Below are positions 1 to 64,000 of a DNA stretch of 64,000 nucleotides, piece after piece. Within the stretch, counting starts at the first letter, position 1. Each line of letters begins with the position of its first letter. The stretch is from Candidatus Borrarchaeum weybense. Lineage in GTDB: Archaea > Asgardarchaeota > Sifarchaeia > Borrarchaeales > Borrarchaeaceae. The notes beneath the pieces were generated by a model. It worked only from the letters and a program-made list of their open reading frames with translations. It ran no database searches and was not told the origin of the DNA. Both the position numbers and the translations under genes were made by a program. Where the stretch lies: the NCBI GenBank assembly GCA_019057385.1, contig JAHQJS010000004.1, positions 384,001 through 448,000 of the forward strand, read 5' to 3'.

Positions 1-1118
1 TTTGGCGATGACATATAGGTGAATTCGATCCGATGAAATTCATTTAATCTCTCTAGTCCCTTTAGCCCTCCTCCTTCCCAACGCCAAGTAGGACCATTTC
101 TATCAAAGAACTTTATGGGGTTATTTTCAAGATCGTCTATATCCACTATTTCCTTTTGAAAGATTTCATAGAAAGGCTCACACTGAGCATAAGAGAGACC
201 AAACATGGGTGGTCTGAGCATTTTTTGTAACATTTCAGGATTAGTAGTACCTGTGATTTCAACATAGTCTACATATTCTTCAAAGTCTTTAGGATTCCTA
301 CTTGTCGGAGGACATACCCAAAATAGTTCATTTGGAATCGCAAGCTGTCCTTTTTTTCTTTCAACTTCTAATGGGATCAATCGCGGAAAGATGGTTTCGA
401 CAAACCCCATAGGTTTGATTATCTTATCGATCACAAGTTGCTCAATAGCTCGGATGAGTGCTGTAAAAGGAGGCATGATTGTCCAGACGCCGGCACCTGG
501 GAACTCTTTTACCCATCCTCTTCCTACAGCTTGTTCAGTAGGATCTATCTTAATTCTATACTTGTCTAATTTTTTTTCACTTCGCCTGACAGTTTCAGAA
601 AATGCAGCTTTACCTCCCATACTCTGTGTTCTGATTTTTTCTTCCATTCGATTAAGCAATTTATCAATATAGTTCTTTTTTAGTGCTGTTTCATCAATAT
701 CTTTTGGATTTAGAATGATATGAGCCTGATTACCCGTAAAATCGATTTTATCAGTAAATGGAAGAGTCATTGGCTCTAATGGCGCTTCTTCCAGTTCCAT
801 GGTGATTTCAAATCGTTGAATCTCAATTCTTCTTACACCTAATTGGTACTTCTTTCCTAAAAATGTAGACAATTCTTTATTAAGTCGCATAATGCCTGTA
901 TGTGCTCTAACGTATCTACCACTGTTTAAGTTTAAAAAAACGCCTTCTGGCTGTATCTGATATTCTTCTATTGTTGTTCCTTCGTTTTCTTTACCTTCTG
1001 GAACGCCCTTTTTAAGAAATGAGTTGTTTGCATCTTCAAGAAATTCTGTTAAGGATTCTACTGCCTCTGTGGGCAGTTTTTTGCTAAATTCAAAGAACAC
1101 GTCCGCTTCAAATCTCAT
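1..1118 (-). CDS. serS: Seryl-tRNA synthetase, methanogen/archaeal type 2 (runs off the window start)
   Basis: Not in the ORF track. Manual minus-strand translation from 1118 gives MRFEADVFFEFSKKLP...FLKKGVPEGKENEG...SGRYVRAHTGIMRL...SYAQCEPFYE...GLERLNEFHRIE, typical of SerRS2. Confidence 0.9.
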   Translation of the reverse strand, partial: MRFEADVFFEFSKKLPTEAVESLTEFLEDANNSFLKKGVPEGKENEGTTIEEYQIQPEGVFLNLNSGRYVRAHTGIMRLNKELSTFLGKKYQLGVRRIEIQRFEITMELEEAPLEPMTLPFTDKIDFTGNQAHIILNPKDIDETALKKNYIDKLLNRMEEKIRTQSMGGKAAFSETVRRSEKKLDKYRIKIDPTEQAVGRGWVKEFPGAGVWTIMPPFTALIRAIEQLVIDKIIKPMGFVETIFPRLIPLEVERKKGQLAIPNELFWVCPPTSRNPKDFEEYVDYVEITGTTNPEMLQKMLRPPMFGLSYAQCEPFYEIFQKEIVDIDDLENNPIKFFDRNGPTWRWEGGGLKGLERLNEFHRIEFTYMSSP

Positions 1119-1350
1119 CAAAGACACCTAGCGAATCCATTAATCAAACATCATTTGAACTGTTTATTGGTTTATTTTTAAATTCTATTTCCAATGATAA
1201 TCTTTTTGGTAAAAAAAGGAATCTCTTTCAAGTAGCAAAATTTCCAGTGTTTAGTAAATAATAGAATGGAATTTGATGTATTTAATTCTTTGAATCTAAA
1301 TGATAAGAAAAACCTCTCAATATTGTATACTATTTCACTTTCTTAGGTTA

Positions 1351-2091
1351 CTAAAACACTATATCATTCTTAGTAAAGCCGTAGGGGATCTTTTTAGTTA
1401 TATAGTCAAGAATTGGTGATTTAAAAACACGAAGATATCTTGCAAGTTCTCCATTTATTTCCTTTGTTTCTAAACGAATAACAGCATCATAGAGGAACTC
1501 AAAAGTCTTTAATTCCATCGGGTTGTGCATTCCGGTTCCTATCACATCCAAAGTAATTGCATTTTCGGTTTTTGCAACTTGGGTTATTTCTTTGGCCAGC
1601 TTATATGTCTTTTCAAACCCAAAGGTCATCACAATGGTCGAAAGAGAAGAGGTTGCGCTTCTTACGAGAGTTTTCTTTGACTGTTTTCCTTGATCCTGCT
1701 CTCGATACCACATCCAAATTCCATGCATTACGTCCATGATGCGGTTTGCATTATTGGGCTCACCGATCGTGATTATATGTTTTGAAAAATCCCGTACATA
1801 TTCTCCTCCTTTTGTCCAAAAGTCTACAATTTTCCCTTTTTTCAGGAACTCCTCTGGAACAATCCCAAATTCCTTGTATTTCCGAAGTATTTCGTCAACA
1901 GAATAATCATAAGAATAAAAGAAGCAGACATCTTTCTGGCGTAATCCTTCATACAACCATTTTTCTACAAATAGCAATGGACTGGTACCTGTTTCAACCT
2001 CAAGTAAGATTTGCGTGCCTCTTGGCACTCCTGGTCCACCCAAGAGTTTGTCTAGTTCTTTGATACCGCTTGAAGCTAATTCCATTGGCAA
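1351..2091 (-). CDS. KaiC/RAD55-like RecA-family ATPase, degenerate Walker A
   Basis: SSGIKELDKLLGGPGVPRGT N-terminus; Walker A reads VETGTSPL; C-terminal RYLRVFKS motif. Confidence 0.75.
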   Translation of the reverse strand: MPMELASSGIKELDKLLGGPGVPRGTQILLEVETGTSPLLFVEKWLYEGLRQKDVCFFYSYDYSVDEILRKYKEFGIVPEEFLKKGKIVDFWTKGGEYVRDFSKHIITIGEPNNANRIMDVMHGIWMWYREQDQGKQSKKTLVRSATSSLSTIVMTFGFEKTYKLAKEITQVAKTENAITLDVIGTGMHNPMELKTFEFLYDAVIRLETKEINGELARYLRVFKSPILDYITKKIPYGFTKNDIVF

Positions 2092-2151
2092 GACAGGTTA
2101 CTCTCCAAGGGTATCACTAGGTGATGATATAAAAGTTCTACTCAATGTAGC

Positions 2152-3018
2152 TCATTCATAGCAAAGTACAGATTCATCATAGGTTCTTCCTCTGATTTCC
2201 ATACCCTTTGGATGAAAATGTATCTTCTTTTTTTGAAGAAAAATGCTTAGGTGTTCTGTTTTTGTGTTGATATCATCTCCATGCAAAAATTTAAGTGGTA
2301 AATCGATCGATAACGGACGTATTTTAACTATGTGACGTGTGCTTTTAAGTGGGAACAAAATACCGCTTTTTGCTGCCATTATTACATCTTTTTTGTTTAT
2401 AATTGGTGGCACGAGCACTCCTACGACATCTTTTTTTTCGATCTCAATTTTTGAACTATATTTGACTTCAATATTAAAATGGAATTTGAAAAGTACCTCG
2501 ATAAGAATAAGATGATTAAAAATTTCTACAAGATCCTTGACCTCTTCCTTACTGTTAATAAGAATGGATTTTTCCTTTGTAATCAACGCACCAGCAACGC
2601 TTCCTTCGTTTATCAATTTTACAGCTTCTTGAGGATTCTTTGTGTATGCAATATCAAATTTATCCAATCTTTGGATGCTTTCAATCATTTGTATTGACGG
2701 GATTGTCTGATTCGATATGAACCGCCTGTACCATCGATTAACACTTACATCCTTGTAGGGTACACAATAGCAAAGAACGGTTTTGCATGAAAGTTTTTTA
2801 AAAGCCGCAAGGCGGTGCATTCCATCTAATACAACACTACTATCGCGCTCAACGATTATGGGGTCTTTCTGAAAACCATCATTTTCTATTTCTTGCGCTA
2901 ATTGATCAACTATTTTAAAAGCCGTTTTCTCATGAGGCAGAAGGGACTCAAGTTTTTCTAATCTGATGTCAGATTCAACAACATTGCGAATCTGTGAAGA
3001 ATTCATGTTTTTCCCCAA
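2152..3018 (-). CDS. ParB/sulfiredoxin-domain protein, SerK-like free serine kinase
   Basis: LLPHE, PIIV..VVLDGMHRL and C-terminal FPLKSTRH motifs. Confidence 0.65.
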   Translation of the reverse strand: MGKNMNSSQIRNVVESDIRLEKLESLLPHEKTAFKIVDQLAQEIENDGFQKDPIIVERDSSVVLDGMHRLAAFKKLSCKTVLCYCVPYKDVSVNRWYRRFISNQTIPSIQMIESIQRLDKFDIAYTKNPQEAVKLINEGSVAGALITKEKSILINSKEEVKDLVEIFNHLILIEVLFKFHFNIEVKYSSKIEIEKKDVVGVLVPPIINKKDVIMAAKSGILFPLKSTRHIVKIRPLSIDLPLKFLHGDDINTKTEHLSIFLQKKKIHFHPKGMEIRGRTYDESVLCYE

Positions 3019-3522
3019 TTAGACTTTAATTAATGTTGGCAAATAATGCTATAAAAACTACATAAGATTTGAATGAGTAACTGTATTTAATTTACAATTC
3101 TTAACTTAAATCTGCTTTTCATAATGAACCTGTAAGTCATTATAATCAAATGTATTAAAAGCGTATTTTCCGAATGGTACGAATGAAATACCCGCATGTT
3201 ACTTGCATTTATTGTATTTTCTTCTAAAGATCATAAAAATAATAATTTTGAGTTTCACAGAACAATTTTGTATTTACACATTTTTTTGGTTGCTAATTAA
3301 CACAAGATCTAACGATCAAAGCGTTATCTTATTTTGTCGTTAGGAAATCCTCGATCAAAGTTGAAAAAATTATTAGCTCTCCTTTTGTTATAAAATACCG
3401 ACAAAAGTAATAACCAGATGATACAAAATCGTTTTATTATTTATTTTATAAAATATTCCGACAAAAACACTTGAATATAGAATTTTTGAAATTTATCGGC
3501 ATTTTCAAAGGAGCTTAACACT

Positions 3523-4008
3523 TTGGAATTATCTGGGAGACATCTGTTGATTATTTCATGTTCGAAAACAAAGAATAGTCAACTGAGAAACAATGAAGAA
3601 ATAACACTCCCTGCAATACAAGGATATGATGGCAAGATTTTTCTGACTTTACGAAAAGCATTTAGAGAAGGATTAGGGCAAAATGTTGATGTACTCATAA
3701 TCTCAGCAAAATATGGTCTTTTAAGAGCAACAGATGAGATTTCTTATTATGAGGAACGCATGACAAGACAAAAAGCACACGAACTTAGAGATAGGGTTTT
3801 ATCTAAATTGAAATTGATTGTTGCGAATGGAGGAAACTACAGAACAATTTTTGTAATGATGGGAAAAGACTATTTTGAAGCAATTAGCGGCTTATCTACG
3901 TTAATCGATATCCCTATTGATATTATAGAAATGGAAAAAATCGGAAAAGCACAGCAAAAACTTAGAAACTTATTGTTAAGATTAAACTCACAGATAGTGG
4001 TATCTTAA
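3523..4008 (+). CDS. DUF6884/YaaA-like protein
   Basis: IISCSKTK...PA...Y.G and IISAKYGLL...I.YYEERM motifs. Confidence 0.6.
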   Translation: MELSGRHLLIISCSKTKNSQLRNNEEITLPAIQGYDGKIFLTLRKAFREGLGQNVDVLIISAKYGLLRATDEISYYEERMTRQKAHELRDRVLSKLKLIVANGGNYRTIFVMMGKDYFEAISGLSTLIDIPIDIIEMEKIGKAQQKLRNLLLRLNSQIVVS

Positions 4009-4245
4009 TCTAAATTTTCCTATTAGAAGATTAAAGAAACAATAATTTCAAGGGCAAAAAAGCATTAAATTAGATTTTCTATTTTCTAATTGAGTTATTT
4101 TCCGTTGTTCCACCACCAATGCCCATCCAAACTTTCTGATTTCTTATAAATATCCATTTTTGGACTATAGTAGTTAAAATTAAAGTTGCCTTCAACACAT
4201 TCTTTTTTAAAAAACAGGGATATTAAAAAAACAGGAGGGTATATC

Positions 4246-5091
4246 TTGGACGTCGTATCAGTATTGAAAGACGGAAACATCGAAGACATGGTTGAAAGAT
4301 CAGTGAACCTTGTCCTTGCTGGAGGACTTGAGGAAATAATTGATAAAGGCGACCGTGTTTTAATCAAACCAAACCTTGCCGCCCCAAAGCAAAGTAATAC
4401 AGGAGCCACAACAAATCCGAGGGTCGTTTTAAAATTAATCGGGTTAGTGAAGAGTGCCGGCGGCATACCTATCGTTGGCGAAAGCCCGATTGTTGGTTAT
4501 AATACGGAAGAAGTTTTCTATAGGACAAAATACAAACTTCTTATGAAGGGGCAAGGTGTCGATATTGTTGATTTTAATGCAGATACGCCTGTCGAAGTTT
4601 CAATAAAAGGAGCATTAGCCCTCAAAGAAGTAAAACTTGCTAAAACTGTGTTAGATTGTGATAAATTTATTAGTGTGCCAGTATTAAAAACACATGACGC
4701 TTGTACTGTAACTCTAAGCTTAAAAAATCTTAAGGGCTGCATGTATCAAAATGAAAAATATAACTCGCATCGTGTGGGCGTGCATAAAGCGATTGTCGAT
4801 CTTAATACACTCATTAAACCCGATTTAGCGGTAATTGATGGTATTGTGGGTATGGAAGGACTTGGACCCACAGCTGGAGATCCCGTACGCATGGATATGA
4901 TAATCGCAGGAAAAGATTTAGCATCCGTAGACACTGTCGCTTCCACGATTATGGGATTCGATGCAGATAAGATAAAACATATTAAATATGCGGCACAAAA
5001 TGGCTTTGGAACAACAGACCTTCAAAAGATTGAAGTCTTAGGTGAACCTATTCAAAAGGTTTTTCGTAAATTCCAAGAAGCTACGTGGTGA
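4246..5091 (+). CDS. DUF362 family protein
   Basis: VLIKPNL, PVLKTH, LSLKNLKG, IDGIVGMEGLGP motifs. Likely TTG start at 4246 after GGAGG. Confidence 0.85.
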   Translation: MDVVSVLKDGNIEDMVERSVNLVLAGGLEEIIDKGDRVLIKPNLAAPKQSNTGATTNPRVVLKLIGLVKSAGGIPIVGESPIVGYNTEEVFYRTKYKLLMKGQGVDIVDFNADTPVEVSIKGALALKEVKLAKTVLDCDKFISVPVLKTHDACTVTLSLKNLKGCMYQNEKYNSHRVGVHKAIVDLNTLIKPDLAVIDGIVGMEGLGPTAGDPVRMDMIIAGKDLASVDTVASTIMGFDADKIKHIKYAAQNGFGTTDLQKIEVLGEPIQKVFRKFQEATW

Positions 5092-5396
5092 GCTACCTCG
5101 TGCTAAAGCTTTGAGGCTTCCTGCTTCAACGACAGACTCGATCCCCTTGACGGGTTACGGAGGTCTTATCTCCACAGGCTTAACATCCCTATGCCCCGTA
5201 GGTACGGTTCACGATGGTGAGACCATCGGAGCATGCACCTTATCTGCAAGTGTGCGTGTTATCCCTCCAATAGCCATTAATACCTTATTCATACCACCTA
5301 TATAAAGTCAGGGAGACCCTTCGATGCACGTGATGAAAGTGAACACTCACTCACGCAATTCATCACCATGCTGAGGCAGTGGTGCTTTCTTGCTTG
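5088..5396 (-). mobile_element. Non-autonomous IS200/IS605-like element (no ORF; omega-RNA-like body)
   Basis: Subterminal hairpins at both ends (cctcgtgctaaagctttgagg; caccatgctgaggcagtggtg). On the minus strand it ends in TCAC and is preceded by TTAC. Confidence 0.65.
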
Positions 5397-5428
5397 GCTA
5401 CGTGGTAAACGTTATTGGAGTCTTTGAA

Positions 5429-5863
5429 TTGGTATTAATTAACATAGATCAGGAAAAATGCAATTTGTGTAGGATTTGTGTACAAGCTTGTCCTAGCGAG
5501 ATTTATTTGGTGGAAGTGCACGGAATAGAAGTGGAAAAAGAAAAATGCCTAGGCTGTGGAAACTGCATAACGATTTGTCCTGTTGAGGATTTTGGAGAGA
5601 AACCAATCTATAGAATTCACAATGGTAAGAGTGGCATTTCTGAGGAAAGAATTGATATATGCAAACGCTTTGATGGGTCTGGGTGGAGTTGCGAGTTGTG
5701 TAAAAACGTCTGTCCTGTTGGAGCTATACGATTTATTGGTAATTGTCAATTAAATGAAGAAAATATAAAAAATTGCCTTGAAGGCGAGGGAAAAGACTGT
5801 CGAATCTGCTCAGAGGCATGTCCTGAGGGAGCGATTCGTGTTAGAAGAGATAATGGCAAATAA
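5429..5863 (+). CDS. Multi-cluster 4Fe-4S ferredoxin
   Basis: Four CxxCxxxCP-type motifs. TTG start at 5429 after GGAG; the track start at 5390 lies inside the IS remnant. Confidence 0.85.
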   Translation: MVLINIDQEKCNLCRICVQACPSEIYLVEVHGIEVEKEKCLGCGNCITICPVEDFGEKPIYRIHNGKSGISEERIDICKRFDGSGWSCELCKNVCPVGAIRFIGNCQLNEENIKNCLEGEGKDCRICSEACPEGAIRVRRDNGK

Positions 5864-5883
5864 TTATAATGGGGCTAATATAG

Positions 5884-6720
5884 ATGAACGCGCGATTGGA
5901 AGATCCTAAGAAATTACTAGAAACGTTACTAGAAGATTTCAAGAAAAAGGGTAGCGTAGTAGTCGCGTTTTCTGGAGGTGTGGACAGTAGTGTGGTTGCA
6001 GCACTGGCATATCGGGCTCTAGGTGATAGATCAGTTGCAGTTACTGTCGATTCTCCGATGATGTTTCCAGACGAAGTTCAAACTGCAAGGGAAGTCGCCC
6101 AGCAGATAGGGATACAACACATTATTGTCCCTCTAAATGAACTTGAACATCCAGCAATATTACAAAATCCTCCAGATCGTTGCTATCACTGTAAAAAGTT
6201 GCGATTCAGTGATTTGTTTGAATTTGCAGAAAAGGAAGGGTACGAAGCAGTGGCTGACGGTACGAATGTTGAGGATTTTGATGAACATCGTCCTGGAATA
6301 CGTGCCGCAAGGGAATTACAAGTTTGGTCACCATTAGCAGAACGCGGTCTAAATAAAGAAAAAATTCGTGCGCTTGCAAAATTATTAAACTTACCATCTG
6401 CTGAAAAACCTGCGATGGCATGTTTGGCGAGTCGGGTTCCGTACGGGGAAACACTTTCTGAAGAAAGATTTAAACGAATAGCACAAGCGGAAATTTATAT
6501 CCGTAATGAACTTAGGATTAAACAGGTAAGAGTACGTGAGCATGAAAACGGAAAAATTGCCAGAATTGAAGTAGGCTCTGCAGAACGAAATAAATTCTTT
6601 GATTTTGAAAAAATGGATAGTTTATCGAAGCAGTTAAAGAAGTTAGGCTATAAATATGTGACGCTTGATCTCCTTGGCTATCGTTCTGGAGCCATGGACG
6701 AAGTACTTCAAAAGTCTTGA
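5884..6720 (+). CDS. larE: ATP-dependent sacrificial sulfur transferase LarE
   Basis: PP-loop AFSGGVDSS, DRCYHCKK, RPG, CLASRVPYG, QVRVR motifs. Confidence 0.9.
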   Translation: MNARLEDPKKLLETLLEDFKKKGSVVVAFSGGVDSSVVAALAYRALGDRSVAVTVDSPMMFPDEVQTAREVAQQIGIQHIIVPLNELEHPAILQNPPDRCYHCKKLRFSDLFEFAEKEGYEAVADGTNVEDFDEHRPGIRAARELQVWSPLAERGLNKEKIRALAKLLNLPSAEKPAMACLASRVPYGETLSEERFKRIAQAEIYIRNELRIKQVRVREHENGKIARIEVGSAERNKFFDFEKMDSLSKQLKKLGYKYVTLDLLGYRSGAMDEVLQKS

Positions 6721-6737
6721 ATTGTTAGGCATAAGTC

Positions 6738-7151
6738 TTATTTTTTGATTATTTCAACGGTTCCGTCATCGCCGTTAACCTTAATGTAGTCATCTGTGCA
6801 ACATTCTTTTAGTAGATTCTTATCAAAGTTATCAATCATTGGAATGTCGATGGTAATGGCACTAAGAGCCAAAATGGGATCTGCTATATCACATACTATC
6901 GCAACGGGTGCAGTTCCACGAATCATAGCATCATACGCAACATATGGACCTAATGTTCCGCCTTTTCCTGTAGGACACACAAGAACCTTCCCCCTCATAT
7001 ATTCACCCATTTTTTCGCTCATTAGAAGTTTTCCTGTTGTCGGGTCAAAATCCCCGATAAAACTAAATGGTGTGTTTACAACGATTGCATAGCCTTCTGC
7101 TTTTCCTTTATTGATTATATGACCCGTTAATATCATTTTAAATGCACCCAT
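6738..7151 (-). CDS. Aconitase X swivel subunit (DUF126)
   Basis: GKAEG..SFIGDFDPTTG, PTGKGGT motifs; adjacent to the DUF521 gene. Confidence 0.85.
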   Translation of the reverse strand: MGAFKMILTGHIINKGKAEGYAIVVNTPFSFIGDFDPTTGKLLMSEKMGEYMRGKVLVCPTGKGGTLGPYVAYDAMIRGTAPVAIVCDIADPILALSAITIDIPMIDNFDKNLLKECCTDDYIKVNGDDGTVEIIKK

Positions 7152-8386
7152 TTTCCACTAATTGCTGAAGCTACACAATCTTTCATAGTTCCATACAACA
7201 CATCTATTTTTCCTTTAGTTAGTCTGGTGATATAATGAGCAGCCTTTATTGAATTCGTTGCAATCACTTCAATATCGTCTGGAAAAGGTGCTTCTGGAAT
7301 AGATGCCATGCAGGAGCTTGAAAAAACACCGCCAGCATTTTCTATAATGCCTGTGTATCCCATACGGGTGGCTAATAACTTTATTTGGTCTGCTGTAGCT
7401 AACCATAATCGTGTATCTCTAGCAGTTTTTGTATTTCCTAATAATACTGCAATGTTTCTGATTTCAGAGATCGAGCAATGTGGACATCCGAAAATTACCA
7501 AATCAACTTTATCACTACGCGCTGTACTGTACGCTTCCCAAGCTTCTTCTATGCACTTTTTGTCAACAGTTATTCTTTCTTCAGGGATGTTATCTCCAAA
7601 TGCTTGATCGACTATTGGGGCTTCAGGTGTGACTCCAACAACATGGCATAGTCCAACTGCTCCAGAAACTGGCTGAGGGGTGAAAAGGAATTTACATTGT
7701 TCAACTGAAAGATTAGGCATCCCATTAATAACAACATTCTGATTTCGTGCTAGCGCACCGATATAGTAACCAAAAGCTCCAAAATCTTCATTAGAGAAAT
7801 TCTTGAAATCAAGACCCTTTGGTTCTACTAAAATTTGGCCATATCTATTCTGGGTTTCTAATAATCCAGTTAAAGGGGTTTTACCTGTGATTGCACTTGC
7901 TAAGGTACTAGTTGACCCTTCTCTGTTAGTTCTTGCCCCAAGAAGTGAATTACAAAAAATTTGAAGGCCTGAGCCGATCCAACTGCAAATATCTCCTTTT
8001 TTAGGAAGATTACCAACAAGAAAGGGAACACATGTGAATATTTGTAACCACTGCATTTTCTTGTAAATCTCAAGCCGCTTATTGAAAAGGTCTAACTCCT
8101 TTTCGGCAAATGATTCAGAGATGCCCATTTCCTTCCAGCAAGTCGGATCAAATGCTGACATAAAGGCATGAATTGTGGTTAGAACGTTAGGATTTGGTTT
8201 TGCGCCTTCCGTCATTTCAAGCAATAACTTGTAAGGCTCGAGAGGCATGTTATGCACACTTGTGACGTTCACCATTCTTTCTGCATCAAAAGCTTCACCG
8301 TATTTTACCAGTAACTTCATAGCTTTTTCTACGCCAGTTCCATACGCCCCATCAAACATGCGCTCTTCATCTTTGCTTAAAAACAT
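7133..8386 (-). CDS. Aconitase X catalytic subunit (DUF521)
   Basis: TCVPF, NSLLGARTNREG, GVTPEA, FGCPHCS, TNSIKAAHY motifs. Confidence 0.9.
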   Translation of the reverse strand: MFLSKDEERMFDGAYGTGVEKAMKLLVKYGEAFDAERMVNVTSVHNMPLEPYKLLLEMTEGAKPNPNVLTTIHAFMSAFDPTCWKEMGISESFAEKELDLFNKRLEIYKKMQWLQIFTCVPFLVGNLPKKGDICSWIGSGLQIFCNSLLGARTNREGSTSTLASAITGKTPLTGLLETQNRYGQILVEPKGLDFKNFSNEDFGAFGYYIGALARNQNVVINGMPNLSVEQCKFLFTPQPVSGAVGLCHVVGVTPEAPIVDQAFGDNIPEERITVDKKCIEEAWEAYSTARSDKVDLVIFGCPHCSISEIRNIAVLLGNTKTARDTRLWLATADQIKLLATRMGYTGIIENAGGVFSSSCMASIPEAPFPDDIEVIATNSIKAAHYITRLTKGKIDVLYGTMKDCVASAISGKWVHLK

Positions 8387-8417
8387 TCTTTTCTCCTATT
8401 CCATGTTTTTGTTTTAT

Positions 8418-8687
8418 TTATTCCGGCGGGCGATATGTTTCTTCAACATTATGAGTGTGCACCCATCCCCCTTGTGCGATATCTTCCTTAGCCATGCCTA
8501 CGGATTCTCCGTACTTTATTATATCTTCCCCCTTTTTGATATCATCAATAGCGATTTTATGTCCAAAGGAAATTGATTGCTTTACTGTAATTGTTTGATC
8601 GTTTACAGAAATTGTGGTATTTTCTAGGATCTCAGAAACAGCTGTTACGACATTATCCTTAGAATTAACAAGTATGACCTGTTTCAT
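8418..8687 (-). CDS. UxaA/altronate dehydratase small (SAF) subunit
   Basis: DNVVTA, GHKIA, IIKYGE, WVHTHN motifs. Confidence 0.9.
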   Translation of the reverse strand: MKQVILVNSKDNVVTAVSEILENTTISVNDQTITVKQSISFGHKIAIDDIKKGEDIIKYGESVGMAKEDIAQGGWVHTHNVEETYRPPE

Positions 8688-8708
8688 TTGAACTCTCCTC
8701 CTTTTGTC

Positions 8709-9893
8709 TTAAATTGTAGGACCATAGGTCAAGATTTCCATGCCCTCATTATACTTTAGGATCTCAGCTTTCGTCAATTTCCCAGAGGCTACGTTTAGCA
8801 TTTCTTCATACAATCGTTCACCTGCTTGCTCGACAGTTTCTGTGCCTTCGATTATTCCACTAACGTTAAAGTCCATATGTGATCGTAAATTCTCCCATGT
8901 GTTGATATTTCCCGTTAACTTGATAACTGGCATGATCGGATGCCCTTCTGGTGCGCCTAGCCCTGTAGTAAATAGCATAAGTTGAGAGCCCGCTGCCGCT
9001 ACACCAGTAAGATTCTCATATCCCCGTCCTGGGGTCGGCATAACATAAAGTCCTTTTCCAGGCGGTTTTTCAGCGTATCCTATTGTTCCTTTTACTGGAG
9101 TCGAACCACCCTTAGCAATTGCACCCAAAGCCTTTTCCTTGACAGTAGTGAGTCCACCTCTCTTATTTCCCTCCGTTAATTGCCCACCTACAGCATCCAT
9201 ACCGACTGCTTGCGCCCTAAATATCAGATCTTTTACCATGGCAATTATTTCATTACCCACTTCGGGAGTTACAGCACGTGCTGCCAAGACGTCTTCGGAA
9301 CCCATAATGTCACATACCTCACCAAGTATAAACGTACCACCATCTTCTATTAGTTTATCAGCTACTGCCCCTACCGCAAGATTTGAAGCAAGTCCTGATG
9401 TTGCATCCGATGCCCCGCATTTTGTAGATAACATTAATTCGGAGGTGTCATATTCATTTCTCCTTATTTGTGATGCTTCTAGTACCATTTCAGAGGCGAT
9501 TTCAATGCCTGTTGCACATGCATTTGTACTGCCTCCTATCTTTTGAATCTCTACTAAATCAACAGGTTTTCCAGATTTAGCAATTTCGTCTGCTATTTTA
9601 TCTGGAAACACACTTTCACAACCTAAACTAACCAACAAAACAGCCGCTATATTAGGATTCTTTCCTAGACCAATAATTGTTTTACTTACCTGTTCAAGAT
9701 CTGGAGGCAGTTTTAGACATCCTTGACGATGTGTTAGTCCTACTGTGCCACTCACATGCCTAGTGATTTCAAGAACCACCTCATTGGCGCACCCTACGGT
9801 TGGAAGAACCGCCACATAATTTCGCACACCAATTTCGCCACTAGGTCTTTCGAATCCAAAAAATGAGGTACCCATGTTCTCACACACATCCAT
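8709..9893 (-). CDS. UxaA/GarD family dehydratase large subunit
   Basis: GVRNY, LGCE, KCGASD, GNKRGGLTT, FTTGLG motifs. Confidence 0.9.
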   Translation of the reverse strand: MDVCENMGTSFFGFERPSGEIGVRNYVAVLPTVGCANEVVLEITRHVSGTVGLTHRQGCLKLPPDLEQVSKTIIGLGKNPNIAAVLLVSLGCESVFPDKIADEIAKSGKPVDLVEIQKIGGSTNACATGIEIASEMVLEASQIRRNEYDTSELMLSTKCGASDATSGLASNLAVGAVADKLIEDGGTFILGEVCDIMGSEDVLAARAVTPEVGNEIIAMVKDLIFRAQAVGMDAVGGQLTEGNKRGGLTTVKEKALGAIAKGGSTPVKGTIGYAEKPPGKGLYVMPTPGRGYENLTGVAAAGSQLMLFTTGLGAPEGHPIMPVIKLTGNINTWENLRSHMDFNVSGIIEGTETVEQAGERLYEEMLNVASGKLTKAEILKYNEGMEILTYGPTI

Positions 9894-10276
9894 TGAATTT
9901 CACATTATGTAAGTCATATTTTTAATAGCTCTCTTAAGTTCAAAAAATTATTTGAGAAGAGATTATAATCCACTAAATTCCAATTAAGGACGTTAGTTGC
10001 GTATAGACTTGAAGTATAACTTCTTCTTATATAATATATTCTATCTAAGCTATATTTAAAAATAGTGATCTCCTAAGCCACATATTTTCTCATAAACTGA
10101 AATGCATGTGAAATGTGAATTTTGTAAAAGAATATGTCCGTCATGTCTCCTAAAATCAATTAAATCACGTATAGGGCGACCTTAAAGATTCGAAAACATT
10201 CTCAAATTGCTTTAGGTCTATTGCAAAGCCTAAGTATGCATTTTTTTACTTTCTGAGGATACCTTCTTAAGTTGAC

Positions 10277-20407: not shown

Positions 20408-21210
20408 GCGCTCACCTCAGTTAACGCTCCAACACGTATCCAATTCTCTTTAAAAGCATCACCAAGCGTTTTGTGGCTACGGGGAAGTCTAACTGTGAGA
20501 TCAATAATCTCATAGTCATGATATTGTTTTAAGAGCATGTCAACAGCCTTAATTTTTGAGAAATCAAAGTATGATGCAATATATCCTGCAGGTGGGTAAT
20601 ATATTGTCATCATAGGTAAACTATAATGCCCAGTGATAAGTTTGGGACGGATGTCCACTGTATAAGATTTTTCTGGGTTCTGGAAGTTGTTTATTACACA
20701 GAGGTAGGAGTATAGTGTAGTCTGTACTAAATCCTCGATCTGCCACATAGGTGGCTTAAGCAAATTGCTTTTTACTTCGAGAATCCTGTGGATACCCCCA
20801 AGTTGATAATAACAGTCTGCCTGTCCAGTAATAATAAGAAGATCAGGAATCCAATATTCTTCAGAGAGTTGAACTGACCATCTTTGAGGTGCTGGTGACG
20901 ATGAGGGTAGCAACTCAATATGCGCCCTAATATACTCAGGCAACTCTTTAGTTAGGAAATGTAGCATGTATTCTTGTGGAACGCCTGCACTTAACAAGAA
21001 ATCTACCAAAGCACTTCTCTGTAGATATTTGAAAACATCTTTTGGTTGAAGTTTTTGAGTTAAGATCTGAACGAAAATGTCTTCAACTAATCTTCCCCAC
21101 ATGCCTTGTACATGCCGAGGGTATGCCACACTCTCTTTTCGAGTATGAAAATGATAGGTGTTCTGAAGAAACGAACGTAAAGCGCTAACCGTGACGTTTT
21201 GAAGAATCAT
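20404..21210 (-). CDS. PD-(D/E)XK nuclease (Cas4/RecB-like motifs)
   Basis: ITGQAD...ILEVKS...QTTLY. Confidence 0.7.
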   Translation of the reverse strand: MILQNVTVSALRSFLQNTYHFHTRKESVAYPRHVQGMWGRLVEDIFVQILTQKLQPKDVFKYLQRSALVDFLLSAGVPQEYMLHFLTKELPEYIRAHIELLPSSSPAPQRWSVQLSEEYWIPDLLIITGQADCYYQLGGIHRILEVKSNLLKPPMWQIEDLVQTTLYSYLCVINNFQNPEKSYTVDIRPKLITGHYSLPMMTIYYPPAGYIASYFDFSKIKAVDMLLKQYHDYEIIDLTVRLPRSHKTLGDAFKENWIRVGALTEVSA

Positions 21211-22430
21211 ATCTCAGTTCTCCCATAGGCTCTTCTATAGAAGCGTTCAATTTCTCTATAAGACCCTAACGTTTGGTCAGTTAGAGGTTCACGATGATAA
21301 TGATATGCTAATTGTAAAATGTCAGCTTCGGTGCTGTATACGGTTTTTTGAGAAGATCCATTTAAAGCTTGGAATGTGTACTTAGACAGTTCCTCAATTA
21401 GGTGTTTAACCATGTTTTCTGTGCTGTCGTAAAGTTTATTCAGATGGTAAAGATTTTTCTTCTGAAAGGTCTTTGTATGGTTTTTGCGGGCCTTAACAAG
21501 CCTTTTTAGCAAATTTGAGGTGTTATAGACGCCTTCAAGACGGTTTTTCCATTCATTTAGAGCGTTCTTAAAGGCTTCATCCTTTGATTTAGCGATCAGT
21601 TCTGATACTTCGGGAGCAGGATTAATATCTTTTCGAGCTGCATATTGAATTTGATATCCTATAGCTGCTTCAACGGTTTTATAATCGAAACTGCTAAACT
21701 TCATTGTTAATTCTTCGATCAGAGCTTTTAAATCTCGAATCATGTGTAAATTTAGTAATTCCAGCCTTATAAATTCGTAGAATCGCTTCAGTTGTTGATC
21801 TGGGAGCGTAAGAATTTTCTCATACCCTTCCATGTAGAACTGAAGGTAGTTCTTTTTTGAATCTGAGTCCGTAAGGAACTCAATTAAACGATATGGCTCC
21901 TCTTCTAGGACAACTTGTCTACCACGGTCTGTTTTTTCTTTGAAAAACATCAAATTTAAAGTCATATTTTTTAACGCTTTGAAGGCACGATACCCACTTG
22001 GTCGAGGCAGTCCAACTACTGAAATCAAATATGCTGGAGAATATCGATATGTCATATATCTATGCTGACTATTCCTTACTGGTGGAATGAGTAAATCTTC
22101 TTTTGATACAAGGTTGTACGTTTCCTTATCTGCTTTGAGGATTGGTGATAGAACTCCGATTAATTTTAGATCCTGTAATATCCTTGGTTCTTGGTTAAAA
22201 TCAACTGGAAACTCGTCTCTATTCAAAGGTATGACATAATCACGTTGATTTTTAACGAGGAAACCTAGTAACTCAGGAAAATTAACGTTAATATTGAAAA
22301 ATACTTCTGCAGCAAGCATCATGCCTCCAAAAATAAGGCGTGTAGACTTTTGGGCCATAACGCCATTAATATAGTCTTGAACTGCGCGAATTCTCGTTTT
22401 TTCATCTTTTTTGGTAATTTTACTAGGCAT
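21207..22430 (-). CDS. Hypothetical protein
   Basis: 407-aa ORF overlapping its operon neighbours; no motif recognised. Confidence 0.6.
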   Translation of the reverse strand: MPSKITKKDEKTRIRAVQDYINGVMAQKSTRLIFGGMMLAAEVFFNINVNFPELLGFLVKNQRDYVIPLNRDEFPVDFNQEPRILQDLKLIGVLSPILKADKETYNLVSKEDLLIPPVRNSQHRYMTYRYSPAYLISVVGLPRPSGYRAFKALKNMTLNLMFFKEKTDRGRQVVLEEEPYRLIEFLTDSDSKKNYLQFYMEGYEKILTLPDQQLKRFYEFIRLELLNLHMIRDLKALIEELTMKFSSFDYKTVEAAIGYQIQYAARKDINPAPEVSELIAKSKDEAFKNALNEWKNRLEGVYNTSNLLKRLVKARKNHTKTFQKKNLYHLNKLYDSTENMVKHLIEELSKYTFQALNGSSQKTVYSTEADILQLAYHYHREPLTDQTLGSYREIERFYRRAYGRTEI

Positions 22431-23850
22431 TTACTTCCACATCCTCTTTATATTTTATGAAATGATTATAATAAGCCTCCTGAACGTTCTTATAAATCTT
22501 ACAGAGATGATATTCACTAGATATTCTGGGATAACGGTGATCGGCATGAAGGAAGTTGGTATAGAAAACTCCATTAACTTGCCATGCAAGAAAAGATCTT
22601 AATTTTTTATCACTGGTAAAGACTGAAGAGAACCGTTCTTTTGCCATTGAACTGAAAATACGTGAAATAAGAAGTCCTAAGCCCCAGATTAACTGTCGGA
22701 ATCTTATGGTACTCGTTGAAAAACGCGAAATCAGGCGCCGTGCATCTTTACTTGCTTGCTGTGCCCCTTGCTCTAGATGATCAGTTACAATAACTGCAGC
22801 GAAATAAATCGCTAAATAGGCACTCCAACTTGTCACAAATGCGCTTGAAAGCATTCCACGGACATATCCATGAATAAGAAGTGCTGTAGTTAGAGTTTTT
22901 ACGTCATATTGATCAATAAAGTCTTTTAAAACCTCTGGAAGGCGAATCCATAATGTTGAAGAAGCGCCAGAATCTGGCGGTTCATCTGTACTTGGCTTAT
23001 GGGTGCTTCTAATGGAAATAATGCCGAAATCCTGCAGCCTCGTCCTCAGAGTATCTTCCCGAGTTTCTTTTGTAAGTGCTTCCAGTAATGGAATTTCTTG
23101 AGCATCTACCCAGTCAAACCATTGATTCACATCTGCGATTGTACCTCGCTCTGGGTCTTCTTCATCCTCATCTATGTCATTTTGGCGTGCTCGATCATCT
23201 ATATGTTCGATAATGGCATTAAGATACTGTTTCCATCGATGAGGATCACCTCCAGGTGAACCCGGTTGGTCATGAGCCAAGGGTACACTAGTTGTCATAT
23301 CTAGACGCGGTCTTTCCTCTGAACGCATGATACGCGAGAAAGATTCCAGCAGATCTTGATTTTTGATGATATATTCAAAAATCTCTCTATCATCTTTTGT
23401 TGGTTGTTTGATCCAGTTTACGTTCTTACGGGCGTTTATTAAGGCATCAGGCTCGATAATTTCATCCTTTGGGTCCACGTGATCTCCAAGTTTCCGATTC
23501 CAGAAGAATTGATTTCGTAAAACGTTGAAATATTTGGTTACATGCTCTGTGATTTTTTGTTTTTGGCAGTATTCTGTAAATTCTTGGTATATCTTGCTAT
23601 ATGGCTGTGCAGTAGGTGCTTTTTTAAATATAGCTTGAAATTTCTGGGCAAAATTATCGTATGCTTCTGATCTTCGCAATAAAGTAGAAAAAAAAGGTTT
23701 TAGCGGGTCATGTCCTTCTGATCTCTGTTTTCCTAGAGTAAACAAGGTGTACTGATAATTGCCAATTACTTGGTATAGTAAATATGGGATACTATCTGGA
23801 ATGCTCTTTCTCAATCTTAGGCTAAAGATGTTTGGATACGGTCTCACCAA
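22423..23850 (-). CDS. Hypothetical protein
   Basis: 475-aa ORF heading the minus-strand operon; acidic internal region. Confidence 0.6.
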   Translation of the reverse strand: MVRPYPNIFSLRLRKSIPDSIPYLLYQVIGNYQYTLFTLGKQRSEGHDPLKPFFSTLLRRSEAYDNFAQKFQAIFKKAPTAQPYSKIYQEFTEYCQKQKITEHVTKYFNVLRNQFFWNRKLGDHVDPKDEIIEPDALINARKNVNWIKQPTKDDREIFEYIIKNQDLLESFSRIMRSEERPRLDMTTSVPLAHDQPGSPGGDPHRWKQYLNAIIEHIDDRARQNDIDEDEEDPERGTIADVNQWFDWVDAQEIPLLEALTKETREDTLRTRLQDFGIISIRSTHKPSTDEPPDSGASSTLWIRLPEVLKDFIDQYDVKTLTTALLIHGYVRGMLSSAFVTSWSAYLAIYFAAVIVTDHLEQGAQQASKDARRLISRFSTSTIRFRQLIWGLGLLISRIFSSMAKERFSSVFTSDKKLRSFLAWQVNGVFYTNFLHADHRYPRISSEYHLCKIYKNVQEAYYNHFIKYKEDVEVNA

Positions 23851-24046
23851 TCTCTATCACAACCTTAATCTTGTTTTTTCTTACTACAACGTGATGCTAT
23901 CCTAGATGGTTTCATGCTATTTCTCATATATTGTTTCTAGAATAAGAAAGTATTTATATCATAACTAGTCCATTACATATATCATGGATAGTTTCACCTA
24001 TATAAAGATATTGAAAGGAAATGCAGAAGCTTAAGAGGGATTCACA

Positions 24047-24976
24047 ATGGAATTTGAATACGGAGAGATTTATCCTTTTGACGAAGAAGGAGTTAACTAT
24101 TCTGGTACGAGTTGGTATGAACTGGTCGGGCTAGACACGGCAAAACAAAAACTTGAACAGTTTGTAAAGGCAATATTGCAGCAATCCTTTTTTGAAGATA
24201 CACGACTTCCCTTTAGACCCTCTATTCTTTTACAGGGTCCCCCTGGTACAGGAAAGACCGCTCTTACTCTTGCTTTTGGTCAAAAAGAAAAATTCCCCAT
24301 TATTATCTTGCTTACTACTAAAATTATCCGCGCAAAACTAGGTCAATCGGGGGAAAATCTAAGTAATGCCTTTGCGTACGTCAAAGATTATGCTATTCAG
24401 AGAAAAAAACCATTGATATTGTTCATCGATGAATTTGACTCTTTCGCTCGCCAACGGGATGACGTACAAGAAATAGGTGAGATTAAGCGGTTGGTTAATT
24501 CGTTATTAACTGAATTAGATGTTTTAATCGCCCAACATAAGAATATTATTCTCATTGCAGCTACTAATCATGCTAACACCATTGATAGGGCCGCATTCCG
24601 AAGATTTGCTATTCAAATTGATTTTACTATTCCAGCACCTGAGTTACGTCATCATATTTGGAGTGAGTTTCACCGTAGAATTCAGTTAAGAATTCCAGAG
24701 TGTAAGTGGGATCTTGACACATTAGTGGAACGAACTGAAGGATATACTGCAGCTGATATCGAGCGTATCGTTCTTAGCGCAGCTATCGAATACATACATC
24801 AGGATCTCGACACAATCAATACGGAATTGCTTCTCCAACAATTAAGGTATGTGACACCCACATCCAAGCACATGGGCAAGGAAGAATTGTCTGATCTTTT
24901 AGACCTAGATAGTATTGATCTCCGCAAGATTAAAGGAATTACCGATGGATTTAAGACTCAAGCAAGTCGTTTATAA
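24047..24976 (+). CDS. AAA+ ATPase (classic clade, single domain)
   Basis: GPPGTGKT, LFIDEFD, AATNH..IDRAAFRRF, GYTAADI. Confidence 0.92.
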   Translation: MEFEYGEIYPFDEEGVNYSGTSWYELVGLDTAKQKLEQFVKAILQQSFFEDTRLPFRPSILLQGPPGTGKTALTLAFGQKEKFPIIILLTTKIIRAKLGQSGENLSNAFAYVKDYAIQRKKPLILFIDEFDSFARQRDDVQEIGEIKRLVNSLLTELDVLIAQHKNIILIAATNHANTIDRAAFRRFAIQIDFTIPAPELRHHIWSEFHRRIQLRIPECKWDLDTLVERTEGYTAADIERIVLSAAIEYIHQDLDTINTELLLQQLRYVTPTSKHMGKEELSDLLDLDSIDLRKIKGITDGFKTQASRL

Positions 24977-27900
24977 CTCTCTTTTGTGGAAAGTAACGGA
25001 CGCCAAGAGTATGAGTTCAAAAGAAAGCTTAAAAACAGCGAACTTCCAAGACATGTATCTGGTTTTAAAAGCTGTCGAAGTAAACAATTTCGGAATACAT
25101 AAGCATTTAACAATGTCCTTTGAGAAACCTATCAACTTAATTGTTGGGGCAAACGCAGTTGGAAAAACTACACTCTTAGATGCTGTTAGCATTGCTTTAG
25201 GTGGAGAGAGTGATCGCTACGGGACTCTCAAAGATTTAGTAGGTTATGTTGGACCCGCGGGAGACAAAGCTTCAGTAACAGTGTACTTGAGAAATCCGTC
25301 TAATGAGAACAAAAATCACCCACTTGTTGACTATGGAATATATACGAACTACGTGAAAGAAGAATTAAAAATTGAGGTCACAATCACCCGAGATTCAGTT
25401 TACTGGCAAGTAAATGATCGACAAAAAAAGCATGGCCGACAAGAAATTCGGAAGATGCTTCAAAGTGCAACCATTCGGATAGATATGTCTGATGAGATTT
25501 TGTTTACACGTAAAGACACGATTGATAAGTTCATGAGCGGAAGTCCTGTCGAACAGTTCCAACAAATTCTCACTTCTCTTAAACTCGCGAACTTACAGGA
25601 AGATATCCAAAACACTCAAGGTGAAGTCAAGAATTTACAAAATAAACTCCCGGAATTAGATTATCGACGGAAAAGTCTTGAGAAGGATCTTGAAGTAGCT
25701 AAACAGTTGAAAGAACAATATGAGCGAAAGTTTGACTTATTAGACCAAAAAGCAAGATTAACAAACATCTTGAACTGGATAGAGTATAATGAATGGCAAA
25801 CACGACTAATAGAGTTAGATGAGCAGACAACTCTCTTAAAAAAAGATCTTGAGGAGTTACAACACGAATACCAAGAAATAGAAACTCAATCTAAGCAAAA
25901 CAAACGAAATGAGCAGTTATTACAAGACCAGCTAAACGAGATGCAAACAAGGCTGACAGATTTAACCCGCCAAAATGAGGAGAGACTCCGAAATATCGGC
26001 TTAATAAAAGAAGATATTGCTGGGAAGGAGGCGGAACACCGTATCAAAGATCAGTACCTTCAAGAAAATGTTCAAAGACAGGAAAATTTGCAAAAAATCT
26101 ACCAAGAAGAAATTATTAAAGGCTCTCTCTTGTCATTAGAAGATTGGAAGAATTCTAAACCATTAATTGAGGAAAAAAGACGTGCACTAAAAGACTTACA
26201 GCAAAAAGATATACAGGCACTACAGACATGCAATAGCCGGTTATCACATCTTGCCACACGGATCAAGCGGTATGATACGCAGGAAAATCAAATACTCAAT
26301 GAGTTAGCTAAACTGAATCAAACTGTAACAAGTGGAACAAAATTTAATGCTGGGGAACACCATGTATTAGCACTACGCCGAGCCTTGGATCAGCTTCTTT
26401 GGGGGAAAAAAGTTACAAAACCGCTATTTCAGGAGATTTTTATAAAACCTGATGGCGAACTCTGGGAAGGAGCCATAAATCATGCGCTTGGGGGATTGCG
26501 TTCATATGTTCTAGCTAAGGATGCGGCAACAATTAATCAATTGAGAGAGTACATGGAACAGAACAATTTCAGTGTTTGGGTCGCACGTTTACCCAAAATA
26601 GCAAATATTCCAACTAGATCACTACAATCTCTTCCTGAAAACTTAAAAGATCTTATAGTAGGCTGGATTGACGATTTTTTGGAGTTTGATGATCCATTTA
26701 TTGCTACCTATCTTTTAGCGAGAACTCGCGCACTTCTGGTAAAGAGTAATGCTTCCGCCACTGAACTCTTAGAACTGGCTAAAATAACGGGCGCAGACGT
26801 GTACACTGCGCAACCCTCGGTATTTAAACCTGATGGACGCTTCCGCACGAACGTCCGAACCTCCTACTCATTAGGAAAAAGAACTGATAATATCGAGAAA
26901 GTCATAGAACTTCAAACAAAATTAGAGCACATCAAAAATGAACGCGCAAAATTAATAGACCAGCGTTTAAAGATTCTTGAAAAAAAGGCAGAGCTTCAGG
27001 ATAAGCAAGCTCAATTGCAAGAACAAATCGATGCATTACAAGATCAAATCACTCACATGGCCAAGAAGGATCCTACATCGATACTGAAATCTATTGAAGA
27101 ACTAGACAAAACGATTAAGGAGCAACATAAAGAAATTGAGCGAATAGCAGAAGAGTTAGAAAGCACTAAGACTCGATTAAAGCCATTAACAGAGAATACC
27201 TTCATTGAGGAAATTAAATACCTTAATAATGAGATCCCTAAAATTCAAGAACAGATTGGGGGATATAGAACTCACGACCAAGTTCTTGAAAATCGTTTAA
27301 TTGAATTAAAGTCAAAAATTGAAACTATGAAAGCCGAATATCAAGATATTGAAAGAGATCTAGAGCTCCGCCGCAGTAAAGTTGCACAATATAAAGAAAG
27401 CTTGGTCGATCCTGCCCCAAAACGCCTTCCACCCAAAACAAAAGTTCTGAGAGAAATTTATGAAATTGATGGTGCTGTAAATCAAATCACAGCCACTGCT
27501 TATGATGTAGAGCAGTACGAGAAACTAGAGAAATATTATCAAGAAACAGGACAAGATATTGAGAGAGTTTCACAAGCACTAGATGAAACTAGACAGCAAC
27601 TTGAAGATTACTATCAAGAATGGAAACAACGAGTCAAGTTTGTTCTTCAACAGCTTCAGGATGTGGCGAACTTTTTACTATCTCCTTTCATTCAGGTTAG
27701 ATGCTCTACAACTAATTCCTTGGATATGAAACAGATTGGTCTAAAAGTAGAGTTTACTAACAAGACGAATGGAAACGAGAAATATGAACTTTATCATGTG
27801 GCTTCCGGTGGTGAGCGTGCTTTAATCACTCAATCATTGTTCTTAGCTTTACATACGCTGAATCGAAGTTCTCCTATCCACATTGTCGATGAATTTACTC

Positions 27901-28106
27901 AACGTTTGGACGAAAAATATCGCGGTCACGCCTTTATCATGGTTAAACGCCTTCTAGAAAAACTCAAGGAAATAAACGGACAGAATGGCGGTTATAACTG
28001 GAATCTGATTCCTCAGCTCATTTTAGTTGCACCAATAGTAGTAGGAAGCTATATCCCTCCAGAAATAGATACTCAATATTTATTCAAAGTAACTAAACTG
28101 AGTTAA
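24915..28106 (+). CDS. SMC-family ATPase, SMC5/6-like
   Basis: Walker A GANAVGKT, two coiled coils around a hinge-like region, signature ASGGER, Walker B IVDEFTQRLD. Confidence 0.85.
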   Translation: MISARLKELPMDLRLKQVVYNSLLWKVTDAKSMSSKESLKTANFQDMYLVLKAVEVNNFGIHKHLTMSFEKPINLIVGANAVGKTTLLDAVSIALGGESDRYGTLKDLVGYVGPAGDKASVTVYLRNPSNENKNHPLVDYGIYTNYVKEELKIEVTITRDSVYWQVNDRQKKHGRQEIRKMLQSATIRIDMSDEILFTRKDTIDKFMSGSPVEQFQQILTSLKLANLQEDIQNTQGEVKNLQNKLPELDYRRKSLEKDLEVAKQLKEQYERKFDLLDQKARLTNILNWIEYNEWQTRLIELDEQTTLLKKDLEELQHEYQEIETQSKQNKRNEQLLQDQLNEMQTRLTDLTRQNEERLRNIGLIKEDIAGKEAEHRIKDQYLQENVQRQENLQKIYQEEIIKGSLLSLEDWKNSKPLIEEKRRALKDLQQKDIQALQTCNSRLSHLATRIKRYDTQENQILNELAKLNQTVTSGTKFNAGEHHVLALRRALDQLLWGKKVTKPLFQEIFIKPDGELWEGAINHALGGLRSYVLAKDAATINQLREYMEQNNFSVWVARLPKIANIPTRSLQSLPENLKDLIVGWIDDFLEFDDPFIATYLLARTRALLVKSNASATELLELAKITGADVYTAQPSVFKPDGRFRTNVRTSYSLGKRTDNIEKVIELQTKLEHIKNERAKLIDQRLKILEKKAELQDKQAQLQEQIDALQDQITHMAKKDPTSILKSIEELDKTIKEQHKEIERIAEELESTKTRLKPLTENTFIEEIKYLNNEIPKIQEQIGGYRTHDQVLENRLIELKSKIETMKAEYQDIERDLELRRSKVAQYKESLVDPAPKRLPPKTKVLREIYEIDGAVNQITATAYDVEQYEKLEKYYQETGQDIERVSQALDETRQQLEDYYQEWKQRVKFVLQQLQDVANFLLSPFIQVRCSTTNSLDMKQIGLKVEFTNKTNGNEKYELYHVASGGERALITQSLFLALHTLNRSSPIHIVDEFTQRLDEKYRGHAFIMVKRLLEKLKEINGQNGGYNWNLIPQLILVAPIVVGSYIPPEIDTQYLFKVTKLS

Positions 28107-28280
28107 GATCCGTAAATCTACACTTGTAGGGCTTATACGTTATTATCAAATATTGTGAAGAATAAAAAAAATATTTATTGTACATTTACATAATATGATC
28201 AAAATATGAAGACTTGAAAAATTAATGTTTCATTTTCATAATTGTACATGTTCCAGTATGACGACTATAAAGGTGACTAA

Positions 28281-31133
28281 GTGATAGAACATAAACCTTC
28301 CTCGAAGGAAACGTATCTACTAGGCATTGACTTAGGCACTACTAACACCTATGCCTGTTTATCAAAAATTCGAGATGAAAGATTATTAGATATTATTCCT
28401 ATAGGTATAACGCAACTCCGACAAAGTTTTCAGACAACTACTGACGAGTGTTTACCTTCGGTAGTTTACTTTCTTAAACAAGAAGAATTTGGTGTAAATT
28501 GTCTTGTAGGTAAAGGCGCTAAGGAACTTATTACTTCAGAACCAGAACGGGTTATCTGTTCGTCTAAAACTCACATTGGAACCGATAAAGTCTACAAGAT
28601 CAACGGGATGTCTTATATACCCCGTGATATCGCAGCAATTATTTTTGATACAGTCAGGCAGAGTGTGCAAGTATCCTCTCCAGAATATCTCCAAGGCGAT
28701 ATAATTGTAGGTGTTCCATCTCGATTTAATGCAGAACAAAAGGCAGATACTCTTAAGGCTGCAGAAAGAATATTTACGAAAGCATCAACTATCTCTTTAG
28801 TGGAGGAACCAGAAGCTATTGCTTTGTGGTATCTCCATGAGGAGATTAATACTGACAGTAAAGATACCTTTCTTAAAAAATGGTGTTTTGGAAAAAGGCG
28901 ATTTTTAGTTATAGATATGGGTGGGGGAACGTTAGATGTAGCCATTATCGAGGCGACACTACGTGACGATGTCGAATTTGATAAAGAGAATCCAAAAACA
29001 TATCCAATAGTAAAACGAATAGCAATTGGTGAATTTACTCAATGTGCAGGAGATGAATTTGACAAATTAATAGCGGAGAAACTACGCGTAGAACTTTATC
29101 CTAATCTTTCAGACGAGGAATATGAACACTACAAGCCATGTTTTCTCGAACAAGCGGAACGGATTAAGTTGGCTATTAGTCTGAAGATGCGAATGCAGGA
29201 CGCTTCCACTACGGTCCGAATACTGTTCTATTTATTAAGCACACATGAACCAAAAGAAAGCATATGGGATGTTGATAAGTACTATAACGCAGTTAAATCA
29301 CTACTTCCTCCCTCTGGCTTTACGTTTTATCATGATTATATCGAGGAATACAATCGAAAACAATGGTTGAAAACTACTATCCTTCGTCCGATTATTGATG
29401 CATATATCCAAATAGATGAGAATGAACGTCTAATTGATGGCCGTTTGTTCGATGTATTCATTCTAGCGGGCGGAATGGCTGAATTTCCCTTAATTGAAGA
29501 CATCTTTCATGAAATTTTAGGTGTTGCACCTGTTCGTCTGCGGAAGGACCCCAAGAGAGCTGTTGCTCGAGGTTTAATTGTTGAACATTATTTTGAGAAA
29601 TTTGACAGTATTTCTAAAAAAACTATCGGACAGACTTATGGCGTTAAAGTTTTTGATCGGAGCAAGCAACAGCCTGTATGGAAAAAATTTATTCGAAGAG
29701 ATGAAGAACTCCCGATCATTAAGAAAAATGTGCTTTCTGGAACATTGAGTGCGAAACAATCTAAGATCCTTTTTTCACTAGGTAAAAAACCTATAGGGGA
29801 GGAGAATTATGCACCTATCCGAGACTACTCGGTTGCATTAGATCCACCCCCAACAGAGCAAATTGCCTTCTCTCTTAATGTTTTAGTGAATGAATCTGGT
29901 GCAATTGAAATAGATGGAAAACGAGGTGATAATTGTGGGTTTATTCGGATAGGGGCATTAACAGGCGATGAAAGAGAAGAAGATTATGAGCCATTAATAC
30001 CTGAAGCGACTGATCGGAAGTTCACTCGTGAAAAACTTAACGAGTTACTTCCTAAAAAGGAATCGATAATTCGACCAAGAGAAGATAAGAGCCCTAAGAC
30101 AGTTTTAATTGAATTTAGGAAAGTTCTTGATCAAGAAAAGAAAAACAGAAGGAAACTCAGTCAACATCGTGAAGAATTTGCAAATTTAAGGAAAATTAGA
30201 AAAGCGCTCCGATCTCTTCAACAGAGTTACAGAAATAGATTTGGAGATCTTAAGAAACTCAAACATAATATAGCCACAAAAAATGTCTGTTTTGATGAAC
30301 TTCGAGAATACGTCCTTCTATTTGGTGATATTGTTAAATCGCATGTTCAGCGTAATGAGCCATGGAAACTTGACCAATTAACTGCATCTATTATCGCTGA
30401 TTTGACGGAAGTGATTCTAGAATATGGTCTACGTGGTGAAGTGCTATTTTCTTTAATGAGGCTCATTAGATATGTTATTCTCAAAATTCCAACTTTCCAG
30501 CCACCTAGATTCCAAGATTTGATTGATTTCGCCTTAGAAGAAAGTGGTAAATGGACTGAAGAGGTTTACTACGCCTTAAGTTTGATGGCAAATCCTTCAT
30601 CTTATCTTATCGACAAAATTATTTTTGCCCTCACATCAAAATACGGATTTAGTGCACTTCATGCCCTAGGCTTGTTTGTTAGACGACAAAATGAAACACA
30701 AAGTTATGATTTTCCAACTATACAAACTATTTGGGTGACTCTTCTTCATTTATTCACAAAAATAATTGAAGATGCTCCCTATGAAATTGAATTACCTCCA
30801 CTCAGCTCTGATATTATAGCCAATAGCAGATTTCAATCAACTAAATTTGACAATTTAAGAAAGAACGAGACATTTCTAGAAAAACTCTTCTTTATATTGG
30901 CTTACTTCGTGAAAAGTGAAGTTGATCTGCCCGAAAAACAGCGATATCCTGAAATGCTCAGAATAATATTTAACAGCAATGAATTACCAGAGATGCTTCA
31001 CTATCAGATCCAATTATGCCTGTACTGGTACGAAGGACAAAAATTCTTAGAAGAAATCGATGCTCGGGATGAAGAATTAGAGACCCAGGAAATAAGTAAT
31101 AGGATTATTGAGTATTATCTCCAAATTAACTAG
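28281..31133 (+). CDS. Divergent Hsp70-like protein with helical C-terminal extension
   Basis: GIDLGTTN, VGVPSRF, EEPEA, IDMGGGTLD, LAGG motifs; C-terminal third unlike DnaK. Confidence 0.85.
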   Translation: MIEHKPSSKETYLLGIDLGTTNTYACLSKIRDERLLDIIPIGITQLRQSFQTTTDECLPSVVYFLKQEEFGVNCLVGKGAKELITSEPERVICSSKTHIGTDKVYKINGMSYIPRDIAAIIFDTVRQSVQVSSPEYLQGDIIVGVPSRFNAEQKADTLKAAERIFTKASTISLVEEPEAIALWYLHEEINTDSKDTFLKKWCFGKRRFLVIDMGGGTLDVAIIEATLRDDVEFDKENPKTYPIVKRIAIGEFTQCAGDEFDKLIAEKLRVELYPNLSDEEYEHYKPCFLEQAERIKLAISLKMRMQDASTTVRILFYLLSTHEPKESIWDVDKYYNAVKSLLPPSGFTFYHDYIEEYNRKQWLKTTILRPIIDAYIQIDENERLIDGRLFDVFILAGGMAEFPLIEDIFHEILGVAPVRLRKDPKRAVARGLIVEHYFEKFDSISKKTIGQTYGVKVFDRSKQQPVWKKFIRRDEELPIIKKNVLSGTLSAKQSKILFSLGKKPIGEENYAPIRDYSVALDPPPTEQIAFSLNVLVNESGAIEIDGKRGDNCGFIRIGALTGDEREEDYEPLIPEATDRKFTREKLNELLPKKESIIRPREDKSPKTVLIEFRKVLDQEKKNRRKLSQHREEFANLRKIRKALRSLQQSYRNRFGDLKKLKHNIATKNVCFDELREYVLLFGDIVKSHVQRNEPWKLDQLTASIIADLTEVILEYGLRGEVLFSLMRLIRYVILKIPTFQPPRFQDLIDFALEESGKWTEEVYYALSLMANPSSYLIDKIIFALTSKYGFSALHALGLFVRRQNETQSYDFPTIQTIWVTLLHLFTKIIEDAPYEIELPPLSSDIIANSRFQSTKFDNLRKNETFLEKLFFILAYFVKSEVDLPEKQRYPEMLRIIFNSNELPEMLHYQIQLCLYWYEGQKFLEEIDARDEELETQEISNRIIEYYLQIN

Positions 31134-31199
31134 ACTTGAGATATCATCACTAGAACAAGAAGATTTTAGGCAAAGTTATTAGTCTATAAAAATTAATGC

Positions 31200-31970
31200 T
31201 CAAATCTTAAGAAGATCCGAACGCACCGTAAAATATTTTTTGCGAGGATTATCCACATTAAGATGAACCAGTTTCTCAATCGCAAAGGTTTTCATATATT
31301 TATCAAAATACTCTTTTGGTAGAAGAAGAATTGGACAGTGCATCTCATAAGCCCCTTCTTTCTTTTTATCTATAACTTCTCCTTCCTCGATTTTGAGCTC
31401 AATTTGACGTGCCAGTGATTTTAAATACTTTAGAAGAGTTTCTCGTCTGCAATACTCGGGAAATCTCATTGGTCGTTCACTAATAACTTCAGGAAGATTG
31501 CTTGATAAAAATTGTGAAATTTCACGAATTTTTTTAACACAATTCTCTCCTAGAGGTGTAAGAGTATTGTTTTGGGAAGAAAAAAGTTGTTCCACACGTC
31601 CCTTTGGATCCTTTCCGATATATTTGTAAACTAAATTAGGTTTGACATTGCGTATTATACCCCAACAGAATAATTGCACTTTTCGCACTTTCAATAATTG
31701 AAAATCTTCCTTAGTCCAAGAATCAAAAACTTCTAAGGCGTCTAATCCAATTTTTCGTATTGTACATCTCTGAACGCCTGCTTCCTTCACAATCAAACCC
31801 ATGTCTTTGAGTAACTTAACCGCGCTATACGCAAATTTACCTTTTGGAAAATATACTGTTCTTTCAGCGTCACTTTCATTAATAGATTCAGCGTCTCTTA
31901 GATAACAGAGAACCTCAATAACATCTTTTCGATCAAAAATCCGGATCATTAAAACTTCGTCCATAGCCAT
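31200..31970 (-). CDS. Hypothetical protein, N-terminal winged-helix-like region
   Basis: VKLLKDMGLI...TIRKIG pattern. Confidence 0.45.
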   Translation of the reverse strand: MAMDEVLMIRIFDRKDVIEVLCYLRDAESINESDAERTVYFPKGKFAYSAVKLLKDMGLIVKEAGVQRCTIRKIGLDALEVFDSWTKEDFQLLKVRKVQLFCWGIIRNVKPNLVYKYIGKDPKGRVEQLFSSQNNTLTPLGENCVKKIREISQFLSSNLPEVISERPMRFPEYCRRETLLKYLKSLARQIELKIEEGEVIDKKKEGAYEMHCPILLLPKEYFDKYMKTFAIEKLVHLNVDNPRKKYFTVRSDLLKI

Positions 31971-32527
31971 TCCTCACTATCATTTTCAATTATTTCACTC
32001 CTTGCCATCCGCCCCATCTTTTGTGAGGATTTGCAAACTGTAATTTTCTTTTGCCCAGTTTATCTCATTCATCCAACTACATGAAGTTACAACTAAATAA
32101 ATATGCAAAGTAGATAAAAGGCATAACTATTAATCAGGTCTATGATTATTGTTTATCCTTCATATAGTGCATGAAATCTACTTTACTTGAGAGAGACTGC
32201 AATAAAACTGTGAAAGTGGTTTTTTGTAGTTTTTAACTACTATCTTGCTACGATTTTGCTTTTAGTGAGAGCTCGTATAGATTCAATTAATGAAAATAAC
32301 GATCTCAAATTTATGACAAACTCGATCGAACATGGTGAAGATTCTAGGAAAACGCTGAAAACATGCTAATGGTGATCTACTGAACGATCACAAGTGAGAT
32401 TTGCGCGGATAAACGAGTGGAATCGAAAAGTATACTACAAAGGTTAACCTTAAGGATCCAATTTGAGTATATATATACTTGAATTCACAAATGAAATTAC
32501 ATAAATATACTTGAAGAATGTGATAAA

Positions 32528-32842
32528 ATGGCTGTAAATGATGTAATAATGGATAAAATATTATGTATGGTGTACCATTGGCAAGATGCTTATCCCAGTA
32601 TATCTGAATTAAATAAGAGATTCGAAATAAAAAATATGGAAACAATTGAAGCAGATAGGGAGATATGGGAAAGAATATTAAAATTACAGGCTAAAAAATA
32701 TGTAGAAATCAAAAGACCTCTTATTTCCATAACAAATCATGGCATTAACTATCTAAATAAAAAATATCCAGAACTTGCTGAGCGAAGTATAAAAGAATGC
32801 CTTTTTGTAACTTGCAAAGATTGCGATATGTTAAGCTCTTAA
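32528..32842 (+). CDS. Small winged-helix protein
   Basis: ILKLQAKKYVEI....ISITNHGINYL pattern. Confidence 0.55.
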   Translation: MAVNDVIMDKILCMVYHWQDAYPSISELNKRFEIKNMETIEADREIWERILKLQAKKYVEIKRPLISITNHGINYLNKKYPELAERSIKECLFVTCKDCDMLSS

Positions 32843-33051
32843 TTTTGAATATTCTTTGAGCAATGCCTCTTATTCTAAATAATTTGAAAGACCGCAGAGT
32901 GTTTAATATGCGCCTCAAGTCGCTTGACTAGTTAGTGTCCTATGATTATTAAACAATAAACTGGTTTATTTGTTCAGTTTTTTCAATTTGTTCCTGCTGG
33001 TTGATTAAAGGTAATTTTTTGAGTATACGAGGACAAAGGTTTTTGATGATT

Positions 33052-33299
33052 AATTTGTGTCTAAAAATAGAGATTTAAGAAAAACTAGAAGGAAAATTAC
33101 GAAAAAAGGTTATGTGTGTCTTAGATTTGTGGAAATAGAATTGATTAGAATTGAGAAAAATGAATATACTAAAATTAAAATGATCTTTGTCAAAAAATGA
33201 CTAATCAGAAATGAGAATAAGAATTTGTGTCTAAAGAGAAAAAATAGAGCAGGAAATTTAAGATAATTAATTTTTGGACAATTTTTTTAGACACAAATT
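33052..33299. repeat. Cluster of 14-bp AATTTGTGTCTAAA repeats
   Basis: Direct copies at 33052-33065 and 33222-33235, inverted copy at 33286-33299, degenerate copy near 33112-33125. Confidence 0.75.
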
Positions 33300-33429
33300 G
33301 AAGGTCTTTTTCATTTGCCCTGTTCAAGTGTTGAAAGATCGTATTGGGCAAAACCATTATCTACTAGGTGTTTGCGTTGTGGATACCAAATCCTTACGCC
33401 TTTTATAAATAAATTTCCAACCATTTTGT

Positions 33430-35133
33430 ATGATCACAATGCCACATATATTGGGATGGTATTCGGTATGGGAACGGTTGGGACGAGCAGGTTATCTAAA
33501 GTTATTTGCTTTTCAGTATAAGGCGGTTTATGCATTCAGGGATGGAAAAGATATATTTGTAAAAGCACCAACGGGTGCAGGAAAGACGCTCATTCCGCTG
33601 ATTTGTGCTACTCTTATTCTTGGAATGAAAAAACGATGTGTGTTCCTTGTACCGACCAGGCGGTTGATCGACCAGACCTATGACCGACTCAAAGACTGGT
33701 TTGAAAGTATACCACATTGCGAAGAAGAGTACAATATCGTAACCTTAACAGGAGATAATCGACCTTCTTACAAAGAAATACGAGAAGTGCACATAATCAT
33801 AACAACCTACGAGTCTTTTAATGGTATGTTGGCAAAACATTACAGACATTCACTTTTGAACAATGTCGGACTTGTGGCGATTGATGAAATGCATTATGTC
33901 GGGGATGTAGAGAGAGGGACGCATCTTGAGGAGGCTATTGTCAAAGCGAAGTTGTGGTTGCGACCTCGTCCTCAGATGATCTACCTTGCGGCTACGTTAG
34001 GGAATATACAAGAAATTGGGGAGTGGTTAAAAGCTACAGTCATCGAAACAAAAAAACGCAAGTCGGAAATCATTGTTGGATCACCCATTAACGTCTATAA
34101 TGAGGATGAACGGTTAAAGGTTATTGCTCAGTTAGTTAAAGAAACGGATCAGATAGAGATAGGGGCAAAGGAAACTGACAAAAGATGTGTGCTGGTTTTT
34201 TGTAGATCGAGATGGCATGCCGAAACTAGAGCACAGAATCTTGCAAAAATGTTGGAGAAGGAAGGATACAAAAAAACTGTTTCATATAGCCACAGAGGAC
34301 TGAAAACTGTGGAACGACAAAAGCGGATGAAAGCGTTTCAAAAGGGTGAAATTGACGTGTTGTTCACCACAACAGAATACAAGGAGGGTGTGAATGCTCC
34401 AGTCCTGCGGGTCATCATAGCTGATACCGAGGTGTTCAATTCTCAGGACATTGAACAGATGATCGGAAGGGCAGCCCGTCCGCGATTTTTTCAGATCGGA
34501 TATGCAAATCTGATTATTCAGGGAAACATAGAAGACATTCTCGAAAATAAAAGAATAAGGATAGAGGAAGGGGTAGCCCATTTTGAGGAATCACCATTGG
34601 AAAGTTGGGCAAAATATCATTTGAACGAGATCATCCTCAACAGGTTAGCTAAGGGTGCCTGTTCGATAGGTCGGCTTATTAGGTATCTCAAAGAGTTTTA
34701 TTTTTACTTCGAGGATACAACTCAGATAAAGAATTGGTATAAAGTTATGGAAAACGCAATAAGTGAACGAGAGATGTTTATGCTTACCGCAGACAACTAT
34801 ATGATACTCTTCTCTTTAATAGATAATGACGATAGATACAATGCGAAGGATAAGAAGAACTTTCACTCTTTCGTAACTGAATTCCTGATGCGTAGTCGCA
34901 AGTGCGCTGAAACACAAAAAAGAAGGCGTAAAAGGGATAAAAAACTCGTACTTGAAAAGAAGATGGCTCTTGTTTTCTTGAAAGAATACTTAACTAATAA
35001 ACTAAAACGTTATGATGCTGAGCTAAAAACTCAAGTTAAAACTCATCTAGGCTACCTCATCCATATTGGGTTTCTTAAAAAACAGGAACTGGAATCTAAG
35101 GCAATAAAGGAAGGATTAGGAAGTGCAGTCTAA
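33430..35133 (+). CDS. Ski2/Hel308-like SF2 helicase (N-terminal part of a split helicase-Cas1 gene)
   Basis: APTGAGKT, DEMH, LAAT, HRGL, QMIGRAARP; ends midway through the winged-helix domain. Confidence 0.88.
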   Translation: MITMPHILGWYSVWERLGRAGYLKLFAFQYKAVYAFRDGKDIFVKAPTGAGKTLIPLICATLILGMKKRCVFLVPTRRLIDQTYDRLKDWFESIPHCEEEYNIVTLTGDNRPSYKEIREVHIIITTYESFNGMLAKHYRHSLLNNVGLVAIDEMHYVGDVERGTHLEEAIVKAKLWLRPRPQMIYLAATLGNIQEIGEWLKATVIETKKRKSEIIVGSPINVYNEDERLKVIAQLVKETDQIEIGAKETDKRCVLVFCRSRWHAETRAQNLAKMLEKEGYKKTVSYSHRGLKTVERQKRMKAFQKGEIDVLFTTTEYKEGVNAPVLRVIIADTEVFNSQDIEQMIGRAARPRFFQIGYANLIIQGNIEDILENKRIRIEEGVAHFEESPLESWAKYHLNEIILNRLAKGACSIGRLIRYLKEFYFYFEDTTQIKNWYKVMENAISEREMFMLTADNYMILFSLIDNDDRYNAKDKKNFHSFVTEFLMRSRKCAETQKRRRKRDKKLVLEKKMALVFLKEYLTNKLKRYDAELKTQVKTHLGYLIHIGFLKKQELESKAIKEGLGSAV

Positions 35134-37468
35134 GGTAATAAAGAACGGGAAATATAGCGTAACAGAAACTGGACAATGGGCAAGTCAATTTCTATTAAAG
35201 ACCAGCGATGCAAAGAAGATCCACAAATTTCTCCAGACACAGTATTTTTATTCAGAAGACGACGCTTGTAAAAAACTGGCGACTCTTATAAGTGAGAGTG
35301 TCCGTGAGAACGATAATTCGCGATATAGAGCGCAACAATATGAGTTGTTCATATTATCTTTAGTAGAAGGGTTCGATATTGATGAGGCAGCGGAAAACGC
35401 TCGGATGCGACAAGGGGATGCCGAAGGGTGCAGAAGAACTGCCGCGTGGATTGCAGAGGCAGTTAATGCCTACGTTGGAAAGAACATTCCGAAGATCGCG
35501 GAAATGGCAGAAGGAATTAGTGAAGCGCTTACCGTAGATAAAAGAAGGGAAATAGGACCTGGGGTGCGAAGTTATGCAAAAGAGAAACCCTCGTCATATC
35601 CAGGTATTCAAAAAACAATTTGTTCTGTTATTAATCAATTAGGAATTTGCACATATGATGCGATCCATAACATAATTACTGACAAATATGGTGAGTCAGT
35701 AGATCGAACGACAACAATTTGGAACATCCTTGATTTAAGGGCGAAAGACGAAGTTATAACTTTATCAAGAGGCAAGGGAATAGGGCGTCCCGTAATCCAT
35801 GTGTGTAAAAAGGGAATGAATGTACCTGAACATATGCGCAAGACTTGCGGATCCTGTGTATTTTACATATCCTGTGACGATGATGAAAAAGAACGAGACA
35901 ATCAAAGATTTATCTGTGAACTGCGAAGGGAATGCAACAAGCGCGTGGAAAAAAATATTGTAAGCACGTACGTTACGAGCAATATGGGTGCGTGTAAATA
36001 TCATAATTCGTCTCAAGAGCGAAAAAGACGAAGTTTTCGTAAATTTGAGAGGACAGACACAGGCAAACCTATCTGCCAAATTTGTAAATCGGATGCCGTT
36101 AAGGAACCAACCGCTTATGATCACTACACCATATGTTCCAATTGTAATTCACAGTATTACTACCTTTGCGACGGCAGGTTCAGTGTTCAGCCAGGTGTCA
36201 GAGATTTATTACAGCAAGCATTAGAAGAAATCTATGGAAAGTCCGTTAAACCTGTTAAAAGGTGTGCAAAACTAGAGGGTTCTTTAGATCGGCAATACGT
36301 TGAATTAACCATTAAGAAAGGGGATGCAGCTCATATTGACCAAAATAAACTCATTTATATTCCAAAAGAGGAGAAGACACGTTCTTATTTGTTAGATGCC
36401 ATTGAATGTGTTAGAGTGCTTGACGGTGCATATATCACGCCTTATGTATATGAGAAACTCGATGACAGAATTTTATCTGGCAAGAATGTGAATAGACCGC
36501 CAAACGCTTCCTTTGAAGGGTATATAAACATACCTGACGTGCACAATCAACTGAAAGAACGTATACAAGAAATTCGAGAGCAAGAAGTTGGTTTGGCATT
36601 GGCGAGGATACTTATAATGGGTAAGAAAATGAATAATGCAATTCTTACTCTGCAAGCTGGTGAGGAGGGATTACTGTGCCCAGTAGATGCCAGCAGGTTA
36701 TTTTTCAAACAAATGAATGTTGTCGCCCATACTATCATGTATTGGACGGGAAATAGAGAAAATCTGCTCAGTTTCGAGGCGGTTGGCGAACGATACGCAT
36801 GGAAAGCAATTAAACGCGCCTTGAAGGATACATCTATGCGCTTTGAAAATCGTACACAGGAACGATATATCTTTTCGGTTCCCTATATCGGCAAAGTTAG
36901 GGCACGATCTCCCTTTAGTGCAGGACTTAATGCCATTTATCGCCGTGTCCTCGAAATATGTAGAGAGGTGCTTTGCGAAAAAGGATTCTCTTGGTTTCCT
37001 GGCGAACTCGTACTCCATTATAGAAGAAGAAAAGACCAACAAATCCCCATTGGAACAGCTCTTGATTTCCGAGAGTTGTTTTTGGCACTGTTCAGATTCA
37101 CTTATATGAAAGCGTGCAAGAAGGATCAAATTAGGAATACAGATTTTGTACTGTCAAGTACATCTCGCGAGGAAAAAGTATATACCCTTACATACGAGGC
37201 AGAGGATAAAGTTAGAGACTTAATCGAAAGCGTCATGAATAAAGAGGTATATTATCTTGGAAAACAGATGTCACTTTGGAAAGCAATGAAAGAATGCGCA
37301 CGTTCACTTCGCAACTTTTTATTAGAGGGATCTAAATTTATTCCTTTTGTCTGCGCATTAAATGAGGAGCAATTTAAAAAGATTTTAAAGACTTTCCAAA
37401 ATATAGAGAGGTTTTGTGGACCTTCAGGTAAAGGACCTCCTGTTTCAATGTTTGATATCTTATCATAA
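35123..37468 (+). CDS. cas1: Hel308 C-terminal domains + HTH + Cys-rich Zn fingers + Cas1 integrase domain
   Basis: N-term YSVTETG..AS and GDAEG...AAWI (Hel308-like); several CxxC motifs. C-term Cas1 pattern LLSFEAVGERYAW...RSPFSAGLNAIY...VLHY...ALDFRELF, with the E/H/E catalytic positions present. Confidence 0.8.
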   Translation: MQSKVIKNGKYSVTETGQWASQFLLKTSDAKKIHKFLQTQYFYSEDDACKKLATLISESVRENDNSRYRAQQYELFILSLVEGFDIDEAAENARMRQGDAEGCRRTAAWIAEAVNAYVGKNIPKIAEMAEGISEALTVDKRREIGPGVRSYAKEKPSSYPGIQKTICSVINQLGICTYDAIHNIITDKYGESVDRTTTIWNILDLRAKDEVITLSRGKGIGRPVIHVCKKGMNVPEHMRKTCGSCVFYISCDDDEKERDNQRFICELRRECNKRVEKNIVSTYVTSNMGACKYHNSSQERKRRSFRKFERTDTGKPICQICKSDAVKEPTAYDHYTICSNCNSQYYYLCDGRFSVQPGVRDLLQQALEEIYGKSVKPVKRCAKLEGSLDRQYVELTIKKGDAAHIDQNKLIYIPKEEKTRSYLLDAIECVRVLDGAYITPYVYEKLDDRILSGKNVNRPPNASFEGYINIPDVHNQLKERIQEIREQEVGLALARILIMGKKMNNAILTLQAGEEGLLCPVDASRLFFKQMNVVAHTIMYWTGNRENLLSFEAVGERYAWKAIKRALKDTSMRFENRTQERYIFSVPYIGKVRARSPFSAGLNAIYRRVLEICREVLCEKGFSWFPGELVLHYRRRKDQQIPIGTALDFRELFLALFRFTYMKACKKDQIRNTDFVLSSTSREEKVYTLTYEAEDKVRDLIESVMNKEVYYLGKQMSLWKAMKECARSLRNFLLEGSKFIPFVCALNEEQFKKILKTFQNIERFCGPSGKGPPVSMFDILS

Positions 37469-37703
37469 ATACAATTCACTTTTTGCTCTCTTTTTCGACT
37501 TGGATTAATTTAGACCATCAACCTCTTCCTTTTGGTTCTCTAAGAAATGCTTCTTCTTGGTGAAAAACCTAACTAAGAATAAATTTGATTCAATGTTTAT
37601 TTAAATGAAAAGAAGAACAAGAAAGGTTTTTTCCTCCATCTCCAAAGACATAGATAAAAACGTTACTAGATCGCTTATTTTTACAAAAGGAGTTCATAAA
37701 ATA

Positions 37704-37750
37704 ATCCGTTATACAAAAAGCGTTATTTAAAAACCGCAATGCTTATATAC
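37704..37750 (+). promoter_or_regulatory. Promoter region of the cas7-like gene; putative target of guide 1
   Basis: TTATATA at 37743-37749, ~34 bp before ATG 37783; 44/47 identical to 38771-38817. Confidence 0.7.
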
Positions 37751-37782
37751 TCGGTTGCAAAGGTATATTTGAGGTTTTCAAA

Positions 37783-38598
37783 ATGAAAAAAACTAAGAAA
37801 CAGATCAATGTTCATGCCTTCACTCCTATTGCGAAACCGATCAATACCTCCATACAGAAAAATTCCACTATGCTTCTTTTGGGAGAAATTCCGTATGTCA
37901 ATGGATCGAAAACATTTACTACCAAGCTGTATTATCTCAAAGGTTTGCGAGGAATGCTGAGGCATGCCTGCATGGACTTAGCACGTGCTTACGATATCGA
38001 GGTCTGTCACAGTTCTGAAAAGACTGAACTCAGGGATGGGACAAAACTCGTCTCGCAAGGGTTTCATCCGCTGGGTGCCTGTGATCCTCCCTGCATTCTG
38101 AGGCGTATCTTCGGTACGTTCAGAGAAGACTCCCGCATTAGTGTTTCCGCCGATCCCATCACTTCTATCAGCCATAAGGAATACATTACCGAAGTTCCCG
38201 TCCAAAAAGTTCATATCGCCAGTGAAAATAGGATTGCTCTTTCCTATGACAGGATCCCCATACAAGACTTTAGACAATCCTATTTTTCAGGTTACTTTAC
38301 CTTTTCCATTGATGCCACCCAATTGACCGATGATGAGATTAAATTTCTCTTGGAATCGCTGTTGCATATAGAGTACTATGGTGGTGGCAGAAGTGCGGGC
38401 TATGGTCATGTCAAAATTCTAAATGTTGAATTGCTGCACATAACAATCGAAAGAAAATTTGAATCTGAGAACGGAACTCTGAAAGTCGTTGAAGAGGAAA
38501 AAGTAACTCCGCTAGAACTTGATACTCTCGATGACTGGACGGAAAGTATATCCCTATCTGCACTGACACAAGAACTAGAATTGATGGATGGGGAGTGA
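37783..38598 (+). CDS. cas7: Cas7/Csm3-like RAMP protein
   Basis: KGLRGMLRH, C..C..RRIFG, ENRIA, C-terminal G-rich loop GGGRSAGYG.V. Confidence 0.85.
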   Translation: MKKTKKQINVHAFTPIAKPINTSIQKNSTMLLLGEIPYVNGSKTFTTKLYYLKGLRGMLRHACMDLARAYDIEVCHSSEKTELRDGTKLVSQGFHPLGACDPPCILRRIFGTFREDSRISVSADPITSISHKEYITEVPVQKVHIASENRIALSYDRIPIQDFRQSYFSGYFTFSIDATQLTDDEIKFLLESLLHIEYYGGGRSAGYGHVKILNVELLHITIERKFESENGTLKVVEEEKVTPLELDTLDDWTESISLSALTQELELMDGE

Positions 38599-38648
38599 AA
38601 AAGATGTTGAATAACCTGCAATACTCGTTATTTCCTTTTTTCTCATCT

Positions 38649-38851
38649 AAGACGGAATGCTTCCCTTGTAGCGAGGGGAGCACGTTCTTGTGCATGAGAC
38701 TGAACCATCTTGGAGGTCTGACGCCTCGTCTCATGGGGATGGATGACAGGCAGGGGACGAGAAAAGTCACATCCGATTTACAAAAAGCGTTATTTAAAAA
38801 CCGCAATGCTTCTATACAATTAATATGCCCGTTATAACATTGATAACGGGC
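38649..38851 (+). ncRNA. Putative guide RNA 1: scaffold 38649-38770, variable segment, 3' hairpin 38827-38851
   Basis: Scaffold homologous to 39758-39875 with compensatory stem changes. Variable part matches 37704-37750. Hairpin gcccgttat-N7-ataacgggc. Confidence 0.7.
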
Positions 38852-38875
38852 TAAAATCTATAAATAGGGATAAAG

Positions 38876-39691
38876 ATGACACAAAATTGGTTTAAATTGA
38901 TAGGAATCACCAAAACGCCTGTGATCACAAGAAGAAGGCGGTTTTTCTATAAATTAGGAGTAATCTCCATTCATGGTCGCCCCAGAGTCTTCGGTAAACT
39001 CACAAAAGGGGAAAGACGCCCACCTAAGACGTATAGGGCGTGGTATGGTGACGTCGAGTTTATCGTGCCAGAAGACAGACTTGACGACGCGCTCGCCATT
39101 GATTGTTTCGGGAGTTTCACTAATGAAGGCATGGGACAAATGCAATGGAAAGAAGCGAAAAAACTCTACAAAAAACCCCTCTATACTCCGAGAAAAGCCA
39201 AGATCAGAAAAATGCTTCCGAAACTTTCAGAGACGCAAGAAAAACTATTAATAGGTTTTTTACTTCATGATTTTGTCCATACCGAAAAACACAACAGCAA
39301 AATCTATACCGAGGTTAATATATATGATGGATTTGTCTATGAATTGGCTAAAAATCATCATAATTACACGATAGACGATAGAGAAATCCCTTTGCTCTGT
39401 ACTCTTCAATATTACGATAGGCTTTCTTCAAGAATCTCAAGAAAATTCCGCTTTTCTGCGTCCTCACGCTATCGCGTCACTGAAATAGAAAAAATAGATT
39501 TCGACGAACTTAAACAGGAGATCGAAACGCGCCAATATTCCCTATACGCGCTTTATAGTTATGTCTATAAGTCTCAGACACTCAATAAAATCAACGAAGC
39601 ACTCAAATTCGGTTTTTCATCGCTAAAAAATCATCTCTTATTAATGGTTAACCTGTATATTGATGACTCACAAGAGGCTATATACTTATGA
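38876..39691 (+). CDS. Small RAMP (Cas5-like) fused to an HD nuclease-like domain
   Basis: KTPVIT first strand, G-rich loop FGSFTNEGMGQM, then LLHDFVH...NHH...YDRLSS (Cas10/Cas3-type HD pattern). Confidence 0.65.
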   Translation: MTQNWFKLIGITKTPVITRRRRFFYKLGVISIHGRPRVFGKLTKGERRPPKTYRAWYGDVEFIVPEDRLDDALAIDCFGSFTNEGMGQMQWKEAKKLYKKPLYTPRKAKIRKMLPKLSETQEKLLIGFLLHDFVHTEKHNSKIYTEVNIYDGFVYELAKNHHNYTIDDREIPLLCTLQYYDRLSSRISRKFRFSASSRYRVTEIEKIDFDELKQEIETRQYSLYALYSYVYKSQTLNKINEALKFGFSSLKNHLLLMVNLYIDDSQEAIYL

Positions 39692-39720
39692 CACGAGAAA
39701 CTCTCGTTTTGAATAGTGGC

Positions 39721-39730
39721 GTTTATATAG
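39721..39730 (+). promoter_or_regulatory. TATA box for guide RNA 2
   Basis: GTTTATATAG ~28 nt upstream of the conserved scaffold start. Confidence 0.55.
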
Positions 39731-39757
39731 GTCTTTGCAAGCGAATATACAAGTTAC

Positions 39758-39957
39758 AAGGCGGAATGTTCCTCGCATCACGCGGAGAACACGTTCTTGT
39801 GCATGAGACTGAACCTGAGAGGTCTGACGCCTCGTAGAAGGGAATGAATGACAGGTAGGGGACGAGAAAGGTCAAAAAACAAGTGGTGTATGCGATAAAG
39901 TGGACGTGTACCAAAAAGTAATATATAAACGATGGAGGGCTCATTTGAGCCCTTTTT
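39758..39957 (+). ncRNA. Putative guide RNA 2: scaffold 39758-39875, segment matching the integration site, terminator-like hairpin
   Basis: Second scaffold copy; 39881-39914 matches the reconstructed empty DUF362 site at 28/34. Confidence 0.72.
39936..39957 (+). terminator. Hairpin plus T-run
   Basis: agggctc-attt-gagccct followed by tttt. Confidence 0.6.
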
Positions 39958-40014
39958 ATCTATTTAAAAACTGAGTTTTCCCGCCGATTTGGTCAAAAAT
40001 ATAAAACTGATATT

Positions 40015-40311
40015 TATGATAAAGTGGATGTGTATGAAGGTGGAACTTGTCAATATTGCAAGGCAATCGTCAAAACCGCGCTACAATCTCTACACAAGAA
40101 AGGAGACATTTCGCTAGTCAAAGATATGCAAGTTATTGTTGGTAAAAACCCTTCCGAGCCATATTCGAAATCAAGTTTAGATTTTATTGTAGGCGATTGC
40201 GCATGTGAATCGACAGATTACGAGGGTATTGAAATTCCTGGTTGTCCACCCTTTGACGCTTTCGTAAAAATCAGAAAAGCAGTGCACAACAATGTTTCTG
40301 AGAAAACATAA
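40015..40311 (+). pseudogene. Displaced 3' end of the DUF362 gene (attR-like)
   Basis: YDKVDVYEGGTCQYCK...SEKT is homologous to the C-terminus of 10277-11596; no 5' part. Confidence 0.85.
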
Positions 40312-40428
40312 TTTTCTTAAGTATAGTTCTAAATTGTCACTCGATTCATAAGTCAAATTTTCAAATATTCATCCATCAATTACACAATCGATCTAGTAAA
40401 GTTCGATTAAAAGGAAAAGGGGAGTTAA

Positions 40429-41172
40429 GTGCCTATATTATGGATTATATTGTTCAGTCTTTTAGGTAGTATAGGCGCTATTATTACAGCAGCGAGCTTT
40501 CTTTTATTACAGAAAAAAATACACAAAGACTTTCTCTCTTCATTAATCTCTTATGCAACTGGAACTTTGCTTGCTGCCGCATTATTAGGATTGATTCCAC
40601 ATGCACTAACGTACATAAGTCCCCTTCCAGTCTTATTCGCAGTCTTAGTAGGGATAATTCTTTTTTTCTCTCTTGAGAAATTGGTTATTTGGCGTCACTG
40701 TCATGACATAGAATGTGAAGTGCACGGTGCTGCAGGACCTATGATCCTCATGGGGGACGCATTTCATAATCTTATAGACGGGACTATAATTGCAGCTGGA
40801 TTCTTGGTATCTATACCACTTGGTATTATTGTGGGGCTCTCAGTTATTGCGCATGAAATTCCCCAAGAAGTAGGCGATTTTGGAATACTTCTTCATGGCG
40901 GTTATTCAGAAAGAAAAGCGCTATTCTTAAACCTTCTCTCTAGTTTAAGTACCGTACCCGGAGCAATTATCGCTTATTTCGCTTTAGATATCATCCAAAC
41001 CGCTATTCCTTACGTTATGGCTATTTCGGCAGCAAGTTTTCTGTATATTGCCTTATCTGATTTAACACCTGAACTACATCGCAAAGTTGGTGTCGGATAT
41101 GCTCTACGACAATTTCTTTTAATGATTGCTGGAGTTGGAACAATTCTTCTGATCCTTCAACTTCATCCCTAG
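40429..41172 (+). CDS. ZIP family metal transporter
   Basis: GDAFHNLIDG, AHEIPQEVGDFG motifs; multiple TM helices. Confidence 0.92.
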   Translation: MPILWIILFSLLGSIGAIITAASFLLLQKKIHKDFLSSLISYATGTLLAAALLGLIPHALTYISPLPVLFAVLVGIILFFSLEKLVIWRHCHDIECEVHGAAGPMILMGDAFHNLIDGTIIAAGFLVSIPLGIIVGLSVIAHEIPQEVGDFGILLHGGYSERKALFLNLLSSLSTVPGAIIAYFALDIIQTAIPYVMAISAASFLYIALSDLTPELHRKVGVGYALRQFLLMIAGVGTILLILQLHP

Positions 41173-41385
41173 AATGATTATGTTCTTCAATATCACGACA
41201 GAAGTTCCTCAAGTATTTCAGGAAAATTCAGATTTTCTGCGCCATTATTCAGAGAACACTTTCTTGTGAATTAAACTGAACTTAAAAGGTCTAACGCCTT
41301 ATAGAGGTTCATAATAAAACGAAAAGTTAAATTCTATACCTTTAAAATAGCTTGTATACAAATAATGAAAAAAGAAGGAAGATGG

Positions 41386-41490
41386 TTATTTAATTTCGAC
41401 TTTCTTCGCTGGTTCTGGTTCCTTCTTTGGAAGGATCAGAGTCAGAATTCCTTTATCTAGCGAAGCCTCAATCTGGTACGATATAACCAT
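41386..41490 (-). pseudogene. Hsp20 C-terminal fragment
   Basis: Manual translation QIEASLDKGILTLILPKKEPEPAKKVEIK*. Confidence 0.7.
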
Positions 41491-41739
41491 GGTTTAGATT
41501 ACTTCTCGTTGAAATCGCCGAATTACCTGAAAAATTTCCTGATTTCATTTTCTTGGCTGTCCACGATGGCAAAATAATTGATTTTCTTCTAAGTGCAAGA
41601 TCAAGCGAAAAACAAATTTTGATATTCTTTTGCCTTCATTTGTCAAAACCAAAACTGTGAAATAAAGAATCTGCCCATAAAGCACCTCATTCATATAAGA
41701 CTTACATTAGTGATTACTAAGAATAAGGAGGAAAACTAA

Positions 41740-41898
41740 TTGGCAGAAAAGTGGCAGTGTTCAGTATGTGGCTATATTTATGACCCAGAAGTAGGTGATG
41801 AGCCATTTGTGGCACCTGGAACTCCATTTGAGGAAATCCCAGATGATTGGGTATGTCCAGTCTGTGGTGCGGACAAGGACATGTTCAAAAAAATGTAA
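41740..41898 (+). CDS. Rubredoxin (52 aa, below the ORF-track cut-off)
   Basis: AGGAGG RBS, TTG start; [12 protein letters not shown]...[18 protein letters not shown]. Confidence 0.95.
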
Positions 41899-42009
41899 AT
41901 GGGACTTTATCTAACTACAAAAATCAAAGCCTGACACGGTAAAGTTCCAATCTATTTTTTAAAGTTTACATCCCATAGATTTGTCAAACTACAAAGCGGA
42001 TGACAAGAC

Positions 42010-43107
42010 TTGAAAATACGAATAGATATTAGATTGCCACTATCATTGTTTAGAAAAGTCCCGTTTCTCTTTACTGCTTCCAATTACAAATCATTTTCAA
42101 TGGGCACTCCCTTTGATTTTCTTTCCTACCACGGGTCTAAGATTCCTGCCCTCTTACCCTGTACCCTATTTATCAAAGAAGAAAATACTCTAAACGATTT
42201 ATTATTCTCATTCGCATTCCCTTTTATCAACAATGACGAATGCTTAGTTATATATTTCAATCATCCAGTTTGGCTTGGAAATAATAGAGACCCCTCACTT
42301 ATTCATAATTTGTTTGATGAGATCACCAACTATTTTCAAGAGTTGGGTAAAGTAATACTGGTAATGGAAAGTCAGATTGAGCATATGACAACCACGTATG
42401 CAGTGGAAACAGATTCACCTCATAGTGCTTACCCAACTTCGCTCACACACTTTTCTTATGATGTCAGCAAATTATCCAACTTTACCCCTCCCTTGAAAGA
42501 ATCTCTTGATCAACTACAAGAAGCAGGGTTCAAGGAATACAGCAGATTGCTATGTTACGAATGTGAAATCGAAACGTTGTTAAGTAATTTACATATCTCG
42601 GATCAAAAACTGCCGTATGAAATACTAAAGGACCTAAAAGACAAAAATATAACCATATCACTAGAAGACATCACCCCTTCTGATATGGTTGTAAAAAATT
42701 ATTCATTTGCAAATCAATTCACCTTTATTTCTTCGCAATACACGTTTGAGCTTGGAGATCATGGTGTTATTGGTTTCCATAATAAACAATTTGTAGGGTT
42801 CTTTCAATGGACGCCAAATCTTTTTGAATTACCAAAAAATACGTTACCAATACCTTTCCTTTATCCAGATTTGATAAGGACACACCAGTTCACAACAGGT
42901 AAAATCTTTAGGTTTGGCATGAAGATCAAAGATAGTGATCTCTTTAAGGGCCTGTTTCATAAGACAGCACTTACAATGAGGGAAAAAGGTGTAAATACCT
43001 GCCAGATTGGATATATTGACGAACAAAATGAATTTCTCACCTCTCTTCTTGATCAAATTGGCTTTAGAGTAATCCATTCCCTACAAATTTTGAAGAAGGA
43101 AGTATAG
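42010..43107 (+). CDS. Hypothetical protein with C-terminal GNAT-like fold
   Basis: C-terminal MREKGVNTCQIGYIDEQN...LDQIGF pattern. Confidence 0.5.
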   Translation: MKIRIDIRLPLSLFRKVPFLFTASNYKSFSMGTPFDFLSYHGSKIPALLPCTLFIKEENTLNDLLFSFAFPFINNDECLVIYFNHPVWLGNNRDPSLIHNLFDEITNYFQELGKVILVMESQIEHMTTTYAVETDSPHSAYPTSLTHFSYDVSKLSNFTPPLKESLDQLQEAGFKEYSRLLCYECEIETLLSNLHISDQKLPYEILKDLKDKNITISLEDITPSDMVVKNYSFANQFTFISSQYTFELGDHGVIGFHNKQFVGFFQWTPNLFELPKNTLPIPFLYPDLIRTHQFTTGKIFRFGMKIKDSDLFKGLFHKTALTMREKGVNTCQIGYIDEQNEFLTSLLDQIGFRVIHSLQILKKEV

Positions 43108-44540
43108 TGAAGGACCTTGATTGTTTAATCGTACATCCCACGACTCGCGTCAAGACACGTTCCCCTACTAACGTACTGACTAACGTGATACTTCCAATGG
43201 GGAGTATTGCCATTGCCGATTACATTGATCGGAATGGATTTTCAACAGAAATCGTTCATACCGGATTGGAAGAAATGCTCAATCCTTCTTTCACGATAGA
43301 AGCGCTATTCAAAGAATATACACCTACAGTTCTTGGAATCGATCTTCACTGGTATCCTCATAGTTATGATGCATTGCGTATTGCTGAAATAGCAAAAAAT
43401 ACTTACGAAAATATCTTCATTGTGCTGGGTGGCTTCACTGCTTCTTGTTTTGCTGAAGAACTACTACAAAAATTTGAGTGTGTTGATGCAATTGTTAAAG
43501 GTGATGCAGAAATTCCAATGTTAGATCTTTTGAAAACTCTTCCCTCCCAAGATCTATCTAGCGTCCCTAATTTGTTTTATCGCGAAAATGATAGCATAAA
43601 ACAAAGTAAAAAGAATTACTGTCCTTCTCAAGAGCAGTTTGACTCGTTCAATTTTCATAGAATCTCATTGCTCAGAAACTGGTACAACTACCTACAACTT
43701 ACTCACGAAAATGACGACCTTCGCCAAAAACTGAAAAGACAGGGATGGTTATGTGTAGGGAGAGGGTGTGCAGTAAATTGCAGTTATTGCGGAGGTGGCC
43801 ATAACGCACAATGCCTCCTTACAGGACGTTCGACGCCCTTATACCGTTCACAAGAAAAAGTAATTGAAACTTTGAAAGTATTTGCAGAAATGAAAATCTC
43901 GTGTGCATACTGCGATTTTGACCCCTTTGGGCGAAAAACACGTGAATATTATTTTAAACTCTTTGAAATGATCCGAAAAGAGGGTATAGACGTTTCTACC
44001 CAATTTTTGGTGTGGGATGTCACGTCAAAAAAGTTTTTGGAAGAATTTAAAAGAACTTTCAATCCTTTATACACTACCCTTACATTGTCTCCAGAATCTG
44101 GTAGTGAAACGATTCGGAAATTGAATAAAGGATTTTATTATAGCGATTCAGAATTATTTTCGTGGTTAGATCTCACCAAAGAAAACTTTATTCCCATCGA
44201 ATTATATTTCACCACTGGATTGACTGGTGAAACTGTTACAGATTTCAGAGAAACTGTTCAGCTTGGAAAAAGGGTCGTTGAAGAATATCCAAATATTATT
44301 CATATCGCTTGTAATCCAATTTTTCTTGAGCCTGGCTCTCCGCGCTTTTTAGATCCTCAAAAATTTGGCATCACACTAAAATTTTCAAAATTCATTGATT
44401 TCTATTTAACCTACAAGAAATTCGCTTTAGGCGTTCCAGTCAGTTCCCGTCTGGGATATGAGACGGAACATATGTCAGAAACCGATATTATCCGGTTTGC
44501 CAACTATTTCAATGATCAAGTGTATGCTTTAACTCATTAA
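43107..44540 (+). CDS. B12-binding radical SAM protein
   Basis: IVLGGFTAS, KGDAE, GRGCAVNCSYC, SPESGSE. Confidence 0.9.
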   Translation: MKDLDCLIVHPTTRVKTRSPTNVLTNVILPMGSIAIADYIDRNGFSTEIVHTGLEEMLNPSFTIEALFKEYTPTVLGIDLHWYPHSYDALRIAEIAKNTYENIFIVLGGFTASCFAEELLQKFECVDAIVKGDAEIPMLDLLKTLPSQDLSSVPNLFYRENDSIKQSKKNYCPSQEQFDSFNFHRISLLRNWYNYLQLTHENDDLRQKLKRQGWLCVGRGCAVNCSYCGGGHNAQCLLTGRSTPLYRSQEKVIETLKVFAEMKISCAYCDFDPFGRKTREYYFKLFEMIRKEGIDVSTQFLVWDVTSKKFLEEFKRTFNPLYTTLTLSPESGSETIRKLNKGFYYSDSELFSWLDLTKENFIPIELYFTTGLTGETVTDFRETVQLGKRVVEEYPNIIHIACNPIFLEPGSPRFLDPQKFGITLKFSKFIDFYLTYKKFALGVPVSSRLGYETEHMSETDIIRFANYFNDQVYALTH

Positions 44541-44576
44541 GTTTAAAAATAGCCTGTTCTCTACTTGTAGGGCGTT

Positions 44577-44873
44577 TTATCCTCCACCACCAGGCGGAAA
44601 AATCGTAATAAGATCTCCTTCTTTTAGTTCTGTTTTTGCCCCTTTTAAGCCCTTAATATTCATACCATTTACAAACATCACCAGGCGGTCAGTGATTTGA
44701 TTTGTTTCAGCATCGATAAGTTTCTCTTTCAACTTTTCTCCATGTTCTTTGATAAGGGTATCAACTAGATCTTCTACATCGCAACGTTGAAGTGTGACTT
44801 GTCTGGATTTTTCGTTCACAACTTCTTGTAACTGACCATAGAATTTAACAGTTACGGCAACCATTTTCTTCAC
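44577..44873 (-). CDS. MoaD/SAMP ubiquitin-like protein
   Basis: VKFYG...VNG...LKEGD.I.IFPPGGGG with C-terminal GG. Confidence 0.9.
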   Translation of the reverse strand: MKKMVAVTVKFYGQLQEVVNEKSRQVTLQRCDVEDLVDTLIKEHGEKLKEKLIDAETNQITDRLVMFVNGMNIKGLKGAKTELKEGDLITIFPPGGGG

Positions 44874-44999
44874 ACTTTTTTATGAGTATTAGAATATCTT
44901 TAAGGTTTGTATTTTGGCAATCGTTTACGTTGCTCTTGCTACTCATATATAGGTATTTTTGTAAGTGTCATTTGAGCACAAAAAAATTAAAGACAGCTA

Positions 45000-45389
45000 C
45001 TAGCCGGACGTGTGCCACACATAATGTTTACTAAGATGATCATTAAATTTCTCGTTTAGGGCTTTTGCAGCTGGCGTATCTGGAAGTTCTTTATTGCCCT
45101 TGACCTCAAATGTTTCAATGGTGAGATCAGTAGTTTCTGATGTAGGCCAGAAGCCACCATGATGATTCATATCTCGCCATCCATGGATTGTCATTCGAAT
45201 TATTAGTTGTCCTGAAGAATCCGCTCTTTTACCTTCTATAATGCCATCAAAGTCGTCTCCTTCATGTTTAAGTATTTCTTTTTTCGTGAGCGTTATTCCT
45301 ATACGTTCGGCACAGATGGCACAGTTGTTAAATATCTGAAGCGGCACATTTACGGTTCTAAATCTTCTTTCGTTTTTCATAAGCGACAC
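45000..45389 (-). CDS. Hypothetical protein (paralog of 47979-48377)
   Basis: Shares GWRDM.HH.GFWPT..TTDLTIETFEV and YVWHT.G with its paralog. Confidence 0.75.
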   Translation of the reverse strand: MSLMKNERRFRTVNVPLQIFNNCAICAERIGITLTKKEILKHEGDDFDGIIEGKRADSSGQLIIRMTIHGWRDMNHHGGFWPTSETTDLTIETFEVKGNKELPDTPAAKALNEKFNDHLSKHYVWHTSG

Positions 45390-45507
45390 CTTTCATCTTT
45401 TACACTCAAGAATACTCTTTAAATAATTTCACTTCTCTGCATGTGTGACATCATGTGAAAACTAGTTTAAGAAAAAAAAGAAACAAAAAAAGGGAATGAA
45501 ATTTGTT

Positions 45508-47373
45508 TTATAGGCCATATTTCGACTTTATACTGGCGGGTACGCTACCGTCATCGTTCCAGCCGCGGGTCTTGTAGTACATCGGCTTTAGTTTAGCTAA
45601 TGGAACCGTGTTTCCTTTCGATGGTCCCTCTGGAATAGGCTCTTCGAGAATCCTTGTTGGTAAGCTATCATTGTCCGCCGTAAATCCTTCGCGGTAGTTG
45701 AACATCCTTTCGAGGTTCCAGATGCGTGCGCCAATAGAGTCAAATTCTTCAGCTGTTATATCCCAACCGGTTATTGGGGCTAGAATATTTGCGAATTCTT
45801 GGGAACCCATTGAGAATGTAACGAACTGGCAGACAAGTGAGCTGTCCATTGCCGCTACGAAGTCCTGAAACGCGATCAGCATGTCAATTGATTTTTGACC
45901 TGGGTCGAATCGAGGCAATTGTTCAGGTGCGCCCAAGATTTCTGGATTGATCATGTATGCTCTTAAGTGGCAAGCACCTCTGTTGGAGGTAGCATAACCT
46001 AATGCATGTGCTTTGGCACCACGACCGTCATACGCGGGCATGCTTTGTCCTTTGACTGTCATCGCGAATTTATCAGCACCTTTACCCCATTTCTTTGCAG
46101 ACATCTCTTCACCATCGCCCAGAATTGCACCGATTCCTTCGACCTTACCTATCATTTCAGCAACCTGTACTATTGCTTCTGTATTGCCAAATGTGAGGTC
46201 AATTCCACCAGTGTCTTCTTTGGTGATGATTCCTTTTTCATAGCATTCCATAGCGAAGGCACAAGCTGTACCCGCTTGGATTGCGTCTAAACCGTATTTA
46301 TTGCAAATGTGATGCGCTGTTAAGACGTAATCAATGTCGTCTACTCCACAGTCTGCTCCCCAACTCCAGGTTGTTTCGTATTCAGGCCCTTCACATACAG
46401 TTCCGGCGTATGGTCCTTTTTCGATCTTACTCCATCGACCACACATGATTCTGCAGCCCTTACAACCGACATTCTTGATCAATCTGTTTTCCTTGATGTA
46501 TTCACCAGAAGTGACTTCAGCACCTGGAAATACATCCATTTGGAAGTTATGTGTTGGATAAATCCCTGCACCGTTGACGATGTTAACCAGCAGCGCTGTA
46601 CCAAGTGTGTAGAGTCCACCTCCGATCTTTGTGACGTCTCCAGCCTGCATTACCTCGTCTTCGTTCTTCTTAACAGCTGCCTTGAATGCAGCTTCATCAG
46701 CCATTGGAATCCTCTGTTTTCCTCGTGCCACTAAAGCTTTTAGGTTCTTTGAACCCATAACAGCTCCGTGTCCACCTCTTCCAGCGGCACGGTAGAATCT
46801 GTTCATAATAGCCGCAATGCGTTTCATATTTTCTCCGGGTGGTCCGATGCTTGCCACACCAATTGGGTTGCGCACTAATTTTTCGATGTCCTTTCCTACT
46901 GAAGATGGATCTAAATCTGCAAGGATTGCTGTTTCCGTCGCATGAACATCCATACCCCAGTACTTTGAAGCATCTTTCAGTTCAATTTTTCCGTCTTCGC
47001 ACAAAATCATTGTTGGTTTAGCGGCTTTTCCTGTAATTACTAAATAATCGAATCCTGCAGCTTTGAGTGCGTGAGCGTAGTCTCCTCCAGAGTGCGAGTC
47101 AGAAACTGTACCAGTGAGGGGACTCTTAGTAACAGTACAGAATCGCCCAGAACTTGGCGCGCCTGTACCAGTTAGCGGACCTGTTAGAACGATGAGGATG
47201 TTGTCTGGTGAAAGTGGGTCAGTTCCTGGCTTCAATCGGTCATAAAGAATTTTAACACCGAGTCCTCTACCACCAAGCCATTTCCTGGCCATAGCCATGT
47301 CGACATCTTTGATTTCAATGCTTCCAGTAGTCAGATTAATATCTGCCCATTTGCCCATATATCCATTTGCCAT
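45508..47373 (-). CDS. aor: Tungsten aldehyde:ferredoxin oxidoreductase
   Basis: GGRGLG, KSPLTG, GRGGHGAVMGSKNLKA, CKGCRIMC, EGPEYET, RGACH. Confidence 0.95.
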   Translation of the reverse strand: MANGYMGKWADINLTTGSIEIKDVDMAMARKWLGGRGLGVKILYDRLKPGTDPLSPDNILIVLTGPLTGTGAPSSGRFCTVTKSPLTGTVSDSHSGGDYAHALKAAGFDYLVITGKAAKPTMILCEDGKIELKDASKYWGMDVHATETAILADLDPSSVGKDIEKLVRNPIGVASIGPPGENMKRIAAIMNRFYRAAGRGGHGAVMGSKNLKALVARGKQRIPMADEAAFKAAVKKNEDEVMQAGDVTKIGGGLYTLGTALLVNIVNGAGIYPTHNFQMDVFPGAEVTSGEYIKENRLIKNVGCKGCRIMCGRWSKIEKGPYAGTVCEGPEYETTWSWGADCGVDDIDYVLTAHHICNKYGLDAIQAGTACAFAMECYEKGIITKEDTGGIDLTFGNTEAIVQVAEMIGKVEGIGAILGDGEEMSAKKWGKGADKFAMTVKGQSMPAYDGRGAKAHALGYATSNRGACHLRAYMINPEILGAPEQLPRFDPGQKSIDMLIAFQDFVAAMDSSLVCQFVTFSMGSQEFANILAPITGWDITAEEFDSIGARIWNLERMFNYREGFTADNDSLPTRILEEPIPEGPSKGNTVPLAKLKPMYYKTRGWNDDGSVPASIKSKYGL

Positions 47374-47978
47374 TTTTCATATTTCCTCCTAACTCAAAAC
47401 GTTTTGAGATACAAATTTTGTATCTAAAAAGGAGTGTGGACTACTTTATAATGAAAGGTTATATAAAAACCTTAACTTTAAGGAGCGCAGGGATATGAAT
47501 CATTATACATATCGATGAAAATGAACTTAGTAACGAGTAGATTCATTAATCATCAAATTAATTAAATATCAGAGATAGAGCATCATCAAAAATCGTGTTG
47601 GCTTGAAGTACATTAAGCTATGTAAAGTATACAAATATACTATAAATCCTTAAAATTAAATTGCAAATAAGCACTTTTCAGGTGTTTTACGGGGATAAAA
47701 CAGTTTTAAAATCAAATATACGAATATACTCTGATTTCGAAGATTTTAATTGGTAATGGATGTTTTTCCTCTTTTTTAGGTAGAGTATACTAAATTTAAA
47801 TAACTGTTTAAATAAATGCGTGTCTTTTAAACGTATCAAATTCAAAAACTGGTGGTCTTCTTAATGGAAAGGTATCGTCTTCGTTGTAATGGAGTAATGA
47901 ATTCACTTCCAAGTTGCTTTAATACTTTTGTATAAAGATTTTTCTGGGTTGCCATTCGATAATAAAGGTACAAGATGG

Positions 47979-48377
47979 TTAGCCAGCAGTATGCCAAACA
48001 TAAAGATTGATACGATTATTAAATTCATCATGTAAGGCTTTCGCATTTAGAGTGTCAGGGAGTTCTTTATCGTTCTTAGAGACTTCAAATGTTTCGATCG
48101 TGAGATCAGTAGTTATTGCTGTTGGCCAGAACCCCATATGATGATCCATATCACGCCATCCATAGATTTTAAGTCGGATGATTACCTCTCCTGCAGGACT
48201 TGTCCGAATACCTTCTATGATACCCTCAAAGTCGATATCTTCTTCTTTCAGTACTTCTTTTTTTATAAGAGTTATCCCCATGCTTTCAAGGCATACTGCT
48301 GAATTTGAAAATACCACGCCTGGAAAATTTGTCCCTCTAAAGCGTCGTTGGCTCAACATAAGGTAATGCCACCTCAT
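47979..48377 (-). CDS. Hypothetical protein (paralog of 45000-45389)
   Basis: Same conserved motifs as its paralog; downstream of the second AOR. Confidence 0.75.
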   Translation of the reverse strand: MRWHYLMLSQRRFRGTNFPGVVFSNSAVCLESMGITLIKKEVLKEEDIDFEGIIEGIRTSPAGEVIIRLKIYGWRDMDHHMGFWPTAITTDLTIETFEVSKNDKELPDTLNAKALHDEFNNRINLYVWHTAG

Positions 48378-48501
48378 TCATTCTAATAAGTAAGTAGTCG
48401 ATACGAGTCATTTAAACTTCTTCAAACCCTTTTTTGTTTTTTAATCTAAGAATTGTTAAGAAAAACAGGTAAAAAAAAAGAGGAAAGGAACTTTTTCGTA
48501 T

Positions 48502-50370
48502 TTATGCGATGCCGTATCTTTTCTGTGTTTCTTCAGTCGGCTTGCCTTCATTATCATATCCACGAGTCTCGTAGTACATCGGCAACATTTTATCGATTGG
48601 CACGGTATTTCCTTTTGATGGTCCTTCAGGCATAGGATCCTCAAGCATTCTGGTTGCTAAGGTGTCGTCCTTTCTGCCAAATCCTTCTCGTGCATTAAAC
48701 ATTCGTTCAAGATTCCAAATGCGTGCGCCCACCTCATCGACCATATCGGCAGTCCAATCCCAGCCAGTGGCTGGTTTTAGTAAGTTTGCAAACTCCTGAT
48801 TACCCATAGCGAAGGAAACAAACAGACAAATCAGACTGGAGTCTAGAAGTGCGGTGAAGTTCTGGAAGGCAATTAACATATCGATCGTCTTTTGGCCTGG
48901 GTCGAACCGCGGCAATTGCTCAGGTGCACCTAAGATTTCTGGATTGATCATGTATGCACGTATGTGGCATGCGCCTCTATTAGATGTGGCATATGCAAGT
49001 CCGTGTCCTTTTGACCCTCTTGGGTCATAAGCTGGCATGCTTTGTCCTTTTGTCACCATCGCGTACTTTTCAGCACCTTTACCCCATTTCTGTGCAGCAA
49101 CTATTTCACCATCTGCAAGGATTTTACCGATTCCTTCCACTTTACCTATTTGTTCGGCGACTTTTATCATAGCCTCAGCATTTCCGAATTTGAGTTCGAT
49201 ACCACCCGTGTCCTCTGTTGTGATAATGCCTTTCTCAAAGCACTCCATAGCGAATGCCGTCGTCGTACCCGCTTGAATCGCATCGAGCCCGTATAAATTA
49301 CACAAGTGATGTGCTGTCATACAATAGTCAATATCGTCTACGCCACAGTCAGCGCCCCACGCCCACATGTTCTCGTATTCCGGCCCTTCCATTTCAGTTC
49401 CAGCAAAAGGTCCTTTTTCGATTTTAGACCATCGTCCACACATAATTCTACAGCCTTTGCAACCAACAGGCTTGATTAATCGATTTTCCTTAAGATATTC
49501 ACCGGAAGTAACCTCAGCCCCTTCAAATACACCTGTCTGGAAGTTATGTGTTGGATAAATCCCAGCACCATTTATAATATTAACAAGCAGGGCCGTACCA
49601 AGCGTATTAAGTCCTCCTCCTGGCTTCGTTACATCGCTTACTTTCATTGCTTCATCTTCATTCTTTTTGACAGCTGCCCTGTATGCCTCCTCGTCATATA
49701 AGGAGACTTTTTGTTTTCCTCTTGCCACTATAGCCTTTAGGTTCTTTGAACCCATAACAGCCCCATGTCCACCTCTTCCAACGGCACGATAGAATCGGTT
49801 CATTATAGCCGCTAATCTCTTCATATTTTCTCCAGGTGGTCCAATACTTGCCACACCAATTGAATTGCGTACTAATTGTTCCATGTCCTTTCCTGCTGAA
49901 GATGGATCTAATTCTTCAAGAATCATTTTTTCTGTTTCGAAAACATCTTTGCCCCAAAGGGCTGATGCATCTTTAAACTCCACTTTTCCATCATCTAAGA
50001 AGATCCAAGTCGGTTTATCAGCTTTGCCAGTGATGACGAGCCAATCAAACCCCGCAGCTTTAATTGCGTGACCGAAATCTCCACCGCAGTGCGAATCGTG
50101 TACTGTGTTTGTTAGTGGACTTTTTGTGACACTACAGAATCGTCCAGAACTCGGAGCACCTGTACCTGTTATTGGACCCGTTGCAATAACGATGATGTTG
50201 TCTGGTGAGAATGGGTCTGTTCCTGGCTTCAATCGGTCATAAAGAATTTTAACACCGACACCTCGTCCTCCGACCCAGGTTTTGGTAAAACTCATGTCAA
50301 CATCTTTAATTTCAGCACTCTTCTTGTTTAGGTCGATATCGACCCATTTACCCATGTATCCATTTGCCAT
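48502..50370 (-). CDS. aor: Tungsten aldehyde:ferredoxin oxidoreductase, paralog
   Basis: Same motifs; closely similar to 45508-47373. Confidence 0.95.
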   Translation of the reverse strand: MANGYMGKWVDIDLNKKSAEIKDVDMSFTKTWVGGRGVGVKILYDRLKPGTDPFSPDNIIVIATGPITGTGAPSSGRFCSVTKSPLTNTVHDSHCGGDFGHAIKAAGFDWLVITGKADKPTWIFLDDGKVEFKDASALWGKDVFETEKMILEELDPSSAGKDMEQLVRNSIGVASIGPPGENMKRLAAIMNRFYRAVGRGGHGAVMGSKNLKAIVARGKQKVSLYDEEAYRAAVKKNEDEAMKVSDVTKPGGGLNTLGTALLVNIINGAGIYPTHNFQTGVFEGAEVTSGEYLKENRLIKPVGCKGCRIMCGRWSKIEKGPFAGTEMEGPEYENMWAWGADCGVDDIDYCMTAHHLCNLYGLDAIQAGTTTAFAMECFEKGIITTEDTGGIELKFGNAEAMIKVAEQIGKVEGIGKILADGEIVAAQKWGKGAEKYAMVTKGQSMPAYDPRGSKGHGLAYATSNRGACHIRAYMINPEILGAPEQLPRFDPGQKTIDMLIAFQNFTALLDSSLICLFVSFAMGNQEFANLLKPATGWDWTADMVDEVGARIWNLERMFNAREGFGRKDDTLATRMLEDPMPEGPSKGNTVPIDKMLPMYYETRGYDNEGKPTEETQKRYGIA

Positions 50371-50953
50371 TTTTCACATTTCCTCCTATTCGAATATATT
50401 TTTTCACATTTCCTCCTACTTGAATCTATTTTTTATCTGAGAGGTAGTGTGATTATATGTATCAGCAAACGTTATATATATACATAAGTATATTAAAATA
50501 TGCATCAGCATACATATCGAGAAAAAATCACTCACCGAATATCAAATTTGAACCATCTCCGAGACGGAAGTTAAGATATCTATTGATTCATGGATGGGTG
50601 AGTCTCCCCTGTATACCCTTAAAATTTGCGTAAAAGGCGCGCATTATTTTTGTTTATAATGATCGATCATGACATTTAACTGCCTGAAAACTTGAAATAC
50701 GCATAATAGAAAAGAGATGGGAAAAAATATATATACATATTAATACATAAAAATATGCATAAGCAGGCACATAGAAGAAAACTGCCCACTAAATAGCGAT
50801 TCAGAAAGAAGATCCACTTTTAATGTCAAAAACACAGGTTTGTATATATTAAAAATGGGAAATAACGTACTGACCCTATAATAAGAAAAGGGATAGCCAG
50901 GGGAAACCCCTTCTTATAGAACAAGATAGAGTAATACTAGATAGGTCTTATTA

Positions 50954-51304
50954 ATGGTATCAATAAAATCAGAACATGGATCACCCATAATTTTTTGTGG
51001 TATACATGAACCAGAAGTACCACCATACGTAGAAAAGGAAGTAGGATATCTCGCAAATAGATGTGGATACTACGATCTCAAAACAGATACAATTTACATT
51101 TTTTTGAACAGTCCATGTAACCACAAACCGAGAAACTTGGCAGATACAATAATTCATGAAACAATCGAAAGAGCGGTACACAGAGTTTTCTGGGACGATT
51201 ATATCAAAGCAACCTCTTTTTCACATCTTTTCATAAAGATTTCAAGAGAGTCAGATATAATGCTTACCATTGAGGAAAATAATGACATGAAACAGTCATC
51301 TTGA
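50954..51304 (+). CDS. Hypothetical protein, zincin-like but lacking the second His
   Basis: GYY...IYIF...TIIHETIE. Confidence 0.4.
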   Translation: MVSIKSEHGSPIIFCGIHEPEVPPYVEKEVGYLANRCGYYDLKTDTIYIFLNSPCNHKPRNLADTIIHETIERAVHRVFWDDYIKATSFSHLFIKISRESDIMLTIEENNDMKQSS

Positions 51305-51332
51305 AACTCTTTAAAACATATGAAAAAGATAA

Positions 51333-51878
51333 CTATTTTAATCTCAAATAACTTCGCGCAAGTTTGTAGTATTCCTCCGCATTCCATCTTATCAATTCCA
51401 ACTGCTCTTCATTCACTGTTTTGACAGGCTTTGCAGGAATACCGAAACAGATGCTGTTTGGCGGAATAATTGAGTTCTGTGTAACTACCGCACCTGCACC
51501 AATAATTGAATTAGAGCCGACTTTTGTATTATTCATAACTGTAGCGTTCATGCTTATGATAACGTTGTCTTCTATAGTGGCACCGTGTACAATTGCGCCA
51601 TGCGCGATTGAGACATACTCGCCAATCACTACCGGGATGCCTGTATCCCTTTCACGAGTCCATCCAGGATGGATTACCGCATTATCTTGGATATTAGAAA
51701 AGCGACCTATCTCTATGCGACCTACATCTCCCCTCACGACTGCACAATTCCACACAGAAGCGTTTTCTGCCAGTTCCACATCTCCAATGACATTAGCTGA
51801 TGGGGAAATAAAAACTGATTCGTGTATGCGCGGCTTTTTTTTCAGGTTACTTGCCACTATTTCTTCCAGATTTGACAT
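51333..51878 (-). CDS. Gamma carbonic anhydrase family protein
   Basis: VIGDV, VVRGD, NIQDNAVIH, AHGAIVHG hexapeptide repeats. Confidence 0.92.
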   Translation of the reverse strand: MSNLEEIVASNLKKKPRIHESVFISPSANVIGDVELAENASVWNCAVVRGDVGRIEIGRFSNIQDNAVIHPGWTRERDTGIPVVIGEYVSIAHGAIVHGATIEDNVIISMNATVMNNTKVGSNSIIGAGAVVTQNSIIPPNSICFGIPAKPVKTVNEEQLELIRWNAEEYYKLARSYLRLK

Positions 51879-52003
51879 CTTATTTGCACCAATTCTATAT
51901 GTTTACTGAATCGTTCAACGCAATTTCTATAACTAGTTTTAAAGTTTCTCTTATTTCCAAGTTATTTAAGATATTTTTTCAAATAAAACTGATAAGAATG
52001 TGT

Positions 52004-52483
52004 TCAAATTGATTTCAGTTCTAATATTTTTTCTGTAAAAGATTCGTGATCTGGGTTGATTACAGGGATTGTACCTAAAATTCCTCTGAAGTCACTGTCG
52101 TATGTAACGAATATATCCGCATTGGAATTAATGGCAATAACAGCGTGTAAAGCCTCTGCTGCATATAGATTTCTATTGAAGATCTGGTTTCTGGATGCCA
52201 TAATTGCTGTTTTTGTCACGGGCACTAGTGTTAATATCTTTTTTTGATTCATTTCACCAATATCGCTTAAGAAGAAATCGAGAGTAATGTTGGCGTCTTT
52301 TTCGCTAATTGTTCCTAAATTGGATTGCTTCTTAAGAGCACGAAACATTTCAAGAATCGTCCATTCACAAGTCACACCATAAAAGTTTTCAGTTAATTGA
52401 TTTAACAGCCAGTCAGCATGTTTTTGATTCTCAACAGGGCAATACGCATTGTAAAACACATTCGAATCTAAATAAATCGGCAT
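52004..52483 (-). CDS. PIN-domain (VapC-like) toxin
   Basis: IYLDSNV, ILEM, AEALHAVIA, TYDSDF. Confidence 0.85.
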   Translation of the reverse strand: MPIYLDSNVFYNAYCPVENQKHADWLLNQLTENFYGVTCEWTILEMFRALKKQSNLGTISEKDANITLDFFLSDIGEMNQKKILTLVPVTKTAIMASRNQIFNRNLYAAEALHAVIAINSNADIFVTYDSDFRGILGTIPVINPDHESFTEKILELKSI

Positions 52484-52719
52484 TATTCTTCCTCCCTAAC
52501 AGAGCGAATTGCTTCAATTCCAGGTTGAAAGGGTGACTTCTGTCGTTTTTTCAGATATTCTATTAGTTCTTCTCGCGTTTTAATCCCTATTTTTTCTTTA
52601 ATATATGAATAAATGCCACCTCTGACTGCTTCACTCCTAGAGGCTAAAATACCTTCTTTAATCATTTGATCTAACCATTCAATTAATTCTTCATCAATTG
52701 AAACAGAGATAGTTGTCAT
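52483..52719 (-). CDS. Ribbon-helix-helix antitoxin
   Basis: ISVSIDEEL...SRSEAVR; coupled to the PIN gene. Confidence 0.85.
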   Translation of the reverse strand: MTTISVSIDEELIEWLDQMIKEGILASRSEAVRGGIYSYIKEKIGIKTREELIEYLKKRQKSPFQPGIEAIRSVREEE

Positions 52720-52841
52720 AAAACCACCTAAGATACTTTCTTACAAGTTAATATCAAAACAATATTAGAAAAAATATATTATTTAAAAGTTATCAAAATT
52801 TACAAGATAATCGTTATGTAAATGTATACTCGGCGGGTCGA

Positions 52842-53132
52842 TCAGCGACATGACTCCCAGTCATGTGTTGATCCAAAAATCTGTAATATGTCCCAAAAGT
52901 CATCAAATGTCTCTGGATTCTGCTCAAGAATTGTATCAACATCTTCTAAACTAGCTACTGCCTCACCACATTGCGAACAGGTAATGTATGACAGGATAAT
53001 CTCATCATCAGATAAATCAGATACGGTTTTTTTAAAGGCATTTAAGTCAAATCCTAATTGATCTGCTATCTCTGGTGCACGTTCTAATTGTCTATCTCTT
53101 AAAATATCCGCTAATTCTTTTCTTGTTCTCAA
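52842..53132 (-). CDS. Hypothetical protein with CxxC
   Basis: 96-aa ORF containing TCSQCG. Confidence 0.5.
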   Translation of the reverse strand: MRTRKELADILRDRQLERAPEIADQLGFDLNAFKKTVSDLSDDEIILSYITCSQCGEAVASLEDVDTILEQNPETFDDFWDILQIFGSTHDWESCR

Positions 53133-53212
53133 TTTTTTGTCCCTCTATTCACTAGCCTTTCCTTAATGTTTTTTTATAAAAGCCCTGCTCTTTCTTTGAA
53201 AATAAATATTTT

Positions 53213-54529
53213 TTACTTCTTGCCGTTTTGGTATGCTTTAGGAAGTTCTGTGCCGAATGTTTCACGAGCTTTCTTTAAAGCAATCTCAGAAATAGTTTTC
53301 ATTGATTCCCCTGTTTCCTTAGCTATATCTTTTGTGTCCTCGAATTCAGGTTTTAGTGTGAGAATATTATCTTCTGAGTCCTTTCCAATCTTGATTCCTA
53401 CATGAAACTCCTTTCCATCAATCGTAATAGATATTTTCTCGATACTGCGACTAAGGATCAACCGTGGATGTTCGAGGACAGTACGGATTCCAAGCGTACC
53501 CGTCTCTTCGAATAGGATCGAAGCTAGCTTCAAACTATCTTGCGGTCTTGCGATTACTGTAATGAGGTAACCAGGACGATTCTTTTTTGTGACAGTGCTC
53601 AAATAACTGACATCTAAAGCCCCATGCTCTAGAAGTTTATCCATAGTGTACCCTAATACCTCTCCTGTGACATCGTCGACATTTGTTTCAAGTTTGATGA
53701 TTTCATCTTCATAAAACTTACGAGCCACAGAAAATTGACGTATGGCGGCATCTCCAATGATAATTCGCGTTACATTGGGGATGCCGTGAAACTCGTACTT
53801 CCCTGCGCCGTAACCCTCCACTTTAATGGTCATAGCAGGATACACACCAACGAACTCTGTAACAAGATTCGCTAGAATAGAGATTCCAGTCGGCGTCACC
53901 AACTCCTTCTCAACAGGCCCACCCTTAAAGGGGATATTATAGTCTTTCAAAATTCTTGTAGTCGCAGGTGGTGGCACGGGATACGTCCCGTGATCGATCT
54001 CAATTATGCCTCCGCCAATGGAGGGAGGAGTTCCATAAATTTTTGAATTAAAAACGCCTAAAGAATCAAGCGCAATTGCAATTCCCGCAACGTCAATAAT
54101 GGTGTCAGCCGATCCTGCTTCGTGAAGGTGGACGTGATCAAAGGGTTCATTATGAACCGTAGCCTCAGCCTGAATCAATGTTTTTAATGCATTAACGGCA
54201 AATTCAGAGGCCTTTTTAGATAGGTCAAATTCAGGGAGGATCCGATTTATTGCTTCCATGAGGATTGCCCCTTCTCTGTGGTGAATATGTTCGTGAATAT
54301 TAATTCCGATCCTGGTTGCTCGAATACCACTTCGATTTACTTCTTCAAAATCTATGTTAATTTCTTTACAATCAGGAAGAAATTCGGGAATGACCTCAGC
54401 TAATCGGCTAATTTTGAATTTCACTTTATTGCCCCCCGCGTCGACTAAAGCGCCAAGCAACATATCCCCAGAAATGCCAGCTATGCTGGAATCAATTAAA
54501 GTGATCTTTTGACTGAATGAGTTAATCAA
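53213..54529 (-). CDS. larC: Nickel insertion protein LarC
   Basis: AGISGDMLLGAL, VHLHEAG, TPTG, ETNVDD, KKNRPG, TLGIR, KPEFED. Confidence 0.93.
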   Translation of the reverse strand: MINSFSQKITLIDSSIAGISGDMLLGALVDAGGNKVKFKISRLAEVIPEFLPDCKEINIDFEEVNRSGIRATRIGINIHEHIHHREGAILMEAINRILPEFDLSKKASEFAVNALKTLIQAEATVHNEPFDHVHLHEAGSADTIIDVAGIAIALDSLGVFNSKIYGTPPSIGGGIIEIDHGTYPVPPPATTRILKDYNIPFKGGPVEKELVTPTGISILANLVTEFVGVYPAMTIKVEGYGAGKYEFHGIPNVTRIIIGDAAIRQFSVARKFYEDEIIKLETNVDDVTGEVLGYTMDKLLEHGALDVSYLSTVTKKNRPGYLITVIARPQDSLKLASILFEETGTLGIRTVLEHPRLILSRSIEKISITIDGKEFHVGIKIGKDSEDNILTLKPEFEDTKDIAKETGESMKTISEIALKKARETFGTELPKAYQNGKK

Positions 54530-54682
54530 ACAAGTACCTCCTGCTTCTACCTCTTTCGATTATCATAAAAACGAAAACTGTTTTTTTTAAATTTAATAGT
54601 CAATTTTTAAGATTTCTATTTAAGATCTATAGATCCTTAGTTTTATAAACACAGTAAGAAACTTAAGATTAGGTGTATTAGC

Positions 54683-55498
54683 GTGCAACTAAAAGAGATT
54701 TTAGAAAAGATAGCGTGTAAGGAACTTAGCATCGAGGAGGCAGAGAAGTTACTGCAACTGAAGGGAGATCTTATTTCAACAGCGATTGAAGAAGTTAATG
54801 ATATTGCAAAACTAGATCTGTATCGCCAGGCTAGAACAGGTATTCCTGAAGTAATCCTAGCGGAAGAAAAACGTCCTGAAGACGCAGCCCTCCTTGCCGT
54901 CAAAATGGCGAGTAAGAGTGGCTATACCATACTCTCACGGATTTCTGACAAGGTTATAGATGAGGTAAAAACAATTCTCCCGGATTCACTTGAACTTGAG
55001 ATTAATGAACGTGCCCGTATGCTAATCGTAAAGAAAAAAGGATACGAATACAAAAAAGTCCCTGGGAAAATAGGGATTTTTGCAGCAGGAACTTCAGACA
55101 TACCTGTTGCTGAGGAATCACGAATTATTGCAGAAGCAATGGGTGTTTCAACATATACAGCATATGATGTAGGAATTGCAGGCTTACATAGATTGTTGCC
55201 TCATCTAAAAACGATGCTAGACGAAGATGTAGATGCATTAGTTGTTGTGGCAGGGATGGAGGGTGCCTTGCCCTCAGTTGTAGCCGGACTTGTGGACATT
55301 CCTGTAGTTGGGGTGCCAAGCCCAGTAGGTTATGGTCTAGGAGGCAAGGGGTTAGCGGCACTTAACTCAATGCTACAATCTTGTGCGCCTGGTGTGATGG
55401 TAGTAAATATAGATAATGGAATCGGGGCAGGCACAGCGGCAGCATTAATTGCATTAAAAGTAGCGAAAGCGCGCGAGAAGTTCAATCAAGGGATCTAA
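54683..55498 (+). CDS. larB: NPN cofactor carboxylase/hydrolase LarB
   Basis: RTGIPEV, AGTSDIPVAEE, DVGIAGLHRL, VAGMEGALPSVV, NIDNG. Confidence 0.93.
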   Translation: MQLKEILEKIACKELSIEEAEKLLQLKGDLISTAIEEVNDIAKLDLYRQARTGIPEVILAEEKRPEDAALLAVKMASKSGYTILSRISDKVIDEVKTILPDSLELEINERARMLIVKKKGYEYKKVPGKIGIFAAGTSDIPVAEESRIIAEAMGVSTYTAYDVGIAGLHRLLPHLKTMLDEDVDALVVVAGMEGALPSVVAGLVDIPVVGVPSPVGYGLGGKGLAALNSMLQSCAPGVMVVNIDNGIGAGTAAALIALKVAKAREKFNQGI

Positions 55499-55540
55499 AA
55501 CTATTTTTAAAGACAAATAATTACTATAGAACTCCTTAGG

Positions 55541-56524
55541 CTATTCAATAAAATCAGTTAGATTTATTTCAACCGCTGAAATAACAGTGGTTACCTTTAC
55601 AGTATTCGTTAGGTTTTCGTCTATAATAAGTCCCCAGATGACTTGAACATTTTCATCAAGTTCATTTACGACATATTGAGCGATTTCTTGCGCTTCCTTA
55701 AGTGTAAGATCGTGACTACCTGTAATATTGACAATAGCACCTTTAGCATGAGAGAGGTCAACATCGATAAAAGGAAATTCCATAGCAGTTTGTACGGCTT
55801 CTGTTACGCGTTTTTCTCGGTTTTCTTCCTCTGATACACCTCTCCAGATTATTGAAATACCTGTCGGTTTTTTACTTAATGAAAATAGTGTTCTTAAATC
55901 AGCTAAGTCTACATTGATTCGTCCTGGCGTTGCAACCAATTCAACGATGGCTAAAACACCATTAATAGCTAAATCATCTGCTAGTCGAAATGCATCCTCT
56001 AAAGATGAGTTTGGAGCGATTTTCAAGAGTTTCTCATTCGGGATTACGATAATTGCGTCAGTAACCGTCATTATCTCCTCTAAAGCAGTTAAAGCGAAAT
56101 CCATACGCCTTTTTCCTTCCACATCGAACGGAAGAGTTGAAATACAGATGGTCAAAATACCCTTATTTTTAGCAATTTGTGAAATTATTGGAGCAGCACC
56201 TGTGCCTGTTCCTCCTCCTAATCCGACAATTAAAAAAACGATATCTGCTTGAATATGATTTCTAATTTCAGAGATACTTTCTTTTGCAGCCGCTTTTCCT
56301 CTTTTTGGATCCTTTCCAGCACCTAATCCTTTGCAAACTTGCTTACCAATTGCAAGCTTTGTATCACAAGTTGTATTGTGGAGATTTTGGACATTGGTAT
56401 CTATTCCCAGTGTTCTCAGTGCTGGAACATTATCAAAGAGACCGTTTTCACTTAACCGCGTTATTATATGATTTCCAGCACCACCCACTCCAACAATTAA
56501 GATACTAGGTATAAGTTCTGTCAT
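55541..56524 (-). CDS. ftsZ: Cell division protein FtsZ
   Basis: GVGGAG, GLGAG, GGGTGTGAAP, PFDVEG, INVDLAD. Confidence 0.93.
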   Translation of the reverse strand: MTELIPSILIVGVGGAGNHIITRLSENGLFDNVPALRTLGIDTNVQNLHNTTCDTKLAIGKQVCKGLGAGKDPKRGKAAAKESISEIRNHIQADIVFLIVGLGGGTGTGAAPIISQIAKNKGILTICISTLPFDVEGKRRMDFALTALEEIMTVTDAIIVIPNEKLLKIAPNSSLEDAFRLADDLAINGVLAIVELVATPGRINVDLADLRTLFSLSKKPTGISIIWRGVSEEENREKRVTEAVQTAMEFPFIDVDLSHAKGAIVNITGSHDLTLKEAQEIAQYVVNELDENVQVIWGLIIDENLTNTVKVTTVISAVEINLTDFIE

Positions 56525-56736
56525 ATCCTTCTATCCTTAGCAGAATCTAGATTTTTTGTTAAAAACAGTAATGTGGTATCAATAATATTAAAAACAGTAA
56601 TGTCATATCAACAAAAGTAACATTGCCGTATTAAGATAGAAACTATCTATACGCATCAAGCATGATAACAGTTGCTTTCGCAACCTTTTTAATCAAATGT
56701 AATTACACAAATACAATTATTTTAAGGACTTGTTCA

Positions 56737-57100
56737 GTGACATCCTCCCCATCCCTTCGGATAGGGCTTCCAGCTTTCCACTGTAGTTCTCGCTCCCTCA
56801 CGGGAGGCGACGCTTCGCCACTGTCACTACATCTATGGGCTTACGGAAACTTACCAGGTTGCACACGCTGCTCACCCTTATCCTGCCCCTTCCTTATCTG
56901 CCTGAAGAGTGCTATTAATCTTTTACCTGTCTGTCCGACAGGTTAGCACACTGCACACACTAAGGGGACTCTCTTGCCACGCTGGATAAGACCTCATGCA
57001 CGGGCATCCTCACGTTTAGCCCTGTCACAAACTGACTGGTTGCTTACAGGAGGATATGCCTCCACCCAGTCGGGCATTACGGGTACACTCACGGTACCAT
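56737..57100 (-). ncRNA. GC-rich structured RNA-like element ending in an IS200/IS605-type right end
   Basis: Multiple hairpins. Minus strand ends gaagccctatccgaagggatggggaggatgTCAC; TATA-like TTTTTATA at 57128-57121. No credible ORF. Confidence 0.5.
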
Positions 57101-57156
57101 ATATAGAGGTTCCGAGTAACTATAAAAAGCCATCGTATTTCGTCATCGTATAAAGT

Positions 57157-57196
57157 TAAAATAAAATAAATAAAATAAAATAAAATAAAATAAATA
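57157..57196. repeat. (TAAAA)n microsatellite upstream of secE
   Basis: About 8 imperfect TAAAA units. Confidence 0.85.
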
Positions 57197-57255
57197 GTAT
57201 ACAAAGATCCATGCTTATCGATTGGTGAAAGACTTAAACATGAGAGAGGATTTTA

Positions 57256-57444
57256 ATGGTAGAATTCAAGAAAGTGAGATCAGATTTCATAAGAATGGCA
57301 CGCCTCGCAAAAAAGCCTTCAAGAAAAGAATTTTGGCTTAGCATCAGAATTAGCTTACTTGGCATGGTTGCTATAGGTCTTATAGCGTTTATAATTAAAC
57401 TTATCTTCACTTTGGTAGTTGGTTTTACACCTCCGACAGCCTAA
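57256..57444 (+). CDS. secE: Protein translocase SecE/Sec61-gamma
   Basis: RLAKKPSRKEF followed by a TM helix; upstream of spt5. Confidence 0.9.
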   Translation: MVEFKKVRSDFIRMARLAKKPSRKEFWLSIRISLLGMVAIGLIAFIIKLIFTLVVGFTPPTA

Positions 57445-57457
57445 GGAGGCATTTTTT

Positions 57458-57967
57458 ATGGAGACTCAAGAAAAACCTGAGGTAGCGAAAAAACGTACGG
57501 GTACGTCAATTTTCACGATTCGCACCACCATCGGTCAAGAAAAATCAGTAGCAGAGCTAATTGCTAATCGAGTTAAAATACACGATCTCGTTATAAAATC
57601 TATCTTGGTGCCTGAAACTCTACGAGGATACATCTTCATAGAAACGGCAAAAAGGGATGCCATTGATGAAGCTATTTCAGGAATTTCACACGTTAGAGGA
57701 TCAGTAGGAAAAACCCATATTACTGAACTCTCGCATTTTCTAATTCCAAAGCCTCCAACCGAAGGGCTTGAAGCCGGTGATATTGTAGAAATAACTGGAG
57801 GGCCATTTAAAGGAACTAGAGCAAAAGTAACGAGAGTAGACACAACAAAGGAAGAAGTTACAGTTGAGTTACTTGACTCACCTGCCCCAATACCCATCCG
57901 AGTTCATGGAGATTATGTACGAAAAGTTGGTGATCGGATAGAAGCAGATGAGTTTTCAATTCGTTGA
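57458..57967 (+). CDS. spt5: Transcription elongation factor Spt5
   Basis: RTTIGQE, LRGYIFIE, KOW GDIVEITGGPFKG; ATG at 57458 after AGGAGG. Confidence 0.95.
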   Translation: METQEKPEVAKKRTGTSIFTIRTTIGQEKSVAELIANRVKIHDLVIKSILVPETLRGYIFIETAKRDAIDEAISGISHVRGSVGKTHITELSHFLIPKPPTEGLEAGDIVEITGGPFKGTRAKVTRVDTTKEEVTVELLDSPAPIPIRVHGDYVRKVGDRIEADEFSIR

Positions 57968-57988
57968 TAATAAGTCGACACAAAAATA

Positions 57989-58474
57989 TTATTCTTGAAA
58001 AATAAGCCCCAGATCAAATATTGGTTTTATTTCAATAACTTTTTCAGGGCACGTTTCTTCACAATCCCCACAGGTAATGCATCTTTCAATTGCAACACAT
58101 AATCTTCCAAACCCTCTCAGCGGCGCTGGGAGTGATATTGCTTCTAAAGGTTTTTTAACTGCTAATTGTTTGATAAAATTTATTAGAAGGCGTCTATTTT
58201 CTGATTTTATTTCCCCGCTGTCTTCAAAAAGGCTGGGCAAGTCAAATTTATTTTCAATCAGCGGGGCATCAAGTTGACAGACCTCTTCACATTTATGGCA
58301 TCCTATGCAAATGCTCTGTAGCGCGGTTACCTTTCCAAATCCACGGAGACCTTCTGGAACAGCTATCACTTTTTCAGGCTTTTTTATTGCGATTTTTCTT
58401 ATTAAATCGACTAATTTTTCTCTTTTAGATTGAGTTTCCTCGGTCTCTGATTCATTGGTTTTATCAGACATCAA
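57989..58474 (-). CDS. 4Fe-4S dicluster protein with internal repeat
   Basis: CIGCHKCEEVC and CITCGDCEETCP; duplicated LRGFG unit. Confidence 0.8.
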   Translation of the reverse strand: MMSDKTNESETEETQSKREKLVDLIRKIAIKKPEKVIAVPEGLRGFGKVTALQSICIGCHKCEEVCQLDAPLIENKFDLPSLFEDSGEIKSENRRLLINFIKQLAVKKPLEAISLPAPLRGFGRLCVAIERCITCGDCEETCPEKVIEIKPIFDLGLIFQE

Positions 58475-58653
58475 ACTTCCCGCTTACTGTTAATTGATCA
58501 AATTTCGAACAGTCATAGTGCTTATGTTCTGATGTGCAAATCACAGAATAAAGTTATATTTGTAAAGATACCGATTTCAACAACTATTATATATATATTT
58601 ATACAGAAACAGGTAAGATGTATTTCAATGTCCGCCGCTTGGAGGACACATAA

Positions 58654-59682
<1,029 letters not shown>

Positions 59683-59894
59683 ATAAAAAAGTGTAAAACA
59701 TGATCTACTATTTTCTTTTTTTTTATATTGACAGTAAATGCCTTTTATTTCTATAGCGAACCAGCGAGACTAAGATAAGAGCTTCAAATTATCAGCAAAG
59801 ATAGTTTTATAAGATATCAATCGCCAATGATACACTCTGTCAAGATTTCAAAAATATCTACAAAGATTAAGCGCAAAATACATTTCAATGATAA

Positions 59895-61271
59895 TTGCTG
59901 TTCAAAATGCAAGAATGGGGAAGTATATTGAACGCATCTATTTCGTCTAGTCTACCAGTACTTGTACTTGGTGGAGGTATTGCCGGGATTCATGTAGCGC
60001 AAGAATTGGCTGATTTTGGAATTCAAGTTTGTCTAATAGAGAAAGAGCCGACGCTTGGAGGTAAAGCGTTACAACTCTTCAGATTCTTTCCAACAGATGA
60101 TTGCGCCCTTTGTGTCTCGTCTTCGGATAGACTTTTTTCTCGTGGTGGATTTAGGAAATGTTTTTACAGATGTGGTATCATAGAGCATCCAAATATAGAA
60201 CTGCTTACTCAAACACAACTTGTGGCTGTAGAGAAACTGAATTCAGAATTTAAGGTTTCACTAGAACGACATCCGAGATTCGTAGACGAGAAAAAATGCA
60301 TTATGTGTGATAAATGCGCCGATATATGTCCAGTAGTGGTCCCTAATCCTCGAAATCTTAATTTAGATACTCAAAAAGCGATTTATCTGCCTGCATCTCA
60401 AGCTATTCCCTACAGTTACGTAATAGATCCAAACACATGCTTATTCGAAGAATGTGCTAAATGTGTGGAAATTTGCCCTACAAACGCAATAGACATCAAA
60501 GAAGAAAGGGAAACCATCGAAAAAAATTTCGGATCGATAGTTATAGCGACGGGATTTGAAGAGTTTGATCCCAGTCCCCTAAAAGAGTACGGATATGGTA
60601 TATTTGATGAAGTAATCACACAAGTACAACTTGCTCGATTAGTAGATCCACAAGGTCCGACTAAGGGGAAACTTCTAAAGAAAGATGGTGCTCCAATAAA
60701 GAATGTAACTATGTTGCAATGTGTCGGGTCAAGAGACAAAAGATTTAATAGTTACTGTTCAAGTATATGTTGTACATATGCTCTTAAACATTCACTCCTA
60801 ATTAGAGAGCAAGAAATTGATGTAAATATTGCTTATATGGACATTAGGACGCCTTTTATTTATGAGGACTATTTTTTACGAGCTAGAGATGATGGAGTGA
60901 AATTTATTAAAGGACGTGTCAGTCACATCGAGAAGGATCCTGTGACACAGAAAGTGCATGTGTATGTTTCAGATATCCAAACTGAGGAGATCATGGATCT
61001 AGAAACTGATCTAGTCGTTCTTAGTGCCGCTCTTGTTTCGTCTAAAGGTATAAAAAAACTAGCTGAGATACTAGATCTTGAATTAGATAATTATGGATTT
61101 TTTCCGACAACTGGAGCTAAAGAAAGCATTTATACAAATATAGAGAATGTTTATGTCTGTGGAGCTGCCCAAGAGCCAAAAGATATCCCTTCAACCATTG
61201 AACAAGCTAATGCTGTTAGCATGGCGATCTTAAGACGAAATGCTCCTCTCCAGAAAGGTGAAGTGAAGTGA
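59895..61271 (+). CDS. hdrA: HdrA-like flavoprotein
   Basis: GGGIAG, FPTDDCALC, inserted ferredoxin, QCVGSRD..YCSSICC, PKDIP. Confidence 0.88.
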   Translation: MLFKMQEWGSILNASISSSLPVLVLGGGIAGIHVAQELADFGIQVCLIEKEPTLGGKALQLFRFFPTDDCALCVSSSDRLFSRGGFRKCFYRCGIIEHPNIELLTQTQLVAVEKLNSEFKVSLERHPRFVDEKKCIMCDKCADICPVVVPNPRNLNLDTQKAIYLPASQAIPYSYVIDPNTCLFEECAKCVEICPTNAIDIKEERETIEKNFGSIVIATGFEEFDPSPLKEYGYGIFDEVITQVQLARLVDPQGPTKGKLLKKDGAPIKNVTMLQCVGSRDKRFNSYCSSICCTYALKHSLLIREQEIDVNIAYMDIRTPFIYEDYFLRARDDGVKFIKGRVSHIEKDPVTQKVHVYVSDIQTEEIMDLETDLVVLSAALVSSKGIKKLAEILDLELDNYGFFPTTGAKESIYTNIENVYVCGAAQEPKDIPSTIEQANAVSMAILRRNAPLQKGEVK

Positions 61272-63382
61272 CCTCAGAAAATCAACGAATTGGCGTATTT
61301 CTCTGTAGTTGCGCTTCTAAGATAAGTGAAACCGTAGATTATAACGCAATTATAGACTATTTATCTAAGAATGAAGAATTATTAGTAGAACAACATGATA
61401 CAGCTTGTTTAAGTGATGGGCTTGAATTTCTTAAAGAATCTATCAAGAATAATAACCTTGCAAAGGTTGTCATTGCGGCATGTACACCAAAACTCTTTGA
61501 GACAAGATTTAAAACAGAACTTCAGCAAATTGGCATAAGCCCAGATTTCGTAGAAATTGCGAATTTGAGAGAGCAATGTGCACTGCCTCACAAGTCATGG
61601 CCACAAAAGGCAACTACAAAGGCTATTGCTCAAATTAATGCCGCAATACAAAAGGTAAGTCTAGCAAGTTCTGTTGAAAAAAAGATGTTCTCTCCGCTAG
61701 AGTCTGCCTTAATAATTGGAGGTGGGATTGGAGGTCTACAAGCAGCATTAGATTTAGCTAGTAATGGTATAGAGGTCTCTATTATTGAAAGATCTCCTGA
61801 GATTGGAGGAAGGGTGCGAAAAATCACTAGGATTCGAGGAGAAGAAGACTATAAAGCGTTTCAAGAACTCTTAGAAAGCGTTACTGCAAGCCCACAGATC
61901 AAAATTTTCACGTCAAGCGAAGTAAAAAGTGTTGCGGGAGTGCCAGGAAATTATAAAGTTTCTATTGATGGAATGAACAAAGACTTTCTGAATGTTGGTG
62001 CCATTGTAGTAGCAACTGGTATGGACGAGTTTAAACCGTTTAGCCTGAAAGAATTTGGATATGGATTGTATCCTAATGTACTTATTCAGAGTGATCTGGT
62101 TAATTATTTGGATCCTGAAGGCCCAACAAAAGGCAAGATCATTATTGATGGTGAGCAACCCAAAAATGCTCTCTTCATTCAATGTGTGGGTTCTCGTGAT
62201 TCAAGGTTTAATGAGTATTGTTCAAAACTATGCTGCTTCAGTTCTATTAAGAATGCTCTCTTACTTAGAGAGCAAGGGATTGACACTGCCATTTCTTTCA
62301 TAGACATAAGAACACCGTATGCTTACGAGGATTACTATGAACAAGCAAGAAAACTAGGCGTTCAATTTCTTCATGGACGCGTTTCTAATATCGAGCAAGC
62401 GGCAAATCAGCTAAGTGTAGAGCTAGAAAATTCATTTACTGGAGAAATAATTACACTTAATAGAGATTTGGTTGTCCTAAGTAGCGCTTTGATTCCTTCT
62501 GCAGGTACTGAGGACCTAAAAGAAATATTAGGAATAAGCAAAGAACCTTCCCCGAAATCTAATTTTTTCAATCCACTTTACGCAAAAATAAAAACTAGCG
62601 AATCGGAATCGAAGGGAATATTCTTGTGTGGTTCAGCAATAGGCCCAATGTTCATAAAAGAAACATTGACTCATGCAAGTGCAACAGCATTCAAAGCACT
62701 GAAGTATCTGAAATATACCATTTTCCAAGCAGACCTTCTTGTATCAAAAATTGATGAAGAAGCTTGTGATGGGTGCAAAGCATGTGTGGAACTCTGTCCT
62801 TTTGAAGCTATAGATTTTGATGAAGCAAAGGATCTAGCCGTGATTAATGATCTCAAGTGTGAGGGCTGTGGAGTTTGTACGGCAATTTGTCCTACAGGAG
62901 CAGCACAATTAACTAATTATGAGAGAGATATACTATTTAGACAGGTAGAGGCACTTCTTTCAACAAAAAAAGCATTAGAAGGAGATACTGCGGATAAGAC
63001 CATATTGGCATTCGTATGTAGTGAATGTGCCTATGGTTCTGTTGATCTTGCAGGAATAAATAACTGGCAATATCCTCCAAACGTTTTAGTTGCTTCAGTT
63101 CCTTGTATTGGCAGAATTTCCCCCCTTGATATACTAAAGGCGTTTGTTGAGGGCGCAGAAGCAGTTATGCTTGCAAGTTGCCCTGAGGAACGATGTCAAT
63201 ATCTTCGTGGAAACACAATCGCTTCGCTTGTAGTGGAATTCACGAAGAATATCTTAAATGAAATTGGGATAGATGAAAATCGAGTAGAATTATTTTCAAT
63301 GACTTCATCTGAACCTAACAAATTCATTGACGCCGTACAAGAGATGAACAAACGATTAAACTATCTTATTGCAGAAACATAG
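61268..63382 (+). CDS. hdrA: HdrA-like flavoprotein fused to a C-terminal MvhD domain
   Basis: GVFLCSC, ACTP, NLREQC, QCVGSRD..CSKLCC, ferredoxin, then MvhD AFVCSECAY...PCIGRI...C..C.Y..GN. Confidence 0.88.
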   Translation: MTSENQRIGVFLCSCASKISETVDYNAIIDYLSKNEELLVEQHDTACLSDGLEFLKESIKNNNLAKVVIAACTPKLFETRFKTELQQIGISPDFVEIANLREQCALPHKSWPQKATTKAIAQINAAIQKVSLASSVEKKMFSPLESALIIGGGIGGLQAALDLASNGIEVSIIERSPEIGGRVRKITRIRGEEDYKAFQELLESVTASPQIKIFTSSEVKSVAGVPGNYKVSIDGMNKDFLNVGAIVVATGMDEFKPFSLKEFGYGLYPNVLIQSDLVNYLDPEGPTKGKIIIDGEQPKNALFIQCVGSRDSRFNEYCSKLCCFSSIKNALLLREQGIDTAISFIDIRTPYAYEDYYEQARKLGVQFLHGRVSNIEQAANQLSVELENSFTGEIITLNRDLVVLSSALIPSAGTEDLKEILGISKEPSPKSNFFNPLYAKIKTSESESKGIFLCGSAIGPMFIKETLTHASATAFKALKYLKYTIFQADLLVSKIDEEACDGCKACVELCPFEAIDFDEAKDLAVINDLKCEGCGVCTAICPTGAAQLTNYERDILFRQVEALLSTKKALEGDTADKTILAFVCSECAYGSVDLAGINNWQYPPNVLVASVPCIGRISPLDILKAFVEGAEAVMLASCPEERCQYLRGNTIASLVVEFTKNILNEIGIDENRVELFSMTSSEPNKFIDAVQEMNKRLNYLIAET

Positions 63383-63563
63383 AATAGTTTGAAATCTACA
63401 TATCTTTTCTATTTCTTGAGATTTAGTAACGTTCTCCTGTCATTTTTTTGAGTAAAAACTCTATTTAGAATAATATCAATTAAACTATAAACAAATCTAG
63501 TCTCATTAAGAAAGTCAAAGTCGTTATTTATTAAATCATTTCAAATTGAATTCTGGAGCTTAG

Positions 63564-64000
63564 TTGAAAAAATTGACGACAAGAAATAAACGAACTGGTA
63601 AAATATTAACTGGAAATTTACTTTTACTAAGTATCGTCAGTTTTCTAACTGATATGAGTTCTGAAATGATCCTTCCAATACTCCCATTGTTTCTTGTATC
63701 AATTGGCGGAACTGGAATCATCTTAGGTTTAATTGGTGGAGTAGGAGATAGTATAGCTAGCATCTTGAAGGTATTTTCAGGTTATTTCTCTGATAAGTTT
63801 GGAAAAAGAAAGACTCTCATATATGCGGGATACCAGACATCTGCAGTATCAAAACTGTTTTTTGCTTTTGCTACTATTTGGCAACATTTGTTGATCCTTC
63901 GTCCGATTGAACGCCTAGGTAAAGGAATAAGAACAGCCCCACGAGATGCGCTTATTGCTGAATCTGTACAAGAAAGAGGTAAAGGTTTCGGGATTCATAG
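63564..64000 (+). CDS. MFS transporter (partial, runs off the window end)
   Basis: Manual translation LLSIVSFLTDMSSEMILP...SGYFSDKFGKRK...ERLGKGIRTAPRDALIAES. Confidence 0.9.
   Translation, partial: MKKLTTRNKRTGKILTGNLLLLSIVSFLTDMSSEMILPILPLFLVSIGGTGIILGLIGGVGDSIASILKVFSGYFSDKFGKRKTLIYAGYQTSAVSKLFFAFATIWQHLLILRPIERLGKGIRTAPRDALIAESVQERGKGFGIH

Follow-up and report, generated by a model that had tools for sequence, protein, structure and literature searches.

The window, the whole stretch of 64,000 nucleotides analysed here, holds a 28.7-kb insertion (11302..40016) that is missing from the sister genomes G050 and G041; all features discussed below lie on the forward strand. At its left (attL) side stands an intact DUF362 gene (10277..11596; Pfam DUF362, 1.2e-48), whose final ~295 nt, from about 11290-11302, are an island-borne replacement of the gene's 3' end, and at its right (attR) side lies the displaced original 3' end (40017..40311). 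The two form a direct repeat of 298 nt with 79.5% identity (the DUF362 end at attL versus 40016-40311), and the attR copy is 95% identical to the empty site of G050, as against 85% for the attL copy. The unoccupied site is contiguous in contigs G050:C57 and G041:C97; in the former, the DUF362 gene runs straight into the equivalent of 40038-41305 of the window at 95% identity, which bears out the island with an att junction proposed in the original prediction. This part of the window (~11302-40016) is thus an integrative element with an ARAMP (Asgard RAMP) system as its right-end module. The cargo comprises TIR/RNase III/Argonaute genes, an HD protein, an SMC-like system and an Hsp70-like protein. 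Among the island ORFs tested, Pfam detects neither an integrase nor a transposase, in keeping with the initial reading that none other than Cas1 could be recognised, and several of these ORFs have no match at all.

The gene set at the right end is that of the published ARAMP system, an array-less CRISPR derivative (Makarova, Wolf, Shmakov, Liu, Li and Koonin, 2020, CRISPR J 3:156, as summarised in PMC8730458 and PMC12669027), and is not new; the same summaries agree with the statement in the original prediction that array-less RAMP modules are known from Asgard archaea. All parts of the predicted gene order are in place, with the exception that helicase-Cas1 is divided between two ORFs in this copy: the N-terminal part, a Hel308/Ski2-like helicase (33430..35133; Pfam DEAD 2.7e-30, Helicase_C 7e-16), and a 781-aa ORF (35123..37468) with a C-terminal Cas1-like domain at residues ~400-750 (PADLOC Cas1, 2.4e-10). 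The latter scores 7.3e-7 against TIGR00287, under that model's cut-off, whereas two paralogues, D and F, score above the Pfam Cas_Cas1 cut-off; its predicted fold (pLDDT 64) retrieves Cas1 (4n06, 7.8e-11) and a casposase (6opm, 9.5e-11) in Foldseek searches. The split is a frameshift caused by an imperfect ~34-nt tandem duplication near 35095-35160, and paralogues B, D, E and F encode helicase-Cas1 in a single ORF of 1329-1337 aa. The frameshift in the window copy counts against the guide-based reading of the element given below.

Next come a 271-aa Cas7/Csm3-like RAMP (37783..38598; Pfam RAMPs 27.8 bits, cut-off 22.1; PADLOC Csm3 1.3e-10), with 11 paralogues in the genome, and g2, a RAMP-HD protein also of 271 aa (38876..39691), in which a small RAMP-like domain bearing a glycine-rich loop at the N-terminus precedes a C-terminal HD domain. 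Across 22 homologues of g2, the HD-type His/Asp residues H131, D132, H139, H161, H162, D181 and H253 are invariant; in its structural model (pLDDT 84), the N-terminal domain gives Foldseek matches that are weak (E 0.02-0.2) and consistently to Csm3, Cmr1, Cmr3 or Cas6. Modelling of the RAMP with RAMP-HD supports a complex of the two (ipSAE 0.68, best control 0.00; among solved complexes 58 of 80 attain this mark, among mismatched pairs 2 of 110), with at least 77% of contacts agreeing between runs, partner pLDDT of at least 61 and a predicted interface on residues 6-95 of g2; the Cas7/Cas5-HD-type complex envisaged at the outset is thereby backed. This modelling pass may reflect resemblance to solved Cas7-Cas5 contacts. 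As was also anticipated, the window has neither a CRISPR array nor cas2, the genome's sole array and its canonical cas1 and cas2 lying ~270 kb away.

Two copies of an RNA scaffold of ~125 nt accompany these genes, one internal (38642..38775; R1, 131.2 bits) and one terminal (39751..39880; R1, 133.8 bits). The scaffold is a structured RNA: 97.4% of cells are paired, a value matched by 0 of 500 shuffles and to be compared with 42-54% in slid controls, compensatory changes occur at 9 pairs, and its G-U pairs are compatible with the encoded strand only. Each copy is followed by a variable segment (tail 1 and tail 2, respectively) and a hairpin, the arrangement originally described. The terminal RNA has a candidate promoter of its own, a TATA box (39722..39729) ~34 nt upstream of the scaffold, where the motif GGYGTTTATATAG recurs at equal distance in loci A, D, E and F (A being the element of the window, the other letters further loci in the same genome), and its likely 3' end, as read from the sequence, is a hairpin followed by a T run (39934..39958); loci D, E, F and J share the layout of segment, hairpin and T- or pyrimidine-rich run. 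In metagenomes, R1 matches 19 loci; in all of them the scaffold accompanies g2, shares its strand, and g2 is at least 65% identical. Among 150 genomes sampled from the phylum, the scaffold was detected in 5; together with the present genome, these represent only two genera. This range is narrow against the wider one reported for ARAMP and counts against a guide function.

Tail 1 (38771..38817), which precedes a hairpin (38827-38851) and the start of g2, is a near-copy (44/47) of the upstream element and TATA box of the RAMP gene (37704..37750), confirming the claimed match to the element's own promoter. The pair has a counterpart in each full locus, and tail and promoter covary in four lineages. 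Tail 1 may steer the complex to the RAMP promoter for autoregulation, though this is uncertain: the match in the predicted autorepression holds, but tail 1 coincides exactly with the expected place of the next gene's promoter and leader, and an old tandem duplication combined with a common regulator accounts for it no less well than a guide. We give even odds to this alternative for tail 1, in which 38771-38817 is the promoter/operator of the RAMP-HD gene and resembles the RAMP promoter through a duplicated scaffold-promoter-gene unit and a common regulator particular to the locus, such as the DNA-binding portion of helicase-Cas1. It accords with the position of tail 1, 59-105 nt upstream of the g2 start with a leader hairpin and ribosome-binding site next, with the continuation of the likeness to the RAMP upstream region into a scaffold-end-like motif, with promoter-type differences common to loci B, C and G, which indicate common descent, and with locus I, which has neither the internal scaffold nor the matching element. 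Yet in locus I the two genes are only 30 nt apart, so that g2 needs no promoter of its own there; the TATA box is mutated in the tail 1 copies of A, B, C, G and F and intact in the RAMP promoters; identity between tail and promoter is 0.79-0.94 within loci (four sequence groups) as against a mean of 0.57 and a maximum of 0.70 between groups; and the divergent locus G050:C9 has such a pair as well.

The module is mobile and multicopy. The genome carries 6 full and about 5 partial copies with 26 scaffolds; the insertion sites of A, C, D, E, F, I and J are unoccupied in sister genomes, which have many lineage-specific insertions of their own, at least 8 of them at sites empty in the present genome. 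Homology among paralogous modules runs from the helicase promoter precisely to the last nucleotides of the terminal scaffold, its 3' end. The smallest insertion, locus E (6.9 kb, with an 8-nt duplication at its flanks), codes only for helicase-Cas1, RAMP and RAMP-HD; therefore, the module itself is the mobile unit, and Cas1 is its sole recognisable integrase-type enzyme. The modelled Cas1 fold, with a casposase among its top matches, counts in favour of guided insertion. Target-site duplications differ between loci (8 nt at E, none apparent at I) and no terminal inverted repeats were seen in the elements, both of which count against it. Also against it, elements A and D bear replacement copies of the interrupted gene end, a classical signature of site-specific recombinase elements; for these larger islands, a recombinase among the match-less ORFs, or one working in trans, is possible.

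The terminal RNA carries in tail 2 (39881..39914) a guide-like 34-nt near-copy of the unoccupied DUF362 target, as had been claimed: it matches the reconstructed empty site at 28 of 34 positions and the alleles of G020 and G050 at 25/30 and 26/34, respectively, and none of 3000 random windows does as well. The same holds at other loci. In all five resolvable cases with a scaffold, a 7-9-nt linker, a 30-38-nt segment and a hairpin, the segment copies host DNA that lies at the right junction or straddles it (A 25/30 and 26/34, D 29/35, E 31/32, F 27/31, J 36/38), each match, made against sister-genome empty sites, beating all 3000 random windows; a sixth, at locus L133 on a metagenome contig, matches 26/32 at +350 nt. 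At the remaining resolved loci the scaffold ends 1-8 nt from host DNA, so that the host flank itself follows the scaffold. For about half of the guide-plus-hairpin tails (three in G050:C9 and those of K, M, H, L032 and L138/L143), no target was identified. These tails count against the guide-based reading. Overall, the data support the view that the variable segment of the terminal RNA is a portable copy of the integration target, a rule across loci and not a one-off.

The segments stand alone, the sequence to either side being unrelated. In coding targets their mismatches fall at codon wobble positions (in tail 2, mostly at third positions), and the mismatch pattern has no 6-nt register. At A and D, segment and target differ by 17-22%, mostly at wobble positions, as against 5-8% between the flanks and G050; at E and J, the segment is closer to the sister genome's empty site than to the adjacent occupied copy. 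They therefore arrived with the element rather than arising at the site. This bears directly on an unlikely alternative in which the copies are functionless by-products, namely junction duplications from repeated or nested hot-spot insertions (long target-site duplications, tandem small scaffold fragments), the scaffold being merely the element's end sequence, a 3'UTR or a terminator element. Solo scaffolds and arrays do exist (locus C has a 208-nt mini-insert, G050:C9 holds four scaffolds, and in G031 paired scaffolds are spaced by 27-40 nt), and partial scaffold 3' ends abut the target at E and at A, where the extreme right end (39991..40016; repeat D6) consists of a scaffold-end-like GGTCAAAAA and then a degraded copy of the target's left half. 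A decayed remnant also adjoins the window's element: a g2-like 3' end with a degenerate scaffold (41184..41342; repeats D1 and D7; R1 23 bits, E 0.0016), downstream of a ZIP transporter gene and present in G050:C57 too. But fresh duplications would be nearest the adjacent target, which the copies are not, those of A and D representing a different allele with wobble-type differences and those of E and J fitting the sister genome's site better; segment length (30-38 nt), register and the subsequent hairpin are constant across unrelated sites, and the scaffold has RNA-type covariation. Distinctly unlikely is a role of the copy as DNA, an attP-like homology arm for another recombinase or host recombination with ARAMP and its RNA as defence or regulatory cargo at the element end: the replacement gene ends of A and D, as in classical integrase elements, the island ORFs lacking a family assignment and the treatment of ARAMP as a probable defence system (PMC8730458) speak for it, but the 6.9-kb element E has no space for a further enzyme, a single crossover at the copy predicts target-like sequence at both ends and the left junctions lack it, and a DNA arm needs neither the scaffold always 7-9 nt before the copy nor the terminator hairpin after it.

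That the RNA tail copies the insertion site suggests instead that ARAMP picks its insertion site by single guide RNAs, and we put the probability that such scaffolded guides specify integration or homing slightly above even, at about 0.55. The terminal RNA, made up of its apparent own TATA box, scaffold, 7-9-nt linker, 34-nt target copy and terminator hairpin, would be loaded into the complex of the Cas7-like RAMP and RAMP-HD as a fixed single guide, recognise the chromosomal target and bring the element there; helicase-Cas1 might then integrate it, or the HD domain might cleave empty sites with homing to follow. The guide has the sense orientation of the host genes; since this precludes pairing with their mRNAs, it would need a DNA target. 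Action on DNA is unusual for type III-like RAMPs, which counts against the reading. We infer here the expression and loading of the RNA, the enzyme behind the chemistry and the causal direction. Of the mechanism originally proposed, the part concerning the insertion site gains from the target-copy rule, the mobility of the module and the modelled RAMP/RAMP-HD pair, while the autorepression half is weaker.

Several known systems offer partial parallels. Natural single guides that autoregulate cas operons include the long-form Cas9 tracrRNA (Workman et al., 2021, via PMC8730458) and cr-like RNAs (PMC10120712); similarly, tail 1 would partly match the promoter of its own effector gene. The guides described in these sources derive from CRISPR repeats or tracrRNA, whereas the tail 1 match is 47 nt with a TATA box and is confounded by the promoter of the next gene. 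Casposons share a Cas1-family enzyme as the likely integrase (6opm being among the best fold matches) and site-specific insertion in or beside genes; unlike them, the present elements show no family B polymerase or terminal inverted repeats and have RAMP proteins and an RNA, and the duplication is 8 nt or none as against 14-15 nt.

The CASTs (Tn7-like, with type I-F, I-B or V-K effectors and homing guides) are likewise mobile, with a nuclease-poor CRISPR-type effector, a dedicated guide matching the attachment site beside the element end and defence genes as cargo. Here, in contrast, TnsA/B/C and TniQ domains were not seen, the integrase candidate is a helicase-Cas1 fusion, the RAMPs resemble those of type III, and the putative guide sits on a 125-nt structured scaffold and not between CRISPR repeats; the CAST target lies ~50-65 bp from the element, whereas here it abuts or spans the junction. 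In OMEGA systems (IS200/IS605 and IS607 with TnpB or IscB and right-end or omega RNAs), a structured RNA gene also overlaps the element end. In many ARAMP copies the 3' end of the scaffold is the element end, so that target DNA of the flank comes next, as it does with the right-end RNAs of TnpB, and a comparable role in homing or retention is plausible by this analogy. The differences are that the proteins here are RAMPs, an HD domain and Cas1 with no RuvC-type nuclease, that the guide segments are 30-38 nt, and that a second architecture has an internal portable target copy and a terminator.

The closest relative is ARAMP itself, with which the element shares an Asgard host, a nuclease alongside diverged Cas7-like and Cas5-like RAMPs, a distinct Cas1 homologue and the lack of a CRISPR array. 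Summaries of that system term its mechanism enigmatic and note that some Asgard Cas1 homologues may accompany mobile elements (PMC8730458, PMC12669027). They name no RNA component, guide or insertion-site logic, and we found no published description of the scaffold, whereas the present element has an RNA with a target copy. To the published gene set, our observations add a multicopy mobile module with lineage-specific insertions, a minimal unit of 6.9 kb and a folded RNA with a target-copying tail.

By its gene content, the module at 33430-40038 is ARAMP, an already known system, which PMC8730458 and PMC12669027 describe as array-less, type III-derived and found in Asgard archaea; the former adds that its distinct Cas1 renders the mechanism 'even more enigmatic'. 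The locus combines a Cas7-like RAMP, a second RAMP with a nuclease and a distinct Cas1 homologue in an Asgard host, its homologues bearing the names Promethearchaeota, Sifarchaeia or Borrarchaeum in their source records. The original prediction that the module lacks both a CRISPR array and cas2 was borne out by a genome-wide repeat scan and a Pfam search for Cas2, which found neither in the locus; the only canonical array of the genome (about 49 repeats), accompanied by cas1 and cas2, lies about 270 kb from the window (G000:C4:148434-154842), and its repeat is unrelated to the scaffold RNA of the module.

Four ORFs in one orientation make up the protein-coding part of this region. The first encodes a Hel308/Ski2-like helicase (33430-35133; DEAD 2.7e-30, Helicase_C 7e-16) and the second a 781-aa protein with a C-terminal Cas1-like domain (35123-37468; PADLOC Cas1 2.4e-10; TIGR00287 7.3e-7, under its cut-off). 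Neither this ORF nor a four-sequence profile gave a meaningful sequence match to PDB chains, and only fold comparison was informative: a model of residues 380-781 (pLDDT 64) matches the A. fulgidus Cas1 (4n06, 7.8e-11) and a casposase (6opm, 9.5e-11) in Foldseek searches. The predicted gene set of helicase-Cas1, RAMP and RAMP-HD is confirmed with one amendment: the helicase and Cas1 form a single ORF of 1329-1337 aa in four paralogous loci of the genome (B, D, E and F), and at the window locus (A) a frameshift, brought about by an imperfect tandem duplication of about 34 nt near 35095-35160, separates them into ORFs of 567 and 781 aa. The locus A copy may be disabled or made as two polypeptides. 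The third ORF is a Cas7/Csm3-like RAMP (37783-38598; Pfam RAMPs over its cut-off, PADLOC Csm3 1.3e-10), and the fourth, g2 (38876-39691), which matches no family, is recognizable as a RAMP-HD protein by its HD-type residues, invariant in 22 homologues (H131, D132, H139, H161, H162, D181 and H253), and by a RAMP-like fold. The fold matches of its N-terminal ~100 residues are weak and uniformly to RAMPs (Csm3, Cmr1, Cmr3 and Cas6; E 0.02-0.2), being compatible with a Cas5-, Cas6- or Cmr3-like domain alike. A model of the complex of RAMP and RAMP-HD reached an ipSAE of 0.68 against 0.00 for the best control; in calibration, 58 of the 80 solved complexes attained this mark, as did 2 of the 110 mismatched pairs, and the runs share at least 77% of their contacts, with a partner pLDDT of at least 61. 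The modelling supports the binding of the two proteins to each other, and its result may echo the solved Cas7-Cas5 contacts.

The two conserved scaffold RNAs foreseen in the original prediction are present, each about 125 nt long, one after the RAMP gene (38642-38775, internal) and the other after g2 (39751-39880, terminal). There are 26 copies in the genome. The 22 aligned copies adopt a common fold of two hairpins, the first with seven covarying pairs, and a long-range helix; 97.4% of all cells are paired, and the observed covariation was reached by none of 500 shuffles. Sliding the partners by 1-3 columns lowers the pairing to 42-54%, and several G-U pairs are compatible with the gene strand only. 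A TATA box about 34 nt upstream of the terminal scaffold is conserved in loci A, D, E and F. The RNA matches no Rfam family; neither Rfam at gathering thresholds nor a tRNA scan matched anything in the window. Its covariance model, which the original prediction had proposed to build, matches in each of the genus's four other genomes and in a single further genus of the class; under strict filters, the remaining 145 genomes sampled from the phylum gave no match. Among metagenome contigs fetched via g2 it matches 19 loci, invariably on the g2 strand and with a g2 at least 65% identical, and none of the loci with g2 at 30-47% identity. A distant RAMP-g2 pair of this genome (G000:C5:80663-82259; 37-40% identity) has its genes back-to-back, with a scaffold detected neither between them nor nearby. 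In sister genomes, short runs of 2-4 scaffold units spaced 27-130 nt apart (L118, G050:C9, 1294-3023; L119, G031:C73, 1181-1487; L120, G031:C176, 4694-4984), some units of which have a tail and a hairpin of their own, resemble miniature arrays whose structured 'repeat' is 130 nt long. At locus F, an additional scaffold-tail-hairpin unit is inserted precisely at the boundary of scaffold and tail.

The module is mobile. A tblastn search of the genome recovered six full modules (A-F), three RAMP-g2 pairs, one RAMP-only copy and several remnants, the homology of the paralogues extending from the helicase promoter to exactly the 3' end of the terminal scaffold. In a sister genome (G050:C57), the DUF362 gene runs directly into the equivalent of window 40038-41305 at 95% identity; since that contig is contiguous across the site, ~11302-40016 is a 28.7-kb insertion. 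The left end of this island carries its own copy of the last ~295 nt of the DUF362 gene, the displaced host copy lying at 40017-40311. The insertion at locus E spans 6.9 kb and codes for helicase-Cas1, RAMP and g2 only; those at D and F span 10.4-10.6 kb and those at C, I and J 5-11 kb, with D, E and F bearing additional DNA on the left, upstream of the helicase. Conversely, sister genomes have at least eight insertions for which the equivalent site in this genome is free of a scaffold. For loci B and H no clean empty site was found, the sister genome having a remnant or other DNA there.

Element E is bordered by an 8-nt duplication, and at I no duplication is evident; a comparison of the right flank with the 70 kb upstream of each locus found direct repeats only at A, and a gene-end duplication of 113-128 nt at D, absent from that scan, was revealed by the sister genomes. 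By eye, elements E, D, F and C showed no terminal inverted repeats, and no common left-end motif was seen across the compared elements. Consistent with the original prediction, in which no other integrase or transposase was recognized in the island, Pfam found no tyrosine or serine recombinase and no DDE transposase in the window island or the F cargo, though several ORFs had no match. The cargo of the window island (12148-31133) looks like a defence island: one operon encodes a TIR protein, a small unassigned ORF, an RNase III and a long Piwi-domain Argonaute, beside an HD protein, a 950-aa protein with an Hsp70-like N-terminus, and five unassigned genes on the minus strand, which face an AAA+ ATPase and an SMC/Lamassu-like ATPase of 1063 aa. 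A decayed g2 3' end with a scaffold (41184-41342) is located downstream of the ZIP transporter gene; G050 shares it, so that an older ARAMP insertion dates from before the two genomes diverged, and the neighbourhood has been struck at least twice. Three further repeat families of ~320 nt, ~350 nt and ~1.6 kb (L075 14119-14437 and 5933-6286; L078 6430-8026), which recur on many contigs of every genome in the genus, probably represent MITEs and an insertion sequence.

Each scaffold is followed by a tail. That of the internal copy (38771-38817) is identical at 44 of 47 positions to the upstream element of the RAMP gene, TATA box included (37704-37750), and this pairing recurs in every full locus and in a divergent one on G050:C9. 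Within a locus the identity of the pair is 0.79-0.94 (four sequence groups), as against a mean of 0.57 and a maximum of 0.70 between groups, and five of seven loci have a mutated TATA box in the tail copy. The tail fits a guide that would target the system's own promoter. At roughly equal odds, it may instead be a duplicated g2 promoter: it sits where the promoter and leader of g2 are expected, its likeness continues into a motif resembling the scaffold end upstream of the RAMP promoter, and close paralogues share the features by which the two promoter types differ. The predicted match is upheld, and a guide and a duplicated promoter would explain it about equally well.

At five loci, the tail of the terminal copy is a near-copy of the insertion site. 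At these loci, A, D, E, F and J (class II), the scaffold is followed by a 7-9-nt linker, a 30-38-nt segment, and a hairpin plus T- or pyrimidine-rich run, 100-400 nt before the junction, and each of the five segments reproduces the right junction's host sequence in its empty-site state. At A the segment (39881-39914) matches 28/34 positions of the reconstructed site, 25/30 of the G020 allele and 26/34 of that in G050; at D it matches 29/35, in ftsY codons starting exactly at the junction; at E 31/32, beginning where the 8-nt duplication ends; at F 27/31, from the junction; and at J 36/38, immediately upstream of the start codon of the next gene, whose first residues read as dihydroorotate-dehydrogenase-like. 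Every one of these scores is above the best achieved by 3000 random windows of the genome, and a sixth case comes from a metagenome contig (L133; 26/32, target 350 nt downstream). Each copy stands alone between stretches of unrelated sequence. Those of A and D differ from their targets by 17-22%, mostly at codon third positions, against a divergence of only 5-8% between the flanks and G050; hence these copies represent a different allele imported with the element. Those of E and J are closer to the sister empty site than to the adjoining occupied copy (E: 31/32 vs 26/32).

That such copies are junction duplications without function is unlikely, in light of the gene content of element E, their fixed register behind a structured RNA and the allele pattern of the segments; the same three points also weaken a DNA-level homology arm, which is slightly less likely. 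Two other ideas were rejected: a 6-nt mismatch register, as mismatches fall in every residue class and, in A and D, at codon third positions; and old flanking DNA from a previous site, as the sequence past the copy is unrelated to that past the target. The occupied targets are more diverged from the segments than the sister empty sites are, with three amino-acid changes at E (C3:~91560-91590), a scrambled left half at A (40000-40016) and a 6-nt deletion at J (C3:66020-66065), which could be escape from self-targeting or chance. In class I (two instances at C, loci G and I, and the majority of the insertions in sister genomes), the scaffold ends 1-8 nt from host DNA, often right before a start codon; recombination between the segment copy and the adjoining target would turn class II into class I. 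The scaffold 3' end (AAGGTGAT) often lies 8-12 nt ahead of a host-gene ATG (L050, L051, L056, L042, L161, L184, L186 and G000 locus C), examples being genes with first residues like those of acyl-CoA dehydrogenase and GlmM, and a GIY-YIG gene. It occupies the expected position of a ribosome-binding site, and the element may give transcription and translation signals to the host gene.

We favour, at a probability of about 0.55, the reading that the scaffold and its tail form a putative fixed single guide within a RAMP/RAMP-HD complex. The guide would set the location of insertion, either with helicase-Cas1 performing the integration or by homing after the HD domain has cut empty alleles, a route analogous to that of TnpB in IS200/605. 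Several observations count against it. Tails K, M, H, B, L032, L138/L143 and three in G050:C9 have no match in the genome or flanks searched; the rule that a tail matches its own insertion site holds for A, D, E, F, J and L133, and for about half of the guide-like tails no target was found. Guide and host genes read in the same sense, so that the guide would need to act on DNA. Further, the Cas1 gene of locus A is frameshifted, duplications are inconsistent, inverted repeats were not seen, and the gene ends are replaced as is typical of recombinase elements. More tentatively, ARAMP may be a new type of self-mobile RNA-guided integration system, in which a type III-derived complex would be loaded with a non-CRISPR guide (a structured 125-nt handle, a 30-38-nt 3' guide and a terminator), bind a chromosomal DNA site and recruit helicase-Cas1 to insert the element alongside, with up to ~22 kb of defence genes as cargo, a second guide silencing the system's own promoter. 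The RNA-guided integrative element originally predicted is partly supported: the mobile module, the target-copy tail and the modelled RAMP/RAMP-HD contact speak in favour; the self-promoter half has roughly equal odds with a duplicated promoter.

Since 2019-2020, ARAMP and the related HRAMP of haloarchaea have posed a puzzle, having CRISPR-type RNA-binding proteins without an array and therefore no known RNA, together with a Cas1 that lacks an obvious integration substrate. The present observations furnish a candidate RNA, a mobile module and a testable rule, namely that the sequence past the scaffold is the insertion site, making an 'enigmatic' system amenable to concrete experiments. Elements with defence cargo are polymorphic among the species of one Asgard genus and are therefore apparently one of the major sources of its genome variation. 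Should the rule stem from RNA-guided Cas1 integration, it would be the first instance of Cas1 as an RNA-guided transposase and a third independent union of CRISPR effectors and transposition; it would open a new path to programmable DNA insertion, bear on the interplay of CRISPR adaptation enzymes and effectors with mobile elements, and offer a possible model for the first meeting of Cas1-based elements and RNA-guided effectors.

As far as checked, the scaffold RNA and its target-matching rule are undescribed: the literature searched on ARAMP, HRAMP, Asgard Cas1 and RNA-guided casposons yielded no description of an ARAMP RNA, and the accounts of the system in PMC8730458 and PMC12669027 mention none. 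Class 1 CRISPR-Cas systems draw crRNAs from a repeat-spacer array, whereas the module in the window has none. With casposons the module shares a Cas1-family integrase fold (Foldseek 6opm, 9.5e-11), but terminal inverted repeats and a 14-15-bp duplication like theirs were not seen in the elements examined, and a family B DNA polymerase is absent from the scanned island ORFs and would have no room in the 6.9-kb element E. It differs from the Tn7-like CASTs in that Pfam scans of the island ORFs found no TnsB, TnsC or TniQ, the AAA+ and SMC-like ATPases of the island being part of a separate gene cluster. From the OMEGA systems (TnpB/IscB) it is set apart by the absence of a RuvC-type nuclease from the module in Pfam and PADLOC scans; yet it shares with them a structured RNA at the element end with the flank as its guide part, at C, G, I and at least eight sister-genome insertions, a resemblance in logic rather than homology.

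Follow-up and report, generated by a model that had tools for sequence, protein, structure and literature searches.

The 781-residue reading frame in the window (the whole stretch of 64,000 nucleotides that was analysed) is best explained, with moderate confidence, as the Cas1 half of a helicase-Cas1 from an ARAMP-type (Asgard RAMP) RNA-guided mobile element, in which Cas1 would link an end of the element to host DNA and the RAMP complex would cut sites that are empty. By its gene set, helicase-Cas1 with a Cas7-like protein and a RAMP-HD protein, the cassette is of the ARAMP type already known in print; together with the tails of its RNAs it points to a putative kind of RNA-guided mobile DNA. 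The features are listed in Table 1.

Table 1. Features of the helicase-Cas1 locus (positions in the window).
Feature	Position	Strand	Evidence or remark
Left junction within DUF362 gene, with element-borne replacement 3' end	11291..11596	+	
Island cargo	11600..33400	.	ORF scans
Hel308/Ski2-like helicase motor, 567 aa, N-terminal half of split gene	33430..35133	+	
Diverged 34-bp tandem duplication	35085..35143	+	21/25 identical; frame shift between helicase and Cas1
ORF of 781 aa: Hel308 C-terminal piece, predicted winged HTH, two predicted Zn sites, Cas1 domain	35123..37468	+	
Helicase-derived piece of Cas1 ORF, aa 1-134	35123..35524	+	modest profile match
Winged-HTH-like segment, aa about 158-230	35594..35812	+	pattern only, inferred
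Invariant cysteines C242, C245, C265, C291, C318, C321, C338, C341	35846..36145	+	
Cas1 domain	36290..37400	+	profile, structure model, alignment
Catalytic-position codons E552, H632, D648, E651	36776, 37016, 37064, 37073	+	
cas7 promoter region	37704..37750	+	matched by RNA 1 tail
Cas7/Csm3-like RAMP	37783..38598	+	PF03787 E 4e-6; PADLOC Csm3 E 1e-10
RNA 1: scaffold of about 120 nt, tail 38770-38817	38647..38817	+	tail matches cas7 promoter
RAMP (Cas5-like)-HD protein	38876..39691	+	motifs
RNA 2	39722..39957	+	guide matches empty insertion site
RNA 2: TATA-like box; scaffold; putative 8-nt tag	39722-39729; 39757-39874; to 39881	+	
RNA 2: guide; hairpin plus T-run	about 39882-39912; 39936-39957	+	
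Right junction with displaced original DUF362 3' end	40013..40311	+	257/270 identical to G004
Remnant of older element end: RAMP-HD gene fragment, decayed scaffold	41184..41305	+	

An earlier note, made from the letters alone, had read a Cas1 domain with catalytic residues in this frame, preceded by CxxC clusters. The beta-domain and catalytic motifs that it quoted were all located, at residues 392, 427, 435, 550, 630 and 648. Single-sequence searches matched the ORF to TIGR00287 cas1 (E 7e-7) and to Cas1 of PADLOC (E 2e-10), and a 29-sequence profile matched Archaeoglobus fulgidus Cas1 (4n06) over both domains at E 2e-21, with a weaker match to the casposase 6opm (E 1e-16). An AlphaFold model of residues 380-781 reached a pLDDT of 85 and has the Cas1 fold, its best 50 Foldseek matches all being Cas1-family structures; the single-sequence model of the whole ORF was of low confidence (pLDDT 34). 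The alignment shows no variation at E552 and H632 and almost none at D648, and by profile alignment E552, H632 and D648/E651 coincide with the catalytic residues of Cas1 (E, H and D/E). At the level of sequence and structure model, the Cas1 identity of the C-terminal domain thus holds. The CxxC clusters were likewise found, as three CxxC motifs and two single cysteines (8/8 invariant among homologs), from which two zinc-binding sites are predicted. The winged-HTH-like segment, three helices followed by a hairpin in a low-confidence model, is conserved in 10 homologs and gave no match in a profile search; profile and atlas searches with residues 1-385 gave none either.

The proposed fusion to helicase domains proved correct in part. 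Only residues 1-134 of the Cas1 ORF are helicase-derived: a profile of this piece (A5) aligns, at a modest 19.6 bits, to residues 576-706 of the 746-residue Hel308-like protein of the host, and PDB and atlas searches with it gave no match. We take the piece to be the last part of the winged helix together with the helical (ratchet) domain that comes after it in a Hel308/Ski2-like helicase. The motor itself, with Walker A, DExH and motif VI all intact, is a separate ORF in a different frame, overlapping the Cas1 ORF by 11 nt, because the 34-bp tandem duplication shifts the frame. In the five helicase-Cas1 paralogs of this genome (5/5) and in P0003-P0005 the SF2 motifs and the Hel308 C-terminal domains lie on one chain of 1325-1360 residues, and on separate chains in the window copy. 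The split was found in this genome only. An assembly error is disfavoured by the Logan assembly of SRR14802572, whose contig is identical here and shows 0 differences over 14.3 kb; this second assembly probably derives from the same sample. Programmed frameshifting is unlikely, with an in-frame stop two codons ahead of the start and no slippery run. The two halves may be translated separately and then reassemble, or depend on the fused paralogs in trans.

Alternatively, the frameshift killed helicase-Cas1 and left the island a stranded passenger or one served in trans, a rather doubtful reading that is compatible with the others. The unsplit paralogs, a break running through the helicase domain in this genome only and an allele in G004 that resembles the scar of island loss all speak for such decay. 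Yet both ORFs are long and open with all motifs kept, the duplicated 34 bp have diverged without any further lesion, an overlap of this kind is typical of coupled genes, and Zn-Cas1 relatives of about 830 residues occur naturally without a helicase motif.

As the earlier note had stated, no cas2, CRISPR array, PolB or terminal inverted repeats (TIR) were found near the Cas1 gene. The canonical cas2, cas1 and 49-repeat array of the genome lie about 265 kb away, and the spacers of that array have no match to the elements. In a Cas1 tree the domain and 23 standard Cas1s of Asgard archaea fall in separate clades, a split supported 100/100 in a set chosen by similarity to the query, with long branches, in which 22/23 of the standard proteins adjoin cas2. 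Of the comparison with Asgard Cas1s and casposases that the note had suggested, this tree supplies the Asgard part; it contained no casposase. The protein resembles adaptation Cas1 (PF01867; PDB 4n06) in both domains and the catalytic residues, but has no cas2, leader or array beside it and separates from the cas2-linked Asgard Cas1s. With casposons (PMC9939771; PDB 6opm) it shares the Cas1 fold, the triad and a place on a mobile element without cas2; it differs from them in the lack of PolB, TIR and target-site duplication (TSD), in its N-terminal helicase, winged-HTH-like and predicted Zn domains and in the linked RNA-guided effector. The view that it is neither an adaptation Cas1 nor a classical casposase is thus supported.

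The Cas7-like and RAMP-HD genes next to it, and two RNA elements, had been left out of the earlier note. In the RAMP-HD protein a G-rich loop, HD, HH, D and a C-terminal H are invariant across 16 homologs; searches of Pfam, NCBIfam, PADLOC, PDB and the atlas gave no match, and by motifs alone it is predicted to be a Cas5-like RAMP with an HD nuclease. ARAMP with aCas1 (Makarova et al. 2020, CRISPR J 3:156) has been on record since 2020 among the CRISPR derivatives without an array, and a published summary calls its mechanism enigmatic (PMC8730458); helicase-Cas1 with RAMP genes is catalogued as ARAMP/aCas1 (PMC8730458, PMC10691335). Our assignment follows gene set and published description: the Asgard host, the diverged type III-like Cas7, the distinct Cas1 and the lack of an array are seen at the locus, while a Cas5-like RAMP and a nuclease are predicted from motifs. 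The summary speaks of no RNA, target or mobility; to this the window locus adds a helicase-Cas1 that is split, scaffold RNAs with identified targets, and empty sites. The cas7 gene shares 78% identity with one on a contig of Ca. Borrarchaeum yapensis, the flanks of that contig being 90-93% identical to this genome. Against the favoured explanation count the 5 of 11 cassettes in the genome that show no helicase-Cas1, and the nearest cas7 relatives (L041-L043, 82-85% identical), which show none either.

The cassette ends a 28.7-kb island that is absent from three genomes of the same genus (G002, G003 and G004), where the site is empty. More widely, insertions of variable length, in many different places of host DNA, carry it at their right end, and at eight or more sites with checked empty alleles the element ends 7-9 bases past the scaffold. 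The replacement 3' end at the left junction is identical at 210/270 positions to the displaced DUF362 original. The cargo comprises a TIR protein, RNase III-dsRBD, Argonaute, an HD protein, an AAA ATPase, an SMC-like ATPase, an Hsp70-like protein, a small wH-like ORF and orphans. Scans of the island ORFs found no recombinase, transposase or PolB, nor was TnsABC or TniQ matched on the island, and Cas1 is the sole integrase-like gene found there. Cas1 integrases normally need or leave TIR or TSD (PMC9939771). Between the element ends no inverted match exceeded 11 nt, and no TIR surrounds two RAMP-less helicase-Cas1 relatives. No TSD was found at the junctions; instead host DNA is lost or replaced (0-130 bp at left junctions), which counts against the favoured explanation.

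In each element copy, scaffold RNAs have tails that correspond to one of two targets, the cas7 promoter or the empty insertion site. Two-sided changes were seen in 13/25 base pairs of the scaffold (0/500 shuffles). The claim of RNA structure rests on this covariation, mainly of helix 1, because single-strand folding of RNA 2 was no better than that of shuffles (z 0.0; RNA 1, z -2.0); an Rfam search gave no match. The RNA 2 guide matches the empty allele at 23/26 non-flipped positions, compared with 18 and 20 at the filled junctions and nowhere more than 20/26 elsewhere in the 4.2-Mb genome on both strands. Mismatches gather at every sixth index, a class 1 signature (PMC11127173): among guide-target pairs selected for best match, in which related loci are not independent, they number 35/50 against 13/290 at other positions for promoter guides, where four separate lineages alone give p of about 1e-7, and 22/45 against 24/225 for discrete site guides, the other codon-wobble phase accounting for only 7 (p 3e-8). 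Indices 2-5 are paired in 39/40 promoter cases and mismatched in 30/36 site cases. In type III systems tag:anti-tag pairing prevents HD activation (PMC11127173), and RNA 1 is predicted to act as an autorepressor of cas7. The bases next to the targets show no consistent PAM. An RNA-guided, R-loop-forming complex at this locus is thus well supported by sequence comparison.

At eight or more related loci the scaffold tail is the host flank itself, and the guide of the window copy is discrete instead. Tails of L028, L029, L042, L043 and L044 that match this genome were rejected as independent guide evidence, since they are flank. A 16-nt match of the locus H tail 32 kb upstream, tried as a split target, was rejected as chance because the G004 empty site gives an island of about 5 kb. 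The first proposal for HRAMP/ARAMP, a stationary module for defence against viruses, here placed in a defence island moved by other means, would be expected from the literature (PMC8730458) and suit the defence-like cargo (TIR, Argonaute, SMC). It is nevertheless very improbable: every guide with an identified target matches the host chromosome or the cassette's own promoter, the viral contigs searched hold no cas7 homolog, and cassettes sit at island ends across many sites.

Under the favoured explanation, Cas7 filaments and the RAMP-HD subunit would bind the scaffold RNAs and pair with DNA. The RNA 1 complex would sit on the cas7 promoter without cutting, because positions -5 to -2 of the putative tag also pair there. 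RNA 2 would steer HD nicking or cutting to element-free alleles and in this way drive homing or retention, the part that TnpB plays for IS200/IS605; the filled site would be immune because its protospacer is split and replaced. At new sites helicase-Cas1 would join the one fixed end of the element, at the 8-nt scaffold tag, to host DNA while the helicase peels away the donor strand; one end would then be precise and the other variable, and no TSD would form. We infer this joining role; for aCas1-TnpB elements, variants of Cas1 from Asgard archaea have been put forward as the transposases (PMC10691335).

Coupling as in CAST, with the Cas7/RAMP-HD R-loop recruiting helicase-Cas1 to integrate the element in or beside the protospacer, is unlikely. 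It is the reading nearest to the earlier note, in which the helicase could couple the R-loop to the integrase. The protospacer does contain the window junction, at index 14-20; in locus H and L052 it shares bases with the stretch that was replaced; empty sites elsewhere are also matched by discrete guides; and six copies have the cassette genes linked and in one orientation. But guides taken from the flank, as at those eight or more sites, cannot have directed the first insertion there, and helicase and Cas1 are separate polypeptides in the window copy, two difficulties for the coupling that the note put forward. Moreover, the distance from junction to protospacer varies, TSD is lacking, the HD motif is intact, unlike in nuclease-dead CASTs, and the window junction resembles one-sided homologous replacement. 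Still less probable is Cas2-free adaptation, by which Cas1 would write guides of about 35 bp after the scaffold tag and the element would spread only by cutting and host recombination. Discrete guides do begin directly after an 8-nt tag reminiscent of the end of a CRISPR repeat, four scaffold-guide units with different guides stand at a single locus of G004, and the absence of TSD and TIR and the replacement fragments at left ends would fit; against this, scaffold units within one locus are strongly diverged rather than fresh repeat copies, and most site guides are continuous, kilobase-long host flank and not short inserts.

TnpB of IS200/IS605 elements reads its guide from the flank beside the element end, and the related loci, though not the window copy, resemble this arrangement. 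The aCas1-TnpB elements (Cas1H-Asgard-1/2; PMC10691335) likewise pair a Cas1 variant, as probable transposase, with an RNA-guided nuclease. The predicted effector here is a multi-subunit class 1 RAMP complex and not a RuvC protein; the cassette lacks RuvC TnpB and Y1 or serine transposases, flanking repeats are absent, and a second guide class hits its own promoter. Tn7-like CASTs and regulatory cr-like RNAs (CreA, tracr-L, mini-arrays; bioRxiv 2023.03.03.530964) also have one guide for a chromosomal site and another for the repression of cas promoters, but here folded scaffolds of 120 nt carry the guides in place of repeats, and the HD nuclease motif is kept.

The RNA scaffold, the two target classes and the empty sites make the ARAMP mechanism testable with three proteins and one RNA, and the split offers a natural 781-residue Cas1 construct, marking where helicase and integrase can part. 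With a class 1 effector whose guide comes from the flank of a transposon, the TnpB/IscB pattern would reach RAMP proteins as well, and should that effector steer Cas1, the result would be RNA-guided integration with no Tn7 machinery. Possibly, although we consider it tentative, ARAMP as a whole is RNA-guided, Cas1-driven mobile DNA, a two-protein class 1 effector and a long-scaffold guide RNA marking the site at which helicase-Cas1 would insert kilobase-scale cargo with neither Cas2 nor Tn7 proteins. If true, this would amount to a Cas1 integrase that can be programmed, and to a living link among casposons, TnpB-type elements and class 1 CRISPR.

The 781-aa ORF, which the earlier note had read as a Cas1 domain fused to Zn fingers and helicase domains, matched TIGR00287 cas1 (E 7e-7) and PADLOC Cas1 (E 2e-10) as a single query. 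A profile built from 29 relatives, 24 of which match PF01867, reached the A. fulgidus Cas1 at E 2e-21, with both domains covered, and the casposase 6opm at E 1e-16. The top 50 structure matches of a predicted model of residues 380-781 (pLDDT 85) belonged to the Cas1 family only. Of the catalytic positions, E552 and H632 are invariant in the alignment, D648 is nearly so, and most sequences have an acidic residue (D or E) at position 651; eight cysteines between residues 242 and 341 are all invariant. The Cas1 and Zn-cluster assignments were therefore right. The helicase assignment stands in part: residues 1-134 show a modest alignment with the C-terminal region of the Hel308-like host protein and the motor is a separate ORF, so the 781-aa ORF keeps a helicase tail only. 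Helicase and Cas1 form a single chain of 1325-1360 aa in five host paralogs and three database proteins, and the frame shift in the window copy stems from a diverged 34-bp duplication. The Logan assembly of SRR14802572 contains the same two split genes with 0 base differences. The ORF preceding the helicase has weak winged-helix matches (PADLOC E 1e-3) and is dissimilar to the ORF in the equivalent position of a related locus, L081.

Features of the window and of related loci (G000, host genome, with contigs C4 and C6; G004, same-genus genome; L-numbers, related loci)
Feature	Location	Strand	Description
DUF362 gene	10277-11596		second 3' end at 40013-40311
Cargo	12148-16421		TIR protein; RNase III-dsRBD gene; 776-aa PIWI Argonaute gene
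Cargo	17038-31970		HD protein, 4 orphans, AAA ATPase, SMC-like ATPase, Hsp70-like 950-aa protein
Non-coding 70 bp	32246-32315		90% identity to G000 C4:345907-345976, upstream of helicase-Cas1 there
ORF before helicase	32528-32842		104 aa
Helicase motor ORF	33430-35133	+	567 aa, Hel308/Ski2-like
Cas1 ORF	35123-37468	+	781 aa, Cas1 domain and Zn-type cysteine cluster
cas7 promoter	37704-37750		matched by RNA 1 tail
cas7 5' leader, first 9 bases	37753-37761		same bases as at one end of the canonical CRISPR repeat in this genome
RNA 1	38647-38817	+	scaffold RNA
RNA 2	39722-39957	+	scaffold RNA
Older element-end remnant	41184-41305		counterpart L021 13961-14128
Scaffold-guide units	L023 1299-3013 (= L056)		4 units, G004
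Helicase-Cas1 fusion	L079 6001-10712		1140 aa, no RAMP genes
Helicase-Cas1 fusion	L080 287-6535		2082 aa, no RAMP genes
Cas1-less set	G000 C6:562230-562537, C4:562618-562973; L028, L029, L043, L044, L055		with ribbon-helix-helix-like ORF

Downstream of the Cas1 ORF are genes for a Csm3-like RAMP and for a protein of 271 aa that combines a G-rich loop of the RAMP type with invariant HD motifs. This gene set agrees with that of ARAMP as far as the summary description in PMC8730458 goes, and by gene content the cassette matches it. In a tree with 23 standard Asgard Cas1s for comparison and no casposase in the set, the RAMP-linked Cas1s stood apart from the standard ones as one clade (100/99) within large Zn- or helicase-fused Cas1 homologs. 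Close loci came from Ca. Borrarchaeum yapensis. The host genome holds six copies of helicase-Cas1, 11 of cas7 and, of a ~120-nt non-coding element, about 26 good ones. Among the relatives looked at, two helicase-Cas1 fusions lack RAMP genes and one Zn-Cas1 lacks the helicase; a convergent TnpB-like gene follows the L079 fusion. Ahead of cas7, Cas1-less cassettes have in common a small divergent ORF of ribbon-helix-helix-like type, and the C4 member is a miniature element comprising only the scaffold and part of this region. The CRISPR-repeat identity of the cas7 leader recurs in three other copies and may be due to chance.

The cassette lies at one end of an island. Both DUF362 flanks are contiguous in the same-genus genomes G002, G003 and G004, and the right 3' end is identical to G004 at 257/270 positions, the left at 215/270. 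The right 3' end is the original one and the left is foreign; the insertion thus spans ~28.7 kb and rebuilds the gene that it interrupts. Its cargo includes an RNase III-dsRBD gene overlapping the Argonaute gene, and a probable defence cluster (17038-31970) whose AAA ATPase has IetA/TRIP13-like and SMC-like ATPase LmuB/Mad3-like matches. As the earlier note had stated, neither PolB nor terminal inverted repeats were found in the island ORFs and element ends, nor were a TSD, recombinase or Tns gene. Cas1 is the probable transposase of described Asgard aCas1-TnpB elements (PMC10691335). Against a simple Cas1 transposase here, TSD and terminal inverted repeats are missing, and many cassettes, the closest cas7 relatives among them, carry no Cas1 and would therefore need movement in trans or by homing.

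The scaffold RNAs had no match in an Rfam search. They covary: two-sided changes occur in 13/25 of their pairs, equalled in 0/500 shuffles, and slid controls drop to 40-55% paired. RNA 2 is flanked by a TATA-like box 5' and a hairpin with a T-run 3'. Counterparts of RNA 1 in other copies likewise match the cas7 promoter. Against the empty DUF362 allele, the tail of RNA 2 agrees at 23/26 non-flipped positions (flipped, every sixth base unpaired). The next-best score among 8.4 million positions is 20, reached by the right junction itself. At the left end of the island, 300 bp are replaced. The G004 allele (L002) is a hybrid, with a donor-type patch across the protospacer followed by the original 3' end; its eight non-flipped mismatches to guide 2 are identical to those of the filled left junction, and its structure looks as expected after island loss. 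Among other histories, the window junction fits a protospacer cut with the left side repaired from a donor allele. In the G004 remnant the scaffold is better preserved and its tail is host DNA, located in G002 ~60 bp past the DUF362 stop codon; the element family has therefore hit this locus twice.

Discrete guide copies of ~30-35 nt occur in the window and in related loci H, I, F, L052 and L023. At no fewer than eight other sites the element ends 7-9 bases past the scaffold and the tail consists of ordinary host sequence, as empty alleles in relatives show. Right ends at these sites are precise and left ends variable, with 0-130 bp lost or replaced. A guide of this type comes into being only once the element has inserted and therefore cannot have chosen the site. 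Guides derived from the flank are the arrangement of TnpB, and these elements resemble it in taking theirs from host DNA past the element end. Three L023 guides match single host sites on contig C5 of G000, two of them ~130 bp apart on opposite strands, and the fourth matches its own cas7 promoter. In L022 (~5126, G004) the target of the guide, in the flank of that genome itself, differs from the G000 allele by an in-frame deletion of 3 bp, possibly an escape change.

Promoter guides, whose target is non-coding, are mismatched at 35/50 positions at guide-tail indices 12, 18, 24, 30 and 36 versus 13/290 elsewhere. The nine discrete site guides show 22/45 versus 24/225, with just 7 mismatches at the other wobble phase. 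Every sixth guide base is flipped out in class 1 complexes (PMC11127173), and of all the results this register speaks most strongly for the scaffold RNAs being read by Cas7. The targets, in genes on either strand and in a promoter, point to DNA as the target molecule, and RNA-guided DNA binding by Cas7/RAMP-HD is very probable.

The protein and gene set are of a known kind; no published description of the scaffold RNAs, their targets or the mobility was found in the literature searched. The chances are about even that Cas1 is the enzyme attaching the tag end at new sites, and direct integration by a truly RNA-guided Cas1 integrase seems unlikely. Indices 2-5 are paired in promoter guides (39/40) and in 6/36 cases in site guides; should the 5' tag be the eight bases up to and including index 6, indices 2-5 would be its positions -5 to -2. 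Tag pairing stops HD activation in type III systems (PMC11127173). With tag pairing at the promoter and little at the sites, one complex would, on a reading we consider fairly probable, both repress its own promoter and cut empty alleles.

Follow-up and report, generated by a model that had tools for sequence, protein, structure and literature searches.

ARAMP (Asgard RAMP) has been described as a gene pair for a Cas7-like protein and a Cas5-like/RAMP-nuclease protein, accompanied by a distinct Cas1 homologue and lacking a CRISPR array (Makarova et al. 2020, CRISPR J, as summarised in PMC8730458 and PMC12669027). The passages on ARAMP in these two summaries term its mechanism enigmatic and name no RNA component (PMC8730458, PMC12669027), and those in the latter give HNH and PD-(D/E)xK as the most common nucleases (PMC12669027). 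CreR and CreA of types I-B, I-E, and V-A are crRNA-like regulatory RNAs from a degenerate mini-CRISPR (repeat-spacer-repeat), with partial complementarity beside a PAM (bioRxiv 10.1101/2023.03.10.532045), and tracr-L mediates autoregulation in type II-A (bioRxiv 10.1101/2024.01.11.575229). In Cas7 filaments, every sixth base of the guide is flipped out, leaving 5-nt segments to pair (PMC11127173).

Here, we analysed a stretch of 64,000 nt from Candidatus Borrarchaeum weybense (GCA_019057385.1, JAHQJS010000004.1, positions 384,001-448,000, forward strand), which is called the window below and to which all coordinates refer unless a locus is named. Close homologues carry the NCBI names Candidatus Sifarchaeia archaeon and Promethearchaeota archaeon, which place the host among the Asgard archaea.

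Gene content of the locus

The cassette under study contains the following genes.

33430-35133, + strand: gene of a Hel308/Ski2-like DEAD-box helicase (Pfam DEAD, ResIII, and Helicase_C; NCBIfam Hel308-like)
35123-37468, + strand: gene of a 781-aa protein with a Cas1-like C-terminal domain (PADLOC Cas1, E = 2.4e-10, residues 478-734)
37783-38598, + strand: Cas7-like RAMP gene, 271 aa (Pfam RAMPs, 27.8 bits, cut-off 22.1)
38876-39691, + strand: RAMP-HD gene, 271 aa, with a small RAMP-like N-terminal domain and an HD domain

The 781-aa protein also matched NCBIfam TIGR00287 (cas1) with an E value of 7e-07, which was under the family cut-off. In the relatives L097 and L107, the helicase and Cas1-like genes are fused, and the Cas1-like protein of relatives, in its fusion with the helicase, is annotated PF01867.

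The Cas7-like RAMP matched PADLOC Csm3 (E = 1.3e-10), and its nearest sequence relatives are the Csm3-type subunits of RNA-targeting type III complexes. When the AlphaFold model of the RAMP was searched with Foldseek, the top matches were Cas7 backbone subunits of types I-D, VII, IV-A, III-E, and III-A, and the DNA-binding Cas7 of types I-D and IV-A was matched equally well. The catalytic Asp of Csm3 could not be placed in the RAMP by sequence search because the matches to solved RAMPs were too weak. In the RAMP-HD protein, the HD motif LHDFVHT and other H and D columns were at least 90% conserved among 27 homologues. Its modelled N-terminal domain gave weak matches to RAMP subunits of Csm and Cmr (E = 6e-03), the protein had no Pfam match, and a PDB sequence search with it yielded nothing useful. 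A tandem duplication of a whole gene-plus-RNA unit was considered and rejected because the two 271-aa proteins, RAMP and RAMP-HD, are unrelated.

No CRISPR array was found within the 64-kb window with TRF, and a search of the window against Rfam gave a single sub-threshold CRISPR-DR match, which lies inside a radical-SAM ORF. Genes for Cas6, Cas10, Cas8, and Cas11 are absent from the locus. The genome (4.18 Mb) carries at least 11 paralogous RAMP/RAMP-HD cassettes, six of which are full sets of the helicase, Cas1-like, RAMP, and RAMP-HD genes.

We identify the locus as ARAMP, which is a CRISPR derivative without an array found in Asgard archaea. It resembles ARAMP in the Cas7-like RAMP, the Cas1 homologue, the lack of an array in the window, and the Asgard host, whereas its nuclease domain is HD instead of the HNH and PD-(D/E)xK that are commonest in ARAMP. 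Unlike in the published summaries of ARAMP, the genes are accompanied here by a conserved scaffolded RNA, predicted as described below, with guide-like tails; we found no paper in the literature searched that assigns an RNA component to ARAMP.

A multicopy structured RNA element

The RNA unit between the RAMP and RAMP-HD genes and its match in the RAMP promoter consist of the following features.

38636-38770, + strand: scaffold A, with a T6 run and CTCATC leader (38636-38648) and a structured core (38649-38770) ending in GTCAC at its 3' end
38771-38817, + strand: tail A, the candidate guide 1; positions 2-47 match P1, and position 1 is A
38827-38851, + strand: hairpin closing tail A (MFE fold), with a 9-bp stem and without a T run
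37704-37750, + strand: P1, the candidate target of guide 1, ending on the BRE/TATA box (TTATATA, 37743-37749) of the Cas7-like gene

The 3' end of the scaffold (GTCAC) was set by homology across 56 distinct copies, which come from this genome, four congeners, and metagenomes and which align with covarying hairpins; the genome itself holds about 25 copies. RNAalifold gave -15.9 for the + strand of the 56-copy alignment versus -7.7 for the reverse, and the scaffold appears to be a structured RNA read from the + strand. Rfam gave no family for it. The A copies, located between the RAMP and RAMP-HD genes, have a T6 run in front and no TATA box upstream; the B copies, located after the RAMP-HD gene, are preceded by a TATA box at about 35 nt and followed by a T-run terminator. 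As scaffold A lacks a TATA box of its own, its RNA would come by read-through from the RAMP promoter. A T6 run directly ahead of scaffold A could stop read-through in an archaeon.

The stem of the hairpin closing tail A covaries among clades, CCCGTTA/TAACGGG in one form and CCTCTCTTT/AAAGAGGAGG in another. This hairpin starts 57 nt past scaffold A, and the terminator hairpin of the second copy starts about 59 nt past scaffold B, in agreement with an earlier note on this DNA, which had claimed a similar spacing in both copies. Other identities of the element were also considered. An attC or integron-like site was rejected by eye, as the scaffold ends are non-complementary and the fold consists of local stems, and a likeness to the omega-RNA of TnpB/IscB, where the guide follows the scaffold, was set aside because such a nuclease is absent.

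Several solo scaffolds were observed 4-8 nt ahead of the ATG of ordinary host genes (G000 C4:1262893; L053, L055, and L051 in G306; L063 in G308; metagenome loci L084, L085, and L092). With such a position, the "tail" is simply the start of the host gene's coding sequence, and these scaffolds may ride on host mRNAs or mark the ends of elements. Scaffold-plus-tail units also occur in short tandem runs with a spacing of 170-280 nt, like miniature arrays with 120-nt "repeats" (G308:C9:2389-2981; G000 C5:119448-119806; G306:C73 and C176).

Match of tail A to the RAMP promoter

The segments 38771-38817 and 37704-37750 form a direct repeat with 44/47 identical bases, the mismatches being at tail positions 6, 8, and 42, and the repeat starts at the first base 3' of the GTCAC of scaffold A. 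The earlier note had pointed out this match and its place right after GTCAC, and blastn-short recovered it with an E value of 1.8e-16 within the locus and 1.8e-13 against the whole 4.18-Mb genome. A genome-wide scan detected no other targets of guide 1 and of the homologous tails described below. Tail position 1 is A in nearly all scaffold copies and is therefore part of the constant region. Guide 1 runs in the sense of the genes and hence could not pair with their mRNAs, but only with the bottom DNA strand or with an antisense RNA.

In 10 aligned upstream regions, the TTATATA box is invariant and lies 33-40 nt ahead of the RAMP ATG. The guide match terminates on this box, which in the window stands 33 nt ahead of the RAMP start codon. 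At position 42, the TTATATA of the target (37743-37749) is changed to TTCTATA in the tail, just as the earlier note had read it. This position is a multiple of 6 (6n) at the centre of the TATA box, and tail and target have different bases there in the window, L097, and all of the L2 clade; being a 6n position, it would allow the tail to carry a weakened TATA box without a pairing cost.

The flanks of the target are AT-rich and show no fixed or clear PAM-like motif, and the guide's own flank is the scaffold end. A conserved A-rich stretch was observed in 37674-37703 and the homologous flanks, and position 1 is preceded, at exactly 6 nt, by a GT(C/T)A(T/A)-like motif. The latter faintly echoes the 3' end of the scaffold and could be a self-mark, a PAM-like cue, or chance. 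A scaffold remnant upstream of the target would have made the target an old tail; a search of the window and the 10 upstream regions with nhmmer and the 56-scaffold profile gave no such remnant.

Co-variation of tails and promoters in homologous cassettes

Eleven cassettes were found that have both a scaffold between the RAMP and RAMP-HD genes and a matching promoter, namely that of the window, six other loci of the genome, G308:C46, and the metagenome contigs L076, L097/L098, and L107/L109; they come from the genome studied here, from a sister species, and from four metagenome contigs. In each of them, the tail matches the RAMP promoter of its own cassette. Where the A scaffold and the ancestral upstream region are both present, the match begins at the scaffold end, and the target lies upstream at a distance of about 1,050-1,070 nt. 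The mismatches between tail and promoter are listed below, with position 1 as the first base past the scaffold.

Window: 6, 8, 42
L097 (sister lineage, RAMP 86% identical): 6, 12, 18, 25, 30, 42
C4:524131: 6, 12, 15, 24, 30, 36, 42
Metagenome L076: 6, 12, 24, 30, 36, 42
G308:C46: 6, 12, 15, 24, 30, 36, 42
C4:340459: 6, 12, 18, 24, 28, 36
C5:119448: 6, 24, 30, 36

Between lineages, guide and target share changes in 9-17 non-6n columns. Between the window and L097, the closest lineage in which both copies are readable, there are five such non-6n changes in both (positions 5, 16, 17, 20, and 22). L097 was used because, in the W-like metagenome locus L075, the tail has diverged and the contig starts at the RAMP start codon, so that the target is missing. 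The co-variation of guide and promoter in homologous loci had been set beforehand in the earlier note as a test of its idea, and the outcome over the 11 cassettes was strongly positive.

In loci that lack the promoter target, scaffold A is degenerate (C4:1002322 and L105) or deleted (L096, L100, and L102; by gene spacing, also L010 and L011), and only L106 retains an intact-looking scaffold A despite the absence of the target. On the RAMP tree, about four state changes are required to account for the presence of scaffold A. Its precise deletion was seen in L096 (3317-3413), where the first ~25 nt of the scaffold are joined to the 3' half of the hairpin, and in L102 (2341-2510), where the T run is joined to tail position 9.

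Six-nucleotide register of the mismatches

When nine pairs were pooled, the mismatches by position modulo 6 (0 to 5) numbered 46, 0, 3, 5, 3, and 0; multiples of 6 thus hold 46/57 mismatches and the other positions 11/57. Identity at the non-6n positions was 95-100%, amounting to 38-39 of 39 matches in the window and the L2 lineage, and that at the 6n positions was 14-33%, with the exception of the window (5/7). The per-locus hypergeometric P values ranged from 7.5e-07 to 2e-04, except for the window, where two of three mismatches are at multiples of 6 and the value of 0.056 was not significant. Combination of four lineages by Fisher's method gave P = 5e-12. The letter pairs at the 6n positions differ among lineages, indicating that the mismatch events are independent.

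Codon wobble would load 3 mod 6 and 0 mod 6 equally. As the two classes held 5 and 46 mismatches, respectively, wobble was rejected as the cause of the periodicity, and the claim that the register of guide 1 owes nothing to wobble is upheld by the pooled pairs. Moreover, the ORFs overlapping both copies have their third positions in other registers, as determined by hand from the ORF coordinates, and the frames with third positions at multiples of 3 contain stop codons in the tails of the window and L2. The register reads as that of a Cas7-bound guide, because Cas7 flips out the sixth bases and the adjacent gene is Cas7-like. Tail A is very probably a functional guide, predicted to pair, at the BRE/TATA region of its own gene, with the complementary strand.

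The second RNA unit and the island

The second RNA unit lies downstream of the RAMP-HD gene.

39722-39955, + strand: second RNA unit, with a TATA box (39722-39729), scaffold B (39758-39875), and tail B from 39876
39934-39957, + strand: terminator hairpin with a T run of this unit

Positions 19-35 of tail B match 40018-40034, at the start of a 95-aa ORF at 40024. The earlier note had ascribed one common 6-nt register to both guides. The register is present in this second guide as well, but mismatch positions 30 and 36 fall on third bases of codons in the ORF at 40024, so that wobble can explain them.

The 95-aa ORF (40024-40311) is a displaced C-terminal copy of the 439-aa ORF at 10277-11596, corresponding to 11309-11590 with 82% amino acid identity. 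Elements that integrate into the 3' part of a gene usually leave such a displaced gene 3' end as a scar. Since the ORF at 40024 copies the 3' end of the gene at 10277-11596, the cassette appears to form the right end of a ~28.7-kb island, with a junction sequence to which tail B is similar. The best genome-wide match of 6 of the 17 B or solo tails lies within 2 kb downstream on the same strand.

Several further observations concern these tails and the island. The matches of B or solo tails to same-strand DNA, a few hundred to 1,700 nt downstream, are far above chance; those in G000 are C4:1004299 (+1318), C4:339353 (+519), C3:91911 (+327), C3:65757 (+176), and C5:119719 (+1720). Some mismatches of the B or solo tails are 3-periodic and of coding type (captured coding fragments), and those of the B tail of L075 (+337) are 6-periodic (24, 30, 36, 42, and 48). 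Downstream of a ZIP transporter gene, a decayed third unit was found at 41184-41302, in which 41184-41241 shares 81% identity with an internal segment (39403-39460) of the RAMP-HD gene and is directly joined to a degenerate scaffold fragment (nhmmer, E = 1e-08). At 24915-31133, the island also contains a 1063-aa ORF and encodes a protein of 950 aa whose N-terminal domain is an Hsp70/actin-like ATPase (Pfam HSP70, E = 1e-14); both lack paralogues at the other ARAMP loci.

One may speculate, with considerable doubt, that ARAMP is a complete RNA-guided DNA-addressing system, in which one guide autoregulates and the other addresses an att site for helicase-Cas1 integration or maintenance. If this were true, it would mean RNA-guided integration by a Cas1 integrase without a CRISPR array and a new class of long scaffolded guides.

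Possible autorepression and alternative explanations

Autorepression is the natural reading of a promoter-matching guide, and we lean towards the view that scaffold A and its tail (38636-38851) encode a crRNA-like ARAMP RNA that represses its own RAMP promoter. Such an RNA would consist of a structured 5' scaffold of about 125 nt, a guide of 46-47 nt, and a 3' hairpin, and would probably be produced by read-through from the promoter of the Cas7-like gene. The Cas7-like RAMP would coat the guide in 6-nt steps, and the RAMP-HD protein would probably hold the scaffold end. The guide would then pair with the bottom strand of 37704-37750, over the BRE/TATA of the Cas7-like gene. Because the match ends on the TATA box, the RNP would cover the BRE/TATA region, as archaeal repressors do. 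Occupancy of this site would exclude TBP and TFB, leading to less RAMP transcript and less guide and thereby closing a negative feedback loop. The DNA of the tail may in addition be a weakened RAMP-HD promoter and possibly a second operator. As regards the claim of the earlier note that tail A is an autoregulatory guide, the co-variation and the 6-nt register support the guide, from which we infer the repression. Type III complexes, from which ARAMP is regarded as derived, bind RNA and not dsDNA, which counts against pairing with the promoter DNA. Complementarity extends over nearly the whole guide and the HD motif is conserved; if active, the nuclease would endanger the promoter of its own host, and a near-perfect self-target alongside a conserved HD nuclease is a puzzle raised by this locus.

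The earlier note had itself offered an alternative, a duplicated promoter for the downstream RAMP-HD gene. The tail is indeed 58 nt ahead of the RAMP-HD start and has a TATA-like box; the tail of the C3/C4:340459/C5 clade keeps 13 identical BRE/TATA bases after a 1-nt indel; L102 has no scaffold yet retains the tail, with the TATA box improved; and the B scaffolds carry their own TATA boxes, so that promoters travel with these units. The intact BRE/TATA in one clade and the scaffold-less tail of L102 suggest that part of the tail conservation may be promoter function, and to this extent the alternative holds, in that the tail DNA may also be the promoter of the RAMP-HD gene. It is very improbable, however, that the tail is only such a duplicate, kept alike by descent, gene conversion, or a shared regulator without any RNA pairing. 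This would leave unexplained the mismatches at every sixth position in four lineages, a match starting at the scaffold end, and 40 nt of perfect co-variation upstream of the BRE, a region in which an archaeal core promoter needs nothing. The tails of L2-L4 are closer to each other than to their own promoters, indicating that no gene conversion takes place. The 6-nt register is predicted neither by a drifting duplicated promoter nor by gene conversion or a shared protein operator, and it contradicts the drifting promoter in particular.

Other explanations accept the pairing and assign it a different object or purpose. An antisense RNA running through the promoter region might be bound or cut, in which case the promoter overlap would be incidental or would act via transcriptional interference. 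The kinship of the RAMP with Csm3-type subunits of RNA-targeting complexes and the naming of ARAMP as a type III derivative (PMC12669027) would suit this explanation, but the fold is equally like DNA-binding Cas7 of types I-D and IV-A, an antisense promoter or gene is not apparent, and the match spans the intergenic spacer from about 80 nt upstream of the ATG to the TATA box; we regard an antisense target as improbable. A Cas7-mediated pairing with the promoter whose purpose is not repression is unlikely in our estimation. A promoter-bound RNP could mark the cassette for helicase-Cas1, serving copy control, target immunity, or integration addressing, or could mark "self" and so keep the HD nuclease, whose motif is conserved, from acting on related elements. 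The cassettes sit in mobile islands, the helicase and Cas1-like genes are directly upstream of the target in six cassettes of this genome, and at each locus the second tail has a match in flanking DNA close by, which in the window is the att-like junction of the ~28.7-kb island. Nevertheless, L2 (C4:525096) keeps the target, the scaffold, and the periodic mismatches without a helicase-Cas1 neighbour, there are no integration scars at the promoter, and in every case the target includes the RAMP gene's BRE/TATA box, as a repressor site would.

Comparison with known systems

To our knowledge, lists of CRISPR derivatives have included ARAMP and HRAMP since 2020 as systems without an array, without a known RNA, and with an enigmatic mechanism. 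From sequence alone, the every-sixth-base signature offers evidence for an RNA guide, its identity, the guide start, and one natural target. Promoter-targeting self-regulation is known as a principle, and what would be new is its use in a system to which no RNA is ascribed in the literature searched. If autorepression is true, the promoter-targeting self-regulation of types I, II, and V would be extended to a type III-derived lineage; in the searched literature, we found no report of a regulatory crRNA-like guide for type III or its derivatives, and the CreR preprint is silent on type III. A compact RNP of Cas7 plus one protein with a long programmable guide could also have practical interest.

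As with CreR/CreA and tracr-L, a non-canonical guide encoded in the locus matches the promoter of the effector, for which a feedback loop is predicted here. CreR and CreA are made from a mini-CRISPR, whereas guide 1 has no repeat pair and follows a structured scaffold of about 125 nt. Their complementarity is partial, and cleavage is avoided; that of guide 1 covers about 46 nt and is broken only at every sixth base. Lacking both the mini-CRISPR and the partial complementarity, guide 1 would fall outside the CreR/CreA family. Furthermore, unlike in the CreR/CreA and tracr-L systems, no canonical crRNAs are known to compete with guide 1. The pattern of five paired bases and one unpaired, counted from the 5' constant part, is like that of a class 1 crRNA on a Cas7 filament (PMC11127173). 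In class 1 crRNAs, however, the constant part is an 8-nt repeat-derived handle, whereas here it would be a folded RNA of about 125 nt, with neither an array nor a Cas6 gene in the locus.

In CRISPR-associated transposons (types I-F3 and V-K), a homing guide in the mobile element matches adjoining chromosomal DNA. Tail B, and not guide 1, resembles these homing guides. Guide 1 appears to target the element's own promoter, and the partner enzyme of the cassette is helicase-Cas1 instead of a Tn7-type transposase.

Follow-up and report, generated by a model that had tools for sequence, protein, structure and literature searches.

A pseudoknotted RNA family with guide-like tails, linked to ARAMP cassettes and island ends in the Asgard archaeon Candidatus Borrarchaeum weybense

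The island and its cassette

The window, that is, the whole 64-kb stretch of the Candidatus Borrarchaeum weybense genome that was analysed, contains an inserted island of ~28.7 kb that carries defence-type cargo, interrupts a DUF362 gene and bears an ARAMP cassette at its right end (Table 1). The DUF362 gene is uninterrupted in genomes G004, G002 and G003, and at G004:C57 the two flanks are adjacent and form an intact gene of 426 codons, which represents the empty site. The borders of the island are accurate to about ±10–30 bases. The left copy of the gene is 92–100% identical to that of G004, falling to ~78% past position ~11328; with its left 300 bases the island brings in a substitute for the target gene's own 3' end. 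The original 3' end has been displaced to the right junction, where it shares 80% protein identity with residues 341–438 of the intact left copy and is, from position 40037, 95% identical to the G004 ortholog. No terminal inverted repeats were found at the island ends, and apart from the duplicated gene fragment the two ends share neither inverted nor direct repeats. The 20 ORFs of the island and its surroundings that were scanned with Pfam, the larger ones from 100–150 aa upwards, included no TnsA/B/C or TniQ, no TnpB/IscB and no PolB, and PADLOC likewise gave no TnpB/IscB; four ORFs in 19079–22430 and the ORF at 31200–31970 matched no Pfam family. The DNA contigs of four sequencing runs that were compared with 38600–41400 were mostly paralogous copies and included no clear empty-site contig; one contig of 198 nt, from another study, spans the right junction.

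The cassette consists of a helicase and a Cas1-like protein, a RAMP protein and a protein that we call X. In other cassettes helicase and Cas1 form one fused protein of ~1330 aa (seven paralogs); in the window this protein is split, the two parts aligning with residues 1–557 and 547–1323 of a 1323-aa paralog. The RAMP protein scores 27.8 bits against the Pfam RAMPs cut-off of 22.1, and in a profile search it matches Csm3/Cas7 chains of the PDB weakly. Its close homologs come from sources named 'Candidatus Sifarchaeia archaeon' and 'Promethearchaeota archaeon', and its distant ones from Hodarchaeales and Heimdallarchaeota. Protein X, whose 12 paralogs are 57–76% identical, combines an H-D motif with a glycine-rich EGMGQ loop. 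It has no match in Pfam or PADLOC and no sequence match in the PDB even at E = 1; the AlphaFold model made from the 12 paralogs is poor (pLDDT 63.5), and in a Foldseek search of the PDB no match to it fell below E = 0.6. Neither of the labels 'Cas5-HD' and 'RAMP-HD' is consequently confirmed for this protein. The RAMP protein and X were also considered as diverged duplicates of each other, and no similarity between them was found.

ARAMP (Asgard RAMP) systems were reportedly described by Makarova et al. in 2020 (CRISPR J) as CRISPR-derived systems with a distinct Cas1. Judged by its sequence features, namely an Asgard host, a diverged RAMP, a distinct Cas1 homolog and the lack of a CRISPR array, the cassette in the window is such a system. 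No array-like repeat family was found among the direct repeats of the window. In the relevant passages of two reviews, ARAMP is termed array-less (PMC8730458; PMC12669027), and the passage in the earlier of them calls its mechanism enigmatic (PMC8730458). Those passages make no mention of an RNA (PMC8730458; PMC12669027), whereas the cassettes described here hold copies of a covarying 125-nt RNA and lie at right-hand island ends, and the tail of this RNA copies the insertion site of the island.

Table 1. Features of the island, the cassette and the scaffold RNAs (window positions)
Feature	Position	Strand	Evidence or remark
Left junction site (attL-like), DUF362 sequence homologous to RNA B tail	11290..11323	+	sequence, alignment
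Inserted island, ~28.7 kb, defence-type cargo, ARAMP cassette at right end	11297..40012	+	empty site in G004
DEAD/DEAH helicase, N-terminal half of split helicase-Cas1	33430..35133	+	Pfam DEAD 2.7e-30
Cas1-like protein, 781 aa, C-terminal half of split helicase-Cas1	35123..37468	+	PADLOC Cas1 2.4e-10, residues 478-734
Site 5' of RAMP gene matching tail A, BRE/TATA-like motif TTATTTAAAA	37704..37750	+	repeat D8
RAMP protein, diverged Cas7/Csm3-like, 271 aa	37783..38598	+	Pfam RAMPs 4.3e-6; PADLOC Csm3 1.3e-10
Scaffold RNA copy A	38649..38769	+	CM R1 130.4 bits; pair counts
Copy A, P1 hairpin	38658-38682	+	pair counts
Copy A, long-range helix	5' arm 38683-38689; 3' arm at about 38752-38759	+	
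Copy A, small hairpin	38713-38727	+	
Copy A, pseudoknot	38719-38722 (TGAC) with 38766-38769 (GTCA)	+	
Tail of RNA A, also putative promoter of next gene	38770..38817	+	matches 37704-37750
Hairpin GCCCGTTAT...ATAACGGGC behind tail A	38827..38851	+	read from sequence, alignment
Protein X, 271 aa	38876..39691	+	conserved motifs LLHDFVH, NHHNY, EGMGQ; no known family
TATA-like box TTTATATA	39722..39729	+	~36 bases 5' of scaffold B; read from sequence
Scaffold RNA copy B	39758..39874	+	CM R1 131 bits; pair counts
Copy B, parts	P1 hairpin 39767-39791; long-range helix 5' arm 39792-39798; 3' end GGTCA 39870-39874	+	
Guide-like tail of RNA B, past 6-base linker AAAAAC	39881..39914	+	matches uninterrupted DUF362 target
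Terminator-like hairpin GGGCTCA-TTT-GAGCCC, then TTTTT	39937..39957	+	read from sequence
Displaced original 3' end of DUF362 gene (right junction)	40013..40311	+	protein and ortholog identity
Resident half-site in right junction	40018-40034	+	tail B match 16/17
Decayed solo scaffold copy, 3' of ZIP transporter gene	41219..41307 (about)	+	nhmmer match 41243-41301

Scaffold copies in the window and their surroundings

Two scaffold units of ~125 nt lie 1.1 kb apart in the window, each behind one protein gene. They correspond to the direct-repeat families D6 and D10 and are 80% identical across the aligned stretch. The original prediction had placed both copies correctly, and the shared sequence blocks that it quoted are present in each; its count of two was incomplete, since the genome holds ~25 full and 5 partial copies. 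One further member, decayed and solo, lies in the window itself; its G004 ortholog is full length (62 bits) and has a tail without a match nearby.

In G000, both the RAMP gene and the X gene are followed by copies in ~10 paralogous cassettes, adjoining helicase-Cas1. Each cassette holds two or three of them with variable tails, and every full cassette copy starts 35–80 nt past a stop codon on the sense strand. The TATA-like box ahead of copy B probably serves as a promoter; GGYGTTTATATAG is kept ahead of four cassette-closing copies. The hairpin and T run downstream of tail B would act as a terminator. Directly 5' of copy A there is a run of six T (T6), which we counted against its expression.

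A fold maintained by compensatory changes

The fold was examined on 85 family members from 6 genomes. The first hairpin (P1) differs in sequence between copies A and B and retains its pairing in both (TGCTTCCCTTG/CGAGGGGAGCA versus TGTTCCTCGC/GCGGAGAACA), as predicted; across the family, eight of its nine pairs show two-sided (compensatory) changes. The proposed tgac/gtca pairing proved to be real and takes the form of a loop-to-3'-end pseudoknot of 3 bp, in which the small-hairpin loop UGAC pairs with the 3'-end GUCA. Its middle pair, 101:163, covaries over the 85 copies (GC 36, CG 26, AU 9, GU 5; 9/85 unpaired). Two other proposed helices were lost on alignment: the ctcgt/acgag pairing is not conserved across copies, the ACG pairing instead with CGU of a long-range closing helix (ACGUUCUU:AGGGGACG), and no conserved helix was recovered for the acc/ggt stem. 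Nor do TCAC and TCAA form a separate conserved signal between scaffold and guide, as had been suggested: with TCA the pseudoknot strand GUCA/GUGA ends, and a linker of 6–7 bases comes next.

Selection on the folded structure is borne out by covariation. Over the 85 copies, 92% of the cells in paired columns hold a pair as against 82% in shuffles, and 263 cells show a double change as against 96 in shuffles, none of 500 shuffles being as high; slid controls gave pairing in 40–55% of cells. Single-sequence folding of both strands of both copies yielded z = –1.5 for copy A and +0.4 for copy B relative to shuffles, so that copy B folds no better than shuffles and copy A weakly better at most. The structural support consequently comes from covariation, as the single-sequence fold is not better than shuffles. 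In the long-range helix our own count from the pair table gave ~180 G.U cells versus ~10 A.C cells, and the structure therefore exists on the gene-sense strand only. Strand-specific G.T pairs are also compatible with a folded single-stranded DNA end.

Distribution of the scaffold family

The scaffold RNA occurs in all six genomes of the class that were searched (6/6) and gave no hit in 55 other genomes of the phylum (0/55); a distant RAMP-X pair has a weak match of 16 bits exactly behind its X homolog. An Rfam 15 search of the whole window at gathering thresholds gave 0 matches, neither to a CRISPR family nor to a described omega-RNA family. The scaffold is thus unrecognised, as originally claimed, and it is no CRISPR repeat, being ~125 nt long versus the ~24–48 nt of tandem repeats. 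Our searches of the literature on ARAMP, on Asgard RNA-guided systems and Cas1 and on CRISPR in Sifarchaeia found no description of it; the original ARAMP paper could still mention conserved intergenic repeats. As a minimal result, we therefore describe a new RNA family of ~125 nt, pseudoknotted, which is confined to a single Asgard class and has no entry in Rfam.

The family extends beyond the cassettes. In G005, whose assembly is 80% complete, ~30 solo copies are each accompanied by a conserved 140-nt leader and form a discrete unit of ~270 nt with variable flanks; no RAMP gene of this family was detected in this 80% complete genome. Likewise, G001 and G003 have scaffold copies and no detected RAMP gene. 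These observations, which we counted against a partnership with the ARAMP proteins, suggest that the RNA may not need the cassette in cis, or that it may spread alone.

Tails copy the insertion site and the promoter region

The original prediction had proposed a scaffold followed by a guide. The layout found is a scaffold, a linker of 6–7 nt and a variable tail, and tail B copies the target into which the island is inserted. It matches the uninterrupted target at 26/34 positions in G004, 25/30 in G002 and 24/34 in G003, the match beginning in all three 7 bases ahead of the homolog of window position 40012. The tail thereby includes 8–13 left-side bases that are missing from the right junction of this genome. 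What remains there, a resident half-site, matches tail B at 16/17 positions, a score equalled within 400 nt by one of 1000 shuffles; at the left junction, ~26/38 positions are collinear with the tail (own count). The match of tail B to its target is imperfect (76–83%), which we counted against its reading as a guide.

The same rule holds in all seven islands of this genome that have informative sister loci: a tail matches host DNA at the right junction or no more than ~10 nt from it, the matches beginning at base +6 to +11 and running for 31–43 nt. For five of the seven islands, 0/300 shuffles reached the score in at least one sister, and the window island was tested separately; the C5 island, with a match of 26/31, is counted among the seven without a shuffle test. 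In that island the junction match is carried by the first RNA of the cassette, and the tail of the last RNA (C5_118035) has no significant junction match. Two arrangements occur. In two of the seven islands the scaffold directly abuts host DNA, with host homology starting 7–12 nt past the scaffold. In the other five, including that of the window, the tail is an internal copy of the junction, separated from it by ~50–500 bases of island DNA, and in two of these five it includes, in addition, bases that lie beyond the insertion point, on its far side.

Tail A has a different match. It resembles the region upstream of the RAMP gene in its own cassette (repeat D8; 94% identity over 47 nt, 97% over 39 nt), and tail A and the RAMP-upstream sites covary in three specificity groups, with scores of 26–41 within groups and 9–16 between them. 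A hairpin similar to the one behind tail A, CCCGTTA...TAACGGG, lies past the tail of the three RAMP-trailing copies of one cassette group. The match of tail A could reflect self-regulation or a shared promoter. Since it spans exactly the extent of a core archaeal promoter, from BRE/TATA to the start site, it may be a shared promoter only.

Possible role of the scaffold RNA and alternative explanations

Comparison of sequences suggests that the scaffold RNA may be the guide RNA that ARAMP was thought to lack. We estimate at about 0.6 the probability that the ~125-nt scaffold, linker and variable guide together form a partner of the ARAMP proteins, RNA B addressing the site of the island and RNA A the promoter of the cassette. 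Such an RNA would be read on the gene-sense strand as a long scaffold, a linker of 6–7 nt and a variable guide of ~35 nt, and would be encoded as a single copy following a gene, not within a repeat array. Its protein partners would be the Cas7/Csm3-like RAMP, the HD-motif protein X and helicase/Cas1, binding to the RAMP being a presumed step. RNA B would then specify where in the DUF362 gene the island itself is inserted, and RNA A, with the sequence of the cassette's own promoter region, would probably feed back on expression. Homing might proceed in either of two ways: the RNA-protein complex could select the site at which the Cas1 integrase acts, as in CRISPR-associated transposons, or it could recognise and cut island-free sites, into which the island would be copied back, as with TnpB omega-RNA. 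A more far-reaching proposal, which we hold only tentatively, is that ARAMP is functionally not array-less but an RNA-guided mobile system built on Cas1, whose scaffolded single guides serve a Cas7-like/HD effector and either steer the helicase-Cas1 integrase to a selected site in the chromosome or bring about cleavage of the empty site, which would force homing.

The scaffold might instead be a folded single-stranded DNA end of the island, acted on by helicase-Cas1 in the manner of IS200/IS605 ends or integron attC sites, and the tails might have arisen through integration itself (by target-site duplication, as a carried-along flank or by gene conversion) and not be guides. The Cas1 integrase and the helicase are indeed encoded alongside the scaffold, each island tested has a terminal copy at or close to its right end, in two islands at the very end, and folded single-stranded DNA can tolerate G.T pairs. 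We nevertheless consider it rather unlikely. One copy per cassette, copy A in the window, is internal and sits between two genes, while the left end of the island has no matching structure or inverted repeat. The stretch of island DNA that separates tail and true junction in five of seven islands also speaks against it, as do the far-side bases held by two tails, which simple duplication of the right flank leaves unexplained. In addition, a pseudoknot of 3 bp in which G:C is swapped for C:G is what one typically sees in RNA tertiary structure.

The constant placement of full cassette copies shortly past a stop codon, in sense orientation, together with the overlap of tail A with a promoter-like region, would also suit a cis-acting element in the 3'-UTR of the RAMP and X mRNAs, which might serve in processing, stability or autoregulation; there would be no guide, and the tails would be ordinary downstream DNA. 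This appears improbable to us, as the ~30 solo copies of G005 and several copies in G000 are far from any RAMP or X gene, some cassette-closing copies are preceded by a TATA-like box of their own, and copies of the insertion site in the tails of seven out of seven islands would be left unexplained. A selfish short dispersed repeat, MITE- or SINE-like and accumulating in islands, would account for 25–30 copies per genome and for the discrete unit with variable flanks in G005. Such dispersal had been named in the original prediction as an argument against it. Formally the family is dispersed genome-wide, but its linkage to ARAMP and to island ends speaks against a MITE, and dispersal does not refute the reading as RNA because the copies are tied to cassettes or island ends and no terminal inverted repeats were found at the ends of the window island. 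In ~10 diverged cassettes, whose proteins are 57–78% identical and which are therefore old paralogs, not fresh copies, the scaffold is invariably placed behind the same pair of genes and in one orientation. This constancy and the preservation of the fold by compensatory changes make a selfish repeat highly improbable, the solo copies of G005 leaving it some room.

Comparison with known RNA-guided and Cas1-dependent elements

As a candidate guide RNA, the scaffold resembles the omega-RNA of TnpB/IscB (IS200/IS605) in being a long structured element that is encoded where a mobile element ends on the right and has its guide on the 3' side. In two of the seven islands the guide would be the flanking host DNA itself, as in omega-RNA. 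Here as in OMEGA systems, a target joining the two sides of the insertion point exists in the empty site only. Descent from OMEGA, one of the origins suggested originally, is however not supported, since no TnpB/IscB came up in the Pfam and PADLOC scans of the larger ORFs and the scaffold is accompanied by a Csm3-like RAMP, an HD-motif protein and helicase/Cas1. Unlike OMEGA elements, the islands thus have a class 1-type protein set and span 5–29 kb with cargo; in five of seven of them the putative guide is an internal copy 50–500 bases from the junction, and the scaffold has no Rfam match.

Tn7-like CASTs (I-F3, I-B, I-D, V-K) share with the islands described here mobility, a nuclease-poor CRISPR-derived effector, defence cargo and a dedicated guide, here a putative one, matching a chromosomal attachment site beside the end of the element. 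In contrast to CASTs, the larger ORFs of the island include no TnsA/B/C or TniQ by Pfam, the candidate integrase is helicase-Cas1, and there is no CRISPR array or repeat. CAST guides have their target tens of base pairs away from the insertion point, whereas the putative guide here overlaps that point. Class 1 crRNAs (type III/IV), in which a repeat-derived 5' handle precedes the spacer, share with the RNA a 5' constant part and a 3' guide, here a putative one, whose 34–43 nt would suit a Cas7 filament with 6-nt periodicity; the constant part, however, is a ~125-nt pseudoknotted scaffold and not an 8-nt tag, and the RNA genes are single and interleaved with protein genes. Casposons, which are self-synthesising transposons, likewise are mobile elements dependent on a Cas1-family integrase, but the island has no PolB among the scanned ORFs and no terminal inverted repeats. 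To our knowledge, casposons have neither a RAMP nor a guide-like RNA.

Implications

The results link a Cas1 integrase to what may be RNA-addressed mobility of defence-gene islands of 5–29 kb. If the more far-reaching proposal above is true, ARAMP would add to Tn7-CASTs and OMEGA a third, independently formed alliance between a CRISPR-type effector and a mobile element, and would be the first case of a CRISPR adaptation enzyme itself moving kilobase cargo to an RNA-specified address. It would also bear on the exchange of CRISPR adaptation enzymes and effectors with mobile elements. A RAMP of ~270 aa, an HD-motif protein of ~270 aa and an RNA of ~160 nt would then make up a compact single-guide set of class 1 type, accompanied by an integrase potentially capable of placing large DNA at programmable sites. 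For years, ARAMP and HRAMP, its counterpart in haloarchaea, have been classed as CRISPR derivatives devoid of their former arrays and obscure in mechanism; the covarying RNA described here provides ARAMP with a concrete, testable candidate for a guide.

The scaffold RNA family and its fold

The two scaffold copies of the window, A and B, lie where the original prediction had placed them, are 80% identical in alignment and correspond to the direct-repeat families D6 and D10. They do not form a pair, however, as about 25 full-length and 5 partial copies were found by BLAST and nhmmer in the 4.18-Mb genome (8 contigs) from which the window comes. The Rfam comparison proposed at the outset matched no known family: Rfam 15, searched with the whole 64-kb window, returned nothing for the scaffold copies, nor for anything else. 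With R1, a covariance model built from 25 copies, the RNA was detected in all six genomes of the class that were searched (3 to ~30 copies per genome); 55 further genomes of the phylum yielded no match.

Folding of single copies was uninformative (z = -1.5 and +0.4 against shuffles). In a model alignment of 85 sequences, 92% of cells of the consensus structure are paired versus 82% in column shuffles, and changes on both sides of a pair number 263 cells versus 96, a value reached in 0 of 500 shuffles. When partners are slid by 1-3 columns, pairing falls to 40-55%. The alignment was fitted to R1, which somewhat favours the structure; nevertheless, the fall under sliding and the variety of pair types speak for a genuine signal, and the compensatory changes first proposed from the two copies are borne out by the 85. 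P1, a hairpin of 9-10 bp, has such changes in eight of nine pairs, where a single position can show as many as six pair types, and a small hairpin (GAGGU...GCCUC) swaps G:C for A:U in 19 sequences. The long-range helix P2 (ACGUUCUU:AGGGGACG), which closes the body, varies mainly from G.U to A.U. An all-against-all covariation scan also revealed a pseudoknot between the hairpin loop UGAC and the scaffold's last bases GUCA, whose middle pair is GC in 36 sequences, CG in 26, AU in 9 and GU in 5, and is unpaired in 9 of the 85. The predicted tgac/gtca pairing was thus right, as a loop-to-3'-end pseudoknot, whereas the predicted ctcgt/acgag pairing is not conserved across copies.

Coordinates of the scaffold copies, cassette genes and informative islands (window positions unless a contig of the same genome, C3 to C6, is named)
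Feature	Coordinates	Observations
Scaffold copy A	38649-38769	
Scaffold copy B	39758-39874	scaffold end GGTCA 39870-39874, linker AAAAAC, 34-base tail 39881-39914
RAMP gene	37783-38598	Pfam RAMPs 4.3e-6; PADLOC Csm3 1.3e-10
Protein X gene	38876-39691	conserved motifs LLHDFVH, NHHNY, EGMGQ
Helicase-Cas1, split	33430-35133 and 35123-37468	PADLOC Cas1 2.4e-10
Island	C3:60790-66040	tail bases 8-45 match G004 at 36/38; junction spanned, 13 bases left and 25 right
Island	C3, ending at 91.9 kb	tail bases 6-48 match at 37-38/43; begins 7 nt inside right flank
Island	C4:338.9-349.3 kb	tail bases 8-42 match at 29-30/35; exactly at end of left-flank homology
Island	C5:117988-128548	match carried by the cassette's first RNA; BLAST bases 17-47 in the window's genome; 26/31 to G004
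Island	C4:523017-534464	host homology from 7-12 nt after scaffold
Island	C6, at 564 kb	host homology from 7-12 nt after scaffold

ARAMP cassettes

The scaffold copies are not randomly placed: oriented on the element strand, most lie 35-80 nt past the stop codon of either of two conserved genes, those for the RAMP and protein X. About ten paralogous cassettes carry, in order, helicase-Cas1 (~1330 aa), a RAMP (Cas7/Csm3-like, ~270 aa), the RNA, protein X (~270 aa) and the RNA again. By its domain hits, and by the use of the name in PMC8730458 and PMC12669027, this gene set is the ARAMP (Asgard RAMP) of the literature. The scaffold family is absent from Rfam 15; the protein cassette itself is already known. 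A literature search, with the original ARAMP paper outside it, gave no description of the scaffold RNA, its fold or the tail-to-target rule. Every sequence- and fold-based attempt to assign protein X failed, and it matches no known family. Helicase-Cas1 is one ORF of ~1330 codons in seven paralogs and two overlapping ORFs in the window, whose alignments together run the length of an intact paralog; a tandem duplication of ~33 nt (ESKAIKEG / QSKVIKNG, 35090-35160) marks the point of the split. Since a separate GTG start is present in the second ORF, the split gene may still work and need not be broken.

Homologs of the RAMP carry the source names Sifarchaeia, Promethearchaeota, Hodarchaeales and Heimdallarchaeota. 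In distant RAMP-X pairs from other Asgard lineages the genes overlap, with no RNA in between, and one pair lies in a head-tail virus contig (locus L116, 6001-7591, on a 73.8-kb contig of GCA_027051165.1). There, a RAMP gene 50% identical to that of the window and an overlapping X-like gene are placed between portal/capsid genes and a terminase gene, in a virus-like region in which genes for Cas4 and PCNA are also found. Directly behind the X-like gene is a weak scaffold-model match (16 bits), which has the GGGA..AAAUGUUAUAAAAA end in common.

The scaffold also occurs alone. A decayed solo copy (~41219-41307), truncated in the window, lies downstream of a ZIP zinc transporter gene, 1.2 kb from the island's insertion target. 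Its counterpart in the related genome G004, which has the empty site (contig C57; L085 3954-4082, minus strand), is full-length and degenerate, and its tail has no match in nearby DNA. G005, the one genome analysed from the sister family of the class (assembly 80% complete), has ~30 solo copies; in 11 of the 20 examined (L053-L072) a conserved 140-nt leader holds TATA-like boxes, and the tails are unique. Neither a conserved neighbour gene nor, in this 80%-complete assembly, a RAMP of the cassette family was detected. This leaves two readings: proteins that act in trans and were missed in binning, or an RNA that persists independently of them.

The island and its insertion target

Behind copy B, a 95-codon ORF (40024-40311) represents the 3' end of a DUF362 gene; it shares 80% identity with residues 341-438 of a complete 439-codon copy located at 10277-11596. 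In each of three sister genomes the DUF362 gene is single and intact, with 388-426 open codons and 86-95% identity to the fragment. In G004, the homolog of window 8480-11618 continues directly into that of 40037-44522; the window genome therefore carries an insertion of ~28.7 kb (~11297-40012). The left DUF362 copy is a hybrid, 92-100% identical to G004 up to ~11327 and ~78% beyond; its replacement 3' end was brought in by the island.

The ARAMP cassette is the last item before the right end of the island, whose cargo is of the defence type. Three consecutive same-strand genes (12148-16421) encode, by Pfam, a TIR protein (243 aa), an RNase III with dsRNA-binding motif (282 aa) and an Argonaute (Piwi domain, 776 aa), a possible defence module in an Asgard archaeon. 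A second candidate module (24047-31133, same strand) comprises an IetA/TRIP13-like AAA ATPase (309 aa, PADLOC IetA 7.7e-55), an SMC/LmuB-like ATPase (1063 aa) and a 950-aa protein with an N-terminal Hsp70-like ATPase domain. Between them, on the minus strand, lies the gene of a 534-aa protein (17416-19020) that combines an HD domain with an 'HD associated region' (PF19276), followed by four ORFs without a Pfam family (19079-22430) and a fifth with a sub-threshold match only (22423-23850). Neither a recombinase of the tyrosine or serine type nor any Tn7-type gene turned up in the Pfam scan of the larger island ORFs, five of which have no family. Beyond the island, two minus-strand tandem paralogs, each a ~620-codon gene with its upstream region (45508-47402 and 48545-50429), lie 2997 nt apart and are 73-91% identical (repeat families D1, D3, D4, D5, D7).

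In all three sister genomes, tail B aligns with the uninterrupted DUF362 gene at the same position, which starts 7 bases before the homolog of window 40012, the onset of right-flank homology (26/34 to G004, 25/30 to G002, 24/34 to G003). Its first 8-13 bases (AAGTGGTGTAT..) are gene sequence from left of the insertion point, absent from this genome's right junction. The rest corresponds to the start of the displaced fragment, whose resident half-site (40018-40034) agrees with it at 16/17; within 400 nt, a match this good arose with just 1 of 1000 shuffled tails. Because the far-side bases are present, and ~95 bases, including a terminator-like hairpin and T-run (39937-39957), separate the tail from the junction, tail B is neither the flank itself nor a simple flank duplication. 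Judged by these alignments, it copies the target in its state before insertion.

We compared sister-genome DNA homologous to the downstream flank for eight further terminal RNAs of this genome. Six gave informative empty sites; of the remaining two, one sister locus has the same RNA copy and one search gave only weak, distant matches. With the window included, all seven testable islands have a tail that matches host DNA at their right junction; these islands are paralogs in one genome and not independent in origin, although their targets and tails are unrelated sequences. The C5 match reaches back, by eye, to about base 11 and begins 6 nt from the junction. In the C4:523017-534464 and C6 islands, host homology starts so close to the scaffold that the tail is the flank. 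For five of the six other islands, 0 of 300 shuffled tails were as good in at least one sister genome; these statistics exclude the C5 match (score 17, 26/31), and the window island has its own test (1/1000).

The tail of copy A

The 47 bases that follow scaffold A (38771-38817) reappear ahead of the RAMP gene (37704-37750) with 94-97% identity, and the same recurrence is seen in five other cassettes. Across cassettes both sites form three groups, with scores of 26-41 of 52 within groups and 9-16 between them, and tails of different groups are mutually unrelated. This co-variation is compatible with a guide addressing its own promoter in a feedback loop, and also with a cassette-specific factor or gene conversion. 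The stretch resembles a complete archaeal core promoter (BRE/TATA TTATTTAAAA, then ~25 nt), and very probably also serves as the promoter of the protein X gene.

A possible guide RNA and its proposed role in homing

We consider the scaffold RNA to be, with a probability of about 0.6, a scaffolded single-guide RNA of the ARAMP effector. P2 holds ~180 G.U cells versus ~10 A.C cells (our own count from the pair table), so the fold is confined to the sense strand of the genes. From these strand-specific G.U pairs, the terminator-like hairpin and a TATA-like box (GGYGTTTATATAG) ~36 nt upstream of several terminal copies, we infer that the scaffold is transcribed. A folded DNA end seems unlikely as an alternative, and a cis-acting mRNA element is less probable still. 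A selfish repeat is the reading we regard as very improbable; the cassette proteins are 57-78% identical, and the cassettes are therefore old paralogs and not fresh transposon copies.

As a single-guide RNA, the scaffold would share its polarity with a class 1 crRNA, the guide lying 3' of the constant part. At 34-43 nt, the guide would be of a length appropriate to a short Cas7-like filament, and the pseudoknot would anchor the scaffold's 3' end, and therefore the start of the guide, in the folded body. Homing is suggested by the position at the island end together with the match to the empty site, and two routes may be envisaged for it. The complex could select the target for the helicase-Cas1 integrase, a choice of target reminiscent of CAST. 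Alternatively, it could recognize and cut the empty site in the manner of TnpB, with a nuclease that the HD motifs of protein X could supply, and recombination would then copy the island in.

Follow-up and report, generated by a model that had tools for sequence, protein, structure and literature searches.

A putative homing guide RNA of an ARAMP-type, CRISPR-derived module on a 28.7 kb integrated element of an Asgard archaeon

Results

Boundaries and gene content of the integrated element

The analyzed window, a stretch of 64,000 nucleotides from Candidatus Borrarchaeum weybense (contig JAHQJS010000004.1, positions 384,001 to 448,000), contains a DUF362 gene that is interrupted by an integrated element (Table 1). 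The gene is native up to 11304, where the left half of the target site ends in TATGA (11300–11304), and is element-borne from 11305 on; it shares 95–96% identity with the DUF362 genes of sister genomes as far as this junction and diverges beyond it. The element-borne 3' end, referred to here as the patch, is 292 nt long and 79.5% identical to the native 3' end that has been displaced to the far side of the element. The two half-sites are contiguous in the sister genome G002, and the empty site rebuilt from the window agrees with the uninterrupted DUF362 allele of G002 at 33 of 34 positions. In G004, DUF362 and a ZIP transporter gene are contiguous, lack the 28.7 kb island, and share 95% identity with positions 40037–41305 of the window. 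The G002 allele and the island-free arrangement of G004 together indicate that the reconstruction is correct. The same right junction is bridged by one contig from another marsh sample, and the DNA contigs of four sequencing runs over positions 37600–41600 contained no empty-site or circle junction.

The element carries TIR, RNase III, Piwi/pAgo, HD, AAA, SMC-like, and Hsp70-like genes as cargo. A Pfam search of its ORFs detected no further recombinase, transposase, or PolB, no TnpB/IscB gene, and neither Cas10 nor any other type III family. The ORFs of this element and of a 10 kb element at ftsY gave no Pfam match to TnsB, TnsC, or TniQ, and the window contains no short repeat-spacer array of the CRISPR kind.

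Table 1. Coordinates of the element, its module, and the flanking features in the window.
Feature	Position	Strand	Remark
DUF362 gene	10277..11596	+	full length when occupied; PF04015 1.2e-48
Target site, left half	11290..11304	+	12/15 against guide bases 39881-39895
Patch (element-borne substitute DUF362 3' end)	11305..11596	+	298-nt imperfect direct repeat
Integrated element, ~28.7 kb	11305..40019	.	absent at the orthologous G004 locus
Hel308-like SF2 helicase	33430..35133	+	DEAD/Helicase_C; separate ORF here
781-aa protein, C-terminal Cas1 domain	35123..37468	+	TIGR00287 7e-7
Putative guide 1 target	37704..37750	+	promoter region (TATA-like boxes) ahead of the RAMP gene
Cas7-like RAMP	37783..38598	+	PF03787 27.8 bits, cut-off 22.1; presumed backbone subunit
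RNA1 (predicted)	38644..38852	+	CM R1 130.8 bits
RNA1 scaffold	38644..38769	+	
RNA1 tail, 59 nt, with guide 1	38770..38828	+	
RNA1 hairpin	38829..38852	+	
RAMP-HD protein p271, 271 aa	38876..39691	+	no Pfam match; model pLDDT 83
TATA-like box TTTATATA	39722..39729	+	~27 nt ahead of the scaffold; presumed RNA2 promoter
RNA2 scaffold, ~122 nt	39753..39874	+	ends ...GAGAAAGGTCA; CM R1 133 bits, E 5e-35
Handle-like segment	39875..39880	+	no target match; semi-conserved among scaffold copies
Guide 2 (putative)	39881..39914	+	copies the uninterrupted DUF362 site in mRNA sense
Terminator-like hairpin and five-T run	39937..39952 and 39953..39957	+	read from the sequence; presumed RNA2 3' end
Right-end block of the element	39958..40019	+	terminates in ...CTGATATTTATGA; sequence comparison
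Target site, right half	40020..40038	+	16/19 against guide 2
Displaced native DUF362 3' end	40020..40311	+	89-95% identity to G002/G004 DUF362 3' ends
Decayed third scaffold copy	41225..41341	+	outside the element, downstream of the ZIP gene; CM R1 24.6 bits, E 9e-5

The right end of the element is occupied by a module comprising a Cas7-fold RAMP, a RAMP-HD protein (p271), a helicase-Cas1, and two scaffold-guide RNAs. The helicase and Cas1 are split in this copy and are fused in paralogs of 1325–1356 aa, one of which exceeds the Pfam threshold of PF01867. When the Cas1 domain and p271 were each run against PDB sequences with single-sequence phmmer, nothing useful was returned, so the identification of Cas1 needed a profile. 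The profile of the family (19 sequences) matched the casposase 6opm (8e-18) and the Cas1 protein 4n06 (8e-17); the E, N, and H residues are invariant, and at least 90% of these sequences have the aspartate.

The AlphaFold model of the adjacent RAMP shows a Cas7 fold: it has 136 PDB matches at E ≤ 0.001, and the best 50 of these 136 are all Cas7 backbone subunits, from types VII, IV, I-A, I-D, III-A, and III-E. p271 consists of an N-terminal beta-rich RAMP-like domain and a C-terminal helical domain with an invariant HD-type motif. The fold matches of the N-terminal domain are weak (E 0.05–0.2) and consistently RAMPs, namely Csm3, Cmr1, Cas6, and Cmr3. In the C-terminal domain, H131, D132, H139, H161, H162, and D181 are invariant in 37 homologs, and this H..HD..H..HH..D pattern suggests a predicted HD nuclease. 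Close homologs of the RAMP and p271 come from sources named Promethearchaeota, Candidatus Borrarchaeum, and Candidatus Sifarchaeia.

RNA2 and the scaffold family

Positions 39753–39957 are predicted to encode a non-coding RNA of about 205 nt, RNA2, in which a structured scaffold of about 122 nt leads into six handle-like nucleotides, then a guide of about 34 nt, and finally a terminator. Its transcription and its ends are suggested by the TATA-like box, the terminator, and the G-U pairs and covariation of the scaffold. The same box is kept at the same distance before the class-2 scaffolds of four elements. The consensus structure of the scaffold comprises 26 pairs, seven of them with compensatory changes, and these changes, together with the many G-U pairs, fix its strand as +. 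Minimum free energy folding of the whole RNA2 is no better than that of shuffled sequences (z −1.08), so the structural support comes from the covariation; the hairpin of the 3' region is also predicted by folding. A scan of positions 37000–40500 against Rfam yielded only sub-threshold chance matches. The first six bases after the scaffold read T/A-A-A/C-A/C-C/A-A among the copies, and owing to this semi-conservation the segment looks like part of a handle. The tail up to the hairpin measures 62 nt in RNA2 (39875–39936), close to the value for RNA1 in Table 1.

The scaffold occurs in about 25 copies in this genome, in 9, 3, 4, and 22 copies in four genomes of the same genus, and in 33 copies in one related genus, and was absent from 55 other genomes of the phylum. 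At the place in G004 that corresponds to the decayed third copy of the window, the scaffold is better preserved. The right-end block of the element was considered as another decayed scaffold and rejected (CM 6.7 bits, E 8.7, not significant). About half of the class-2 guides in this genome have no detectable target.

Guide–target matching and the 6-nt register

An earlier note on this DNA, made from the sequence alone, had claimed that 39881–39914 (guide 2) matches the reconstructed empty site (11290–11304 joined to 40020–40038) at 28/34 positions, against 24/34 for the occupied left junction and 25/34 for the right one, and all three values were reproduced exactly. The mismatches it listed are confirmed at 39887, 39892, 39893, 39905, 39911, and 39912, which are positions 12, 17, 18, 30, 36, and 37 when 39876 is counted as 1. 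In this work the tail is counted from 39875, the first base past the scaffold (...GGTCA), and the mismatches become 13, 18, 19, 31, 37, and 38. Four of them (39887, 39893, 39905, and 39911) fall on DUF362 wobble positions, as had been stated, and the remaining two alter residues (Y>C and E>Q). The crossover TATGA lies inside the matched region, where the note had placed it: it equals guide bases 39891–39895, and the insertion splits the match between 39895 and 39896. The poor agreement of the first bases after the scaffold (1/5) was also found again.

The genome (4.18 Mb) was scanned with the empty-site 34-mer on both strands of all eight contigs, covering 8.36 million positions. Besides the right junction itself, guide 2 is the best match genome-wide, and the next best reaches 24; the match is thus not due to chance. 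The comparison with uninterrupted DUF362 alleles of related genomes, which the earlier note had proposed as a check, gave 27/34 for guide 2 against the G002 allele. Past the junction, the patch matches guide 2 at only 12/19 positions, so that the restored DUF362 is not a good target.

The pairing register was defined with RNA1. Guide 1 (38771–38817) matches its putative target in the promoter region ahead of the RAMP gene at 44/47 positions, with mismatches at tail positions 7, 9, and 43. Seven RNA1/promoter pairs of this genome and one of G004, which represent three lineages, were compared, and mismatches were found at tail positions 7, 13, 19, 25, 31, 37, 43, and 49. After the pairs had been collapsed by lineage, mismatches accounted for 15/21 in-register positions and for 7/117 elsewhere (Fisher 1.5e-10). 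Both members of these pairs are non-coding, and the 6-nt register, which the note had set against a mere 3-nt periodicity, is thereby borne out. Between lineages, the RNA1 guides differ at 11–18 of 33 pairing positions, and the targets follow their own guide at 9–16 of those differing positions. In class 1 systems, guides held on a Cas7 backbone have every sixth base exempt from pairing. A 6-nt periodic covariation of guide and target can come only from pairing of the Cas7 type. The proposed pairing of RNA1 with the RAMP promoter probably serves autorepression.

For guide 2, four of the six mismatches lie within the register defined by RNA1, i.e., 1 mod 6 from 39875 (hypergeometric 0.004; 0.015 when the test is restricted to wobble positions). 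In-register positions coincide with wobble positions throughout the DUF362 coding target, and guide 2 alone could therefore not prove the register. The two out-of-register mismatches (18 and 38) to the resident site make the activity of guide 2 on the resident allele uncertain. With its 28/34 match to the resident site, guide 2 derives from a different allele and was therefore carried in with the element, not copied there after its arrival.

Elements at pyrD, ftsY, and a PRC-barrel gene

Three further elements of the same genome, at pyrD, ftsY, and a PRC-barrel gene, carry the same scaffold with different guides, each of which matches its own uninterrupted insertion site, as checked against empty alleles in sister genomes. 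These elements support the earlier claim that the segment is a homing guide. The tabulation of mismatches across homologous elements, also proposed in the earlier note, places those of the pyrD and PRC-barrel guides at in-register positions. The left half of its split site is matched by the pyrD guide at 16/16 positions and the right half at 24/25. The sole internal mismatch, at position 25, belongs to the register but does not fall on a wobble position. An uninterrupted pyrD allele is present in G004. The PRC-barrel guide matches sister-genome alleles at 31/32 and 30/32, with mismatches only at 13 and 25, and the resident gene copy at 26/32. The ftsY element, of 10.35 kb, contains only a helicase-Cas1, a TPR protein, small ORFs, a RAMP, a RAMP-HD protein, and two RNAs.

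All three elements end in blocks resembling 39958–40019. The native 5' part of ftsY stops exactly at guide position 7|8, and the PRC left junction lies at 6|7. Across the four elements the junction falls at guide position ~20–22 (DUF362 and pyrD) or 6–8 (ftsY and PRC), a difference that was counted against the main reading given below. The DUF362 junctions share five bases (TATGA) and the PRC junctions eight; those of pyrD have no shared bases. A comparison of three elements revealed neither terminal inverted repeats nor a conserved left end, and blastn detected no long direct repeats like the DUF362 patch in the other elements. The ftsY patch was detected solely through sister-genome comparison. 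A candidate for the ftsY left junction, C4:354732 (13/18), was dropped as it lies inside an unrelated continuous ORF.

Discussion

RNA2 is best read as the homing guide RNA of an ARAMP-type, CRISPR-derived, DNA-recognizing module on a 28.7 kb Asgard element, to which we assign a probability of about 0.7. Copies of the RAMP would coat the guide and leave every sixth base after the scaffold (7, 13, 19, and so on) unpaired. Guide 2 has the sense of the mRNA, so its only possible pairing partner in an uninterrupted DUF362 would be the template strand of the DNA; from this orientation we infer that DNA rather than RNA is the target. In doing so it would mark the attachment site of the element, that is, act in homing. 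Insertion within the paired region, at 39895/39896, would destroy the target, and the diverged element-borne 3' end would keep DUF362 whole yet match guide 2 poorly. RNA1, which has the same scaffold, would have the RAMP promoter as its pairing partner. The step after recognition may be strand transfer by the helicase-Cas1, or the HD domain may cut and the patch carried by the element then recombine; insertion may alternatively occur by a crossover within the guide DNA. Cas1 requires free 3'-OH ends, and in elements without terminal inverted repeats or conserved left ends a route of insertion by Cas1 is hard to see. A wider reading is put forward tentatively, with less than even confidence: ARAMP may be a system of programmable RNA-guided DNA insertion, in which a type III-derived Cas7 filament, a RAMP-HD protein, and a helicase-Cas1 integrase work with scaffold "repeats" of ~120 nt and single 3' guides, one of which represses its own promoter while another selects the attachment site.

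A different role for a true guide is unlikely. Guide 2 may have been acquired by Cas1-mediated spacer uptake at the attachment site and serve exclusion or retention rather than first-time integration, either by cutting empty alleles and thereby prompting their repair with an occupied chromosome copy as template, in the manner of TnpB or a homing endonuclease drive, or by blocking rival elements. The putative HD nuclease domain and the helicase together resemble the parts of Cas3, the elements lack the inverted repeats or defined left end that a transposase-like reaction would call for, and scaffold units stand in tandem like repeat-spacer units (at the C5 locus, on contigs C73 and C176 of G001, and on contig C9 of G004). 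Moreover, the intact target copies beside the PRC and ftsY elements show extra out-of-register and amino-acid-changing differences, as if they were escaping cutting. However, the origin of guide 2 from a non-resident allele indicates that it was carried in, and related modules occupy distinct sites that their respective guides match, with no other integrase present, so that something programmable must pick the site. This role also overlaps with the preferred reading, as RNA2 is a homing guide under both.

The segment may instead be an untranscribed or functionless scar, an attP-like piece of DUF362 left over from an earlier insertion or excision, which is quite improbable. The element surely carries captured DUF362 DNA, as the 292-nt patch testifies, and the single-sequence fold of the whole unit is unexceptional. 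Against a scar, the segment stands at a fixed distance past a covarying scaffold and before a terminator, a layout repeated in RNA1, and its mismatches obey the register that RNA1 defines. The PRC-barrel guide agrees better with functional sister alleles (31/32) than with the resident copy (26/32), which is the opposite of decay, and the same arrangement recurs in four elements at four different genes.

It is very improbable that the scaffold is mainly a mobile promoter or leader cassette for a neighboring gene and that the DUF362-like tail is a regulatory or incidental leader. Many scaffold copies are solo and abut host genes directly with the start codon at +8; a spacing of exactly +8, together with replacement of the native GGTGA, was seen for five host genes in sister genomes and, in the present genome, for one GIY-YIG gene. 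The 3' end of the scaffold (GGTGA) resembles the local ribosome-binding motif, and in metagenome contigs convergent host genes terminate in its TCA. Flanking host DNA forms the tail only in such solo or minimal copies; for the solo insertions at GlmM and ACAD, no second copy of the first 20–38 nt of the host gene was found within 8.7 and 12 kb. A query with the RAMP protein had no match in G005, the genome with 33 scaffolds, whose assembly is 80% complete so that this result shows little. From the solo copies at +8 and this unmatched query, the scaffold may have uses beyond guiding. What follows the RNA2 tail, by contrast, is not a gene but a terminator and some 60 nt of non-coding DNA, and the gene that the tail matches is split. 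A leader cassette leaves unexplained why guide and distant promoter covary with a 6-nt period across 50 nt, and why the left and right halves of the split site are both matched. Chance resemblance, for which nothing speaks except the shortness of the segment, is practically negligible given the genome-wide background maximum of 24 and the same relation in three other elements.

Modules of the ARAMP type have reportedly been catalogued since 2020 by Makarova et al. As summarized in two sources, ARAMP are Asgard RAMP modules that are array-less, linked to Cas1, "enigmatic," and possibly non-programmable (PMC8730458, PMC12669027). The present module resembles them in its Asgard host, its highly diverged Cas7-like RAMP, and its distinct Cas1 without Cas10 or Cas2, and perhaps in its second RAMP-like protein with a putative nuclease domain. 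It resembles them also in lacking a canonical array, yet the scaffold of ~120 nt recurs, sometimes in tandem, in the genomes studied here. Unlike ARAMP as characterized in those summaries, the modules here carry structured scaffold RNAs of ~120 nt with 3' guides to their own promoter and to the insertion site. No guide RNA for ARAMP is reported in the part of the literature that our search reached.

The statement, made in the earlier note, that homing guides of type I-F3 align the sixth guide position with wobble positions is present in Petassi et al. (2020; 10.1101/2020.07.02.184150). Like an I-F3 CAST, the element encodes a guide to a conserved chromosomal gene near its end, with every sixth, non-pairing base on a wobble position and mismatches tolerated there. 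In contrast, it lacks TnsA/B/C and TniQ, its effector is type III-like rather than type I-F, a long 5' scaffold with a 3' guide takes the place of a repeat-spacer array, and an element-borne replacement piece keeps the gene intact. Insertion occurs within the target (DUF362 and pyrD) or at its 5' edge (ftsY and PRC), whereas CASTs insert ~50 bp downstream. The element also differs from type III CRISPR-Cas systems in having neither Cas10 nor a CRISPR array.

With casposons it shares the nature of a mobile element in which a Cas1 homolog is the only recognizable integrase, and, among solved structures, the casposase 6opm matches this Cas1 family best. However, it has no PolB, no terminal inverted repeats, and no target duplication of 14–15 bp, its Cas1 is fused (in paralogs) to a Hel308-like helicase, and its site choice is apparently RNA-guided. 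The omega-RNAs of TnpB/IscB elements (IS200/IS605) likewise combine a structured scaffold with a guide 3' of it and are encoded at a mobile element's right end, and flanking host DNA is the "guide" in many solo or minimal copies. The proteins are unrelated, with a Cas7 filament here and a RuvC nuclease there, and the present guide is internal, has a terminator behind it, and spans the insertion point. The match of the RNA1 guide to the promoter of its own effector recalls self-regulating CRISPR guides (the long-form tracrRNA of Cas9 and CreR-type RNAs), which differ in effector class and RNA architecture; the repression by RNA1 is putative.

Implications for ARAMP

Asgard archaea are the archaeal lineage closest to eukaryotes. 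For the ARAMP modules of this lineage, the locus and its paralogs supply the RNA that has been missing, a conserved scaffold followed by variable guides, and a functional signature, the 6-nt periodic covariation with targets. Since each guide matches the insertion site of its own element, a biological role is supplied as well. The pattern of mismatches at every sixth base suggests how ARAMP systems choose their targets. An open question about ARAMP thereby becomes a set of bench-testable predictions on the RNA, the target, and the bases that matter. Should the joining be performed by the helicase-Cas1, elements of tens of kilobases would have a new guide-directed route of insertion, unrelated to Tn7-like CASTs, bridge-RNA recombinases, and TnpB. 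If the wider, tentative reading holds, integration of a large element that depends on Cas1 and is directed by a guide would be seen here for the first time, as would a derivative of type III effectors that targets DNA.

The DUF362 element and its right-end module

In the host genome (4.18 Mb assembly in 8 contigs), the full-length DUF362 gene and a DUF362 3' fragment have in common an imperfect direct repeat of 298 nt (79.5% identity), and the ~28.7 kb between them carries a cargo encoding TIR, RNase III, Piwi-domain Argonaute, HD, AAA ATPase, SMC-like and Hsp70-like proteins. Searches of this ~28.7 kb island for a recombinase, transposase, PolB or CRISPR array were negative. In an operon-like part of the cargo (12148–16421), a TIR-domain gene is grouped with a small ORF, a gene for an RNase III that has a dsRNA-binding motif, and one for a Piwi-domain Argonaute of 776 aa. 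The module at the right end of the island is ordered as helicase, Cas1 protein, RAMP, scaffold with tail (RNA1), the putative RAMP-HD protein p271, and scaffold with guide 2 (RNA2).

Coordinates of the DUF362 copies and the right-end module (window positions, + strand)
Feature	Position	Remark
DUF362 gene, full length	10277–11596	
DUF362 3' fragment	40024–40311	95 codons
Hel308-like helicase	33430–35133	first in the right-end module
Protein with Cas1 domain	35123–37468	781 aa
RAMP gene	37783–38598	
Scaffold of RNA1	38644–38769	followed by a 59-nt tail
p271 gene	38876–39691	271 aa
Scaffold of RNA2	39753–39874	second structured copy; guide 2 segment directly after

The RAMP passes the Pfam threshold, and its AlphaFold model (pLDDT 80, pTM 0.77) gave 136 PDB matches at E ≤ 0.001, the best 50 of which are all Cas7 backbone subunits (types VII, IV, I-A, I-D, III-A and III-E). 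p271 joins a beta-rich N-terminal domain, whose fold matches are weak but consistently to RAMPs, to a helical C-terminal domain with an invariant HD-type motif. The Cas1-domain family is very rare, with 28 relatives (E ≤ 1e-3) among 1.84 billion representatives, mostly within proteins of 800–2600 aa. A 19-member profile of this family matched the Methanosarcina casposase 6opm (8e-18) and Cas1 4n06 (8e-17); all sequences share the catalytic-type E, N and H, and at least 90% have the D. Helicase and Cas1 form a single protein of 1325–1356 aa in other copies (paralogs and metagenomic relatives) and are split over two overlapping ORFs in the window copy (567 and 781 aa; boundary 35095–35143), which may be either defective or functional as two chains. 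The source names of the homologs (Promethearchaeota, Borrarchaeum, Sifarchaeia) point to Asgard archaea.

Guide 2 and the uninterrupted DUF362 site

Guide 2 (39881–39914) had been proposed in the earlier note to match the reconstructed empty site (11290–11304 joined to 40020–40038) better than either occupied junction. All counts were reproduced, with 28/34 for the empty site, 24/34 for the left junction and 25/34 for the right junction, as were the mismatches at 39887, 39892, 39893, 39905, 39911 and 39912. When the empty-site 34-mer was scanned against both strands of the host genome (8.36 million positions), guide 2 was the top match besides the right junction, and the remaining matches did not exceed 24/34. 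Uninterrupted DUF362 alleles were sought in related genomes, and that of the sister genome G002 agrees with the reconstruction at 33/34, confirming it. In another sister genome, G004, a ZIP transporter gene lies directly 3' of DUF362, with 95% identity to window 40037–41305. The common TATGA corresponds to guide bases 39891–39895; the insertion point therefore falls inside the matched region, as earlier claimed. Past the junction, the element-borne replacement 3' end (11305–11596; patch) matches guide 2 at 12/19, and the restored DUF362 gene is predicted to be shielded from guide 2 by this diverged patch. The uninterrupted alleles of G004 and G003 contain a patch-like segment of ~20 nt just past the insertion point before returning to the native type, which may be the footprint of an earlier insertion lost via direct-repeat recombination.

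Class-2 guides match the insertion sites of their own elements

The host genome carries six complete and five partial modules. A target was identified for four class-2 guides (pyrD, PRC-barrel, ftsY and DUF362), and in all four it is the insertion site of the guide's own element; the other three elements support the reading of guide 2 as a homing guide. The pyrD guide matches the left flank, 32 kb upstream, at 16/16 and the right flank at 24/25, its sole internal mismatch being at position 25, in register and at a second codon position; the site is uninterrupted in G004. The PRC-barrel guide matches sister-genome alleles at 31/32 and 30/32, with mismatches at 13 and 25 only; the left junction of its element falls at guide position 6|7 and shows a duplication of 8 bp. 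In ftsY, the native 5' part, 10.35 kb upstream, stops exactly at guide position 7|8, and the gene is restored by a diverged promoter and 5' part carried by the element, whose entire content is a helicase-Cas1 fusion of 1336 aa, a TPR protein, small ORFs, RAMP, p271 and two RNAs. A fifth class-2 guide (C4:1004418–1004463; partial module C4:1002322–1004226) resembles the GQFFTPRNVVRMA-coding part of an hsdM-/methylase-like gene ~1.3 kb downstream, with 7/7 in-register positions mismatched. For about half of the class-2 guides, no target was detectable. Whole copies of the PRC-barrel and ftsY targets beside the elements (C3:91537–91586 and C4:338792–338833) differ from the guides at extra, out-of-register positions that change amino acids (I>V, P>S and N>T in one; E>Q and L>F in the other). 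These substitutions are absent from sister-genome alleles, and the changed copies may represent escape from self-targeting.

A 6-nt register of mismatches between guides and targets

The scaffolds fall into two positional classes, of which class 1 sits after the RAMP gene. The class-1 tail always matches a site in the non-coding promoter region of its own RAMP gene, ~1.05–1.3 kb upstream, as in guide 1 of the window (38771–38817 against 37704–37750, 44/47). With the base that follows the scaffold's ...GT(C/G)A numbered 1, class-1 mismatches fall at 7, 13, 19, 25, 31, 37, 43 and 49; one lineage has them at 7, 13, 16, 25, 31, 37, 43, 49 and 50, and a second at 7, 13, 19, 23, 25, 29 and 37, with a one-base gap at 43. 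With related copies collapsed into three lineages, 15/21 in-register positions are mismatched compared with 7/117 elsewhere (Fisher 1.5e-10; binomial P 3e-8, or 2e-7 allowing for six possible registers), so that across homologous elements the non-coding pairs have a period of six rather than merely three. Guides of different lineages differ at 11–18 of 33 pairing positions, and at 9–16 of these the promoter follows its own guide. A period of six is not predicted from promoter function alone, and gene conversion, if recent, would have made the sixth positions uniform as well. The register together with the guide-promoter covariation is the pattern expected of an RNA that would be held on a Cas7 backbone.

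The 6-nt register proposed for guide 2 was also recovered, four of its six mismatches (13, 19, 31 and 37) lying in the register fixed by RNA1 (hypergeometric P 0.004; P 0.015 when limited to its 11 wobble positions). Since every in-register position of the DUF362 target is also a wobble position, guide 2 by itself is no proof of the register. The same coincidence was described for I-F3 homing guides (Petassi et al., 10.1101/2020.07.02.184150).

Structure and distribution of the scaffold family

BLAST and a covariance model built in this analysis (R1) detected ~25 scaffold copies in the host genome, 9, 3, 4 and 22 in four other genomes of the genus, and 33 in ordinary intergenic regions of a genome of a related genus, G005. 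The 55 further genomes searched in the phylum yielded no scaffold, Rfam gave no match, and the RAMP protein query had no match in G005 (assembly 80% complete). Compensatory double changes are seen at seven of the 26 pairs in the consensus structure, and many G-U pairs could form on the + strand only. A TTTATATA box lies ~27 nt 5' of the scaffold in four elements, and the RNA2 tail runs into a hairpin with a T-run. Given this box, the covarying scaffold and the hairpin with T-run, 39753–39957 looks like a transcript of ~205 nt, as far as sequence features tell.

A third, decayed scaffold copy (41225–41341; 24.6 bits, E 9e-5) is located beyond the element, just 3' of the ZIP transporter gene, and is better preserved at the orthologous place in G004. 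At C3:91586–91640, directly 5' of the PRC-barrel gene, a sequence resembling the final 14 nt of the scaffold (13/14) provides the ATG of that gene; the segment looks like an older scaffold copy with an internal deletion.

Many scaffolds are solo, a layout that the guide model accommodates less easily. Those in G001 and G004 (L056, L050, L051, L045 and L033) adjoin host genes (GlmM, acyl-CoA dehydrogenase, ribosomal protein S19e and a 149-aa gene) whose start codons are exactly +8 from the scaffold, and the scaffold GGTGA substitutes for the native GGTGA ribosome-binding motif, natively spaced at 5 to 9 nt. The GIY-YIG gene of the host genome (C4:903885–903954) has the same layout, at +8. Minimal RAMP-p271-scaffold modules without helicase-Cas1 on metagenome contigs (L091, L094–L096) abut convergent host genes (glyoxalase, MFS transporter), whose called ORFs use the last three bases of the scaffold, TCA, as their stop (TGA on the opposite strand). 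The "guide" of solo and minimal copies is mere flanking DNA, like that of TnpB omega-RNAs.

Proposed mechanism

We propose that RAMP subunits would load onto RNA2 and that the complex would recognise the uninterrupted DUF362 gene, the element landing within the paired region. Guide 2 and the other four class-2 guides with an identified target gene have the same sense as the target mRNA, so guide 2 could pair with the template DNA strand only. RNA1 would recognise the module's own promoter, TATA-like boxes included, and probably represses it.

Cas1 is a candidate for the joining step, being the sole integrase-like protein even in the minimal 10 kb ftsY element and having a casposase as its nearest solved relative. 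However, inverted repeats, a conserved left end and a regular target duplication are all lacking, and junction positions vary among elements, which argues against a casposon-like reaction. Alternatively, the HD domain and helicase would cut the target, and recombination would follow, with either the patch carried by the element or a chromosome copy that is already occupied. Another possible role of Cas1 is the addition of new scaffold-guide units; tandem units do exist. Such units, in 2–4 copies 35–260 nt apart (host genome C5:117937–119849; G001 C73 and C176; G004 C9), can be likened to a repeat-spacer array with giant repeats. In the C5 module, the RAMP gene and RNA1 are separated by an additional unit whose guide matches the DNA just past the module's last scaffold.

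Relation to known systems

By gene content, the module of the DUF362 island is assigned to the ARAMP type, which PMC8730458 and PMC12669027 describe as array-less, type III-derived, tied to a distinct Cas1 and enigmatic. Our literature search found no report of an ARAMP guide RNA or homing role. Functionally, the homing guides resemble those of I-F3 CASTs, but the DUF362 element has none of the CAST transposition genes. We would put the chance of an underlying mechanism of a new kind somewhat below even, and we file the DUF362 element as a CRISPR-derived, guide-directed mobile element.
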